From Nageia nagi (Eukaryota; Plantae; Pinophyta): a stretch of 64,000 nt of DNA. Shown here piece after piece: positions 1 through 64,000 of this stretch. The position numbers and the translations under genes are program-made. Position 1 is the stretch's first letter, and each line of letters opens with the position of its first letter. The DNA is taken from assembly GCA_050084985.1 (NCBI GenBank), contig JBITNC010000002.1, positions 12,152,001 through 12,216,000 of the forward strand. The letters run 5' to 3'. The notes beneath the pieces are model-generated. The model was not told the DNA's origin. It saw only the letters and a program-made list of their open reading frames with translations, and ran no database searches.

Positions 1-1430
1 CCTTTACACCTCTATGCTCTTTATCAACATGTTTGATGCAACTTCTAGGGCTCTATCAGCACATTTGATGCACATTCCTCCACAAGCCTGTATACTCAAC
101 TCTCTCTTAGCACATCGTTAAGCCTTGCATGTAGTCTCTGATTAATAGACTTGGCATGGTCATTATGGACTTCACTTATCAGAGAAGCCCTAAGTCTTTG
201 CCCTTAGCATCTCGTGAGGCCCTCCCTCCTTGGGCACCTCTCTCCTCCCTCATTTCCTTATTTTTTCGACCTTAAGATCTCATCTCGATAGTGTTGAGTG
301 AGAATAAAAGGGGAAAGGGTTAAGTGGCATGATATCTCTTCTCCTTTGTGTGTCCCCTATTTCTTGCATGGCTCCTGACCTTGCATTTATCTCCCTCTTC
401 TCTCACCTTGTGGCGATGACTAGTCATGCACCTCTCTCCTATTGAGCAGCTCCTCTTTCACTACAATTAACTAAGCAACCTTGATTATTGAATTTTCTTG
501 ATTTCTTACTCAAACTGTTGTGTGCAAGTTTTTTGCAATTCTTAACTCCTTAACGGACATTATTTTTTTCTTATGAGAGCACTCAAAACAAGCATTAAAT
601 GAGTCTTTAAGTAGAGTAGAGATATCAATTATGCCTTTAATACCTTACAGGAGGTATGGTAAGTCTCCTATTTATTATGTTTTATTTTTTCTCTCATTTA
701 TATTTTTTTCCTTTTATTTATTGAGGAGTTTTTTTTTTAATATGGAGTAATTTTTTACCTAACACTAAATTTTTTATGCCTTGATCAAAATTGTATTTGC
801 AATTCCCCTTGATGGTTACAAACATATCAATTTTACATAATTACTTAGGTAATGTTTTTTATAAAACTTGGCATTTTTTAGTCAAAATTCTAAAATAAAC
901 TAGCATAGTACTTTTTAATGCTATAGGGATAAATTTTAAGTAAAAAAGGGAAATTTTTTTTGAAAGTATTTACTTAAAATTTTAGATCTTTATGCAAACA
1001 TGATATGTCTATTGCTTAAGTTAATGATGCATGCTTAGAACCTTTTTTAATGCATGATTAAGACTTGATTTTTTAAGTTAATAATGCATGTTTAGGACTT
1101 AAATTTTTAAGTTAATGCTTAGGACTTAATTTTTTTAAGTTAATGATGCATATGACTTAAAATCCTTAAGATGCATGCTTCCTACTTATTAAGTATTTAT
1201 TCTTTATACAAAGTTAACTTATGAAAATTATGGAATTAATACATGCTTATGCTTAAGTATTTTTTCTTGCAAAGATAACTTGTGCAAATTTATGGACTTA
1301 TGTAAAGATGTCCTTTAAGGGTTGGTAAACAAAACCCATTGGACATTTAGGTTTCAAATTTTGAATGGATGATGTTTTTATTTATGCTCTTTTACTTTAT
1401 GTTTTGTATTTTGATTTATTTGCTTATACA

Positions 1431-2002
1431 AAGAAAAATACAAGCATTGAAATGAGAAACCTCCTAAAATGAATACATTCACACGTACATTTTGCAACAT
1501 GACTTATTTTGGAAGCCATGAGGTGAGGATAGGCAAACTAGAGCTTTTAAATTTGACAATCCAAATGGTGAAAAGTTTGTACTTCTCAATTGCTCCTAAG
1601 TCCTCTATTGGTCTGGACATAACTCCAATAGGTGGATAGGCATGTGTGTAGTGATACCACATGTTTGCACATCCATTTAAGGATTATTCTGATAGCTTAG
1701 GAGGATAACTTGAAACCTAATCAAGATTAATAATTTGTTCGATCCAATATGCATCATAACCTTAGAAAATAGTAGGTACTTTTTCTTGTGAGAGTATAAT
1801 ACTGACTAAGGTGAATTGGTTGAGGATTGGTAGTACTTGGTTTCCTCTTGTGTGGGCACCCAGGTGAAGACTTAATTTTAGATAAGAAAACAAGCTTCAA
1901 CAATGTCACTCTACATATACGGTTCTTGGTGATGATAAAAGTATTTGGGTACATAGGATATATGTTTGAGTTGTAAAATATTTGCACTTTGAATCAAATC
2001 AA
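1431..2002 (+). pseudogene. Decayed ~190-codon exon of unknown function upstream of gag (copy 1)
   Basis: Homologous to 18160-17599 on the minus strand. One frame reads NEYIHTYILQHDL..DNPNGEKFVLLNC..NSRYFFL.EYNTD.GELVEDW..ENKLQQCHST..LGDDKSIWVH..VVKYLHFESNQ with deamination-type stops. Followed by GTATGT(2003)...TGTAG(2096). Confidence 0.5.
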
Positions 2003-2099
2003 GTATGTCTTTATTAATTAAATGTAACATGTAAAACTTAATATATAATATTATTTATTGAATCACATGCTTATTATTTTTCATATTCTTATGTAGCAA

Positions 2100-5000
2100 A
2101 TGGAAGACTCTTTTTTACCCAAACACATTCTTGATGGTTTCAACTTTGGGATTTGAGAACCTTGAATGAGAGCTAAGTTGTAGGCAAGAAAGCTTTGGAA
2201 AATAATGAATGAGAACATTATACCTTCTATAGATAAGAAGACACTAGAGGCTTACAACACAAAGAATAATTTGGCAACCTCCATGATCTTCCATGTAGTG
2301 TCAGATGATGTGCTCTTGATGATTTTCTTTTTCAACCTTGACAAAAAAAGCTTGGGATAAACTTAAGCAAATCTACCTTAGTTCAATATTTTCAAGAAGG
2401 TTTACCATTCTCCAAAATTTACTTCAATCTCATCAAAATAAAGATGAAAATGTTACCATCTATTTGAACAAAATCATTGACCTAAAAATCCAACTTATTT
2501 CTTGTAGGTGCAATTGGATCAATGATGAGTTCATGGTCTTCATCATTATTCAAAGATTTTTCTCAAAGTTTGAAAATTTTATGATGATTATGGAAATAAG
2601 GCTTGATGATGAAGAAGAAGTCTTCTCCCTTAAGAACTTTTCTAGGCTGCTTTTGAAGCATGAGGAAACCCTTAACAAAAAAATGTTGATTTTTTTCTCC
2701 TAAGGATAATAATGTTGCTCTTGAAGCAACCAAAACTCTTTTCAAAAGAAGTTCAACCATTAAAAGAAATCTTATCCTTCTTCCTTCAAAAGGTTTGAGA
2801 AAAGAGGCAATGGAAACAATAGTAGTAGGAATGACAATAACAACCATTTCAAGTAAAGAGATGGAAAAGGCAAAACAAACAATCCATATCCTAAGGAAAT
2901 ATTTGATGGTAATTGTAACTATTGTGGTATCTAAGGTAATAAAGAAGTTGATTTCTACAAAAAGAAAAGAGAGAAAAATAATAAAGGTAATAAAAATGTA
3001 AAAAATTTCTAAACAAAGAAGAATATTCAAGCTGGTTTTGCTGTGGCACTCTACTCCACTTCTCACATCTTTTTATGTGATTAGATTGTTGACTCTAGTT
3101 GCACTAATCACCTATGTTTTAAAAAGAAAAAGTTTGATAACTTTCACAAGTATAGAAAAGATGCAATTATGATAGGTGATAACTCTATTCTTGAATTCCA
3201 AGGCATTGGAAGTGTGTTGATTCATAGAAAAGTTCTTAAAATATGCTCTATGTTCTTAAGCTTAGGATGAACCTTCTCTTCATGATTCAAGTTACTAGAA
3301 AAGGGCATTCATTTGAGTTCAACTCTCAATCTTGGTGCACGAAGAAAGGACTTACCACATTGATTAAAGGATCAATGAAAGATGATCTCTACATTATGGA
3401 TCAAATTCCATCAAAGATGTGTCTTGCTACAAGTGTGTGTTCTAGAGGCAATCTTTAGCACCAATGTTTAGGATACTTTAACCATAAGAGTATTCAAGTC
3501 ATGAAAGACTAAGAACTTATGAAAGGTTTGCCTTCAAGTTCTCCTTTAATTGGTCTATGTGAGAAATGCATTCTTGGTAAGATGCATAGACAAAAATTTA
3601 AAAAAAAAAAGGTAATAAGAGCATCTCAACCTGTTCAACTTATGCATTCAGATTTGATAGGTCCATTTTAGACTAAGTCATTTGGAGGAGCATCTTACAT
3701 CTTGACCTTCATTGATGACTTTAGTAGAATGACTTTTGGGTATTTACTTGAGTATAAAGATCAAACCTTTGAGAGTTTTAAGATTTTTAAGATCTTTGTT
3801 GAGAATCAAACTAACCTTAAAATCAAGATGTTGAGATCAAATAATGGGGGAGAATATAATAGCAATGAGTTCAATGACTATTGTGCTAAGTATGGAATTA
3901 AAATATAGTTTATGATTTCTTACATTCCTCAACAGAATGGTGTTACCAAAAGGAAAAATAAGATAATTATGGAGATGGCTAGATGCATGTTGGGTAATCT
4001 TCCTAATTTCTTATGAGATGAAGTAGTAAGTATTACTACTTATACCTTAAATAGGTGTCCCACAAAAGTTGTTCAAGGTAAAACTCCTCTTGAGGCATAG
4101 TCAAGAAGAAAACCTAACATTTCACACCTTAGGGTGTTTAGTTGTGAAGCATTCTCCTATATTATTTTTGAAAAAATGAAGAAGTTAGATAAAAAGGTTG
4201 AAAATGCATCTTTATGGGTTATGACAGTCAACATAAAGGCTATAGGCTCTACTCTCCATTCTACAAAGTCATGTTTATTTTAAAGGATGTAAAGTTCAAT
4301 GAAGTTCTTGAAAAATATAATTCTAATGAGGATGTTGATGATCTAGAGGAATCTTCAGTTACACCTAGCTGGTTAGATATTGATGTAGATAAGTCACCTC
4401 AGGAACAAAACTCTCCAACTCAAAGGGTAACAAGGAGTATGACCTTGAACAAATTCTTATTTTCTAAAATTGACAATAAGCATGAGCCTTTATCATTCAA
4501 ACAAGCTTCAAAGAATGAGTGCTAGATGGAAGCCATGAAAATGGAGTATGAGGTGCTTATGAAAAATAAAACTTGGGATTTGGTTCCTTATCTCAATGAG
4601 AAGAATGTGATTAGCAATAAGTGGATCTACAAGGTCAAGTTCAATTCTATTAGGGATATTAAAAAATACAAGGCAAAGTTAGTAGCCAAAGGATTTTCTT
4701 AGAAATACGGTGTAGATTATGAGAAAAAATTTTCTCTTATGGCAAAGATGCCTACTGTGAGAATTATCCTTGCTCTTTTTGTAGCTTAAGGATGAAAATT
4801 TTTTCAACTTGATGTCAAAAGTGCATTCCTAAATGGTGACTTAGATGTGGTAATTTTCATGAATCAATTAGAAGGGTTTATTATGGAAGGTAAAGAATCC
4901 TTTGTGTGCAAGTTAAAGAAGTCATTATATGGACTTAAGCAAGCACCTAAAGCTTGGTATAAGAATATTTCAAGGTATTTTTGCAAATATTGGATTCTCC

Positions 5001-6520
5001 AAGTATTTTTCTAACTCTGATTTATATGTGCTCACTCAAGAAAAAGATGTGGTCTTGATTCTCCTTTATGCAGATTATCTTTTGATTATTAGGAATAATG
5101 ATGAAATCATTCAAGAGTGCATATCAAAACTTAAGGTAACATTTAAAATGACTGATTTTGATCTTTTGCACTACTATTTTGGAATACAAATTCATCAATA
5201 CAAGGATTTTACTTATCTTAATCAAACTAAGTATATATCAGACATCTTACAAAAGTTTGAAATGAAGGAGTGTAGATACGTGACATCTTGCAAAAGTTTT
5301 TCAACTTGATGTCAAGAGTGCTTTTCTCAATGGTGATTTAAATGTAGAAATGTATATGATCCAATTAGAAGGTTTTGTTGTGGAAGGCAAAGAATCTCTT
5401 ATTTGTAAGTTAAAAAAGTCTTTGTATGGACTTAAGCAAGCACCTCAAGCCTAGTACAAAAAGATTTTAAGATACTTTAAGGACATTGGATTTGCTAAAT
5501 GCTTCTCTGACATAGATCTTTATGTGCTCAACCAAGGAAAAGATTTGATCTTGATTCTTTTCTATGTGGATGATCTATTGATTATAAGGAATAATATTTC
5601 CCTCACACAAGAGTGCATATCCAAACTCAAGGCAACTTTTGAAATGACAGACCTTGGTATATTGCATTACTACCTTGTATATAAGTTTACCAATACAAGG
5701 ATTGTACTTATCTTAGTCAATCTAAGTATATATCAAATACCTTGCAAAATTTTAGAATGGAGGAATGCAAACCTACTACAATCCCAGTCTCTCATGGAAT
5801 CACTTTATCTCTTAGTTCTAACTCTCAGTTGGTAGATGCTATGGCTTATACGAAACTAATTGGTAGTCTTATTTATTTGACTATATCCAAGCTGAATATT
5901 ACCTTTACCATGAATTTGATGTCTTGCTTGATACAAAAGCCATATGTTGAGCACCTTAATGTAGTTAAGCAAATTTTGAAGTGTGTTATGGGCACTAAGA
6001 ATCTTGCTCTCAAGTATGACAAGTTACCCTTATTTGTTCTCTTAGTATTCTCAAACTCTGACTATGAGGGAGATAGAGATGATTAAAAATCAACATCTTC
6101 TTATGTGTTTAGTATTATTTTAGGTGCTATCTCTTGGATTTTCAAGAAGCAACCTACTACTATTCTCTCCACCATAAAGGCTGAATATTATGCAATGTCA
6201 TTTGTAGCCTAAGAAGCCATTTGGTTGAGGATCTTCTAAAAAATATTAGGTATGAGCAAGTTTTTCCATCTCAAATTTCTTTAGATAATCACTCAGCTAT
6301 TGCTTTGGCAAAGAATCCTACTTTCCATTAAAGAACAAAGCACGTAGAAATCCAAGCCCACTTCATTAGAGAGAAGGTTTTGGATGGTCTTCTACACTTA
6401 CAATATTATCCATCAATCCTAAACTCTGCTGATTTTTTCACCAAGCCCCTTTCTAAAGCTCAATTTTGTACGCTTAGGGGTTCTATTGGGTTGGTGAATT
6501 TGCTTTCAAAAAGGGAGTAA
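2100..6520 (+). pseudogene. copia gag-protease-integrase-RT-RNaseH pseudogene
   Basis: ATG at 2100 (MEDSFLPKHILDGFNF). Protease IVDSSCTNHLC, integrase [36 protein letters not shown] and FYVDDLLI, RNaseH RTKHVEIQAHFIREK..ADFFTKPL. Many stops and frameshifts. Confidence 0.93.
4800..5770 (+). repeat. Diverged tandem duplication (~497-bp period) of the RT core
   Basis: TTTTCAACTTGATGTCAA(A/G)AGTGC at ~4801 and ~5298. Both units run through the YxDD-like motif to M(K/E)EC. Confidence 0.88.
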
Positions 6521-7567
6521 AGGTTGAATTCTTGTTGAATCCATTATAACATCTTCTGTATTAATAAAGTTGTTAGGCACTTTATTTTTTTATTTATATA
6601 CCTTACTTATACATTATTTTTTGGTGATTATAAGTAATATTTTGACATCTTAGTGATGACTTATAATGCAACACAAATCTAAGCACATTATATCAGGGAG
6701 AAAGTTCTTGATGGAACAACTACAAATCTGTCCATTTGAATTTGACTCTTTTGATTTATTCATTAGATCATTTTAGAAACTTTATTTTGTACACTTTGAA
6801 AGTTTCTTATAGTTGGTGAAGTTGTCCTCAAGAGGTAGTGAAGTTTGAATTCTTGTGTTGAATTTATGTCAAATGTGATGATAACTTCATCCCTAGGAGG
6901 ATATTTTATTGTATAATGTTGATCTTAAATGTACACCTTTATGATCATTTCACTCCATGTGAGGAAATCATGGTACATTTTGGTTTTGTTATCACTATGT
7001 GAGGAATTAGTATGTGTTTGTTAGCACTATTTGGTTATCCATATATGAGTAATTAATATGTGCATATGCTCTTTTTTTTATTGTTCATCAACACATGTTT
7101 CCAATATACAATAGATGACTATGAGTATTGGCTTGGCATCTTTATGATGATTTATAGTGCATCATTGATTAGTTTATGGATGGAATTACTTAGTTCATTT
7201 ATCTTGTGATTGATATGAATGTTTATATGGTGCATCTAATTAACCTTATTTGTGAGCTACTTGTAGCTTGTAGCTTTCATCTTGAGAAAGTAGGTTACTT
7301 ACTTTGGGTAGATAGGCTCATGGATGCTCACATGTCAAATTCATGATTGATCAACTATACTTACAATGAAATCAATTATGGTTAATGATTGTATTGTAAA
7401 CCATTTTATAAAATGGTATTGTATTGAGTCTCAAACTATGATCTTGCTTATTACTCAAAGATGTAAAAGTTCTCATCTCTACTTGTATCTCTATGGAGAA
7501 GAACTCTCTCTTACTCTCTCTTTCTTCTTTTCTCTATGCTATATCCCAATATTACATTAAGGGGGAC

Positions 7568-8040
7568 TATTAGAATTTGTAATGTAATATTGTGTAATAT
7601 TTCTCTTTAATGTAAATTCATTTAATGCTTAAAGTATCTTTAGATAGCTTAAAATATTAAGAGAATAAAAATAAAAAAATTATTAAAAATAGGTAAAGGA
7701 TTAAATATAGAAAAGAGATTAAATATAGAAATATCTTTAACCTTACCATTGGGTTAAAGGGAGGTTAAAGGGTGGGTTTCTTCTTATAAATAGAGAGGTA
7801 CCCTTCCTCTCATGGTACATGCAATATTGGAAGCAAGCTTTGCTATAGGTTTAAAGTTTGGAGAGAGAGGATAAATTCTATAAGAGAGGTCCTTGAAAAT
7901 AAGAAGATCTTAGTTAATGGACGTACTCCCAAGGAGGGAGGAACCACTTTATATCTTGTGTTATTTGTGAGATTAGTTTAAGTTATTGTGTTGATGTTGT
8001 AAGTGCCTTATTGAGATCGTGGTAGACTAAGAATTAATTC
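7568..8040 (+). repeat. 3' LTR of copia copy 1
   Basis: Begins T(A<G)TTAGA directly after the PPT. TATAAATAG near 7785. Shares GTACTC..GGAGGAACCACTT and TTGTGAGATT blocks with the 20476-20977 LTR. Right end uncertain. Confidence 0.7.
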
Positions 8041-9639
8041 TAAAAGGGTTAATTCAATTAGTTACTTCAGAATATGGTTAAAAATTTTGCAAAGTTGAAG
8101 GTTATCTAGAATTTTATTGCAAGAAAAAAATTAGAATTGGGAGAGAGTTATCATTTAACATAGAAACTAACTTTGAAATTGGAGATTAAGTTGGATCTTT
8201 TGGAGGAGAGACTAATGCTAAAAACTTAATTAGTACCTAAAGCAGATAGATGTATTTTTTAGAGTACAAAAGATTGAAAATGATAAGATTGAATTGAAGT
8301 AGCTACTCTTGTTAACCACTTTCTCTTTCTAAAGGAAAAGGGGATAACAAGAGATTTATGATTCTCCTTTTTATATGAAGTGACCCTTAATAAGTATCAT
8401 GGGTTTCTTTGGATGTGTAAAACAACTTATGATATTTTTCTTATCAATAATTCTTACTTAGCACATAGACGCTTGAAAATGGCACCTTTTATCCTCTAAT
8501 TGATTTAATTCATTAATTAACCCTCATTTCATTATAATAATCACTTAAACATATCTCATCATACTAATCTATCTTAGTTCAAATTAAAAATATATTTAAC
8601 ATCCTAATCACTCATTTAATGAAGTTTCTACCCTCTAAAACATATAAAATATATCTTATCACTACCAACTTCATCATTAACTCCTCTAATCAATTTGAGT
8701 TGTTAGATGCAAAATATTATATGGTATTTCTTCTCAATATGTGTCAAAGCATGGGGCTCTCATCCTAGCCCTTTGTTTCACATTCTTAATTAGCAATCCT
8801 CATCATTTTAAACTAATTGTAGACAACCAAAAATTACACATTTTGAGCAATTATGGATATTTAAGCATAAGGTCAAAAATATGATCAAAACTATTAAATT
8901 TGGTTAAAATCATAAAAATTTACAGTTGATTAACTAATTGACTAATCGACCTGTCAATGTTGAGAGGTTTATGATTGACTTATAGATCAAAAATAGGAAA
9001 ACTATGAAAGGATATTAATTACCTCATTTTTCATATCATGCACATTTGGTCTTGAGATTTTGAACTTCTTTCTAAGTTTTACAAAGCACATATCCAAGTA
9101 TGTTGAACATTCTAGTACTTTATCACATATTTATTAGGGTTTTACAATAAACCCACTCTTTCATGAGCTACATCAAAGGTTATCACCCCACTTTAAGGTG
9201 GAATGAGATATAATCCTTGTGATTTATTAAATTTTATACATGAATATTTATTATTTTAGGTTCTTGTAGTTCTTGAGCATCATTTGGAGTATAGTAGGAG
9301 CTATTGTATCCACCACTTATCATAGATTTGATCTATATTGCATTTGTGCACACATATAAGCATCCTTATTTTGGGCTTTTTCTAGTTTTTTTACTTGTTC
9401 CTTCATGGTCTTTTTGAGCTCTTCACTTTCTCCCCCTTTATTGGCCAAGTTGTTTTTTATATCCATATTTTCTACCTAATGGTTCACAAACTTCAAGTTT
9501 AATTCTTTGAGGTCCTCCTTCAACTTAGTTGTATGTAAAATAATATTTCATTAGTACACCTTCCTTATATTTTCTTGATTTATTTTATTTGAATCAAATT
9601 ATAAAGGGTACATATTTATTTTTCAATTAGGTGGCTAGA

Positions 9640-11740
9640 TTAGGAAATAGGGACACACCTTGTTCTTCTTCTTCATCATCTTCACTTTCATCTCTCACCT
9701 TTTCATCTTCACCCTCCTCTTCTTCAACCTCTTTTTGTGTATATTCCTATGGCTCTCCTTCCATGGCATTTGTAGGATCTTCCTCATCATAGATACCAAG
9801 GAGATGGATTTGAGCATTCATCCACTAATCAATGTATTCTTGGTCAAATGCAAGTCCTTCCTCTTCACCACTCACTCTATAATACATCCTCCTAATAAGG
9901 TATCCAATTGGTAGTTCAATTCAGAGTCACCTCAAGCAGGTTAGGACCCCATGCACATCTCTTGTAGGACCACACAATACATTTTGATGGATCAAGTACA
10001 TAATTCAACATTATAAGAATAAAAAGTAAAATCTAAAACTTTTATCTTAGAAGATACTTTAGGAACATGAATATCAAATTATGCTTCTCAGATACCACAA
10101 TGTTAATGCTAGAAGGTTTGTACAAGTTTTCAGGTATATGATAGTATGAAAGACCTAGAGGCATGCCTCCAAGTAGCTATGTGTGAAGTTCTTTAACCTT
10201 TTATCTCATTTATTTGCATAAGTAATTTTATATTATCATGTTACTTATGACATCTTGCTCCAAGATTTATATTTTCATACTTGATAATATGTCATGATGT
10301 GTTTTATATTTTATCATGCTATCTAATATTCCTTTGTTGGTTGGGGAATTAATATTCACCTATCCTTGATATCCTTTTACATTGGTCGAGTTATAAATCA
10401 ACCATTAATATTCATGAATGAGACATTTAGTTCCACCATGACAACATATTCTAAGAATGGGGCACTATATATTATTATGATGATAATATATATATATGCA
10501 TTTTTATGATATCATACTTTCATCTATGTTTGAACAATAATATATCTTTTGAATGATAAATGTGAACATGTCTAGGAATAGGGCATTATATTTTTCTATG
10601 AAAACATTTTTCTATGAATAGGCAATTGAGTGTTTCCATGATGAAATGATTATGCTATTATCTATTATGATAATGTCATCTTTTCTCTTGCTAATTATGT
10701 ATCTTAATGATATGAATTTGTATATGCTCTTTATAGATGTTGTTCTCATTACAGGTTCTTTGTATTTGATTACATTGGAATGTCATACATACTCCTCCCA
10801 TAATCAACACAAAGAGGTGGCATAATACATCATCAAAAATTGTTGATTCAAAGCTTCATTGAAATAAATAAGTTTCTTTATCCTTTCGTTCCTTTGCAAC
10901 AATAATTACATTTCATTTCGATAAAATTACAAAGGGGAAGATCGTTGACATTTAATTTTGATACCTAATATCATAATTATCCCTCATATTACTTAATTGA
11001 TGATATGATCTATTTTATTTTTATATCTTATATTATGATCATTTAAGATGACTTTTGTGCTCTTCTAATGTTGTTTCTATTTTTGTGTCCAAGGACCCTA
11101 GCATCAATGCTCTATTGTAAGTGTGAATTGTAGTGGTTCTCTCATATATAAAAGGAGGTAAGATAACATGATGAGACTACAAGATTCACACTCAATTATT
11201 AAAAAAACTAAGATGTCTCAATATTTCCTATCAAGATTAGGATCTAGTTATCACATAAGAATCTGTTATTCATTTTTTTCTATATAGATTAATCTTATCA
11301 CATTTTCTATACTATTGGGAATCTAGATCACGTCTAACTTACAGGGAGAATATCCTCAACATCATTCATAGTGTTTGTGTTGCACTAGGTGTCTATGCTA
11401 GTATATGGTACTATCCTTACTACTAGATCTTACATTCCAAGGTTCCACATTTGTGACAAGTCTGATTTGAGCACATGAACAATTTTCTAGGTAAGGTAAT
11501 AAGTATTTATCTCATGTCTCATAGGTTCTAAATATGATTCAATAGTCTAAGTATCATTATTGTTGATTTTCATTTCTATAATAGTTTAAATCATTCTCTA
11601 TTGTTCATACATAGTTAATTTCTAGGATACACAAGTTCATTTGATAGTAATTGCCTATATTATTGTCACATGTTTATCCATAATTAGCTTAGAGGGCTAA
11701 TTTTAAATATTTATAAGCATATTGATTCAATTCAACAAGA
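9640..11740 (+). mobile_element. Old LTR-retrotransposon 3' relic (antisense acidic ORF, PPT, LTR-like stretch)
   Basis: AAAGGGGAAGAT-CGTTGAC at 10931-10949 resembles a PPT plus LTR start. The minus strand near 9660-9760 encodes EVEEEEGEDEKVRDESEDDEEEQG. Confidence 0.4.
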
Positions 11741-11810
11741 ATATTATATAAGAAAATATTTGTTATATTCTTTTTTGTAAGGGTACAATCAATTGCACAC
11801 CATATGTTTT

Positions 11811-12377
11811 TTAAACAATTAACTTATCTAACATTTTGTTTCCCCCTTGTTTACATGCCATTAAATATAAGAGCTCAAGGGGTTGTGGAATGTTGCATTT
11901 GAAATGATTGCGAAAGAGAACCTTCAATTCTGTACATGATATGATAGATCTAAGCTCTAAAGTATGAAATAATTTCCTTACTTCTCCAATCAAGATGTGT
12001 GGAAAATACTAGGACTTGAGATTTTCATTAATTCCACTATGCAACAATGGACTCAAACCCTTGAATGGATGAATTAGGATCTCATTCACCATTGAACTTC
12101 TCTAATTTTGGATCAAGTTGATTTTAGAACAACATTGTGTATCTCTCCATATAAGGGGTTTCCACTTTCTTAATTAGGCATGGATCTATCTTTAAAAATA
12201 ATCCCTTGCATATCTTAGACTTATTTCATGAGCTCTTCCAATTGAGTAATAGGTACTTGACTTGTTGTAATAGATTCTAAAGGTGGGGTAGTTTCTTTAT
12301 GAAAACCATCATAAAAACAAATTCCAATAAGTTGTTTATTGCTAATATTCTTAACCATTCATGAACTTCTACATCCA
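11811..12377 (-). pseudogene. Ty3/gypsy gag (Retrotrans_gag-like) relic; target of the copia copy 2 insertion
   Basis: PKLEKFNGE.DP and YFPHILIGEVRKLFHTLELRSIISCTELKVLFRNHF match the gypsy gag pattern. Confidence 0.6.
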
Positions 12378-12880
12378 TGTGAGAGTTGCAATATAAACTA
12401 AAAAACTCTATACTACCAAGATCTTATGAAAGCACACAATTCACATTTAAATAACTCTAAGAAGACAATCTCACAAAGATAACTCAAGATAAAAGTGGTT
12501 CCTCCAACTAGGGGTACATCCACTAACTAGATCTCACTTCATTCACAAATATTAACTCTTACAATTCTCCTATTCTCATATCTTAAACACTATCCTCTAG
12601 CATAACTTTACTCCATAAATTGGTGTGTGATACAAAAAGGAAGTCTTATATTTATAAGAAAAAAATTCCTCTTTGGATCATCCTTTTACCCAATGGATAA
12701 AGATATGACATGCAACACCCTTTTACCCAAGGGGCATGCTCATGACATGGAGTGTAGGACAAGTTATATTATCATATTCACTTAAATACTTAAAGTATCT
12801 ATTAATAACCTTAAGTATTAGTGAATTTACAAAGATGATTATTATAAAATCTTTACAATAATGCATTATACGTGCCAACG
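12378..12880 (-). repeat. 3' LTR of copia copy 2
   Basis: Direct repeat of 20476-20977, about 90% identical by manual count. Confidence 0.95.
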
Positions 12881-13619
12881 CTTCCTTTTAATGCAATATT
12901 GAGATAGAACGAATAAGAGAGAAGAAGAAGAGAGAGTAAGAGAGTTCTCCTCCAAACATATACAATCGAAGATGAGAACTTTTTACATATTTGTAAAGTA
13001 AGTAAGATCTAGTTTAAGACTTACTATTTACCATTTTAGCAAATGGTTTACAATACAATCATTAACTACAACTGATTTTAATCTACATAAAGTAACCATC
13101 CAACTAGAAGTCATGATGAGTCTCTGTAAGCCTACACACTCAAAGTAAGTACCTGCAATTTCAAAAGAACCTGCAAGTCATAAGTAACTCATATAATAAG
13201 ATCAGTTAGATGCAACTTATTCATATCAACAAGGATAGATGAATCAAACAAATGCCATCATAAAATAATCAATGATGCACTATAAGTCATCACAAAGATG
13301 CCAAGCTAAAACTCATAGTCACCTACTGTATTAAAAAATATGTGTTAATTATCATTACAAAATAGAGCATAACAAAATGCACATATGAGTGCCTCACATA
13401 TGGATAATTGAATAGTACCAAAAGACACATATGAGTTTCTCACACATGGATAACTGAATAGTGCTAGATTGATCAATTTTTTACTCTAAAAGTTTGTACA
13501 ATAATTTTCTCATGCAAAGTGAACTTACCATGAAAGTGTATAACAAAATCAACACTATACAACATAAAATCCTCTTAAGGGTGAAGTTGTCATCCTAAAC
13601 ATGAATTCAACACAAAAAT

Positions 13620-16600
13620 TCAAACTTCACTCCCTCTTAAAGGCAACTTCACCAACATAATAACATCTCTAAGCTTACAAAATTGAGCTTTAGGAAGGGG
13701 TTTGGTGAATAAATCAATAGAGTTTAAGGTGAATGGATAATACTCCAAGTGTATGATACCATCAAGAACCTTATCCCTGATAAAATAAGCATGGATTTTC
13801 ATATGTTTTATTCTCTGATAGAACACTAGAGTCTTAACCAAAGAAATAGTTAACTTTCAGAATATGCCTTAGCCAAATAGCTTTCTATGCTATAATAGAA
13901 GTGGCTTGGTAGTCAACTTCTATAGTAGAAAAGAAATAGTAGGTTGCTTCTTGAAAGTTCAAGAGATAGCACTTGAACTAATGCTAAAAATATATGTAAA
14001 GGTTGATTTTCTATTATCTCTCTCTCCTCCCTAGTCAAAATCTAAGAACCTTGAGAGAACAAATGAGGGCCACGTAAAATACTTGAAAGTAAGATCTTTT
14101 ATCCCTACAACATAATTCAAGATTTGCTTAACAATATTGAGATGCTCAATATAAGGTTTTTACATGAATCATGCCATCAGATTCATTACAAAGGTAATAT
14201 TTGACCTATAAATAGTCAAATATAAAAGACTACAAATTAATTACCTGTAAGCTGTAGCATCAGCCAACTGAGAGTTAGCTAAAAGAAATAGTGATTTTAG
14301 GAGAGATTAAGATCACAACATGTCTACACTCCTCCATTCTAAACTTTTATAAGATGTATGATATATACTTAGATTGACTAAGATAGGTACAATCTTTGTA
14401 TTGATACACTTACATTCCAAAGTAGTAGTGCAAGAGACCAAGATTAATCATTTCAAACATTGCCTTGAGTTTGGATATGCACTCTTGAATAATTTTATCA
14501 TTATTTTTAGTAATTAGAAGATCATCCATATAAAGGAGAATTAATACCATGTCTTTTCTTTGATTTAGTATATATAGATCGAAGTTAGAGAAGCATTTAA
14601 AGAATCCAATGTCTGTAAAGTATCCTAAATTTTTTTTGCACTAGGCTCTAAGTGCTTGTTTAAATCCATACAATGACTTCTTTAGTTTTCACATAAAAGA
14701 CTCTTTGCCTTCCATAATAAACCCTTCTAGTTGATTCATAAAAATTTCTACATTTAAATCACCATTGAAAAATGCTCTTTTGACATCAAGTTGAAAAAAT
14801 TTTCATCTTTGAGCTGCAGAAAGAATAAGAATAATTTTGATAGGAGGCATCTTTACCATGGGAGCAAAGGTTTCTTCATAATCTACATCATATTTCTAAG
14901 TAAAACCTTGAGCTACTAACCTTGCCTTATATTTTTCAATATCTTCAACTGAATTATACTTGACCTTGTAGATATACTTATTGCCAGTCACATTCTTCTC
15001 ATTGAGATAAGGAACCAAGTCCCAAGTTTCAAATTTTATAAGCATATTATATTCCACTTTCATGGCTTCCACCTAGCACTCATGCTTTGAAGCTTCTTTG
15101 AAAGATGAGGCCTCACACTTATTGTTAATTTAAATAAATAAGGATTTATTTAAGGTCATGCTCCTAGTTACCCTTTATGTTGAAGAATTTTGCTTCTAAG
15201 GTGACTTATTTACATTAATATCCAACTAGCTAGATGCAACTGATGAATCATTTGGATCATCGACATCCTCATTAGAAGCAAATTCTTCAAGAAGTTTATT
15301 GAACTTTACATCTCTAAAAATAAACACTCCTTTATAGGATGAAGAGTAGAACCTATAGCCTCTATAATGATTATCATAGCCCATGAAGATGCATTTTTTA
15401 GCTTTTTTATTTAATTTTTTTTTTTTTAGAAATAATGTAAGAGAATGCTTCACAACCAAACACTATAAGATGTGAAATGTTAAATTTTCTACCTGACCAT
15501 GCCTTAAAAAGAGTTTTACTCTTAACAACTTTTATAAGACACTTATTCAAGGTGTAAATAGCAATGCTCACAACTTCACCCCATAAGAAACTAAGAAGAT
15601 TACTCAACATGCATCTAATTATTTCTATTATTATCTTATTTTTTCTTCCAATAACACCATTTTGTTGAAGAGTGTATGAAATTGTAAGCTACCTTTTGAT
15701 TCCTTACTTAATGCAATAGATATTCAACTCATTGCTATTATATTCTTTCCAATTATCTGATCTCAACATCTTGATTCTAAGGTTAATTTGATTTTCAATT
15801 AAGGCTTTAAAATTCTTAAAACTCTCAAAGGTTTGATCCTTATGCTTAAGAAGATAGCCAAAATTCATCTTATTGAAGTCATTGATGAAATTCAAGATAT
15901 AAGATGCTCTTTCAAGTGACTTAGTTTGAAATAGACCCATCAAATCTGAATGCATAAGTTAAAAAGGTTGAGATGCTCTTTTTGCTTTTATTTTTCAAAC
16001 CTTCATCTATTCATCTTATCTAAGATGCATTTCTCACATAAACTAATTGAAGGCAAACTTTTTATAAGTTTTTGATTTTTCATGACTTGAATACTCTTAT
16101 GGTTAAAGTGCTCTAAACTTGATGCCAAAGATTGCCTCTAAAACACATATTTGTTGCAAAACACATCTTTGTTAGAACTTGATCCATAATGTAGAGATCA
16201 TCTTTCACTGATTCTTTAACTAATGTGGTAAGCCCTTTCTCCATGCACCAAGATTAAGAGTCGAACTTAAAAGAATACCTTTTTCGTACAACTTGAATCA
16301 TAGAGAAAATATTCATCCTAAGCTTAAGAATATAGAACACATTTTCAAGAACCTTCTCATGAATCAACACACTTTTAATTCCTTAGATTTCAAAGATAGA
16401 ATTATCACCTATCATAATTGCATCATTTCCATACTTATAAAAAATTTTAAATTTATATTTTTCAAAGCATAGATGATTAGTGCAACCAGAGTCAACAATC
16501 CAATCAATCGAAAAAGTATGATTCATGGAGTAAACTGCAATAGTAAACCCAGCTTTTATATTCTTCTTTCTTTTGAAATTTTTTACATTTTTATTACCCT

Positions 16601-17485
16601 TGTACTTTTCTTCTCTTTTCTTTTTGTAGTAATTAGTTTCTTTGTGACTATGGATGTCACAAAAGCTACAATTTCCATCAAAATTTACCTTAAGATTTGG
16701 TTTGCTTACCTTACCTTTTTCATTTTTTTGCTTGAAATGGTTATTGTTACCATTATTATTGCTATTATTGTAGTTACCCTTTTTCTCAAAAATTTTGGAG
16801 AAAGAAGGATATGATTTTTTATAATGATTGAACTTCTTCGTCAAAGGAGTTTTGGTTGCTCCTAAAGAAACATTATTATCTTTTGAAGAAGATATCAACA
16901 CCTTTTTATTAAGAGTTTTCTCATGCTTCAAAAGGAACCTAGAAAGGTTCTCAAGGAAGAAGACTTCTTCTTCATCATCAAGCTTAGTTTTAATTACCTT
17001 CACTAAGTTACCAAACTTTGAAGAAAGGCTTTGGAGAATGATGAAGACCATGAACTCATTATTAATCTAATTGCATCTATAAGTAATAAGTTGGATCCTT
17101 AGGTCAATGATGTTATTCAAGTATATGGTTACATTTTTATCTTCCCCTTTGATGAGATTGAAGTAAATTTTAGAGAATAGTAAATCTTCTAGAAAACTTT
17201 GATCCAAGGTAGATTTGGTTAAGCTTATCTTAAGCTTTTTTTGTTGAGATTGAAGTTGAAATTCATCATGAGCACATCATATGAAATTGCATGAAAAATC
17301 ATAGAAGTTACCAATTTATTCTTCATGTTGTAGGCCTCAAGTGCCTTCTTATTAGGAGGAGCAACAAGGTTCTCATTCATAATTTGCCAAAGCTTCCTTA
17401 CGTACAACTCAGCTCTCATCTGAGGTTCCCAAACTTCAAATTTGAAACCATCAAGAATGTGTTTGGGTAAAAAAATGTCTCCTAT
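13620..17485 (-). pseudogene. copia gag-pol pseudogene (copy 2)
   Basis: Zn knuckle CSFCDIHSHKETNY, WIVDSGCTNHLC, integrase HSDLMG..FINDFNK..IKMLRSDN, RNaseH KHMKIHAYFIRDK..DLFTKPL..LRGSEV. Start codon mutated to ATA at 17485. Confidence 0.93.
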
Positions 17486-17598
17486 TTGCTACATAAGAAT
17501 ATGAAAATAATAAATATGGTTTATAAAATAATATTACATGGTTTAGATTTAATCCAAGTAAATCAACTATACATGTTAAATTTAGTAAAAGAACATGC

Positions 17599-18160
17599 TT
17601 AATTTGTTTCACAAGTGCAAATATTTTACAACGCAAATATATATCCCATGTACCCAAATACTTTTCTCATCACTAAGAATCAGAGTAGAATGACATTGTT
17701 GAAGCTTATTTTTTAATCTAAAATAAGGCCTTCACCTAAATGCTCGCAAAGTGGAGTCCCGGTACTATCAATCTTCAACCAGTTCACCTTGGTCAGTATT
17801 ATATTCACATAAGAAGAAGTACCTACTATTTTTCAAAGTTATGACATATTTGATTGGCCAAATTAGTAATGTTGATTAGGTTTCAAGTTGTCCTCCTAGG
17901 TTATCAAGATAATCTCTGAATAGATATGCATACATGTGGTATCACTACACACATGCTTGTTCACCTATTGGAGTTATGTCCAAATCAATAGAAGAATTAA
18001 AGGTAATTGAGAAGTACAAACTTTTCACCATTTGGATCGTTAGACTAAAGGTTCTAGTCTATCTGTCCTCACCTCATGGCTTCCCAAGCAAATCATATTG
18101 CAGAATGTATGTGTAGATGCGTTTATTTTAAAGGGTTGCTCATTTCAATGTTTATGATTT
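17599..18160 (-). pseudogene. Decayed ~190-codon exon upstream of gag (copy 2)
   Basis: Reverse complement aligns with 1431-2002 and keeps CAG/CAA at two positions where copy 1 has TAA. Intron-like segment 17598-17489 (GCATGT...TGTAG). Confidence 0.5.
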
Positions 18161-19259
18161 TTTTATAAGTAAATAAAGCAAAATACGAAACATGAAGTAA
18201 AAGAGCATAAGTAAAAAAAATCATCCATTTGTAATTTTTAAAACCTAAGAGTCCAACAGGTTTTGTTTACAACTTCTAAAGGACATCTTTACATCATTCC
18301 TTATTTGCACAAGTCCATTCCATATTTTGCATAATAAAAAAGAAAAAATAGAAAGTCATTAAATGCATCTTAACTTAAAAAAAAATTAAGTAATAAACAT
18401 GCATCTTTCATAAAAGATTTTAAGTAATAAGCATGCATTATCTATAAAATATTTAAAATTTTAAACATGCATCATTCCTACTCAAGAACTAGTCCATTCA
18501 TAAGAATTTAAAGCAAACACTTTAAAAGGCATGCATCATTTCTTTAACTTAAAAAAATTAAGTAAGAAGTATGCATCTTTTAAACAATGAGTAATATCTA
18601 AGAAATTTAAAGTAATACACATTCCATATTTTGACATAAAGATTTTAAGTAAAAAATCATATAGAATTTTTTCCATTTTTTTACTTAAAAGAATGATCTC
18701 ATAAAAAAAAATAGCATTAAAAAGTTTTGCACTAGTGTCTTTAATTACTTTTAAGTAAGATGAGAAGAAAATGCTGATATTTTGACATTTCAGAAATTGC
18801 ATTTGTACCTAAGTAAATGCAATTTAAGTAGAACAAAAAATATTCTAAGATTAATGTTAAGAAGTATCTTGCAACTTCAAAGTGTAAAATTACAATTTTT
18901 TTTTTTGCCATTATCTAATAACCTCAAAAGTATTCCTCTATTTTTACTTAAAAATATTTAAGTAAAAAAAAAGCATTGAGCATTTCACCAACAAACTTAA
19001 ATGTTTAGAAAAAATTACATGTAAAACATTAAAAAATTAATACAAACAAAAAAATCATTCCAAAATGCTTTTAATGCAATTCATGATGAAAATATGGAGT
19101 ATAGAGTATACGTTTGTTTCATTTGATGAACATTAATTACTTACTCACCAGCTATTCCTATTAAATGCATCTACCCATTTCATACTGAAAAGCACTCCAT
19201 GCAAGTAGAGCATATTAAAAAAAAGGCTTTTATGGCTAAAGAAAAAAAAAAGAGAGAGA

Positions 19260-19760
19260 ACCAGAATGTATCAAGGGAGTGGGCAAGGGCGGTTGTTTAG
19301 TGATGGGGTGGCGAAAGCAAGCGTCAACAACTGGCCATTTAGAGGAGGATCAGACCAGGTGGAGATAGACAGGCCACGAGGGCTATTTAGAGCAGTGGCG
19401 ACCAGGTGGAGAGGAGGGACTAGCCGCGGAGGTCGCAAGCTGAGTGGCAACCAGGTGGAGAGGAGGGATTAGCTGCAGATGGCGAAGGGGCCGCAACTGC
19501 GCAGCGCGTGGGAGAAAATGCAATAAAGGGCGATGCTCGAGGAGAGCCAAGGAGGGTGCCACGAAGGTAGAATGACGAAAGGGCCACAGGTGCACAGCAC
19601 ATGAGAGGCTGTTGTCGACACCAAGTGGTTGCAAGATCCAAGTTTCAAACCAAACTGAAGGCTTGTACCTATGTAGGAAGAGGTGTTGCAGAGCATGATG
19701 GGACCTCCAAACGGTCATAAGGCAGAGGGGAGGAGATGGCATCCAACAAGGACAGCCACT
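19260..19760 (-). promoter_or_regulatory. GC/CpG-rich island inside the copia 5' leader (candidate internal promoter or first exon)
   Basis: About 20 CpGs in 500 bp, versus almost none in the rest of the element. Followed on the minus strand by a GTGAGT donor at 19148. Confidence 0.45.
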
Positions 19761-20097
19761 AAGAAATTTCCAAAAGGAAATTGTATTAAACCTAAGGTTT
19801 ACAAAAATATATATTTTTTATTTTAATACTAAGTATATAAATCTTTCTGTTAGAGAAAAAAATTTCTACGCCTCCTTTTTTTTTTGCAAAAAGATATAAA
19901 AATAAATATATATATTTTTTTGAAAAAGTAAACAAATTAATATGTAAATATTGCAAAATTTGTAAATAAAGTCCTCTTCTCTTTTTTTACTTTTAGTTGG
20001 TAAAAAATGATTAAAAACATATTTGAAACAAATTGTAATATTGTATACCAAAAAATTGCTTTTTTTATTGAGATTTTGCATGTAAATTTGAAAGAAA

Positions 20098-20100
<3 letters not shown>

Positions 20101-20128
<28 letters not shown>
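20101..20128. repeat. A-run plus (TA)n microsatellite
   Basis: aaaaaatatatatatatatatatatata. Confidence 0.9.
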
Positions 20129-20460
20129 TTTTAACTCAAACTTTTGATATAGTAAAACCTTCAAAAAATTAAGTATATGCAAAATTATAGCAATATAATA
20201 GGCAATTTTAAAAGTTGCAACTAACAATAAGATATGTTAGTATAAAAAAAATGCAACAAAATATATTGCTATTTTAAGCAAATTTGTCATAAACAAGGAC
20301 TAACATAACACAAAATATGTAAGTAATCCAAGACAAAGTGAAGTAAGATTATACTTTGAATCACTTTTACCTCACAATGAAATGAATGATAAAGAATGAG
20401 GACCTCCAAGTTGAAGATGGAGAGCCTCAACACCAAAGATGTGAAGAGGAGCCTCCAAGG

Positions 20461-20473
20461 AGCTTTGATACCA
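20461..20473 (-). other. Primer-binding site (initiator tRNA-Met)
   Basis: Minus strand TGGTATCAAAGCT, 2 nt after the 5' LTR end (consensus TGGTATCAGAGC). Confidence 0.9.
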
Positions 20474-20475
20474 AA

Positions 20476-20977
20476 TGTGAAAGTTGCAATATAAACTAAA
20501 CAACTCTATACTACCAAGATTTCATGAAAGCACACAATTCACATCTAAATAACTCTAAGAAGACAATCTCACAAAGATAACTCAAAATGTAAGTGGTTCC
20601 TCCAACTAAGAGTACATCCACTAACTAGATCTCACTTCATTCACAAATATTAACTCTTACAATTCTTCTATTTTCATCTCTTAAAAACTATCCTTTAACA
20701 TAATTTTATTCCACAAATTGGTGTGTGATACAAAGAGGGAGCCTTCTATTTATAGGCAAAAATCCTTCTTTGGATCACCATTTTACCCAAATATACAAAG
20801 ACATGACATGCAACACCCTTTTACCCAAGGGGCATGCTCATGACATGGAGTGTATGACAATTTACATTATCATATTCACTTAAATACTTAGGTATCTAAT
20901 GATACCCTTAAGTATTAGTGAATTTACAAAGATGATTATTATAAAACCTTTACAATAATGCATTATACATTCCAACA
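20476..20977 (-). repeat. 5' LTR of copia copy 2
   Basis: TGTTGG...TTCACA on the minus strand, with the PBS and TSD adjacent. Confidence 0.95.
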
Positions 20978-22030
20978 ATCCATGGCTGAAACACTCAAAT
21001 TCAAATATCAAATAACTCCCAAAACCCTAGGGTTTTTAGTATAAGAAGAAAACTCTAAAAATGATAAACTCTACAACAAGTGCTAAGCCCTAAGAAACTT
21101 AGGTTGAATTCACTAATTTGTAGATACTTAAAAAAGAGACTAAATAATCAAATAAATATAAGTATCTCATGCGCCTACTAGTTATTTGATAATAAAAGAT
21201 ATAATAATATAGAAACATAGTTAAATATTTAACTGCTAAGAACAATAAAAAAATGACAAAGATAAGAAATGCCCTAGCTATTTGATCAAACCTTGCTTAT
21301 CAAGATCATAATTAAGTGAATGTACATGTCATTCTTACCTATATTGATGATCAAATCCTAGCAGTAAGCTTGACACATCAAGACTCCATAGGCAAGGTCT
21401 GAGCTACAATGTCCTCACTTCACAAGCATTGGTGCTAGGGCTTTTAAGTTACTGAGGCATACTACTTGTACTCCAAAACCTCAAAAAATGTTGTGAAAAA
21501 GATTCATTGCATCTAGACCTACAAGGGTAAACTTATCCTAGCAAACAAAGTTAAAAGATTGATGACAAAGCTTGAATGGTATGGAAAAATTTAGGTCTTC
21601 ATAGGTGGTGGTAAGAACCACCAATTACATTCAATATTAAAGAATAAAAATTATGTAGGTGAGAACTATCAAAGTCTGATAGTTATCTTATGTGCACATG
21701 TCCTCTTTAAATAGGCAAGTTTCCTCATAGCCAAGTTATCCTGCTTAGCCTTCCTTGATCCTTGCAATACAAAAGAATAAAATATATGATTATTGCACCT
21801 CCTTCTCCAACTCTACACTCTATAATTGTACAAGATTCCTAAAAAATAGTTCAATACCATAACTCTTAGTATTAAAAAACAAGGCTTTCACAAATACCCC
21901 ATCAATACAATTAGGCAATTACGTTCATTTGACAATATGATGTCAGCAACCACAACATTGCCTATTTTTGTACAGATATTTAATAACACTTTTTTTGTGC
22001 AAGACTCTTTAGATCTTGCATTACTTTGCA

Positions 22031-22321
22031 TCACAAATAATCTCCACAAGAACATTCTCCATGTTTGAAATGATGTAAGAATCAGTTTGCATCCCTCACA
22101 ACAAAGTCCCTTTCAACAATCTTGGAGATAAACTTGGTTGCAGTATGGCAGTCATCGCATATTCGAAGGTTCTTCACAACTCTAATAACGGTCCCAGGGG
22201 TATTCTTTAACAACCTGAACGCAATTGCCAACTTTTCGCTATGCTGGCAGAGAAGCATTTCTTTTTTGTCAGCCTCCACATCACGCAACACATGTACTGT
22301 ATTTGGAATATACCCCGCCAC
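22031..22321 (-). pseudogene. Detached, decayed DYW cytidine-deaminase domain of the PPR gene
   Basis: AGYIP..HSEKLAIAF..VVKNLRICDDCH..RDAN*FLHHFKHGECSCGDYL*. Out of frame with the PPR ORF, TGA where the conserved Arg is expected, and terminal DYL instead of DYW. Confidence 0.93.
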
Positions 22322-24944
22322 TAGACAATTTCTTCAATTTTCCATAAATCTCCTGTGTTTGTGGGTGTGATCTGTCCCCTACAAGAAAAGCGTGTACCCT
22401 TTTGTCAACTTCAATCCAACTACATCCAGGTGTCTTCTTGATTCCTCTATCCGTTATCAATATCCTTACTCTTTGAACATCATCCCAGCTGCCCAATTCA
22501 GCATAAATATTTGAAAGAAGAACATAAGATGGAGCATATTCAGGCTCCGACAAAAAAAGGATTGTTGCCACAAATTCACCTATTCCTACATTCTTATATG
22601 ATCTACAAGCACCAAGCAGACACATCCACACATCAAATTCAGGTTTTATGGGCATCTTGAGAGTGAAGTTCAAAGCTTCCTCAAGATAGCCTGCACGGCC
22701 AAGAAGGTCAACAATGCATGTATAATGATTCATCCCAGGAACAATGCAATAACAGTCACTCATGTTATTAAAGTATTTACAGCCCTCATCCACTAGACCT
22801 GCATGGCTGCATGCAAGTAGAACACATACAAAGGTTATGCTGTTAGGGTTGGTTCCCCAGAGCTTCATTAGATCAAAGAGTTTAAGGGCATCCTTGCTGT
22901 AGCCATGAATTGCATATCCTCCAATCATTGCATTCCATGAAACTGTGTTTGTATCATGCTCCTTGTCAAACAATTTTCGGGCCCTGCGTATTCTTCCACA
23001 TTTTGCATACATGTCTATCAGGGCACTCACAACCACAACATTCGATGCAAAACCATTTTCAACTACTCTTTGATGGATGTCCATACCTTCTTCTAGAGCT
23101 CCCATGGTCGCACAAGCTGGAAGAATGCTGGCAAAGGTTACAGAGTTTGGATTTACATCTGACAATTGCATCTTCTTAAAAGTCTCTAGAGCCTTTTCAT
23201 AAAACCCGTTTTGTGTATATCCTCCGATCATTGCATTCCATGAGACTGCATTTCGATGAGGCATTTTGTCAAACAATTCAAAAGCCCTTTCAAGGTAACC
23301 GTTTTGTGCATATCCTGCGATCATCGCAGTCCATGAAAATGTGTCTGCATCATGCATCTTGTCAAACAATTCCTGGGCCTCGTGTATTTTTCCACATTTT
23401 GCATACATGTCTATCAGGGCATTCATAACCACAATATTCGATGAGAAACCATTTTCAACTACTCTTTGATAGATGTCCATACCTTCTTCTAGAGCTCCCA
23501 TGGTGGCACATGTTGAAAGAATGCTAGCAAATGTTGTCGACTCTGGCTTTACTCCTAACAATTGCATCTGCTTAAAAGTCTGTAGAGCCTTTTCAGAAAA
23601 TCCATTTTGTGCACATCCTGCGATCATTGCATTCCATGAGACTGCGTTTCGATGAGGCATTTTGTGAAACAATTCACAGGCCCTTTCAACGTATCCGTTT
23701 TGTGAATATCCTGCGATCATTGCATTCCATGAGACTACATTTCGGTGAGGCATTTCATCAAACAATTCATGGGCTCTTTCAATGTATCCATTATGTGCAT
23801 ATCCTGAGATCATTGCATTCCATGAAACTGTGTCTGCATCATGCATCTTGTCAAACAACTCCCGGGCCTTATATATTCTTCCACATTTTGCATACATGTC
23901 TATCAGGGCATTCACAACCACAATATTCGATGAAATACCATTTTCAACTACCCTTTGATGGATGTCCATACCTTCTTCTAGAGCTCCCATGGTGGCACAT
24001 GCTGGAAGAATGCTGGCAAAGGTTACAGAGTTTGGTTTTACATCTGACAATTGCATCTGCTTGAAAGTCTCTAAGGCTTTTTCAGGAAATCCATTTTGTG
24101 CATATCCTGCGATCATTACAGTCCATGAAACTGTGTCCGCGTTATGCATTTTGTCAAACAACTCACAGGCCCTTTCAAGGTATCCATTTTGTGCGTATCC
24201 TGCGATCATTGCAGTCCACAAAACTGTGTCCGCATCATGCATCTTGTCAAACAATTCGCGTGCCTTTTCTACGCTTGCGCATTTTGCATACATGTCTACC
24301 AGGGCATTCATAACCACACCATGTGACAGAAATCCGCTTTTAAAGAGTTTTTGATGTATGTATACACCCTGTTGCAAATCTCCCAGTTTTGCGCATGCTT
24401 TGAGGACGCTGGGAAAGGTGAATTGATCTGATTGGACTACTGCCGCTGTTTGTTGTATTTGGTTAAACAGTGTCAATGCCTGTCGAGGAAAGCCATGTTT
24501 TTGGTAACCTAAAATTATCAAATTCCACGAGAAGATGTCTCGTTCAGTCATACAGTCGAAAACTTCGCGGGCGTCCGTCAAACTTCCGCTTTTGACATAC
24601 ATGTGGATAAGTCTGTTTTGCAGAAATTTGTGCGTTGAAGGGTCAAATTTAAGTCCGATGCGATTGATGAGTGAATGAAGGAGCTTGGCCTCTGGAAGGG
24701 CATTGTTGGCGATGCAGGTCTGCAGGAGTTGAAGACATGTTGAAGAGCGTAGAGTGTAGTGTGTGTCTGTATTTGTAGTATGCAAAATGTGCATTGCGTC
24801 CTTCAACTGCCCGTCTCGACAGAGTTGACTGAGAGTTATATTCATATCATTTTGGCGAGTAAGTGTTGAGATTGTATGATTGTTGTGAAAACAAAATACC
24901 ATCGCCTTCAAAATCGAAGGAGATGGAGGTGGTCTTATGGCCAT
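22281..24944 (-). CDS. PLS-class pentatricopeptide repeat protein (~21 PPR motifs + E1/E2 + PG box; effectively E+ type), putative organellar C-to-U editing specificity factor, 887 aa
   Basis: Intact intronless ORF with P/L/S/SS motifs (ALIDMYAKCG, VSWNAMIAGYAQNG), L2 LACSHAGLVDEG, S2 HYTCIVDLLGRAG, E2 YVLLSNIYA and PGCSWIEV..HP. CpG-rich 5' end. Confidence 0.95.
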   Translation of the reverse strand: MAIRPPPSPSILKAMVFCFHNNHTISTLTRQNDMNITLSQLCRDGQLKDAMHILHTTNTDTHYTLRSSTCLQLLQTCIANNALPEAKLLHSLINRIGLKFDPSTHKFLQNRLIHMYVKSGSLTDAREVFDCMTERDIFSWNLIILGYQKHGFPRQALTLFNQIQQTAAVVQSDQFTFPSVLKACAKLGDLQQGVYIHQKLFKSGFLSHGVVMNALVDMYAKCASVEKARELFDKMHDADTVLWTAMIAGYAQNGYLERACELFDKMHNADTVSWTVMIAGYAQNGFPEKALETFKQMQLSDVKPNSVTFASILPACATMGALEEGMDIHQRVVENGISSNIVVVNALIDMYAKCGRIYKARELFDKMHDADTVSWNAMISGYAHNGYIERAHELFDEMPHRNVVSWNAMIAGYSQNGYVERACELFHKMPHRNAVSWNAMIAGCAQNGFSEKALQTFKQMQLLGVKPESTTFASILSTCATMGALEEGMDIYQRVVENGFSSNIVVMNALIDMYAKCGKIHEAQELFDKMHDADTFSWTAMIAGYAQNGYLERAFELFDKMPHRNAVSWNAMIGGYTQNGFYEKALETFKKMQLSDVNPNSVTFASILPACATMGALEEGMDIHQRVVENGFASNVVVVSALIDMYAKCGRIRRARKLFDKEHDTNTVSWNAMIGGYAIHGYSKDALKLFDLMKLWGTNPNSITFVCVLLACSHAGLVDEGCKYFNNMSDCYCIVPGMNHYTCIVDLLGRAGYLEEALNFTLKMPIKPEFDVWMCLLGACRSYKNVGIGEFVATILFLSEPEYAPSYVLLSNIYAELGSWDDVQRVRILITDRGIKKTPGCSWIEVDKRVHAFLVGDRSHPQTQEIYGKLKKLSSGGVYSKYSTCVA

Positions 24945-26049
24945 TTATTTCTACCTCTGTTCATGTATGATTTCAATTGCAGAGAGTATGTAATGTGAAA
25001 GAGGATTTCTTTCCCGAAATTGAGGGTTTTGGGGTGAGGTTTAACGAGCATCGTAACAATGTTGGAGGTATGGATTGCGATATATGGACGACTCTGTTTG
25101 CTATCAGAAGAGTTTCTTTCGCATTGTGCATGGCTTCTTAAATCTCTCTTCATACTGCTCTCCTCCAGTCCGTCACGTTCTTGTCATTTCAAGGTAAATC
25201 ATATTACGTTTCCTCGGATAAAACTTGACCCTAAAGAATCCCCAAACAGTAGTAGTTAATCTAAAGTTTGATGGTAGATACTTGAGTTTACTAGAGACTG
25301 GTCCATTAAAAGTGATCAATTTTTATGGGATCTTTGTTATTAAAAGATGTTTTCTGATTGTTTAATGGTATGGATTTGACTTGTTTTGTCTTTTTTTTTT
25401 TCTTGGAGGGGATTAACATAGGTTATTATTACATATCTATTTATATGTGAGGGGAGAGTTAAAACCTGGGTCTTTCATTCAGTATTCAATCACTTTCCAA
25501 TTCTTCTATACATGTTGGATTTGAGTTCAATTTTAATTAGAGTAAGGTAAAATATCTTTTTAGATTATAAAAATAATTATGATTAATAAATAAACATAAT
25601 TAAATTATGTTTGTGTATTGTCAACATAAAATTATGTGAAAGTATACTATCATTCAAGATCTAGGAAACATGAATAAGAATGTGTACAATTGATTGATAA
25701 CAATCTTCAAATGATGTGATAAAGAATAACGTAGGATTGGACCAAATATATAACAAATAGAGTTTGGATGTGCAATGATATAGATCTAGGCTAGTTGTCT
25801 CTCAAATATGTTGCTCCAAATACCTCATAACAAAAATGTTGATGTTTTTTTATGCATAACACAAGATCATTGACAATGTCCTTTTAGCAATATTAAAAAT
25901 GTGCATAAAATAGAAAGTATTCAAAAACACTAAAGCATAAGTGGTGCTTAGAAGCATAGAGGAAGATATGTGGTATTGTCCCAATCAACCTATCAGGATT
26001 AGATCTGATAACGAATTCCATGCCTTGTTTATCCTTTTATACCTTACAA

Positions 26050-28320
26050 AACAAAAATAAGGGTATTAACCAACATTCCAAGATATGCCACTTGATGATC
26101 ATTTTTCTTCAACACAACACTAAGAGAAAACTAAGAAGCATCGATCTCAATCTCAAAAGGTTAAGTTATATAACGAAGTAATAGGAATAGAGTAGTGCAA
26201 AGTTGATGCTTGAGAGTCTTAAAGGATGCCATATGAATATCAATCCATTTGAAGAGAATATGAAGGCAGGTCAACTAATGCAATGGAGAAATAATGTATC
26301 AAATAGCTAGGAATGAACTTCCTATAGAAGCTAGCCAACCTAAGGAAACTCCTCAAATCTATGAGGGTAGAAGGATTTTGCCATCTTGCAGTACTTCAAC
26401 CTTAGTAGGATCAACTGTAACACCTTGTTCATCAATGATGAATCCCAAAATTGAACAAAAGAGTATTTGGAGATCCTAGCAAGGAGTTGATATTGTCAAA
26501 GAGTGAGAAAAACATGCTCTGAATGTTGTAAAAGTTTCTCCCAAGTCTTGGAGAAAGAAAGAATATCATACAAATATATGACAACAAATTGAAACAAACA
26601 GTCACAAAAAAATTCATCCATCATCCTCATGAAAGTGGCACAAGCATTAGTTAGGCCAAAAGGCATAACAAGCCACTTGACACCAAAGTGGGTTTTAAAT
26701 GTTGTCTTCCATGTATCTTCTAGTTGCACCTAAATATGATGATAACCACTCTTGAGATTCAACATGGAGAAACATTTGATGCCTTGAAGTTGATCAATCA
26801 AGTCATCAATGCATGAAAGAGGGTATTTGTTCTTAATTGTTATTTTGTTTAATTCTTAGAAGTTAATATAGAAATGTCGAGCACTATCCTTTTTAAGGAC
26901 TAAAAGCAAAGAAGATACATTGGGTTTTATGAATCCTTTAGCTATTAAGTCTTCAATTTGATGCTTAATTTATTTATTATGTGTGATAAAATAATGGTTC
27001 AATGATGCATTTGCAAGAGAAGATCCTAGAAGAAAATCAATTGCATGATTAATTGGTTTGTTTAGAGGAGTGCATAAGGTGTCTGGAAAACATCTGAATA
27101 TGAATAAAGAAGCTTGTTAATGTTTGCATGATTAGTGGTAATGATGTCAATGCTATGAGTTTTTTCCAAATATGGTCAAAGAATTATAAGAGCTACTTCA
27201 ACAACTTTATTGTCTACTTTTTGAGCTTTCTTGCATGTAAGTACCAAATGTATACTTTATGGTGAAGGGGAAGTGTTGTGAATTAGGTATATATGGTTAT
27301 GTTTCTATAATATGTATGTGTTGTGAAAAGCATCATAATGCTCTTTCCTATCATATTGATAGGGTTTATCAAGTAGAAGACCATAAGAGTCAATGATGGT
27401 CATATCACAAGTGACTTTATCCACAAACTTAGGACCTAAAGCAAAAGAGAGAGGGTAGACATGTGTGATTCGTGTCGATGAACCAATATGCTTCCATCCC
27501 AATGAATATGGGTGAGGATGAGGTTTGATGGGAAGCTTCCATTTATCAATGATGGACCTTGTAATTAGATTTTTTTGTGAGCCATTATCATTAATACGCT
27601 CCATAGTAAATTCATATGTCAAATGTGCTAGAGTGACAAATAAATTGTCATGAGTATCGGTAAACACAAGATGTTGCATCAAGGTAATCTTGTTGAGGAT
27701 TCCTTGCAACTCATCATAAGTATTATTTTTTCCATTGGACTCAATTAGGGTATCTTTTACTCCTTTGATTGCTTGTACAAATAAAGTCTTTTTTTGTAAG
27801 GAAAAACATTCAAACTTATCATGTCCTCACTTTTTACAATAGTGACAAATCTTTCCATTTTGTGAAGAAGAAGAAGGAGAGGAAGGAGAATAACTATTTT
27901 TGTCCTTTGAAGAAGTTTCCTAACCCAAAGAAGATGACTTAAAGAACTTGGGAAGAGTTCCACGAGTTTGATGGATAAGGAGATTATTTGGAAGAAATGT
28001 ATTTCTCCTCAACCAACTATGCATGGCTAAAAGCTACAATAATAATGTTAGAATCTATGAATTTTACTTCACAAAACAATGATTCAATCAAGCCACTCTT
28101 GAATTTCAGAATCAAGTTAGATTCAAAATCATCTCTTTGTACCAAAATCCTCAAGCAATTGAAGTTGTTGTAATCCATAACAGATTGTTGGTATCCTTGC
28201 CAAAGTCCAACAATTGTGCACTTGGATCTACTAATGATTAAGCTTTATTTGAGATGGAAGGTTTCCTGAAGTGTGATGCATTTTTGGTCTTCATATCTCA
28301 TCCAAGATCTTAAAGTATGG
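26050..28320 (-). mobile_element. Ty3/gypsy gag-protease-RT relic (chromovirus/CRM-like protease signature)
   Basis: Zn knuckle CHYCKK.GHDKFEC. Protease [65 protein letters not shown]. Confidence 0.88.
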
Positions 28321-28399
28321 GTGTCTCTAAATAAATAATAGTATTGATCACAAATATTGTAGTATATGGGGAAGATGAATGTAAAGTGTTCTTCAAACT

Positions 28400-31300
28400 T
28401 TGGTTCCATATTGCATAATATGCAAATATGCTAATCTCTAGGGATATGGTGATCTATCTCAATACAAAGCTAGTGTGAGCAATCCCTCATCAGATTAAGA
28501 GGGACTATGTGGTAATATGGTATCTATAGTCTAATGTAATACAAAATGATAATAGCACCATTCTTCAATATCATGTAAACATGAAGATAATGTAAAAGCT
28601 TTGGAGAAAGTGGTTCTAATGGTTCAAGTCAAGTTGTTCTTAATTAAGCTAAGAATATTTCCTCCCTAATTCTTTTGTTAATGTCTCTAGCAAAGAGATT
28701 ATAGGTCCTTTCTAAGAGCTTGGATGGACAAAGTTTATATATGTCTAAGCCTATGGATCTCAAGATAGAAGTGACCTATGAGTACTAACACTAATGTATA
28801 TTGTTGCTTGCAAGTTGCATTAAGGATTTCAGAGTGAAGATATGGTATCTTTATGAGCTAGGATATGTTGCTATCATACAACATATTCTATTGAAAGCTA
28901 AAAATATGGAATATTGCAAGTGTTAATAAAATGTATGCATCAAATTAAGCCAAAATGATGGAATGAGCTATAGATATTTTGGTTTGAATGGATCTTGAGA
29001 GCATATTGACCAAAGCCATATCAATACAAACCTAACCAAAGTGTCTTAAATTAGGCCCCCAAGCCTCACATCCATAAAGTAGAGTTTGGAGAAACAAGTG
29101 CATGAAATAACTTAAACTTTGCTATAATATCCTAGAACTAGAGTTGAAAACATTATCTATTCAAAGATATAGATGAAACATAGACCTTATTCAATCTATT
29201 TTGAGAATCTAGGACTAAGCTAAGAGTAGGACCTATGAAAAGAATATCCAAAGAGTTGTATAAGATGAATATCTCAATGGGTTGCTCCTAGAAGGTAAAA
29301 TGGATTTTAGAAATATTTGCTTTCGATATATTAAAGGATATCACCTTTATTTTTTTAAGATAATCTTCAAGACCATGTCTATCATAAAATGTACTTAAAG
29401 TGTCAATATGACGTTGAAGCCCAAATCTTGTATGAGTCAATAAGGTAAAATCATATGCAAATAGTAAGATGAAGATAACTGAATCATACAGTAAACAACC
29501 CACATTTGGGTCTAAGGTATTTTTTATCATCTTCTTAAGTTCATTAATATAAAGACCAAATAAAGTGGGTGAAAGGGGGTAGCCTTATTTAACATAAATA
29601 GTTCTATAAATATTATTTGATATGTGAGAGCCAACTTGAACCTGACCAATTGCATGTTCATATAGAGTCATGGTAAGGGATATGGCCTCTCTAGGGATCC
29701 CTAGGTACGTAAGCCTTTGAAATAGAAGATGTTTAGGAATAGTATCAAAGGTTTTATGGAAGTCTACAATGTAAGCTCTAGCCCCTCCAATGATAATACA
29801 TAATGTGAGGATGTGATCAATAAAGAGGTAATCTTTATAAAAACTTGCTTCTTCAGGTGCATGAAGATTACATTTTTCAACAAAATAAGAAATGACATAA
29901 TCAAAAGTAGTGTTTAAGAGCATTTCCAAGGTGTGGCCAACCATGACTGTTTTATAGTTACTAGGGTTTAAGGGATCACTAAATTTGCAAGAGGGATGAA
30001 TGGTATTGGAAGTCTAGGAAGGTGGAAACCCATATGAAGCAATGTAGTTAAAAATTTCAATAATAAGCTTAGCAAGAACTGTAGGAATATGCTCTAGGAA
30101 TTCAACACTTAGATTTTTAGAGTAAAAAACTTTGCTAATTTGGAGTTTATGGATGATAGGGAATTAGGCAATGCCATTTAGGATGATCAAATCATATGCT
30201 TCATCCAAGTTGAGTAGGTTTATTCCATAAGGCAAGATGTTTTTCCCAACATTATTTAACTATCATGCTAGGCCCAAAGCATGGAGGTTAGTCTTCAACA
30301 ATCAAAGAGGATTTGAGGAAATATTATGCAAGCAACATTGGGATTTTCTTGTACATGCAGTCAAGTCCTAGAGATATCAAAATACATATCAAGATAAGGT
30401 GAGTCATCATCATCAATAGTAGCATGTGGCAAGTATGCAAGAAGAAAATAGGAAACTTGAATGTAAAGATGTCAAAATATAGGCTTCCTATCAATAGAGA
30501 TCCATATGTATTTGGCACAAGAGTTTAAACATTCTAGAAAAATTCATGAAGCTAAACATTTGTGATATAATTAAGCAACACCACTAGAACCTTTGCTACC
30601 TCAGTGAATCTTCGACTTATATGTATAAAACTAAGAATAATTTGTATAATATGGTAATGGTTCAACTATGATTCATGAGTTTTAATAAAAAGAATGAGGT
30701 CCATATCACCTACTACATCATTTGATGAACCCAAAGAAGAGAAAAAAAAGCCACCTTAATTCCAAATTACAATTTTGATGTGAGACCGAAGACCCGATGC
30801 CTAACATCATGGTAATGTGGGCCAACATTAATTCCATCCCAAAGGAGGTCCATTGCGTATCCAAAGTCTACCATTGCAAAAAGTAGTCCATACTCCTCTA
30901 TCTTCAATCATTTTGTTTTTGTTATGTTTGGTTTCTTCATATTGTAGTTGGCTTATATCCTCATTATGGAATATCTTATTTAGAAGATTGAAAACATTTT
31001 TTTTAGATTTAAGAATAACAAGCCTATCTTGTAGATTTTTGAAGCAAATGATTAAAATGATGTCATGTGTGAGCCAGGCATGATACAAAACAATATTAGG
31101 TTGGTGCAATGTATCATGTAAGAAATGCATAACATCTAATGGGTCGGGTATCGTGGTTAAACCCCCTCACATGAAAGTTGAGGGATTTAAGTTATCTTGG
31201 TCTTTCTTTTACAAACATGGCTTGTATTACAAATTAAACTAGGCAAGGTGGTTTAGCATGTTTGTTACCTTTAACTACTTGGGTATAAGTAGTTTCAATC

Positions 31301-31480
31301 TTCACTAATTCAAGTTTAGAAGCAATATCTTCACAATTATCTGCAACTTCATCATACAAATTGGCAAATTCACCTATATTAATAAGATCTAATTTGTATG
31401 TTTTACAAATTGGCAATAACCTCAACTTGTAGGTTTGTAATTTCATCGAGTAGATAGGCTTTAGGTTGTATCTTAGAGAT
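28400..31480 (-). mobile_element. Near full-length decayed LINE (short ORF1 + APE/RT ORF2; RTE-X/L2-like rather than L1)
   Basis: ORF1 relics TYTQVVKG and IFHNEDIS..NGRLWIRNG. RT DHILTL..VDFHKTFDTIP, K.GYPLSPTLFGLYINEL and LLFAYDF. C-terminal HFVL Zn-motif relic near 28540. Confidence 0.8.
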
Positions 31481-34036
31481 ACATATTTCCAATTACATAA
31501 TATATTTAGCTTGCGTATTTATATATAATTTGTTGGTATTGAACTATTTGAGATAGGTATGAGGTCTATTGTTCAATTAAATCAATTCTCCTTTGAAGCT
31601 CATGTTCAAAGAAGTCCAACCAATCCATTATGAGTGAATCAATTTTCATTATAAGTTTCTATTCTAAGAGGTTCAACATGTTTATGGTGTCAAAATTACC
31701 ACCATCCTCCTTTTGTTTTATTCAAACTCGATTGCATAATGATATTAGAGAATTTCTTTGTTAATTAGGAATTAGAAAAAAATTGGGTCCTTTGAGGAGC
31801 TAATCCTTGAGCTTCTATCTTAGAATACTTACAAACACATTTGCCAAGCATTATAATATTTTCATCTTTGTGAGAAGCAATACAATTATTATGCATTTTG
31901 AGATCACCCTCATGAAGAGGTTGTGATTGCAAAGTTTCTCTTATTTCCATTATAATCTTTCAATTTTTTTCAAGATTGCACAATATTTTCTTGTTCATCA
32001 TTATTCAAAATTGCAAGAATGTCAAAACCCACATTTTATGCCCTTTGAGCTATAACACCCATGTTATGGATCTTATGAGCCAAAATGTTTTCATTTTGGG
32101 CCTTTTGATATAGAACATGCATGTTCTAGACCTACTACAATATATATCACTCAAAAACAATAGTCAAATTGTCAAGTTGCAAAAATAACCAATTCAAGAT
32201 AGGTATCCTAATTCATAAAAAGGTACAATATTAAAAAAAGGAAATTATTTTAGCACACAAAATATCACCCTCCTTAACAAATAATTCAATAACAATAAAA
32301 AAATAATTTGGATATTACTTGGACAACTTTTGCAATTATAAGGGCACGTATTTGGGTAAGAATTACAAAGCTATAAGAATAACAACCTAGGCCTTTTGGA
32401 ATAACACATTTTGGATACACACCAAACCCCTTATATGAGCTTCTTAATGGACCAAAAGAGGAAAACGATGACAAAGCCATGTTACATGACAGCTATAGAA
32501 CAATAACTATAGTAGAACTTTCTCACCACCTACCCTTAGAATTTCCTAAGTCTATTAGTATTCAACCCTTTGTTTTTAATCCTACCCTTAATCTCTTTGG
32601 AAATGTTTATGCCATTCATGAGTGTATAGGAGACAAATTTGAATTGTGTTGATTTCATTCTAAAAAAATATTTTGATTGTTATCTTTGTGCAAATGCTTA
32701 TTTTGGTGAAGGTACTAAGAATGATGACAATGCTAACACAAAAATCAAGAAAATAATGATATGCAATGTAAATTTGCTAAATGGGCCAAGTTTTCATAGG
32801 AATTTAGTCTTTATGAATAAATGTTTTAGAAAAGACCTAGTTATGTGATACTAATTTTGTTAATAAAGAATTTCTATATGAGTATTACTTTTAGAAACTA
32901 AAGATAATAGGTGGAAAAAGTTCTTCGATGGCTCCAAATACGTTCATGGGAAGGAATAGACCTCATTTATCCAAGCAATGGGACAACCCTTATATAATAA
33001 ATGTTCTTAACAATGCACATTAAGGAACTTCCAAAACCTATAAACATCTTAAAAGGCACAATGCTTAAACTTCAAAATTTACTTCAATTATAATTTATAT
33101 TTTTCTTACATTTTTAAGCTATATTAAAATACATTTATGCATTTCCTAACTTTTAACATCTCAAAAACTTATTTCGCAAAATGCTTGTGCTCTAGGAGAT
33201 GAGATCTAACAATGTTAATGCTTTAGGACACATTGTCCTAGAACATGTGTACTCTACGACCAAGCATCCTAAAATGCCAACATTTTGAGCCTTACTACTT
33301 TTTTGTCATATATTTTAAGAAATTGAAAAAAAACAAATTTATGTTTGAGATTTGTGTGTTTTATGCAATATCAATGTCTAAATTATTATAATTTGCAATA
33401 TCTTCAAATATTATCATTTTCATAATTATCATGTTTTGTCTTCTAAAATCAAAGTTGAAAAATATCATTATTGTATCTATCATTTGTAAAGTTGCATTTT
33501 TGCATTGATCATGTTTGAAATTGAGATTTTGTAATTACCATTTTGAAATATCTTATGAAGTTTTCAATTCTAAATTATCAATCTTTAAAAGTATCATATG
33601 TGAATTATTTTTGCAAAAGTATCAAGTTTTATCTATGTTTTATGTTTGATATATTTCATATTTTAACATTATTGATAACAAGGAGGTGCTTATTGCTATC
33701 AAGAATTATCATGTCCCCCATGACCATCAATTACATGCAACTTAGCTCTCCTAATTATATTTGTTTTGCAAGTTTCAAACAATTTGCTTTGAGCTCCATG
33801 TTTTAGCATAAATCTTCATAGGTAGCCCAACACAAAAAGGCCAATCAATACCATTCATTTCCCTCGAAAAGAACATGATCATCCATTCTCTTATTTAGTA
33901 TTTTCAACCTTTGGGGCAAGGATAGTTCTCTAGCCATAACATGACAAGTTTGACTATTTCATAATTTTTAGAAGTTATTTTTTTTGTTTAGCATAATCTA
34001 TTTGCATGATCCTCATAAGGGTAAGAGCATGGGACT

Positions 34037-35060
34037 TGTTAGAAATATGGATCATAGAAAATAAAAACTAATATCATAAGTAAAGTTGAGAAAAAGTACT
34101 ATTTAACAAAAAATGTGATGAGATTTAACATAACCATAACAAGAGCATTGCTCTAAGAAAGAATGAAGCAAGAGGTACTAACATAAAGAGCATTCACCAA
34201 CAATATGAAGAGAAGATAACAAAGTTTTTTAAGAGTGAAAAAAAAACCTTCATATTAATGAAGATGGCAAAGCATAAGGAGAATTACAAGAATTGATAAC
34301 AACAATACAACAATTTCAATCTAATCATTGCACAAATTAACATTATAGATGTGAGAAGGGCAAACTATCATCCTTATTATTGCCACCTTGCATTAGAAAA
34401 AATGCATGTATGTGAAACATAAGGTCACTTAAGGTTTCTCACGAGAGGAGTTACAAATGAGTCGTCCTCATATGTTGAAAATTTTATAAGAGGAAAAAAT
34501 AGTTGTAAGGATTCTTGTGGAATATTCCTTCACAATTTAATAAAATAAATACAAGATAATAAATAATACTCTCACCTATCTATCTTAATCTAATCACTAA
34601 ATGAAGGTTGACATTTCTAACACTCTCCTTTAAGCTTCCACTAGGGTGTTTGCATCATTCACTTTAAAACAATAATAAATAAAGACTTTACCTATAACCT
34701 AATTAAAGAGTACATTGTCAACACCCACCTTTAATATTCATGTGGGGACATTTATGATTCCTTTCAATACAATAAGGAGTCATCATCATATAAGAGTAAG
34801 AGAGAGAGAAGGTCAAATACAAATAAGGGCTCACCATCATAAAATGACTCTTGAGGTGCGTTACCATATAGATTTGAAACTTCAAGAGGTGAAAAGAAAG
34901 GCTCCAATGTCAAGACTCCCACATGAGTGATTGGACAATTAGGTTCCACATGCCGCCATATAAATAGTTTATAGTTTACTAGAGCTCCACTGTCATGACC
35001 CTCATAGGTGCATTCCACATGAAACCCCATGCTAGATGATCAAATAGTCTCTTTCATAGA
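34037..35060 (-). mobile_element. 3' LTR (34037-34622) with PPT and a short internal remnant
   Basis: 10-bp terminal inverted repeat TGTTAGAAAT...ATTTCTAACA. Minus-strand CTTAAAGGAGAG directly precedes the LTR. Confidence 0.7.
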
Positions 35061-35069
35061 CATTCAAAG

Positions 35070-35645
35070 GCTCATGGGCCTATATTTCAAAAAGAAACTT
35101 GTAATTGCAAATTTAAGAACTAATTAACGTGAATTTCATAGAGAAATTGGTAGATGGGCAACACTAAAAACACCTTGGGATAAAAAAATTTGTAAATTTT
35201 GTAACAAAAATGCCATAGAAGATGAGGCTCATTTTCTCTTATTTTCCCACTCTACAAAGACATAAGAGAAACCTACAAAGGTATTTGTGATTCTTGAACC
35301 AAGACAATCAAATAAGCTTGGTATATGAGAAACAATCATTCAAATACTTAATTGATATCTTTTCTTTTCTTTGCGAGATCCTACACATAAATCTGTAAAT
35401 TTTGTAACCTAAATTCTATAGAGGATGAGGCTCATTTTCTCTTATATTCCCACTCTACAAAGACACAAGAGAAACCTACAAAGTTATTTTTGATTACAAA
35501 TTAACCCACAAATTCTTAAACTAAAACAATAAAAATAAGTTTGGTGATTTGATTATAAAACTTAATTTTATGAGAAACAATCATTCAAATACTTAATTGA
35601 TATATTCTCTTTTCTTTGGGTAATGTTATACATAAATAAAAGTAA
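35070..35645 (+). mobile_element. 5'-truncated LINE 3' end with an internal duplication
   Basis: LRTN..EIGRW..KICKFCNKNAIEDEAHFLL.PLYKDIRE (LINE C-terminal CCHC-like domain). 35192-35365 is repeated at 35393-35610. A-rich tail. Confidence 0.75.
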
Positions 35646-37570
35646 GTAGATAGGCTTATAATTAAATATTCGCCTACTACCAGCTCTTGTCTTCAAACTG
35701 CCTTAGGTCTAAACAAATTTGGATGAGTCCTACAAACATTTGGGTATAAAAGGATGATAAAAGACTTATCATATCATATTATATAGGACTTCATGCAAAT
35801 TTTGCATCCTTTTTATTTTAGAAATGTTGTATCAAGTTCTCTTCCTCAACCATATTGCCAAAAGCGGCAAATTGTAAACACTTTAAAATGATTTTATGCA
35901 AATGTTTTATTTGATTAATCTAAAATGCCAAATTAAACCAACTTTGGATAAAGAAAGACTAATTTAGAAGAATTTTTCCAATTTAACCTTTACTTCTATG
36001 CACATTGTTATAAGTGAACTCAAAATCAAATTTGTGAATCTTTTATAAAGCACTTCCAAGTGCTCATTTCATACATAGAAATATCACAAGGAATCATGAT
36101 CAAGATTTCTCACAAGAAGAAAGCAATTACACAAGATCGTCCGTCATTACAATAATATCATCAAAATAATCCAAGCAATTGAAAGAGCATAGCATGGGTT
36201 GAATGAGCATTCAAGCTAGAATACCTAATGTTTTGATATCTAAGCCCACAATGCCCAATGCTCTAGAATTGTAGATCCATAATGTAGATGCTTTGGTCCC
36301 AAGCCTTGACAACCCTTTTGTGAAATACATGTGAATCAGTTCTAACATCATCTCAACAAAATTATCTTCAAAAATATCATTTTAAAATCATTTTCAAGAA
36401 CATTATCCTTAAAATTGTCTAAATCAATTAAGGTTCACCCTCCAAGAACACTAGTTATCCACCAACAAGATTTCAATCCCCCATTATCCAAATAAGTTCT
36501 TTATATCTCCTCTTGTTAATTTACAAAATCTTAATTGCTAGATCTTTATATTGCATTTAGCTATCAATAAGTTTTTCAATAGTAGACATAATTAAATATT
36601 TTCATCTTAATACACTGTACTATTTTTTATATATACAATACTCCCTTAATTTTTTTTTGTAAATTTAGCTTCTTAAGCATATTTTTATTCCATTCTTGTT
36701 GAAGAATCAACTAAAGAACATTTATAACCATAACATGATATAAATAACCAATGCAGGAGAGACCTTAGAATTTATTCAATAATATCAACACGGTTTGTAT
36801 CCATCATATTTTTACATAAACTTTATTTTGTAGGTCTCTATCCTATCACAAGCAATAAGCTCTCCATATCAAGAGGCAAACCAATTTCAATTCTTACTCA
36901 TTTTTCAACTAACATTTTGCTTTGATCTCCATTTTCCATACGCGTGTACATATGTAAATTAATGCAAAAAGTTCACTTCATTTTAAAAGAACATGTTCAT
37001 CCAAACCTCTTGCTTACCATTGTCAACCTTTGGCACAAGGTCAAGTTTTAAGATAAATCACAATAAGTTTGATCATTTCATGTCCCCAACATTTTCCTTT
37101 TCATTTTATGTGCTTTACAAAACCTTTGCAAGAGCCATAACATAACTTCATCAAATTTTATATGCTTTTTTTAAAAGTATGGACTAGATTTCTCTTCCTC
37201 AACCATATTTCAAAGATGCAAAATGTGAAGACTTAAAACTACATTTTAGCTATCTAAAATAACTTCATTTGAGTGATTTACTTAATTAATGAAAATAAAA
37301 CAATTTGAACCCATTTTGGGTTGTCCTAGGCTACCTTAAGTAAAAACATCTAATTTAATGTTATCTTATATGCACATTGGTTTTTATGGGTCCATAGAGG
37401 TGAACCAAAAATAGATTTGTCATGTCTATTAAAGCATTCCCATGTCTAGCCAAAGTGTTTACCTTTTTATCCTTAACAATTCTCATATTTTCACATAGGA
37501 TCCAATTATATGCATATTAAATCATCAAAACAAACTAAGCCACACATCTCAAAAGTGATGCAACCTTGAA

Positions 37571-38351
37571 TAACAAACTTCACCATAATGCCTAGCATTC
37601 TAGCATCATCATTCAAAACATTGGTATTTTGGTTCGAGCACTTTTCAACCTACATGTTTTGGCCTTGGTCATTTTGAATATTTAGATATCAATTTGAGCA
37701 AAATACAAACCTCAAATCACTTACAAGAAAGATCTTAGTCTATTCCAACATCATTAGAGAGATCATAATCATCTTCTAAATATAATCCAAACCCATTTAG
37801 ATCCATTTGCTTGTTACATATAGAGAATGTCCTCAAAGATCACAAGTTGTCTATTGATAGACTTCCAACCCTCCCACTAAATTTTCTTTTTCTCTTGTTA
37901 TTTCTACAATTATAATTTTGGATATTGCTATAAAAATATTTTTCTTTTATTCACAAGAACAAACTTCACCATAATGCCTCACATTCTAGGATCATTGTTT
38001 AAAACACGAGTATTTTGGTTCCAACACTTTGCAACCTACATGTTTTGGCCTTGGTCGTTCTAGAATATTTAGATATCAATTTGTAGCAAAATATTGCCTT
38101 GAATCACTTACAAAGAAAGATCTTAGTCTATTCTAACATCATTAGAAGGATCATAATCATCTTCTAAATATAATCCAAACCCATTTATATCAATTTGCTT
38201 GTTATATCTAGGGAATGTCCTCAAAGATCACAAGTTGTCTATTAATAGGCTTCAAACCCTCCACCTAAGTTTTCTTTGTCTCTTCTTGTTACTTCTACAA
38301 TAAAATTTTTGGACATTGCTATAAAAATATTTTTCTTTTATTGACAAGAAC
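37571..38351. repeat. Tandem duplication, ~390-bp unit x2
   Basis: ACAAACTTCACCATAATGCCT at ~37573 and ~37959. Both units end CTTTTATT(C/G)ACAAGAAC. Confidence 0.9.
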
Positions 38352-38535
38352 AATTGTGAATATATTAATAGAGTCTATTTTATTTTTGTCTACAATTTGA
38401 ACACATAATCATGAAAAGAAGGTTTATAATTGGAGTTATTTGACAAATGTCCTTTTCTAAATAACAATAATATTCCAACCAAATACACAAATGTGGCCAA
38501 TAATAGTAAATACATCGAGGAATTTTTGGATACAA

Positions 38536-41116
38536 TGATATGGGAGCAAACTTGCTTATTGATTTATTATGAAAGAGGCCTTTAAATAGGCAAATCCATA
38601 GATGAATAACATGGATTTAGCACATGGTATTAAGTATTAACACATGAATTTGACAAAACAACCTATTCTAGATACTTCTAGAGCATTTATTACATTAAAT
38701 AAGCTAGATAGCTAAAAATGTATTAATACTACTAAGATTATTACTAAATGCCTAAATACTAATTATAATTCTCATCATTCCTCTCAACAATAGAAGCATT
38801 GGTCCCCAATGCATCCAAAGAAGGAAGCTGATAATGAGGAAGTTGACAATAATTAAAAGAAGTTGAAAAATTGGAATCACATAATGAAATGATGTGGCTG
38901 CAAATTGCCCACAAAAGTAGTCAAACCAAGGAGGTTTGAAGCAAAGCCAATACGACAAAGGTGTCTCAAACTCGATATGAAAACCAGAATCCTCAAGATT
39001 TTTTTGTGATAGCATTGTTCCATGTAATAATGGAGATGTCATAGAAGAAAATATTGTAGAAGCAAGTGCTTGAGGAATAGTTAAAGTCACATAAAACTCC
39101 TGATGCAAGATGAAGGAAGTAAGAGATGGTTCCAAGGCAATAAGAGTAGGAGGATATGGTGGCTCATCAAAACAAGGAAGGCTCATCACAAGAAAGTCCT
39201 CATAATTATGTACATGATCCATAAATGGAGCAACATCAAATAAAGAGGTAAGCTGCTCACGAAGGTCAACAACATCCTCAATGTGGGACTCAATGAGAAG
39301 AGAAGCAATGCCATCCTAAAGGTCATTTGATATCTCGTCTGGAGATGAAGTTTTTCATTAGATGAGTTGTCTACGAAGAAAGAGTTTTCCTCTTCTTTCA
39401 CTTGAAGACCAAGTTTTTCACAAATTGAGATGCCACATTGAGCTAAGCAAGTAAATTGCTGACATCTAGTTGAGTATTGACAATATGAAGTTTTGCAACC
39501 AATATGTTTGTCATCTGATACATGAACGAGATGTGCAATTGACTGTTAAAGTGGGTGTTTCCATGATCATAACTATGTAGTGTGGGACACCTCCCAACAA
39601 TAGATTTGAGTTTCTCAAATCATCCATCGTGAAGAGATGATCCCATTGCTTTTCGTGGATTTAAAATCCGACTCCGAAATCTTAAGTTATGATATTAAAT
39701 CTCCAAGATACAAATATTTACTTTTTATACCATTAAAACTTTAGAAACTCAAATATTTAATCAAAAATGATTAAATATCAAAAAACTTCACATAAAATAT
39801 GCGAATTGGGTGCACCAAATATTTTACCAAAACAAACCCTAGCCACCAAATTCGAAGTCAACCTGGTTTCAATGAAGGAGGGAGTCCAGATTGTGAAAAA
39901 GGGCCATGGAACTTACGAAAAACACATGCAAATTTGAGAAAGGAGGTGGATATCAATGGGATCGACATTGAGAAGCCACGATATCGCAGGATGAGGAGCA
40001 CACAATGAGGCGCCCACACAGTTGACTCATCCACGCACAAGGTTCACGAGACAAATTTATCCTTGTCTTCTGCGAAAGGATGCGCTTAAGCAGTAGCAAA
40101 GCAGGTGTAGTCCAAGAGGGGTCATGAAGTTGTGAACGAAGCGTTGTAGACAAGAAAGATTAAGAACTAGCCACCAGAATGGAAGTAGCGTAAGTGCAAA
40201 TAGCGAAAACTTTGTCCATATAGCCTTGAGAATGTGATTGAAAAATGCAGAGTTTGCGTTCCAAATCTGTTATGGCACAGAAAGGGGCATCTACGTCCAT
40301 AGTTCTTAGTGAAAACTTGTCAAAATGATCAAATGGGTGCAGATTTAGCGAGAACATGCAGGAATGAATTGATTTGGCCACGGAGATGCTGCAAAACAAT
40401 GATGCCCATGTTGAAAGGATACCAACTGAGATATTAATAGATCATGCACAAATGTCGGGGAGGGAATGAGATCCCCAACAACAGATTCATAAACTTCCAC
40501 AAAATGTAGATCTAAAGACAATGATGTGCCTCCAATGATGCCATATTTGATGCCTACAAAAAGGTAGATCTGAGCACCAACAAAAATGGCAGAAAGGGAA
40601 ACAAAGGCATCTCAACACACCTCACACAACTTTGCTACGGAAGGAGAGGCGACAAGCTGCAAATATTGTTGTCTTCAATGTACCAAAAAATGCAAATGGA
40701 GCTCCAATTTCACAGAAGTAGCAGAAAAATGGATGTAAATATCCAACGAGGAATCTAAGCATCAAAACAAGAGAGTCGATAATTCCAAAACTGCCACCAA
40801 AGATCCCCAAGTTGCACAAAATGCAGATCAAAACAAGAGGACCACAACCTCAAAACCAAAGGAAGCAAAATGCCTAAGCGAACGAACTCGCTCTGGTACC
40901 AATGATGTGGGAGCAAACTTGCTTGAAAGAGGCCTTTAAATAGGCAAATCCAAAGATGAATACCATGGATTTAGCACATGGTATTAACACACGGATTTGA
41001 CAAAACAACCTATGCTAGATGCTTATAGAGCATTTATTATATTTAATAAGCTAGATACCTAAAAAGGTATCTAAGATTATTACTAGATGCCTAAATACTA
41101 ATTATAATCCTCATCA
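38536..41116 (-). mobile_element. Non-autonomous short-LTR retrotransposon, 2.58 kb (probable copia deletion derivative)
   Basis: LTRs at 38536-38777 and 40903-41116 (TGAT...ATCA). TSD TACAA at 38531-38535 and 41117-41121. PBS TGGTACCAGAGC at 40901-40890, PPT TTGAGAGGAA at 38787-38778. No recognisable RT. Confidence 0.93.
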
Positions 41117-41664
41117 TACAATTTATTCATATCAATATGCATATCTACTCATGTAAAACAGAGAATTGCATAACATGTACCTTGCTAAATGCCTTCAAAC
41201 AGGAAGATTCATGTAAAACATTATATTAACTTCAGATTTCTCACATGAATTGCTGAAGCTTATTTGAAGAGTATAATTGAAGCAAAATGAGGCTGTGATG
41301 ATCAACCTTGAGACAAGTGGTGCAAAAAAAAGAGAGGTTCAATTTTTTTGGTAAACTTTTGAAACAGTAACCAATGGAGGATCACCTGTACATGATCTTA
41401 TTATACAAAGTAAAATCATAAGAATATACTTCTAGATGTAAATCCAGCTTCGAAAGACTATTTCACCTGTTAAGTCATAAGATTGATGTTAAGATTGACC
41501 TTGAGATGAGCAATGCAAATGAAGAGATGTTAAAAGTTTTTGTCAAACATTTCATGACACTAACCAATGGATGATCAACTCTATATGTTTGATGTTTGCA
41601 CTTCATGTACAATGTATAATCATAAGACTCTATTTCTAGCCAGTTTTGAAAAACTTTGCACCTG

Positions 41665-41735
41665 TTAGATATAAAGCTTGATGATCTCATTTTCAAGTTC
41701 AGAGAACTTCCAAGCATCAGCAACTGAATAGTCAC
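41665..41735 (-). CDS. truB: Last coding exon of a TruB-family tRNA pseudouridine synthase (plant organellar type)
   Basis: TTTTAG|GT GAC TAT.. encodes (G)DYSVADAWKFSELENEIIKLYI*, matching my recollection of the plant TruB C-terminus (GEYSA.DAWEF.ELE..ITK.Y). Phase-compatible with the exon at 51473-51510. Confidence 0.85.
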
Positions 41736-42189
41736 CTAAAAGCCACAGCATCCATTTGGTTAAAAATATAATAAAACAATTTGCTTTATGTGAATCACTG
41801 TTCTCCAAGAAACTAAGCATATGATGGAAACTGTGTTTCTGAAAGGAACTTCATATAGGAAGCAAAGTCATTCCAAGGACTATTGTCATGCATAGGAATC
41901 TTGCCATAAAATTGAATTATAAAATGCTGCTTAAAAGTAAACAAAAGAGATATGCAAGGAATTTTATTCATTTCCTAAGGTTCCCAAAACAATTAATTGT
42001 AAGTTCTTGAAATCACTTTAAAACTTTAGGAAAATGGGAAATTCGGAAAATGAAAACACTAAAATATGTCAAATAAATTTGTAGTCAATTATGAATACAT
42101 GCAAGGTACTCAGCACATAGAAGACAGTATTTTAATTTTTTTTATTAAAATATCTGTGCATTTGTGCCCTGTTCAATGTTTTTTTAAAT

Positions 42190-42420
42190 TTGAGAAACAA
42201 TCATTTAAATAGTTAATTGATATATATTTACTTCTGGACAAACTTTTATAGGTCCTACAAATCAATGAGTTTAAAGGGACGTTAAAAGACTCCTATCTAC
42301 CTATCCTAACAATCATTCAAATACTTAATTGATATAAATTTACTTCTGGACAAATTTTTATAGGTCCTACAAACCAATGGATTTAAAAGGATACTAAAAG
42401 ACTCCTAACCTATCCTATAA
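42190..42420. repeat. ~115-bp tandem duplication related to 35570-35790
   Basis: ACAATCATT(T/C)AAATA(G/C)TTAATTGATAT..GTCCTACAAA..AAAAGACTCCTA occurs twice. The same motifs occur at 35327, 35572 and 35727-35765. Confidence 0.75.
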
Positions 42421-42797
42421 AAGTACAAAAGTAATTATATCAAACCTAATAAAATCCAGATTTTGTACCTACTACAAGTAATTCTTCTTTTAAATACTTC
42501 AACACTTCACTGATTAAGAGAATCCACACAAGCTTTTAAATTAAAAAAATAGTTGATGTCATCAAGCTCAATATTGTTCTACATTTAGTGACAAAAAGGC
42601 CCATGGATTTGAGATCTACCTAGCACATGAGACACTCTACAAATCTTTATAATTGTTGAAATACCGGTTAATACATGAAGAATGTAAGAGACCCTACTAA
42701 ATATGTATTATAGATGCCCAAACTATTGTAGATGCTCAAAGTACTAAATATCTACTCTTGAAAACATTACTTTATAAATTATTGTAGATGCCCAGAG

Positions 42798-45700
42798 CAT
42801 AGTTAGAAAAATCGGAATCGTTTGATTGCAGGATTTTGATTTTTTGAAAAATCGGATAAAATCGGCATGAAGAAAAAATGAAGGAATTTCTACTATTTGA
42901 TATTAAAACAAATCAGTTTTAGCTAAATTTGAATATTGCATATCAAATAGAAAACATTCCATATAGAATAACACATAAAATATCCAACATTACATATCAA
43001 AGAAATTGTAGAGTTTTATATTACATATCAAATGTCAAGTGTCACGGATCAAAAACATTAAAGAGTTTCAATGTGACATAACAAAATTTGAATCACAAGA
43101 TCCAAAACATTCATCTAGATTCTAGTGACTGCTCCTGCAACATTGCTATGAGCTATCATCCATGTTTTGACTTTCACAATCTCTCTTTTACAACCCTAGA
43201 CCTAGTTGTTATTAGAGGTTCATCATCATCAATATCATCTTCAAGAGCAACTCCTCTATGTGATGGTCCCGCTGCTAATGTACCCCCTTGGGCCCCTTCT
43301 GCTTCCATTGCCACCCTTTCAGCTTCCTCTCCCATTGCAACAACTTGTTCTTCTATCCTTTGATCCTTTTCAAAGGTGAAATCAAAATCTCGAGGCTGTA
43401 AAATCAAAATGCATTGCCCATCAAAAGCTTATAAAATACATTCAAAATCAAATTCAATAGCTAATTTATAAGTTGAAAATTGAAATCAAAATCTCTAACC
43501 TCTTCTGGCACATCTTTCAACCATGAAGCCCACACATCACTTGCATCAATCTCATCCAACTCTATCACGTCATTACTTGTTCCTTCAATTTGTCTATGAT
43601 GGAGGTGAAGGTTGTAATGCACAAAAAACAAATCATTCAAGTGCTCATGGATGAGCCTATTGCGCTTCTTTGAATGAATTTGCTCAAAAGTGCTCCAATT
43701 TCACTCACACCCAGAAGAACTAGCTGGTTGGGATAAGATTTTTATGGCCACTTTCTGAAGATTTGGCGTATTACCGCTATAATCCTCCCACCATAGATCT
43801 AAAAAAAAACAGCAAGAAAACCAAATAAGATATGCATTTTTCAAGATGTTACTAATTGGGCAATTCACTTAAAAAATATTGAAAATGCATTTTGTTACCT
43901 GGAGCTAGAGTTCTCCTTGATTCTATACATTCTGGGGATGAGAACAAGTAGCCTTGTGCTTTCTTGTAATCTTGAAGCTCTACCCCAAAATTTTTGGTCC
44001 TAATCTCCTTATCTGGCACCAAACGGTTAATAGCCTTATGGAGACCTACAAAATTTAAATGCCCATCAAAATCCAATATATTCAAATTCAATAGGTTAAG
44101 TTGAAAATAGAAGTCAAAATCCTCAAAGTTGATTAATATTTACTAGTGGATACATGTGTTAATCTCCCCATTCAATGGATCAAAATTGTCTTCATAGAAG
44201 AACTTGGGATTCAAGTAAATCCCTGCTCCATGTAGAGGCTTAAGCAATTGAGTATTCCACCTACAATCAACCATGTCCCAAATGTACTGAAATCTTGATG
44301 CTTGATGAACAAAAAAAGCAGATATGGCCTCCTTTGCCTTATCCATCACCTCATACACGTACCCCATGGATGGCTTCTTTGATTCCACAAGGCAAAGCAC
44401 CCTCACTAAGGGCTCTGTAATCTGCAAAGTGAATTATCAATTATAAAACTAAATTAATAACAATTTTAATGAATTAAATTTTAATCAATTCAATATGGAA
44501 TGATTCGGATAGTAGAAAAGTGGAATAGTTGAAAATTGAAATAGAATTATACCTTCAAAATCTGAAGCGCATCTGCCCAATAATCATCATCAAAGATACA
44601 ATTAATAACATTCTTGTCATCTGGTTCACGTGCATATTTCGACTCCATCCACTTATTGCTCACAAACATTTGTTCCAATGAAGTTCGAGTATTAAAAATA
44701 CTCTGCAATGTAAGAAATGATGTTGCAAATCGTGTAGTGGCTGCATGCAAAATTCATAAATTTAATTTAATGAAAAATAAAAAAAATAGAATATAAATGC
44801 AATAAATTGAAAGTTGGGAAATAATAAATAATTTACCAAGATGTATTAGACCCTTTCCATTATGAAATCTATCCTCATCAAATGGAGGACCCAAGCATGA
44901 TTGTAGATATATTTGGTGATATTCTTTGCTATTTCCACAACCTCTTTGATCCAATCTACCCTTCCAATGTCTTAAGAAGTAAGTCGATGACATGTGCAGC
45001 ACAAGGAGTCCAAAAAATGATAGGGTATTCTTTATCAATCCTCTCCCCTGCTTTAAAGTATGCAGAAGCATTATCCGTGATAACCTACAGTGTGCACAAC
45101 ATAAAATTTAAAGTTAAGTTTTAAACTTAGATGAATTAAATTTTAATTATAAAAAATTTAAATCAAAAAATGATAACATGCACAAAATAAACCGAAACGA
45201 AATAGATAGAAAATAATAAAAATACCTGCACAACGTTCTTAGCCCCCACCTTCTCGATGACTATCTGCAGCTGCCCAAATAAATAATCACTATTTTTTAT
45301 TTCACCTGATGCAACCACTAACTTCAAGAATGCCAAACCTCATAAAGAAGCAGCCAAAAAGTTCAACAAAGTTCTCCCCCGTGTATCGGTCCAACCATTG
45401 CTAAGAATGTTGTAGCCCTTTCTTCTCCAAATCTTCTTTTGCTCGTCAATAACCTTCCTGCAATCTAAAACAGCCATATCCAGCATAGGACCTTTCAAAT
45501 CATTGTAAGTTGGTGCTTTAAATCCAATACCACAAGCAGCAATAGCTCTAACCATGTACTCCCAATACGGTGAGTTCGCCACATTGAAGGAAAGATTAGA
45601 GTACTACCAGAAATTTGCAATTGCCTTTCTGGTTTTATTAAACTTATCCTTATTCCATGATTCATCGAGTGTGGTTTGGCCATGACGAGGTGCAAAAATA

Positions 45701-46616
45701 TCACACCTCATTGCACTACTAGAGCTTGCTGGATTCCTCATTTTGCTAGGGGGGTTTGCTCTACAATTGCAGTTGCACTACCACTAACACCATCCTCTTC
45801 AAAGAAATGGCCCTGGGTAGAACCTACCCCTGGAAACCCTGGAAGCGGAGGTGGAGGGGAAGTTGGTGGAAACCCTCTAGCAATTTCTGATTTTGTTCTT
45901 TTCTTTGCCTGCTTCTCTGCTACCTTAGATTCTATGATAACAACCATTTGCCTTTGGACATCTTGATCTACCTTAGGGCAAGGTCTAATATTATTCCCAG
46001 CCATTCTTGCTAAGTGAAATTTCATTCTGTAAACACCTCCACCAATAGGTTCCCTACAAAAATTGCAAATAGGAGTGCTTGTTGTTTCAGTCTCTGTGAC
46101 ATATGACCAAGTAGCATCTGTCCTATCTTTCTTACAGCCTGGAGAACTCATACTTGCAGCTGCAAAAACAAACAAAAAAGAAAAAAACAAAAAGTTGAAG
46201 CCTTGGAGAGAAAATGAAAAACACCCATCAAAACTCACAAAGCATTGGAAAGTTGGAAACTTACTTGGAATCTCTTCAAATTTGTTGAAAATGGTGTTAG
46301 CTTAGCTACTCTCAGCTCTAGAATGCAAAAAAGAAATGAATAAGCTTTTTGGTGACTTAAACCCCTCTACTCGCGCCCAAGACAACCAAACAATTTTTTG
46401 TAGATTTTTTTTATCAAGAATCGCGATTTTTTGCATAATCAAATCAGCCAAAAAATCGGATTTAATCTTGAAAAATCGTCGGCTGAGTCAATGCCGATTT
46501 TAAAAAAAAATCGTGAATTGAAATCGGAAAAAATTGGATAAACACTTTTTTGAAAAAAATCGGATCCGATTCAAATCAGATCATTTGCTTTGCCGATTCC
46601 GATTTTTCTAACTATG
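42798..46616 (-). mobile_element. Complete hAT DNA transposon (3.8 kb) in the TruB intron
   Basis: Perfect 23-bp TIR CATAGTTAGAAAAATCGGAATCG. Perfect 8-bp TSD GCCCAGAG at 42790-42797 and 46617-46624. Subterminal AATCGG repeats. Confidence 0.97.
43174..46151 (-). pseudogene. Intron-containing hAT transposase (BED finger, DUF659-type core, dimerisation domain), lightly decayed
   Basis: CNFC..GGVYRMKFHLA, LSNGWTD..RTLLNF, FWTPCAAHVIDL, TRFATSF, PLHGAGIYLNP and SSSGCE*NWS (TGA for CGA at ~43701). About 6 AT-rich introns. Confidence 0.9.
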
Positions 46617-46979
46617 GCCCAGAGTACTAAATATCTATGAAGAATGTAATATCCTAAAAAGATACCAAGGATCTAAGATTGAAAAAGTGGATTCGGAGAT
46701 TAATCATTTGGCTTGATAAGGAGGTTAAATGGTGATGCAACATATGTGGCAAAAAAAAAAAAAAATTATTCAATGATTAATCATTTGGGTTGACTTGGAT
46801 ATTAATCGACCAACACGTTTGAGAAGAGTCTTTCAACATGGGCCTGCTGAAGGATGTGCTCAGAATCAATTTGCTAAATAAAAAGAAATGTGAGAATTTT
46901 GTGTTAAACCTGCCAGCAAGAACAAAGTGTGGAGAACATGGATGTTTGTCAAATTCGCAAGGTAACTCGTGAGAAAGTG

Positions 46980-48700
46980 GCACAACCCACATGGAAGTTT
47001 CTCAGATCAATTAGCGCAAATGGTGTTTAGTAGGTGTTTTATTGTTTTTAGATAGAAATAATAGTATTTTGTTGGGTATTTTATTTATGTAGGATTTTAT
47101 TTACTTGGCATATTAGTTTGTTAGGATTTTTAGTTGGTTTTTATTGTTAAAAAAACAGTGGAGTGATAAGGTGTATTTTTTAGGATTTAAATTATTAAAA
47201 AAAAAATTGGTGGATATATTATGACATGATCTTATGAATGTTATGGTGTTTACCAAAGAGAAAAAAAGCCAACCCAATGGCTTTGACCGAGTACGAAAGA
47301 AAAGGCAACCTAGAGGCTCTGACCTAGCCTTAAGGCAACCTTGCAACCTAGACCACAAAAGGATCTGACCATATGACATTACTTAATGGCAGATCATGTG
47401 ATATTCATTTGGCTTGAATGATATCTCCACAAGGCTTGACTTATAAACAACAAAAGTGAACCTCATATGCAGTAATTTTCTCTATCACACTTGGCGGTTG
47501 TAGCGACTAGTGATCCATGCAATCTAGTAAGATGAGGATTTTACCATAAGGATGCTCAAGAACGATCATAAAGGAAAGTCTAGTTCAATAAGTATTTGTA
47601 TGTGTGAATGGATATGTTTGTCCCTATTCATACATGTATTCCAGGTTGCCAAGAACCTCTATGGTGAGATTTTGTAGGCTGCCATAAGCCAAGTTGGAAG
47701 CAAGTTGCCAAAAGCCTAAATGTTGAAGTTTTGTTGCAAGCTGCCAAAAGCTTGTAAAGAAGGTTGAAAGAAGACTATCATCAATCTTGGTTGGATGTGC
47801 TTGGTCCCCAACAATTGTTTGGATGTTTGTTGTGAAGGCAGGCTGCCAGAAGCCTTGGATAGATGTGTTAGTCTTGATAGGGAGAGTTTCCAAAACTTCC
47901 TTTGTTGTTGGTTGGATGTTGTGGTAGATGCCAATCATTACCACACATGACTAGATGGTGATGCCAATATTGCCACATGAGGACTTCAATGAGTCCATTA
48001 CCGTTGAAGAATATTGGAAGATTCATAGATGTGATGTTTGTTTAATGGGGGTGTTAGAAATATTATAGTTTAGTGTTAGGATATTACATCATAGGTATAA
48101 TGTGTGAGTCAGTTTGTATGTGAGTACCTTGTGTTCTGTTTGTTGAAGGAAAAAGACAAACATGTTGGTTGTCCTCAACAAAATATTGTATTTATAAATA
48201 CTACCATCTATAATGAAATAAGCATCGAAGTATTCAGAATTTCAATAAGAATGCTCCCCTTAGCTTCACACTCTCTCCTCCCAAACCTGCACATGACAAA
48301 TGAGTGAAATTAGAAATAAAATTTGAGATTTTCCCTCTATTCCCCATTGTTTTTCTCATGCCGCGAATTCATGCCAAATTTGCTGAAATTTGGATGAATA
48401 TTTGATAAATATTCACAAATTTGCCAACTTTTAAAAAAAGTAGTCAACTAACCCTTTGACCAACGAATTTTTGGTGAATTTGCAATATATTCAATAAAAT
48501 TTGGACCTCCATTCTGGAGATTTTTCAAGGAGCAGAAAAATTCATGAATATTCACCAATTCGGCAAATATTCGCCAAATTTGTATTCTATGCAAATAACA
48601 TATTCTTACAAAAATGGTGCCAAAAATGTAAGACATATTTATACAACATTAAGTGATGGAAATAAGAGAAGTATTTGAAAGAACACAAGACACCATAAGG
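46980..48700 (+). mobile_element. LTR-retrotransposon 3' relic (GCCAA repeats, PPT, LTR from 48052) with a MITE-like insert at ~48290-48595
   Basis: TTAATGGGGG-TGTTAG at 48042-48057 and TATAAATA at 48192. Repeated GAATATTC/GCCAAATT motifs at 48360-48590. Confidence 0.45.
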
Positions 48701-49449
48701 TAGAAATATTAGAATTATGTAACAAATCATCAATGCACTAATACATCAATGTGAATAGTTATCGTTCAATACAAATAACTCCCCAACTATGCCATATCTT
48801 CGGCATCTATTCTCATGCATCGCATCATAGGATGTGACTTAAAACGTTCTTCATCAAATAAATGCAATCATAGATGATAATTGCACATAAACAAGAAGTA
48901 ATATACCTCATAAATGTTACACAATGACATTTGTAAACACCTTATCACAACATGTATAATAACAGTACAACATTACATATATAATATGTACAAACCAAAC
49001 ATATATATCCCATTGAAAATTCATAGATGTTGATGACATACATGCACGATGCAAACAATTGCCTACACCTTGTGTTTTGTTTTGTTATGAGGGTGGAATG
49101 TGTTCTTATACAAAATTTTATTATTTAATACGATGTCCTTCGTGTTCATTTTGTAAAAATACATTCTATAAAGGAGATCACACCATTTAAAGATAATGAA
49201 CTATTTCTTGTTGTGTCAAAAGATGCACCAATAATTCCTACAAGAAGAGATGGCAGAAGCCTCGTGGGCTAAAACAAAATACAATTCATGATGCAAGGAT
49301 TTCAACTCATAATCAAACCAACAATTTATAGGGCACATGCCTAAACATTAGGGCAATCATAAATGGGGATAAGATGAAGATAAGTGTTTAAGTCTATCTT
49401 ATTCAACAACAGTTGTGAAGGGAAAAGATTGATAGTCAAGCATAAATTG

Positions 49450-50280
49450 TGAAAGATGAGAAGCATAATTGTCAAATGATCTTCCATTGAAATGTGTTCC
49501 ATGGAGGTTGGAAATAATTGGCTAGAAGTAGGTGGAGCCTATAATGGATTGGGGAAATCCAAGAGAAACGTCAAATTTTCATGACAAACAAGGGGAAATT
49601 GGTTATACACATAAAATCTGGACATGGGGAAAGCAAAAGCCTACTTGGAAGAACACAATCAGTCCAAGTTGCTTGTCCATGCACGAAGCTAATGATGCCA
49701 CAAGAGTTCAAAAAGCATGGATGCCCATTAAGGATTAAAATACCATGTGCCACACATATGTGGAAGATGCCTTCCATATGTTGCAACTCTCATCAATAGA
49801 GACTCTAAGTAACCCAAGGGCCTTAAGATCCAATGAGACAAATCTCATTCTCAATCAAGTCATAAACATGTGCTTAACCAGTTCCAGTATAGGTATTAAA
49901 ATTTCCCAAAGGGTTGATCTCACCTAAAAAGGAGCATGTAGAAATCTCCAAGAAAAGATCCAAATAGGGTTTGCCATTGATATGAAATAGCAAAGGATGG
50001 AGAAGCCAACATGTATAACCTTACATATATTTCAAAGAGACAGTATCAGATGAGATATATTAGTCTTTATTTGCGTGTATAAGCTAACATGGTGGACATG
50101 GATTTAACCTTGTATCAATGGTTTTCACATTGAGTATAGTGGTCTTCTACATCTTTGTTATTTATAAAGGAATAACAAAAAACCTTGCATATTCATCAAG
50201 TTGCATAAAGTGGATATAACAACAACCTGATTTATCTTTCCATTCTTTGTGTAATTGTGCCTCTCTATGAAAATTGATAT
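49450..50280 (-). mobile_element. LINE APE-endonuclease relic
   Basis: GEINPLGNFNTYTG (decayed GDFNARTG) followed by ILILNG..TDCVL. Confidence 0.6.
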
Positions 50281-50312
50281 TCACTTATGAAGTTCATGGC
50301 CTTGGTATTTTC

Positions 50313-50571
50313 CAAAGTAGTCGAAATCGCTAAGACTTGCAAGTTCTTGGCGAGACTGAGTCCTGAGTGGGCTCTGCCGCACCAAGTCCACTCCGACTCT
50401 TTTTTCTCTGAGTTTCGACAAGTATGATCGAGTTTTGGCGAGTCTGGCCGAGTTTCGACGAATCTGACAGAGTTTGAATTTTTTCTTTTATTTTTGCCTA
50501 GTCCAGCCGTGTTTTTTTCCTGAGTCCCAAGTACAAGCCTCGAGAGGACCTCACCAAGTCCGACAACTATG
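50313..50571. mobile_element. hAT-type MITE
   Basis: Ends CAAAGTAGTCG...CGACAACTATG. TSD GTATTTTC/GTAATTTC (7 of 8 match). CGAGT repeats. Homologous to 53149-53378. Confidence 0.85.
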
Positions 50572-51472
50572 GTAATTTCTATTTAATTATTTGATCTTGT
50601 TCTTACTAAACTTTCCTTTGTGCCTTTCACTGTCATCCATGGAACAAAGGTTCAGTGACAGCATTCGTTACTAGTAAGTTTAGAGCCCTAGCACTACTGC
50701 ATTGAAAGAATTGGTTTTCAAACCTTTTGTCTTATTTGATAATAGAATCTAAGATGTTATTTGTTTGGAATTAGTTTCCAGTATGTAGACATCATTTATT
50801 CATTTGTCACTCATTCTACAAGACTTTTTGTAACTAACTGAACCATCATCATCCTAACTGAATATTGTTGGAATTGATTTGTGCCTTCATAACTATAGTT
50901 TTACTTGTCAGCACCTACTTGTTGGGTGATCATTTATATTTGGTACAAGGAATCGCCAGCTCCTTTCAAGGGATGTTGGTTAGCAGTGGACAATCTTTTT
51001 TTTGAGCGAAAGTGAGCTGGCAATATAGTAAGTTGTGGCAGTTCCACTGGATCATGTTTCTTTATCTCTCATAGGTGGAAAATGCTATAGAGCAGAAATA
51101 TGTGTAGCAAGGTGCTTGAATCATAAAGTTAATGAATGAACTTAAGGAAAGCCCCAGTTTTCACCATAATAAAATAAGGAGAATCATTACATAAAAAGTA
51201 TCAAGGGAACTTGAAGGTATAGAAAAGTCTAGAATAGCAAGGGAATACATTAAACATCACCAAGCAGCATTTAAAAGTATTGTTATAAAACATTCAGGTT
51301 GAAATGGCATACGTAATGGCACCATACAAAAAAATGAAAATGAAATGAGACTTTAGTTACACCCATGAGAAAACAGTCTATCGGACTATGATATAGTAAT
51401 AAGCACATTCAGTGATGCCCTCTTCATTACATTCAGCATATGACAAAACAAAAGGAAAGAAATGAGAGATAC

Positions 51473-51510
51473 CTATTTGATCTCGCCGTAAAGACGTGAG
51501 GTGTGCACAG
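51473..51510 (-). CDS. truB: Penultimate 38-nt coding exon of the TruB-family pseudouridine synthase
   Basis: TTTTGCAG|C TGT GCA CAC CTC ACG TCT TTA CGG CGA GAT CAA ATA G|GTATCT encodes CAHLTSLRRDQI(G), the TruB AHL..LRR motif. Retains 3 CpGs. Confidence 0.87.
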
Positions 51511-52489
51511 CTGCAAAACATAACAATGCACTATAAGGGAGTTGTATATGTCCATCTATGTTCTTCAAAAATTGCATAGATGTCAAGAAACAATCCACTG
51601 AATCAACTAGCACAATGGAGAGTATATTATGCAATTCGAAACTTTTGGTCATAAATTAAGTTTACGCAAAGTGATTCACTCTCTAAATCAAAATGATAAA
51701 ATATACTTATAAATCTTACATGATGATTAATTCAAACAAAATATGCACTCTTCAAAGGATTTGTATAATATGCTTTAGTGTCTTGCAATTTGACGTGTAA
51801 TTGTTATATAATCTTTCAAAACAGAACATTGGATGTCACTCGTGACACCATTTCTATTTGATAAAAAAGCTAGAGGAGCCAATAATCTTTTCCCACCCCC
51901 AGCTGTTATCATGAATTTGTGTTCTCTTTTTTTTTTTTTGGTCTATAAGAGATGCTATTTCTTTTGAGAGCCTCCTTCCTCTTAAAAAAAATCTAAAATA
52001 CCTTAATTTAATCAGTGACATCTATACAAGTGAGGAAGAACCTCACCATTGCTCTGCAGTACTTAAGCTGTGAACATTGTTTACTTGATATATTGGAGGA
52101 TTGCCTGGTAAGTCCCACTGATCCTTTTCACCTTCCTCAATCAGCCAAGTCAAATGAAATTATGCATGTTTTCTGACCAGTTTGAATGAACTTAAGAGTG
52201 TTTGTCCTTTTATAACGTTTTGAGACTGAAGTACCATTATCACTTTTGCTTACAAAGAGTCTAAATTTTACATCAAGCAAATGTCAGCCATCACTATCTC
52301 AGAAATTTCTCCCCTTCCATGTATTTCTGTGGGTTTTACACTCTCCAATAGACAATATATCGAGCAATATCTTTTTCTACTATTGAAGCTACGTTTCGCA
52401 GGTATTCACTTCGGGAAAAAACTTTCTATAATCTATACATGTAATTTTCTAACCTTAATTTCACAAGCCTAGCCAACTGTGTTGCACAT

Positions 52490-52800
52490 GGAAAACTAGA
52501 GTGTGATAGCAATGGCCAATAAGCTGGTGCAGCATCAAAGGACAAAGCATATCAACATCCATGTAAATGATCTTAGGCAGCTTGTTTGGTAGAAGATGGT
52601 GGATTGTCAATAATCCCTATGCACTAGCAAATGAATTGTATCTCACTAACGATTTGGTTTATATGAGGTTCATCAAATTAAGAGAGAAGCATGAAATTAT
52701 GGAAACTATCATTAAGGGAAGTGTTAGTCTAATGACACCTGCCATCATCATGTGAGAGAGCCATGAATGAATCTGTTTCAATGAATCATAATAAGAAGGA
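52490..52800 (+). mobile_element. copia RNaseH end + PPT + LTR start relic
   Basis: SVIAMANKLVQHQRTKHINIH..RFIKLREK..IKGSVS. TAAGGGAAG-TGTTAG at 52713-52727. Confidence 0.7.
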
Positions 52801-53148
52801 ATGTTGAGATGTGCTGATTATTATGATACTAGTCTAATCCTGCCTCATTGACCATTCATTAAGGCATTTCCCTTTGAGTTTTAGGGTGTTTATTGGATCA
52901 AGACTCTAAGTTATCGATTATAATGCACCAGAACTGACCTATGGATTAGTACCCTAAGCCTACCTATCCATATTGTGGATTGCTTTGAATACATGAGCAT
53001 ATAGAAACTTAACCCATTTGCTCATATCCACATCATCAAAACAATAATCATCCTTGTATTAAATTATTCCAAGCTTATTCAAAGAATCTTGGTGGACAAC
53101 ATCAAGGTTGGTCTTTTGAGGTCAATATTCCTGCTCTTTTGTTATCAC

Positions 53149-53378
53149 CATAGTAGTTAAAATTGCTCAAACTCGTGAGTACTTGGCGAGTTTGAATCTG
53201 AGTGGGCTCTGCTGCACTAAGTCCACTCAGACTTGTTTTCCCCAAGATTGGTAGAGTTTCAGCGAGTCTAGCCGAGTTTGAAATCTTTTTTTTTTCATTT
53301 TTTTGCCGAGTCCAGCCATGTTTTTTTCCAAGTTTGAGCCCCGGGGGGGCCTCGCAGAGTTTGATTCTGACTACTATG
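53149..53378. mobile_element. hAT-type MITE
   Basis: TIR CATAGTAGT...ACTACTATG and perfect 8-bp TSD GTTATCAC. Confidence 0.93.
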
Positions 53379-54526
53379 GTTATCACTACATGTCAAATTC
53401 CTCCCTTCAACATTCACTAAATTCTCCTCCACTCCTGCCAAGGAGGAGGAATGTAATGAAACAGTTAGAGAGGACATCCATCAATATTATATTTGAGTTA
53501 CATACAAGTCACCAGCCCACCCATTAGACCCAATTGGTCAAGTCCATTTTTACTTCCACATTTTCAAGTTGAGATGGATCACCAAATCCCGAAGGATGAC
53601 AAGCTTTATTGTTATTAAGCTATTTGGCAGGTGGAGATGGATCAATATTTTACATTCACATGCCTTGTCGTGAAAACACTGGAGGATATTACTATCTATT
53701 TGTTTAAAGACATGAGAGGCCTCGCTAACTTCTTCCACTATCTTGATCAAAGGTGTTTGGCCTTGAACCTAAAGAAGCAATTATTTGCAAGTGACAATCT
53801 ATAAACGACTTCTTAAATTTCTTCCCTCTTATATCTATTTTAGGGACATTAAGCAACACTTTGATGGTTTTGGTACCCACATTGATGCTAAGTAACCAAC
53901 GAGACCATGCATCCTCATGTATTATTATTAAAATTGTTGCAACCTCTATTGATTGTTGCATATGTTCAAACATGTATTGTTTAGCAATATCATATCATGC
54001 TCTAGAGACTTCATCTTATTTGGCTTCCATGAACATTTAGCATCAAGTCTTATATGAGCTCTTTTGGTTGATTATCAATGATAATAGTTCTACCATTTTG
54101 AGCTTAATGTTAGTTAAATCCCAATCTAGCTTTTCTAACTATAGCATGTTGTTCTAGCATAGCTTGTATGCAACATCCTCATCATGGCACATTCTAAGAT
54201 CACTAAACGAGTTAATACAAATTGTCTTATGGTTTATGACAAATCCTTGTAGGATGCCAAAGGCAAATATTTATAAGAAAAGGAATATTAGTCATAAAAT
54301 GCAGAAAAGCACATATGCTGAAAATGTGAACATAAATATGCTATGGAGCAAGATATTTCTCCTCGTACATTGTAATCAGTCACATCTTTCCATCAAATAT
54401 TCCACGAATACTTTGATCATTCATATCCTACAAAGATATCTAAGTGCCACAACTCATCAACAGATTCCCAGCCGCTAGTGGTGCAAGTAAAGGGGTAGCT
54501 AGTCACTTTAAAGACATTATATGAAT

Positions 54527-56420
54527 CATAGTTGGAAAAATCAAACTAGGAGAGTACCCTACAAGACCATTTTGGGAAAGTACTTGGCAACTCGAGAAAT
54601 ACTTGGCAAAAGAAATCTCAACATTTTATTTAAAAAAAAATCATACAAAAACCTATTTAAATACAAAATTTGATAGTTACAAAATTAATTTTCTATTAGA
54701 TTTCGATGAAATAAGTACAATTTACATTTCGTGATCATCAATATTCATAAAAAATACAACAATTTAAACTCTAAAGTGGTTCTATAATACTCTCCTTTCC
54801 CTTCAACCTTAAGTATGTCCTCGAGTTCTTGGGACTCTATACCAGTTGTTGCACCTTTTGACACATCCCTCTCAAACTTCTTGATTTCCTCTTAAGTGAA
54901 CATGGGTTCCACATCATCAACAATTCAATCTACAAGCAAATCCATCCCATCAAGATCAATGGCATTATGCAACTTTGTCACCTCCACTTGTTTGATGCAA
55001 AGGCAAAGATAGTATAATACAAATACAAGGTTATTAAGGCACTTCCAAGTTATGTTGTGCTTCTTGGTATGTATGCTCTCAAATAATGACCAATTGCCCT
55101 CACACCTAGAAGTGCTATGAGGATGACTCAAAATACATACTACTAGGTTATGACAATTTAGTGTTTGAGCACCATAATCTTCCCACCACAAATTTTAAAA
55201 AAAAATCATATATTAGAAACTCAATCTAAATTCTTAAAAGCACTACATTACTTTATTGAATTTTACTTGCCCAAGGTCATCCTCAACTGAATACAAAAAA
55301 TAGAAGAAAAACTAGTTCTCTCAAGTTTTTTGTAGGCCTACAACTCATCAAGGATTAGGCCTCGAATGTGATTACCAAGCATCATCCTCTCTATGCAGGT
55401 ATAGAGGCCATACATAACCTCCTCATCTGGCTTGAATGTATCACCGAAAACAAACTTAGGCTTAAAGACAAACCTTGCAACATGTAAAGGTTGATGGAGT
55501 TGTTTGGCATATCACCTATCAATGATATGTCAAATGGAATCAAATTTTCACTCGTCTCCATAATAAAAAAATTTGGATAACCTCCTTCAGCCTATCCATG
55601 GCCCCATATAGATATCCCATTGGCATTTGTTCAACATCTACAAGGCAAAGAATTTTGACCAAATGTTCTATCACCTAAAAATCATTAAAAAAATGAAAAA
55701 AATAGAAATTTAGATTTATGAATTAAAAAATAGAAACTAAAAATTGAAGAAACATAACTAGACACATTTAAATTACCTTGATGATCTCCTCAACTCCTTT
55801 CCAGGAAAAAAGTTGTCAAACACTATTTGGACAACCCTCTCCTCATCTTTGTTGTGGAAAGAAGGCCCTAACCACCATTCACTCACAAACATCCTCTTGA
55901 GAGGATCTTCTGCAACAAAAATGATTTGCAATGCCATGAAGATGGAAGCAAATCGAGTGGATCCTAGGCTAAAAATCCCCTTAGCACCAACATGTGATAA
56001 ATTTTGCAACATGCTTTGCCTCCTTAACCACATTTTTTATACATGACAATTTGTCAATGTCCTTGAAATAAGGTCAATGCAATGGACTACACAAGGGGTC
56101 CAAAATAGAGTGGGCTGCTTCTCCTCAAGAAGTCTCCTCACAGCTACATATGTTGTGGCGTTGTTCGTCACTACTTGAACAATATTCTCAACACCCACTT
56201 CCACCATCACCTCCTCCAAATATTTGAAATAAGTTGTGTATCTTTCACCTTGTGGAAGGTGTCAACTGACTTCAAGAGTACCATTAATCCACTCAAAGCC
56301 ACTAAGAAGTTTGAGTGTGAGATTGCTTGAATCTATCCACCCATCGAAGAAAATATTGAATCCATGTTTGTGTCAAACCACCTTTTGTTGTGTGTGAGCA
56401 ACAACATCCTCAACCAAAGG
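54527..56420 (-). mobile_element. Second, decayed hAT element: 3' TIR and C-terminal transposase
   Basis: CATAGTTGGAAAAATC at 54527. DGWID, VQVVTNNA..LFWTPCVVHCIDL, TRFASIF and WWEDYG..CEGNWSLFE. Confidence 0.88.
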
Positions 56421-57609
56421 ATATATTGTTGTCTACTAGGATAATAATAATTTATGTTTTTGCTATATATGAAGGCTACCAATTAAATATCTTGTGGAAT
56501 TTTTGATACAAGTTTTGGGTCCCTATATAAAAAGCCCCTTTAAATTTTTACCATTACCAAAAAAAAAATAAAACATTACAATTAAAAAATTAAATATAAA
56601 CTAATAAAACATTACAATTAAAAATTTGCATATATAAAAATAAAACTTAAAAACATTTGATGAAATTTAAATTACCTATGTTATTCGTATCACCTACTTC
56701 GGGGCTACTTCTGATTCCAATTGAATTTGCTTCCCTAGTTGCCTTGTTCGGGGCTACTTGTGATTCCAATTATAGGAGGCTTCATCTTTTTAGTTGGACT
56801 ATCTCCATATCGCTTTTAGATTATGTGGGGATTAATTTTCTTCTTCTTTTCTTATACTTAACTTCAAGAGTGTCCTCCTTCAAAGTTTCCTTCTCCAACG
56901 ATGTTTCCTCTAAAACAGACAAACCATATACTTCCTTCAGCACAAACAGTGTGTCTCATGCCCTAGCTACCTCTATCTTCCGAATCTCTAAGATTGAATT
57001 CGACTCCTCCCTCCTGTATTTTTTTATCATCTCTACAACTTGGGTGCTTTTCTCGTTCGTTTCCCTACTACCATGCACTAGAAACAATTGGCTTCTAGCA
57101 CTTTTCCACCTTGACTTGTTATAATGCCTTTCATGGTAAATCTTGCCTAAGTGCATGTTAGGGAATATAATATGATTGAGTGTCATTATGGCTACACCAT
57201 CATTCACATTTTCCTTCCATAATGATTTGTGTATTAGTGTTAGCCATACGGATTGAAAATATAGCTTCATTTATGAAGCTACATGTGCCTTGTCACTTTG
57301 CATCAAACTACCCTTCTCCCTCTTGTTGTGACTAACACAAGACGCCCCAAAATCCTGCCCTCAACAACTCTTGTCCATGTAGTATCATGTTTTTGTCACA
57401 TCCAACTTGAGAAGCTTAGCGCTACCTGGTTATCATGCCTATCGTCTCAAACCTAAGCATTATCATTCACCTAGTCTTGGCCATGTTAAGCAAAGTCTGA
57501 AATTCCAAAAAATGACTAAGTCTGGAAAGCCAAAAGTTGAGTTTAGGTGAACTAGGGGAACCCAAGTTGAGCCGGAGCCAAGTCAGGTGAAATTGAGCCA
57601 CTTCCAAGT

Positions 57610-58400
57610 CCAGCGCATGCCTCAAAAAGACAAAATTTTGTCTTTTTGGGATGTGTGCTTAGGTTTGGGAGATGTCCAGGTTGAAATGAAAAGTAAGAAA
57701 GGTGAGCCTGGGTACTTCCAAGTCAAGTGCACCCCTCAAAAAGACAAACTCTTATCTTTTGGGGGCATGCACCCAACTCCAGAGGCTGCTCGGGTCAAAT
57801 TCGGAAATGGAGAAGTGAAGTTGGAGCATCCAGGAGATGAGCGCATGCTTCAAAAAGACAAAATCTTGTCTTTTGGGAGTATGTGCTCAAGGTAGAGAGG
57901 CATCTAGTTTGGTCCCCTGATGAAATTTGGTTAAGGCATGAAGCCTCGAATCCAGTATCCAATTCAAACATGACCAAAGGGGCAGGCGCATGGTCTAAAA
58001 AGACAAAATCTCGACTTCTTTAGGCATGCACTTGACCCAGGGAGACATCAGGTTGGCAAAAATGGTAAAATTCGACTAAGTCCTAATCGCAGAAGGCTAG
58101 AAACAAGTAAAAATGGGCAAGCGCAACCCGACGCATGCCTCAAAAAGAAATGTTTTTGTCTTTCTAGGACATGCACCCAAACAAGCATGATTGGAAAGTT
58201 GGGCGCACGTTTCAAAAAGACAAAAGCTTGACTGTTTGAAACATGGGCCTGGCCTGGGAAGTGTTCTGGATGAGCTTGAACACGAAGGTCAAGATGCACA
58301 AGTGGGAGAGCCAGGGTGTTGAACGACCAAAGAGCATGCACTTCCAAATTGAGCACATGATCCATAAAGATATTTTTTTGTCTTTTCTAGGCATGCGCCC
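57610..58400. repeat. Array of seven ~46-bp imperfect palindromes
   Basis: Consensus GCGCATGCCTCAAAAAGACAAAA-TTTTGTCTTTTTGAGGCATGCGC at ~57613, 57728, 57841, 57986, 58131, 58203 and 58353. Confidence 0.85.
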
Positions 58401-58555
58401 ACCCTGAGGACACTCAACCACCCCCATGTCCAATTTCTAACGGAAATGCAATAAATTCAAAGCTGGCACACATCCTTAGGTCAGCCATCTGGACAGCTAG
58501 GATGGGGTTTCAAGATGCCTGGCCAACTAGGGTTTTGAAGGTGACCTAATTTGGC

Positions 58556-58563
58556 TATAAATA
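58556..58563 (+). promoter_or_regulatory. TATA box upstream of the embedded ORF
   Basis: CTATAAATAC followed by a pyrimidine-rich leader, ~220 bp before the ATG at 58784. Confidence 0.55.
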
Positions 58564-58783
58564 CAAGGTCAGAGACTCATTTTTCTCAAATTTAAATCAC
58601 TCTCCTCTTCATTTCTTGTGCCAGAATTGCAGAAGAAGACCATATTTCGGGTTTCGAATCCACCCTAGCACCTTTCCAACCACACATGGGGCTTTTTGAA
58701 GACAAGACTTGGACAACGTTGGGGGAGCTTCACCTCGAAGGACCTGCACATCACTTTTGGAGATACCCATCAACCACTCAGAT

Positions 58784-61700
58784 ATGATGACAAGTTCGAG
58801 AAGTAGTACGACCAAAGAGATTGCAAGGGACTTGGAGATGTTGAGACAAGACTGTAATCTCTCGATATGTGAGAGGCGAGAGCCCCTACCACAAGGGGCC
58901 AAATTTTCAAAGAATGGATTTGCCACTATCGGAGATATAGATTGGCAAAAGGTAGATCACATGCAAATGAGGGAAAAGATACGTAACATGGAGATTAGCA
59001 TATTGAAACAGGATGTTGTGTTCTTCCTAGGTCTCTCCACCGCCACTTTCCCAGAATTGTGCATAGAAGTGAGCCAGCATTGGAAGAAGGTCGAGAGGGT
59101 GCTCAAAGACATTAAGGGGGATGTCATCATGGACTTTGGCCTTGAGGCCATCAAGAAGGAATTTCAATGGATGGCAGAAGGGAGTTTCGACTACAGTTAA
59201 GCGGAGTCAATTGCTTGTAACCAAGGGACCAACAAAGGGGCCATTGCCATAAGGGATTGCATGGCCTCAAGGGAAATGTTCTCATCAATGCTGCTCACAG
59301 CAACTTCTACCCCATTGTATAGTTTATGATCTTGATGTTGTCAAGGATCCTTGGAAAAGAAGATGGTTCTAAGTTTAATATGGAGTTCTTTGGCTTAATC
59401 GTTGAGATGGCGAGGGGAAGGAAGATTAAATAGAGCAAGGTGTTGAGTAATACCCTTGCAGAGCAGTTGTCATCAATGGGCACCTCATGCAAATTCTATC
59501 TCAACTCATATTTGGTATACTTGTTGCTTCATGGCAAACATAGACCCACGGCTCAAGGAGAGGTAGCATGGATCGAGAAGGGAACATATGCCATAGGGAA
59601 ATGTTACCCCAAGTGGAAGATTAAAAGAAAATGGGATAGTTTCTTCATAAGAAACAATGGATGGGAGTATGAGATCTACAAGGAGTTGAAGGGTGAAATC
59701 ACAGTGACTAGGAGCTCAAACTCATCATAGGATGCATTAAGGAAGCATGGGGAATTCTTCATACATCACCAACACTATTCCTATATCAGGATTTATGGAT
59801 CAGCCGTGGAGCCATGTCAGTTGCCCATATATGTTACTAATAGACTAGTCTTGATGGAGATGATGAGGTAGTTGGCTTACTTAAATGAGCATGTGTGGCA
59901 CAAGAAATTGTCCACCTCAAATTTGTCAATCATAGTGGGAGAATATCAGTGCAGAACTTAGGCGGATATGGATTCAATGGAGGAAATGGATAGATTCCAC
60001 TTCAAGAAGTTGACCACCATAGACCACTATGATCTAGAGCATAAGATTCATGGCTTCTATACAAAGGAACGAAAGAGGGCTTATGAGCACAAGCCACTTG
60101 GAAACGAGGGGCTATTCAGGAACATGAGCAGTGAGGTGGAGATGAGAAAGAATTGTGCTAGGATGCAAGAGGAGGCTTATAAGCAACAACAGACCATGGA
60201 GACCACTATTGACAACAGGTTGTCACAACCAAAGGGGAAGAGACAATAAGAGTCCACATCCAGAGTTACACAGTTCCCTTTGACGAATGAAGAACCTATT
60301 AGCCAATATGCTTTAATGAGTGGTAAGAATCTAGTTGAGACAGTGGTTGAGCGAGTGAGGGCGACCATATATGAATATGATATGAAAGAGCTTGAGAACA
60401 TGGTGGCCAACAAGGTAGTGAGGTGTGTAAGGAACAAGGAAAAAGATCCATCGCCTGCAGAACAACCACCTAAAGGGCCAATTCAATGCCCATCTACAAT
60501 CATTCCACCATCAAGGTCCTCATCCTCTAGCCCTTTATACGAACCAAATGATAGCCAAGGAAATGAACAAGGGGAGGGGGGCGAACAAGAGGTGAATACA
60601 ACTCAACCAAGTTAGATCCCAGATACTTGGGAGTAGGAATCTTTAAGAATTTTAGTAGTTTGGAATCTCGTCTCTTCGAAGCCTTCTACCTCTTGAAGGA
60701 AAGGGAAGAGTCCAACCTCCGAATCAATCCCCAAGAGAGCCCAGTTAAAGAGAACACCTTAGTCATGGTCATCAGAGGTTCCCGATAAAAATGTTGATGA
60801 GGAGGCAAGGCCCTCGAAAAGACCCCAAAAAGAGTGTTACCATCAATCATGAGCCAATCATCAAGACCCACCAGTTGTCACCTAATGATGAGTGGAGTGT
60901 AGATATGGAGGAAGACTTGATGTTTTCAATATGGACGTCGGGAAGGAGTTTGGAATTGATGAGGTCAATGATCAGGTTGGAGAGAGCTCCACTCGTCCAG
61001 AGAAGAGTCAAACATATGTATACTTGGTCGACAATGCAGTTCATATCAAGACATTGTAAGGGCAACCTACAATGGCCTGGAGACCTCAAACAGATAAATC
61101 AAATCATCAATATAGGTCCCATTGGCATCGTTGGTAGGAAGCATGCAATCAACACAATCGCCAAGGATGGGCTGCAAAAGGAGAAAGAGATCAAAAGCCT
61201 CAAGAAGGAGTTAGCCGCCCATAGGAGATTGACTAGAGAGATCGAGTCCGCAAAGGTACCCCCTGAAGAGCTTAAGAAGCTGAAACCTTTGAAGGAGGGG
61301 ATGGTTTTCGTAAAGCAAGAGATGATTGACGATATATTGACAGTGGTGACATAGTTCATAGATGCTTTGCAGAAGTTCTCAATTGAGGAGCAGAAGTTGA
61401 AAGATATTGTGGCCAACAGAGTCAGTTTCCTCATGAGCTTAGAGTATCGGAGACCTATCATTGAGAGGTTCTAGATGACTAAAGATCAGAGACCAAAGGA
61501 TGCCAGCTTTTGTGATGATTATTGGTTTTATTTAGGGGTGGTGCAATAGATGGCTACTTACTTTCAAGAAGTGAGTAAGGAGGTCACTAAGATTAACAAT
61601 AAAACCAACTCAAGCCTAGAACAAATGGATTTCGAAGTTAAGTTTCTTGAGGAGGGCACCACCATCAAAGAGACGGACCTGGTAGTCACGGAAGTGAGAC

Positions 61701-61945
61701 ATCTACTCCAAAGCCTATGCATGACTGAGGATATCAACATGTACCAGACAGAAAGCCATCTTAAACACATGTTAAGGGCTCACGCTTGGAAGATTAAGAT
61801 GCAGAGGATGATCAACAAGGTTGAGCATTGAGTAGCAAGGAACATTGCGAGGACCTCGTAGATGATACGTGGGTTAGAGTTCATAGCCAAGTTCTTGGAT
61901 GAGGAATTTGAAGACAAAGTTGCAGCCTCGAGGCCACCATCATAG
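58784..61945 (+). pseudogene. Decayed ~1050-codon retroelement accessory gene (globular N-half, low-complexity linker, coiled-coil C-terminus); not gag or pol
   Basis: ORF-track fragments at 58709, 59440/59968/60280 (same frame) and 60791/61550 (same frame) join through deamination-type stops and at least 2 frameshifts. Purine-rich coding bias throughout. Confidence 0.75.
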
Positions 61946-63374
61946 TCATTATTTTATTTTATTTTTATTTTCAAGAAAATATATTTTATTTCTACAAAAA
62001 TACTTTTTTATTATTATTTTATTCCCAAACTTGTGATGGATGAGGATTTGCTCCCACAAGTTTGGAAGGGATATTGTAACGCCATGTGGCATTTTATTAT
62101 TGGACCACTTATGTTTCTCTTGGTAAACATAATTAGGGTTAGGGCAACACTTAGGGTTGCCACAAAAACTATTTATAGCCCATTTGGGCTCATTTTTAAG
62201 GGGATTAGATATTTTGCACTTGTGAGAAACTTAACTCCTATTTTCAATTAAACAAGTTGCTCCATTTGTGAATGTAGTATAGCTTCAAGTAAATGAATGG
62301 TGAATGCTCTCATTGTTGGAACTATGAACATGTTGTGAATGCTTTGTTGTATATCTTGAATGAATGACTGATATTGCTATCTTGCTTTGCTCACGTTTGC
62401 TTGGTTCATTTCATAAACCTTGTGTTGAGGTGGATAAGAGAATTTGTTGAATACCCTTTGAAGTAACCATTGAGTAAGACGTGATGTGCAATAGTTCATA
62501 GTTTGCATGTTAGACTTGTGTTGTTTGGGATGACTTCTTTTATGTCGACTTCACTCCATCATTGAAGACTTAACCACGATCTACCCTATTGCCATCCTTG
62601 CCTTTGCTTCATGCTCCTTGCACGAGTCCATTCGTGTTGATAGTTAGCGAGAAGGATACAAAGTGCATGGAACTCACATCAAGCTCTAGGAAAGTAGATC
62701 CCAATCTTTGCACCAATCGGTGAGACCACATGCACTTGTGCTCAACACACATACCATTGTCTAGTCTACACCCTTTTTCTTTATTTTCCACTTTTTTTTC
62801 CACGGCTTTCGCAACCCTATTTTTATTTTTGTTTGAGAAACAACCATTTTCTGGAAACAAGGACACTCCAAGTCCTTGATTAACAAATTTCATTTGAGTT
62901 GGAAACAGCTTCAAACATCTTAGCCAATCTCCTGAGTTTACTCTTGCACCCATTCACGAGCCCTTTGAGGTAACCAATCCTCATAGCAGGTAGGGGTCAC
63001 GCCCTTCCACCTAGTTGTTGGTGTCTTTCACAAGCCTTACAAGTCAATTTGCCTATCGACGAGGTAGGAAAGAAGAAGCTCCCAACACCTCCCTACCACC
63101 CTTGTAATGTTTTATTATTTTATATTAGTTTACATTTAAATTTAATTGTAATGTCTTATTATTTTATACTTAATTTTCATATTTTTCTAATAATTTATAT
63201 TATATTTAAAATTAATATCTTTAATATTTTAATTATATTTAATTTTAATGTTTTTAACATCTAATTATATTTAATTTTAGTATATCAAATTTTATGTCGA
63301 ATTTTTTAAACATGTCAAATTCGTTTTGAACTTCAAGAGTGTCAAACTCAAATACGAACTCAAACTTGACTACC

Positions 63375-63880
63375 TAGGTTGTAGCTCATGCTGCATTCTT
63401 CTTTTCCTTCCCCATGCTATAGTTTCAAGGGAAGGTTGTATATCTCCACAAGGAACAAAGAAACCCCCACTGCATTGTGCCTCTCTACGCTATTACCACT
63501 TAAAGACCAAATGTGTAGGCCATGGGTAAAATTTGATGGCAATATTGACTCATGGGGTGTGTATTCATTGAAGCGGATGTTCCTAAGCCCAACTCCAACT
63601 TCAACCCAAGTTATTTAATTTTTCTATCTTCTCCAACTCGGAAGCAAGTAGAGTTTGCATCTTGCAAGAGACCTTGAGGTCCACAACTTCGTTAAAGCCC
63701 TACATCCCAATCAAATATCTTTGCAAGATGGTATTTGAACAAATTAATACTACCCTTGTAACTCTTATTGCAATAATTGCAAATTACTTGGTTATTAAGA
63801 AATCATTTCTTCCATGCTTCCAAGCAGGATCCTTCCCTGCAAATATGCTTGAATGCCCCTAATCTTTAGAAGCCATTTAT
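63375..63880 (-). pseudogene. hAT transposase N-terminus (BED finger), probably the 5' part of the element at 54527
   Basis: KDPAWKHG..VICNYCNKSYKGSINLFKYHLAKI and FFVP..QPSLETIAW. Confidence 0.8.
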
Positions 63881-64000
63881 AAACAAAAAACCTTTGAGTT
63901 ATAGGCATGCTAATAAAAAAACAAAAAATTGCTTGAAAAAAAATAAAAAACCCAACCTTTATAATTCTTAGTGAATCTACAAAGTGGAAAAAAAAAACAT

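Follow-up and report, generated by a model that had tools for sequence, protein, structure and literature searches.

A decayed accessory gene beside a palindrome array inside a 5.8-kb solo LTR of a TatII-type Ty3/gypsy family in Nageia nagi

Accessory ORFs that lie in or overlap the U3 region of a long terminal repeat (LTR) are known from vertebrate retroviruses, with MMTV sag and HIV nef as examples. These ORFs are shorter than the one described here, and their proteins are unrelated to it. For plants, the excerpted part of a review places accessory ORFs in the internal region (PMC7264820), and ORF0 of Retrosat2 is located upstream of gag-pol (PMC3485330, in excerpt). The extra ORFs of Ogre, Retand, TatIII, and Athila (PMD, Transposase_28, and Athila types) are under selection, likely share a broad fold group with the ORF described here, and are often found near repeat arrays (excerpts of PMC7264820 and PMC11963269). 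They are internal, however, in most cases lying downstream of pol and ahead of the 3' LTR, whereas the ORF here is borne by the LTR and has no Pfam family above the cut-off. In CRM group A centromeric retrotransposons the coding sequence overlaps the LTR as well, but in the excerpt of PMC3059260 the end of the polyprotein alone enters the 3' LTR, no separate promoter-bearing gene is described, and a polypurine tract (PPT) is present.

A second point of comparison is VANC21 of VANDAL21 (PDB 9LNK; PMC5735166, in excerpt), a protein encoded by a transposable element and located beside repeated non-coding motifs, as is the ORF here. VANC binds repeated motifs that diverge together with the protein (same excerpt). 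VANC21 has a coiled-coil region (PMC13547354, in part), and the protein here has a helical C-terminus. VANDAL21 is a Mutator-like DNA transposon, whereas the element here is a retrotransposon, its candidate targets are palindromes of about 47 bp, and the function of its protein is predicted. No plant LTR with a whole accessory gene and no report of a Tat element lacking a PPT was found in the openly accessible literature covered, which was seen partly as excerpts; Repbase-type entries or paper supplements could already contain an LTR-borne gene.

The window is a 64,000-nucleotide stretch of Nageia nagi contig JBITNC010000002.1. The features of the unit under study are listed in Table 1, in window positions.

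Table 1. Features of the LTR unit and its flanks
Feature	Position	Strand	Basis or remark
Solo LTR, TatII-type Ty3/gypsy, 5764 bp, TGTTG...CAACA	57324..63087	+	Copy matches, PBS junctions, target-site duplications
5' target-site duplication CCTCT	57319..57323	+	Equals 3' copy but for one C/T
3' target-site duplication CCTCC	63088..63092	+	Sequence
Array of 7 palindromic units, 47-48 bp	57612..58398	.	Repeats, folding; kept in ORF-less LTRs
Putative TATA box CTATAAATAC of the accessory gene (~58556), then pyrimidine-rich stretch	58555..58564	+	Conserved, 41 mapped copies
Decayed accessory ORF, ~1050 codons	58784/58787-61945	+	Second ATG (58787) is the conserved start
ORF domains: N-terminal ~480-aa globular (VANC/DUF1985/PMD-like by the predicted fold of a homolog), then low-complexity linker, then helical C-terminus	within 58787..61945	+	
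T/A-rich tract after stop codon	61946..62025	+	Conserved in copies
Second promoter-like module: TTAGGG repeats, CTATTTATAG (62169), GCCCA/TGGGC boxes	62130..62190	.	Conserved
R/U5-like tail, ~0.9 kb	62191..63087	+	In 5' LTRs the tRNA-Asn PBS comes 5-6 nt later

It is almost certain that the unit is a solo LTR, that the ORF lies inside this LTR, and that full elements carry the gene in both LTRs. Matches to the unit were found at 29 or more other loci of the 4.3 Gb genome with 76-87% identity (31 scored among 11,519 candidates). Of the 60 loci examined, 14 retain both termini together with 90% or more of the ORF. These near-complete copies have a perfect 5-bp target-site duplication (TSD) in four cases, one mismatch in six (window included), and two mismatches in one, so that 10 of the 14 have a TSD with at most one mismatch. 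The remaining three have a PBS after the 3' terminus instead of a TSD. No internal LTR pair was present within the window unit among the repeats displayed. Solo LTRs are an established product of LTR-LTR recombination. Such recombination would have produced the window copy and kept its 5-bp TSD.

The 3' end of the unit, followed by a gap of 2-8 nt and TGGCGCTAGAAGGAGG, occurs at 27 places in the genome, and the control pattern occurs at 0. The sequence TGGCGCTAGAAGGAGG, a tRNA-Asn PBS, is the complement of the host tRNA-Asn(GTT) 3' end plus CCA. A second LTR lies within the sequence range inspected in 9 of the 27 PBS-anchored elements. Four of these two-LTR elements have perfect outer TSDs (GTATG, GGTTG, GGTTC, and TATAG). 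For elements E06 and E26, the 22-42 kb inspected contained no 3' LTR.

One element (C2:271,060,455-271,098,564) is flanked by the TSD GATCC/GATCC. Its 5' LTR contains the whole ORF, split by an insertion, with the PBS directly adjoining, and its 3' LTR contains about 87% of the ORF. Identity between the two LTRs is 81-86%. The ORF sequence is also present in both LTRs, with deletions in each 3' copy, at L156/L183/L200, L188/L180, and L133/L246, and element E04 (TSD GGTTG) has the same fused N- and C-terminal ORF remnant in both. Large parts of the ORF are found in 5 of the 27 PBS-abutting LTRs, or 6 if an LTR interrupted by a nested one is included. The remainder are for the most part 2.4-3.5-kb forms in which the ORF is absent, and none of the elements examined had two complete ORFs.

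Several claims of the initial annotation can be placed against these copies. The TGTTG...CAACA termini and the CCTCT/CCTCC duplication, on which it read the unit as a solo LTR, recur in kind in other copies. Its proposal that each element carries the gene twice agrees with the C2 element and the others with ORF sequence in both LTRs, and its proposal that solo LTRs retain the gene agrees with the TSD-flanked, near-complete copies. Direct repeats flanking PBS-gag-pol-PPT had been anticipated; the pairs, the PBS, and gag-pol were found, and the PPT was not. The idea that the gene survives deletion of transposable elements holds for the DNA, which persists in solo LTRs, but no intact copy was seen. 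Because solo LTRs cannot replicate and the ORFs decay, this persistence does not by itself establish a benefit to the family.

A PPT before the 3' LTR is absent from 11 of 11 scored starts. The purine fraction is 0.2-0.3 in 20 nt, and the longest purine run is 2-4 in 60 nt. These 3' LTR starts, which were found without using the motif, are preceded by a T/G-rich tract that ends in TTT(T)A(G/A)C followed by three pyrimidine/A bases. The same motif precedes the 3' LTR in E16 and L246, and 24 starts of this kind were recovered by pattern search. Plus-strand priming would use this conserved T/G-rich site instead of a PPT. A role of the aRH in second-strand priming would be a guess. The missing PPT implies an unusual second-strand primer, and annotation tools that depend on a PPT could miss such elements.

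The missing PPT would also suit a different account, in which the unit would be a separate element and no LTR at all, or would belong to a short-LTR element that starts at TGTAAC (62076) and has the ORF in its internal region. This account is very improbable, as it is opposed by the PBS junctions and by the direct repeats that flank gag-pol in pairs inside outer TSDs, and TSD-flanked two-LTR elements contradict it. Short-LTR relatives starting near 62076, which the initial annotation had named as a finding that would refute its reading, are absent: 0 of 44 matches to the 3' 1.2 kb of the unit begin there. The GGAAGGGAT stretch was considered as a relic PPT, and its purine run is not kept in copies. 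The origin of the unit from a relic PPT is therefore without support.

The internal region is 6.6-7 kb in length, and element size is 12-18 kb. The Pfam order in E04 is Retrotrans_gag, RVT_3 (aRH), RVT_1, RT_RNaseH_2, and rve. RVT_3 is upstream of RVT_1 in L126 and L095, and the aRH comes before RT in the C2 element. A PR between gag and aRH was recognised by eye, where Pfam gave no match. By domain order (gag-PR-aRH-RT-RH-INT), PBS, and size, the family is best classed as TatII-type Ty3/gypsy. The TatII row of the PMC6317226 supplement agrees in its Asn PBS, 5-bp TSD, and size of 12-18 kb.

An aRH between PR and RT is described for TatI (club-mosses) and TatII (gymnosperms) in the excerpt of Neumann et al. 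2019 (PMC6317226), so that the aRH position is common to TatI also; the 5-bp TSD and the tRNA-Asn PBS are further features that the family shares with TatII. The same excerpt gives 27 TatII elements of 8.3-18.1 kb, with a tRNA-Asn PBS in 15%, eORF-5'F in 23%, and eORF-3'F in 26%. The upper size of 18.1 kb compares with 18.2 kb here (2x5.8+6.6). Lineage II is described without an eORF in an excerpt of Ustyantsev et al. 2015 (PMC4408406). Neither excerpt places an eORF inside the LTR or mentions the absence of a PPT, whereas both are seen here. The near-equal TatII shares of eORF-5'F and eORF-3'F are what an LTR-borne ORF, scored once per side, would give. An LTR-borne ORF could thus explain why TatII has been reported both without extra ORFs and with equal 5' and 3' ones.

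The window ORF is interrupted by about 15-20 premature stops, and its frame shifts at least twice, once near 59.3 kb and once at 60.8-61.05 kb. A protein search of the genome scored at least 132 ORF copies (22,647 candidates). No intact copy was found among the copies examined, and the longest stop-free piece in the loci inspected is 449 aa. Solo LTRs of 5.8-6.8 kb that carry such an ORF resemble stand-alone genes. The T/A-rich tract after the stop codon may mark the 3' end of the accessory transcript.

Copies were compared with four natural stop-free pieces that span the ORF. Median dN/dS values are 0.21, 0.24, 0.28, and 0.19 (n = 46, 48, 55, and 63), from pairs that are non-independent, since they share references and include a few overlapping loci, and that carry no transition correction. 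Third codon positions are the most diverged, and dN/dS of the window copy is 0.17-0.34. The control between the sister LTRs of one element gave 0.66, 0.59, and 0.57, and the three codon positions had diverged almost equally. Sister LTRs diverge by decay alone, and the lower dN/dS of the ORF copies therefore indicates that the gene was maintained while the family transposed. This comparison, which the initial annotation had put forward, shows from dN/dS and codon positions that the ORF was formerly under purifying selection; it is decayed at present.

Two promoter-like regions flank the ORF. The TATA box at 58556, which had been assigned to the gene from the window, is conserved in the mapped copies, and the accessory gene would have its own transcript from it. 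The second TATA-like motif, CTATTTATAG at 62169, is likewise present and conserved, but it gives a perfect TATA on the minus strand only. The TATA1 region was found in all 9 LTRs with the ORF, against 3 of the 24 short ones. For the module 2 region the counts are 23 of the 24 short LTRs and 6 of the 9 that carry the ORF. In many shorter LTRs (2-3.5 kb) the ORF and its TATA are gone, while the palindrome array and the tail are kept. Because short-LTR elements with gag-pol and TSDs lack TATA1, module 2 is the likely promoter of the genomic RNA, which would start there (~62.2 kb), and the gene would lie in U3. This placement, already proposed in the initial annotation, is held with good confidence and is drawn from the ORF-less deletion forms. 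With a genomic RNA that starts at module 2, every round of replication would pass the gene from the 3' LTR to both LTRs.

The gene could instead lie in R or U5, with the TATA at 58556 starting the genomic RNA and module 2 acting as an antisense promoter. TATA1 is a canonical plus-strand box, and the minus strand of module 2 shows GCCCA/TGGGC boxes and repeats of CTATAAATAG and AACCCTAA, which resemble site-II and telo-box elements. The module 2 region was also not found in 3 of the 9 ORF-bearing LTRs. Such an arrangement is improbable, as the TATA1 region is absent from 21 of 24 short LTRs, several of them in TSD-flanked two-LTR gag-pol elements, and reverse transcription would need a first DNA product of 4.5 kb.

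Upstream of the gene, and with it probably in U3, the palindromic units start at positions 57612, 57726, 57840, 57985, 58130, 58202, and 58352. Folding gives z <= -2.3 for six of the seven units. These palindromes are candidate binding sites for the ORF product. Identity between sister LTRs is about 80% in the array and 80-81% in the ORF. The array is no less diverged than the ORF, and there is consequently no trace of protection from methylation-driven decay.

A second family has a unit of 6840 bp with TATTG...CAACA ends and the TSD GTATC/GTATC, nested in another LTR. Its layout contains a TATA box, an ORF, and an array of different palindromes of about 50 bp. DNA similarity to the window unit extends over 29 nt only, and ORF protein identity is 35-39%. 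No PBS-linked copy of this family was found, and the 6 pattern matches look like chance; its status as an LTR therefore rests on termini, TSD, and layout. A diverged family with a common layout indicates that the layout is older than one family. The different palindrome fits, by analogy, the co-divergence of protein and target in the excerpt on VANC (PMC5735166). A whole selected gene would thus be located inside the LTR in two diverged families, each time beside a family-specific palindrome array. Paired PMD ORFs 7 kb apart, also considered as LTR-borne genes, belong to an unrelated young element present in tandem.

Pfam scans of the ORF pieces and their homologs gave nothing above the cut-off. 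For PF09331, PF10536, and PF20167, 0 of 143 family members were above the cut-off, and there was one PMD match with an E of 0.023. A profile search yielded 358 relatives with E <= 0.001. One of these is an intact protein of 1010 aa whose layout looks similar by eye. No homologs were found among longer proteins. Homolog P0026 has 29% identity to the window ORF over 197 aa (E 5e-25), and its model has a pLDDT of 89.5. The close-family model has a pLDDT of 45 and is unusable, and the fold match given below therefore belongs to this distant homolog and not to the window protein.

Exhaustive alignment of the P0026 model to 48,161 PDB chains gave the VANC21-DNA chain 9LNK_A with a Z of 8.2 and an rmsd of 4.5 over 235 residues. 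The next chain has a Z of 2.8. The match has 7% identity and is borderline, as a best Z of 7-8 is typical and can be unspecific. Foldseek of P0026 against PDB and viral structures gave nothing at E <= 0.001, a second look was likewise empty, and a PDB sequence search detected no similarity (lone match, E 1.9). Atlas leads for the P0026-type domain fall in clusters of PMD, Transposase_32, and DUF1985 (0.83), and whole proteins gave unnamed clusters or nothing. Profile-profile comparison with PMD and Transposase_32 gave probabilities of 1% and 9%, with scores reached by 1 of 40 and 0 of 40 shuffles; the alignments are in register at low probability. The initial annotation had guessed a PMD/Transposase_32-like protein, and this guess has structural and weak profile support. 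The Atlas clusters, the 9LNK_A match, and, weakly, the profile alignments point to one group.

Host PMD proteins have roles in silencing and against silencing, and a common fold proves no function. PMD has been linked to the DUF1985 domain of VANC (excerpts of bioRxiv 10.1101/2024.09.27.615353 and PMC13547354). An anti-silencing function of the protein, as modelled, is given an even chance. Slightly better than even is the combined reading of an LTR gene in U3 with its own TATA, whose product would be an anti-silencing DNA binder of VANC/PMD fold acting on the array of the same LTR. The accessory product would bind the neighbouring palindromes and keep the LTR active. The array is retained in the short-LTR variants without the ORF, which would rely on protein supplied in trans. 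ORF and array would then form a concrete protein-target pair for VANC-like anti-silencing in a retrotransposon.

The protein of the LTR gene may be otherwise employed, for instance in activating transcription, in tethering integration, or in handling RNA, with the array unrelated to it. In line with this, the link to VANC is at the fold level only, the extra ORFs of the Tat lineage are of unknown function in the excerpts of PMC4408406 and PMC6317226, and the array is as diverged as the ORF between sister LTRs. These other roles are rather unlikely, however, as three leads converge on the PMD/DUF1985/Transposase_32 group and in each of the two diverged families the ORF is accompanied by that family's own palindrome array. 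Extended to the gymnosperm-type TatII LTR as a whole, the anti-silencing reading becomes tentative. The LTR would be an anti-silencing cassette, with a VANC-like gene and its target array in U3 that are duplicated at each transposition, co-diverge between families, serve in trans the variants that lack the ORF, and do without a PPT in replication.

The second family is diverged from that of the solo LTR in the window and has the same layout. Its solo-LTR-like unit at locus L187 of the Nageia nagi genome contains its own palindrome array and an ORF that is 35-39% identical at the protein level to the decayed accessory ORF of the LTR (LTR ORF, window 58787-61945, + strand). Further copies were identified at L080, L099, L115, L119, and L198. 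LTRs of the window unit's own family are frequently inserted into each other, as seen at many loci (e.g., L075, L084, L139, L141, L146, and L157).

Coordinates of the second-family unit (L187) and of two repeat features in the window
Feature	Location	Length or spacing	Remarks
Solo-LTR-like unit, second family	L187:1753-8592 (G000:C6:170,750,254-170,757,093)	6840 bp	TSD GTATC
Repeat, two copies	window 1375-7593 and 12855-18217	~6 kb each	inverted orientation, ~80% identity
Tandem array	window 22866-24446	93 and 303 bp spacing

A conserved, often doubled T/G-rich motif lies immediately 5' of each 3' LTR (L095, L104, L126, L130, L246, and others), where it occupies the polypurine tract position. 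This motif also resembles a plant 3' splice site.

Downstream of the LTR ORF, the minus strand of the second promoter-like module (window 62130-62190) shows GCCCA/TGGGC boxes together with CTATAAATAG and repeats of AACCCTAA. Because of these motifs, the module may serve as a promoter directed into the LTR ORF, either antisense or bidirectional.

The genome also contains a young, abundant element (L205-L224 and L270-L273) with an intact PMD frame of ~593 codons and a 429-codon frame opposite. It has 117 near-identical matches among those scored. At two loci, copies of 6.8-7.7 kb with >99% identity are arranged in tandem, head to tail. The 15 weak genome matches to Transposase_32 (L225-L239) belong to a family distinct from the LTR ORF.
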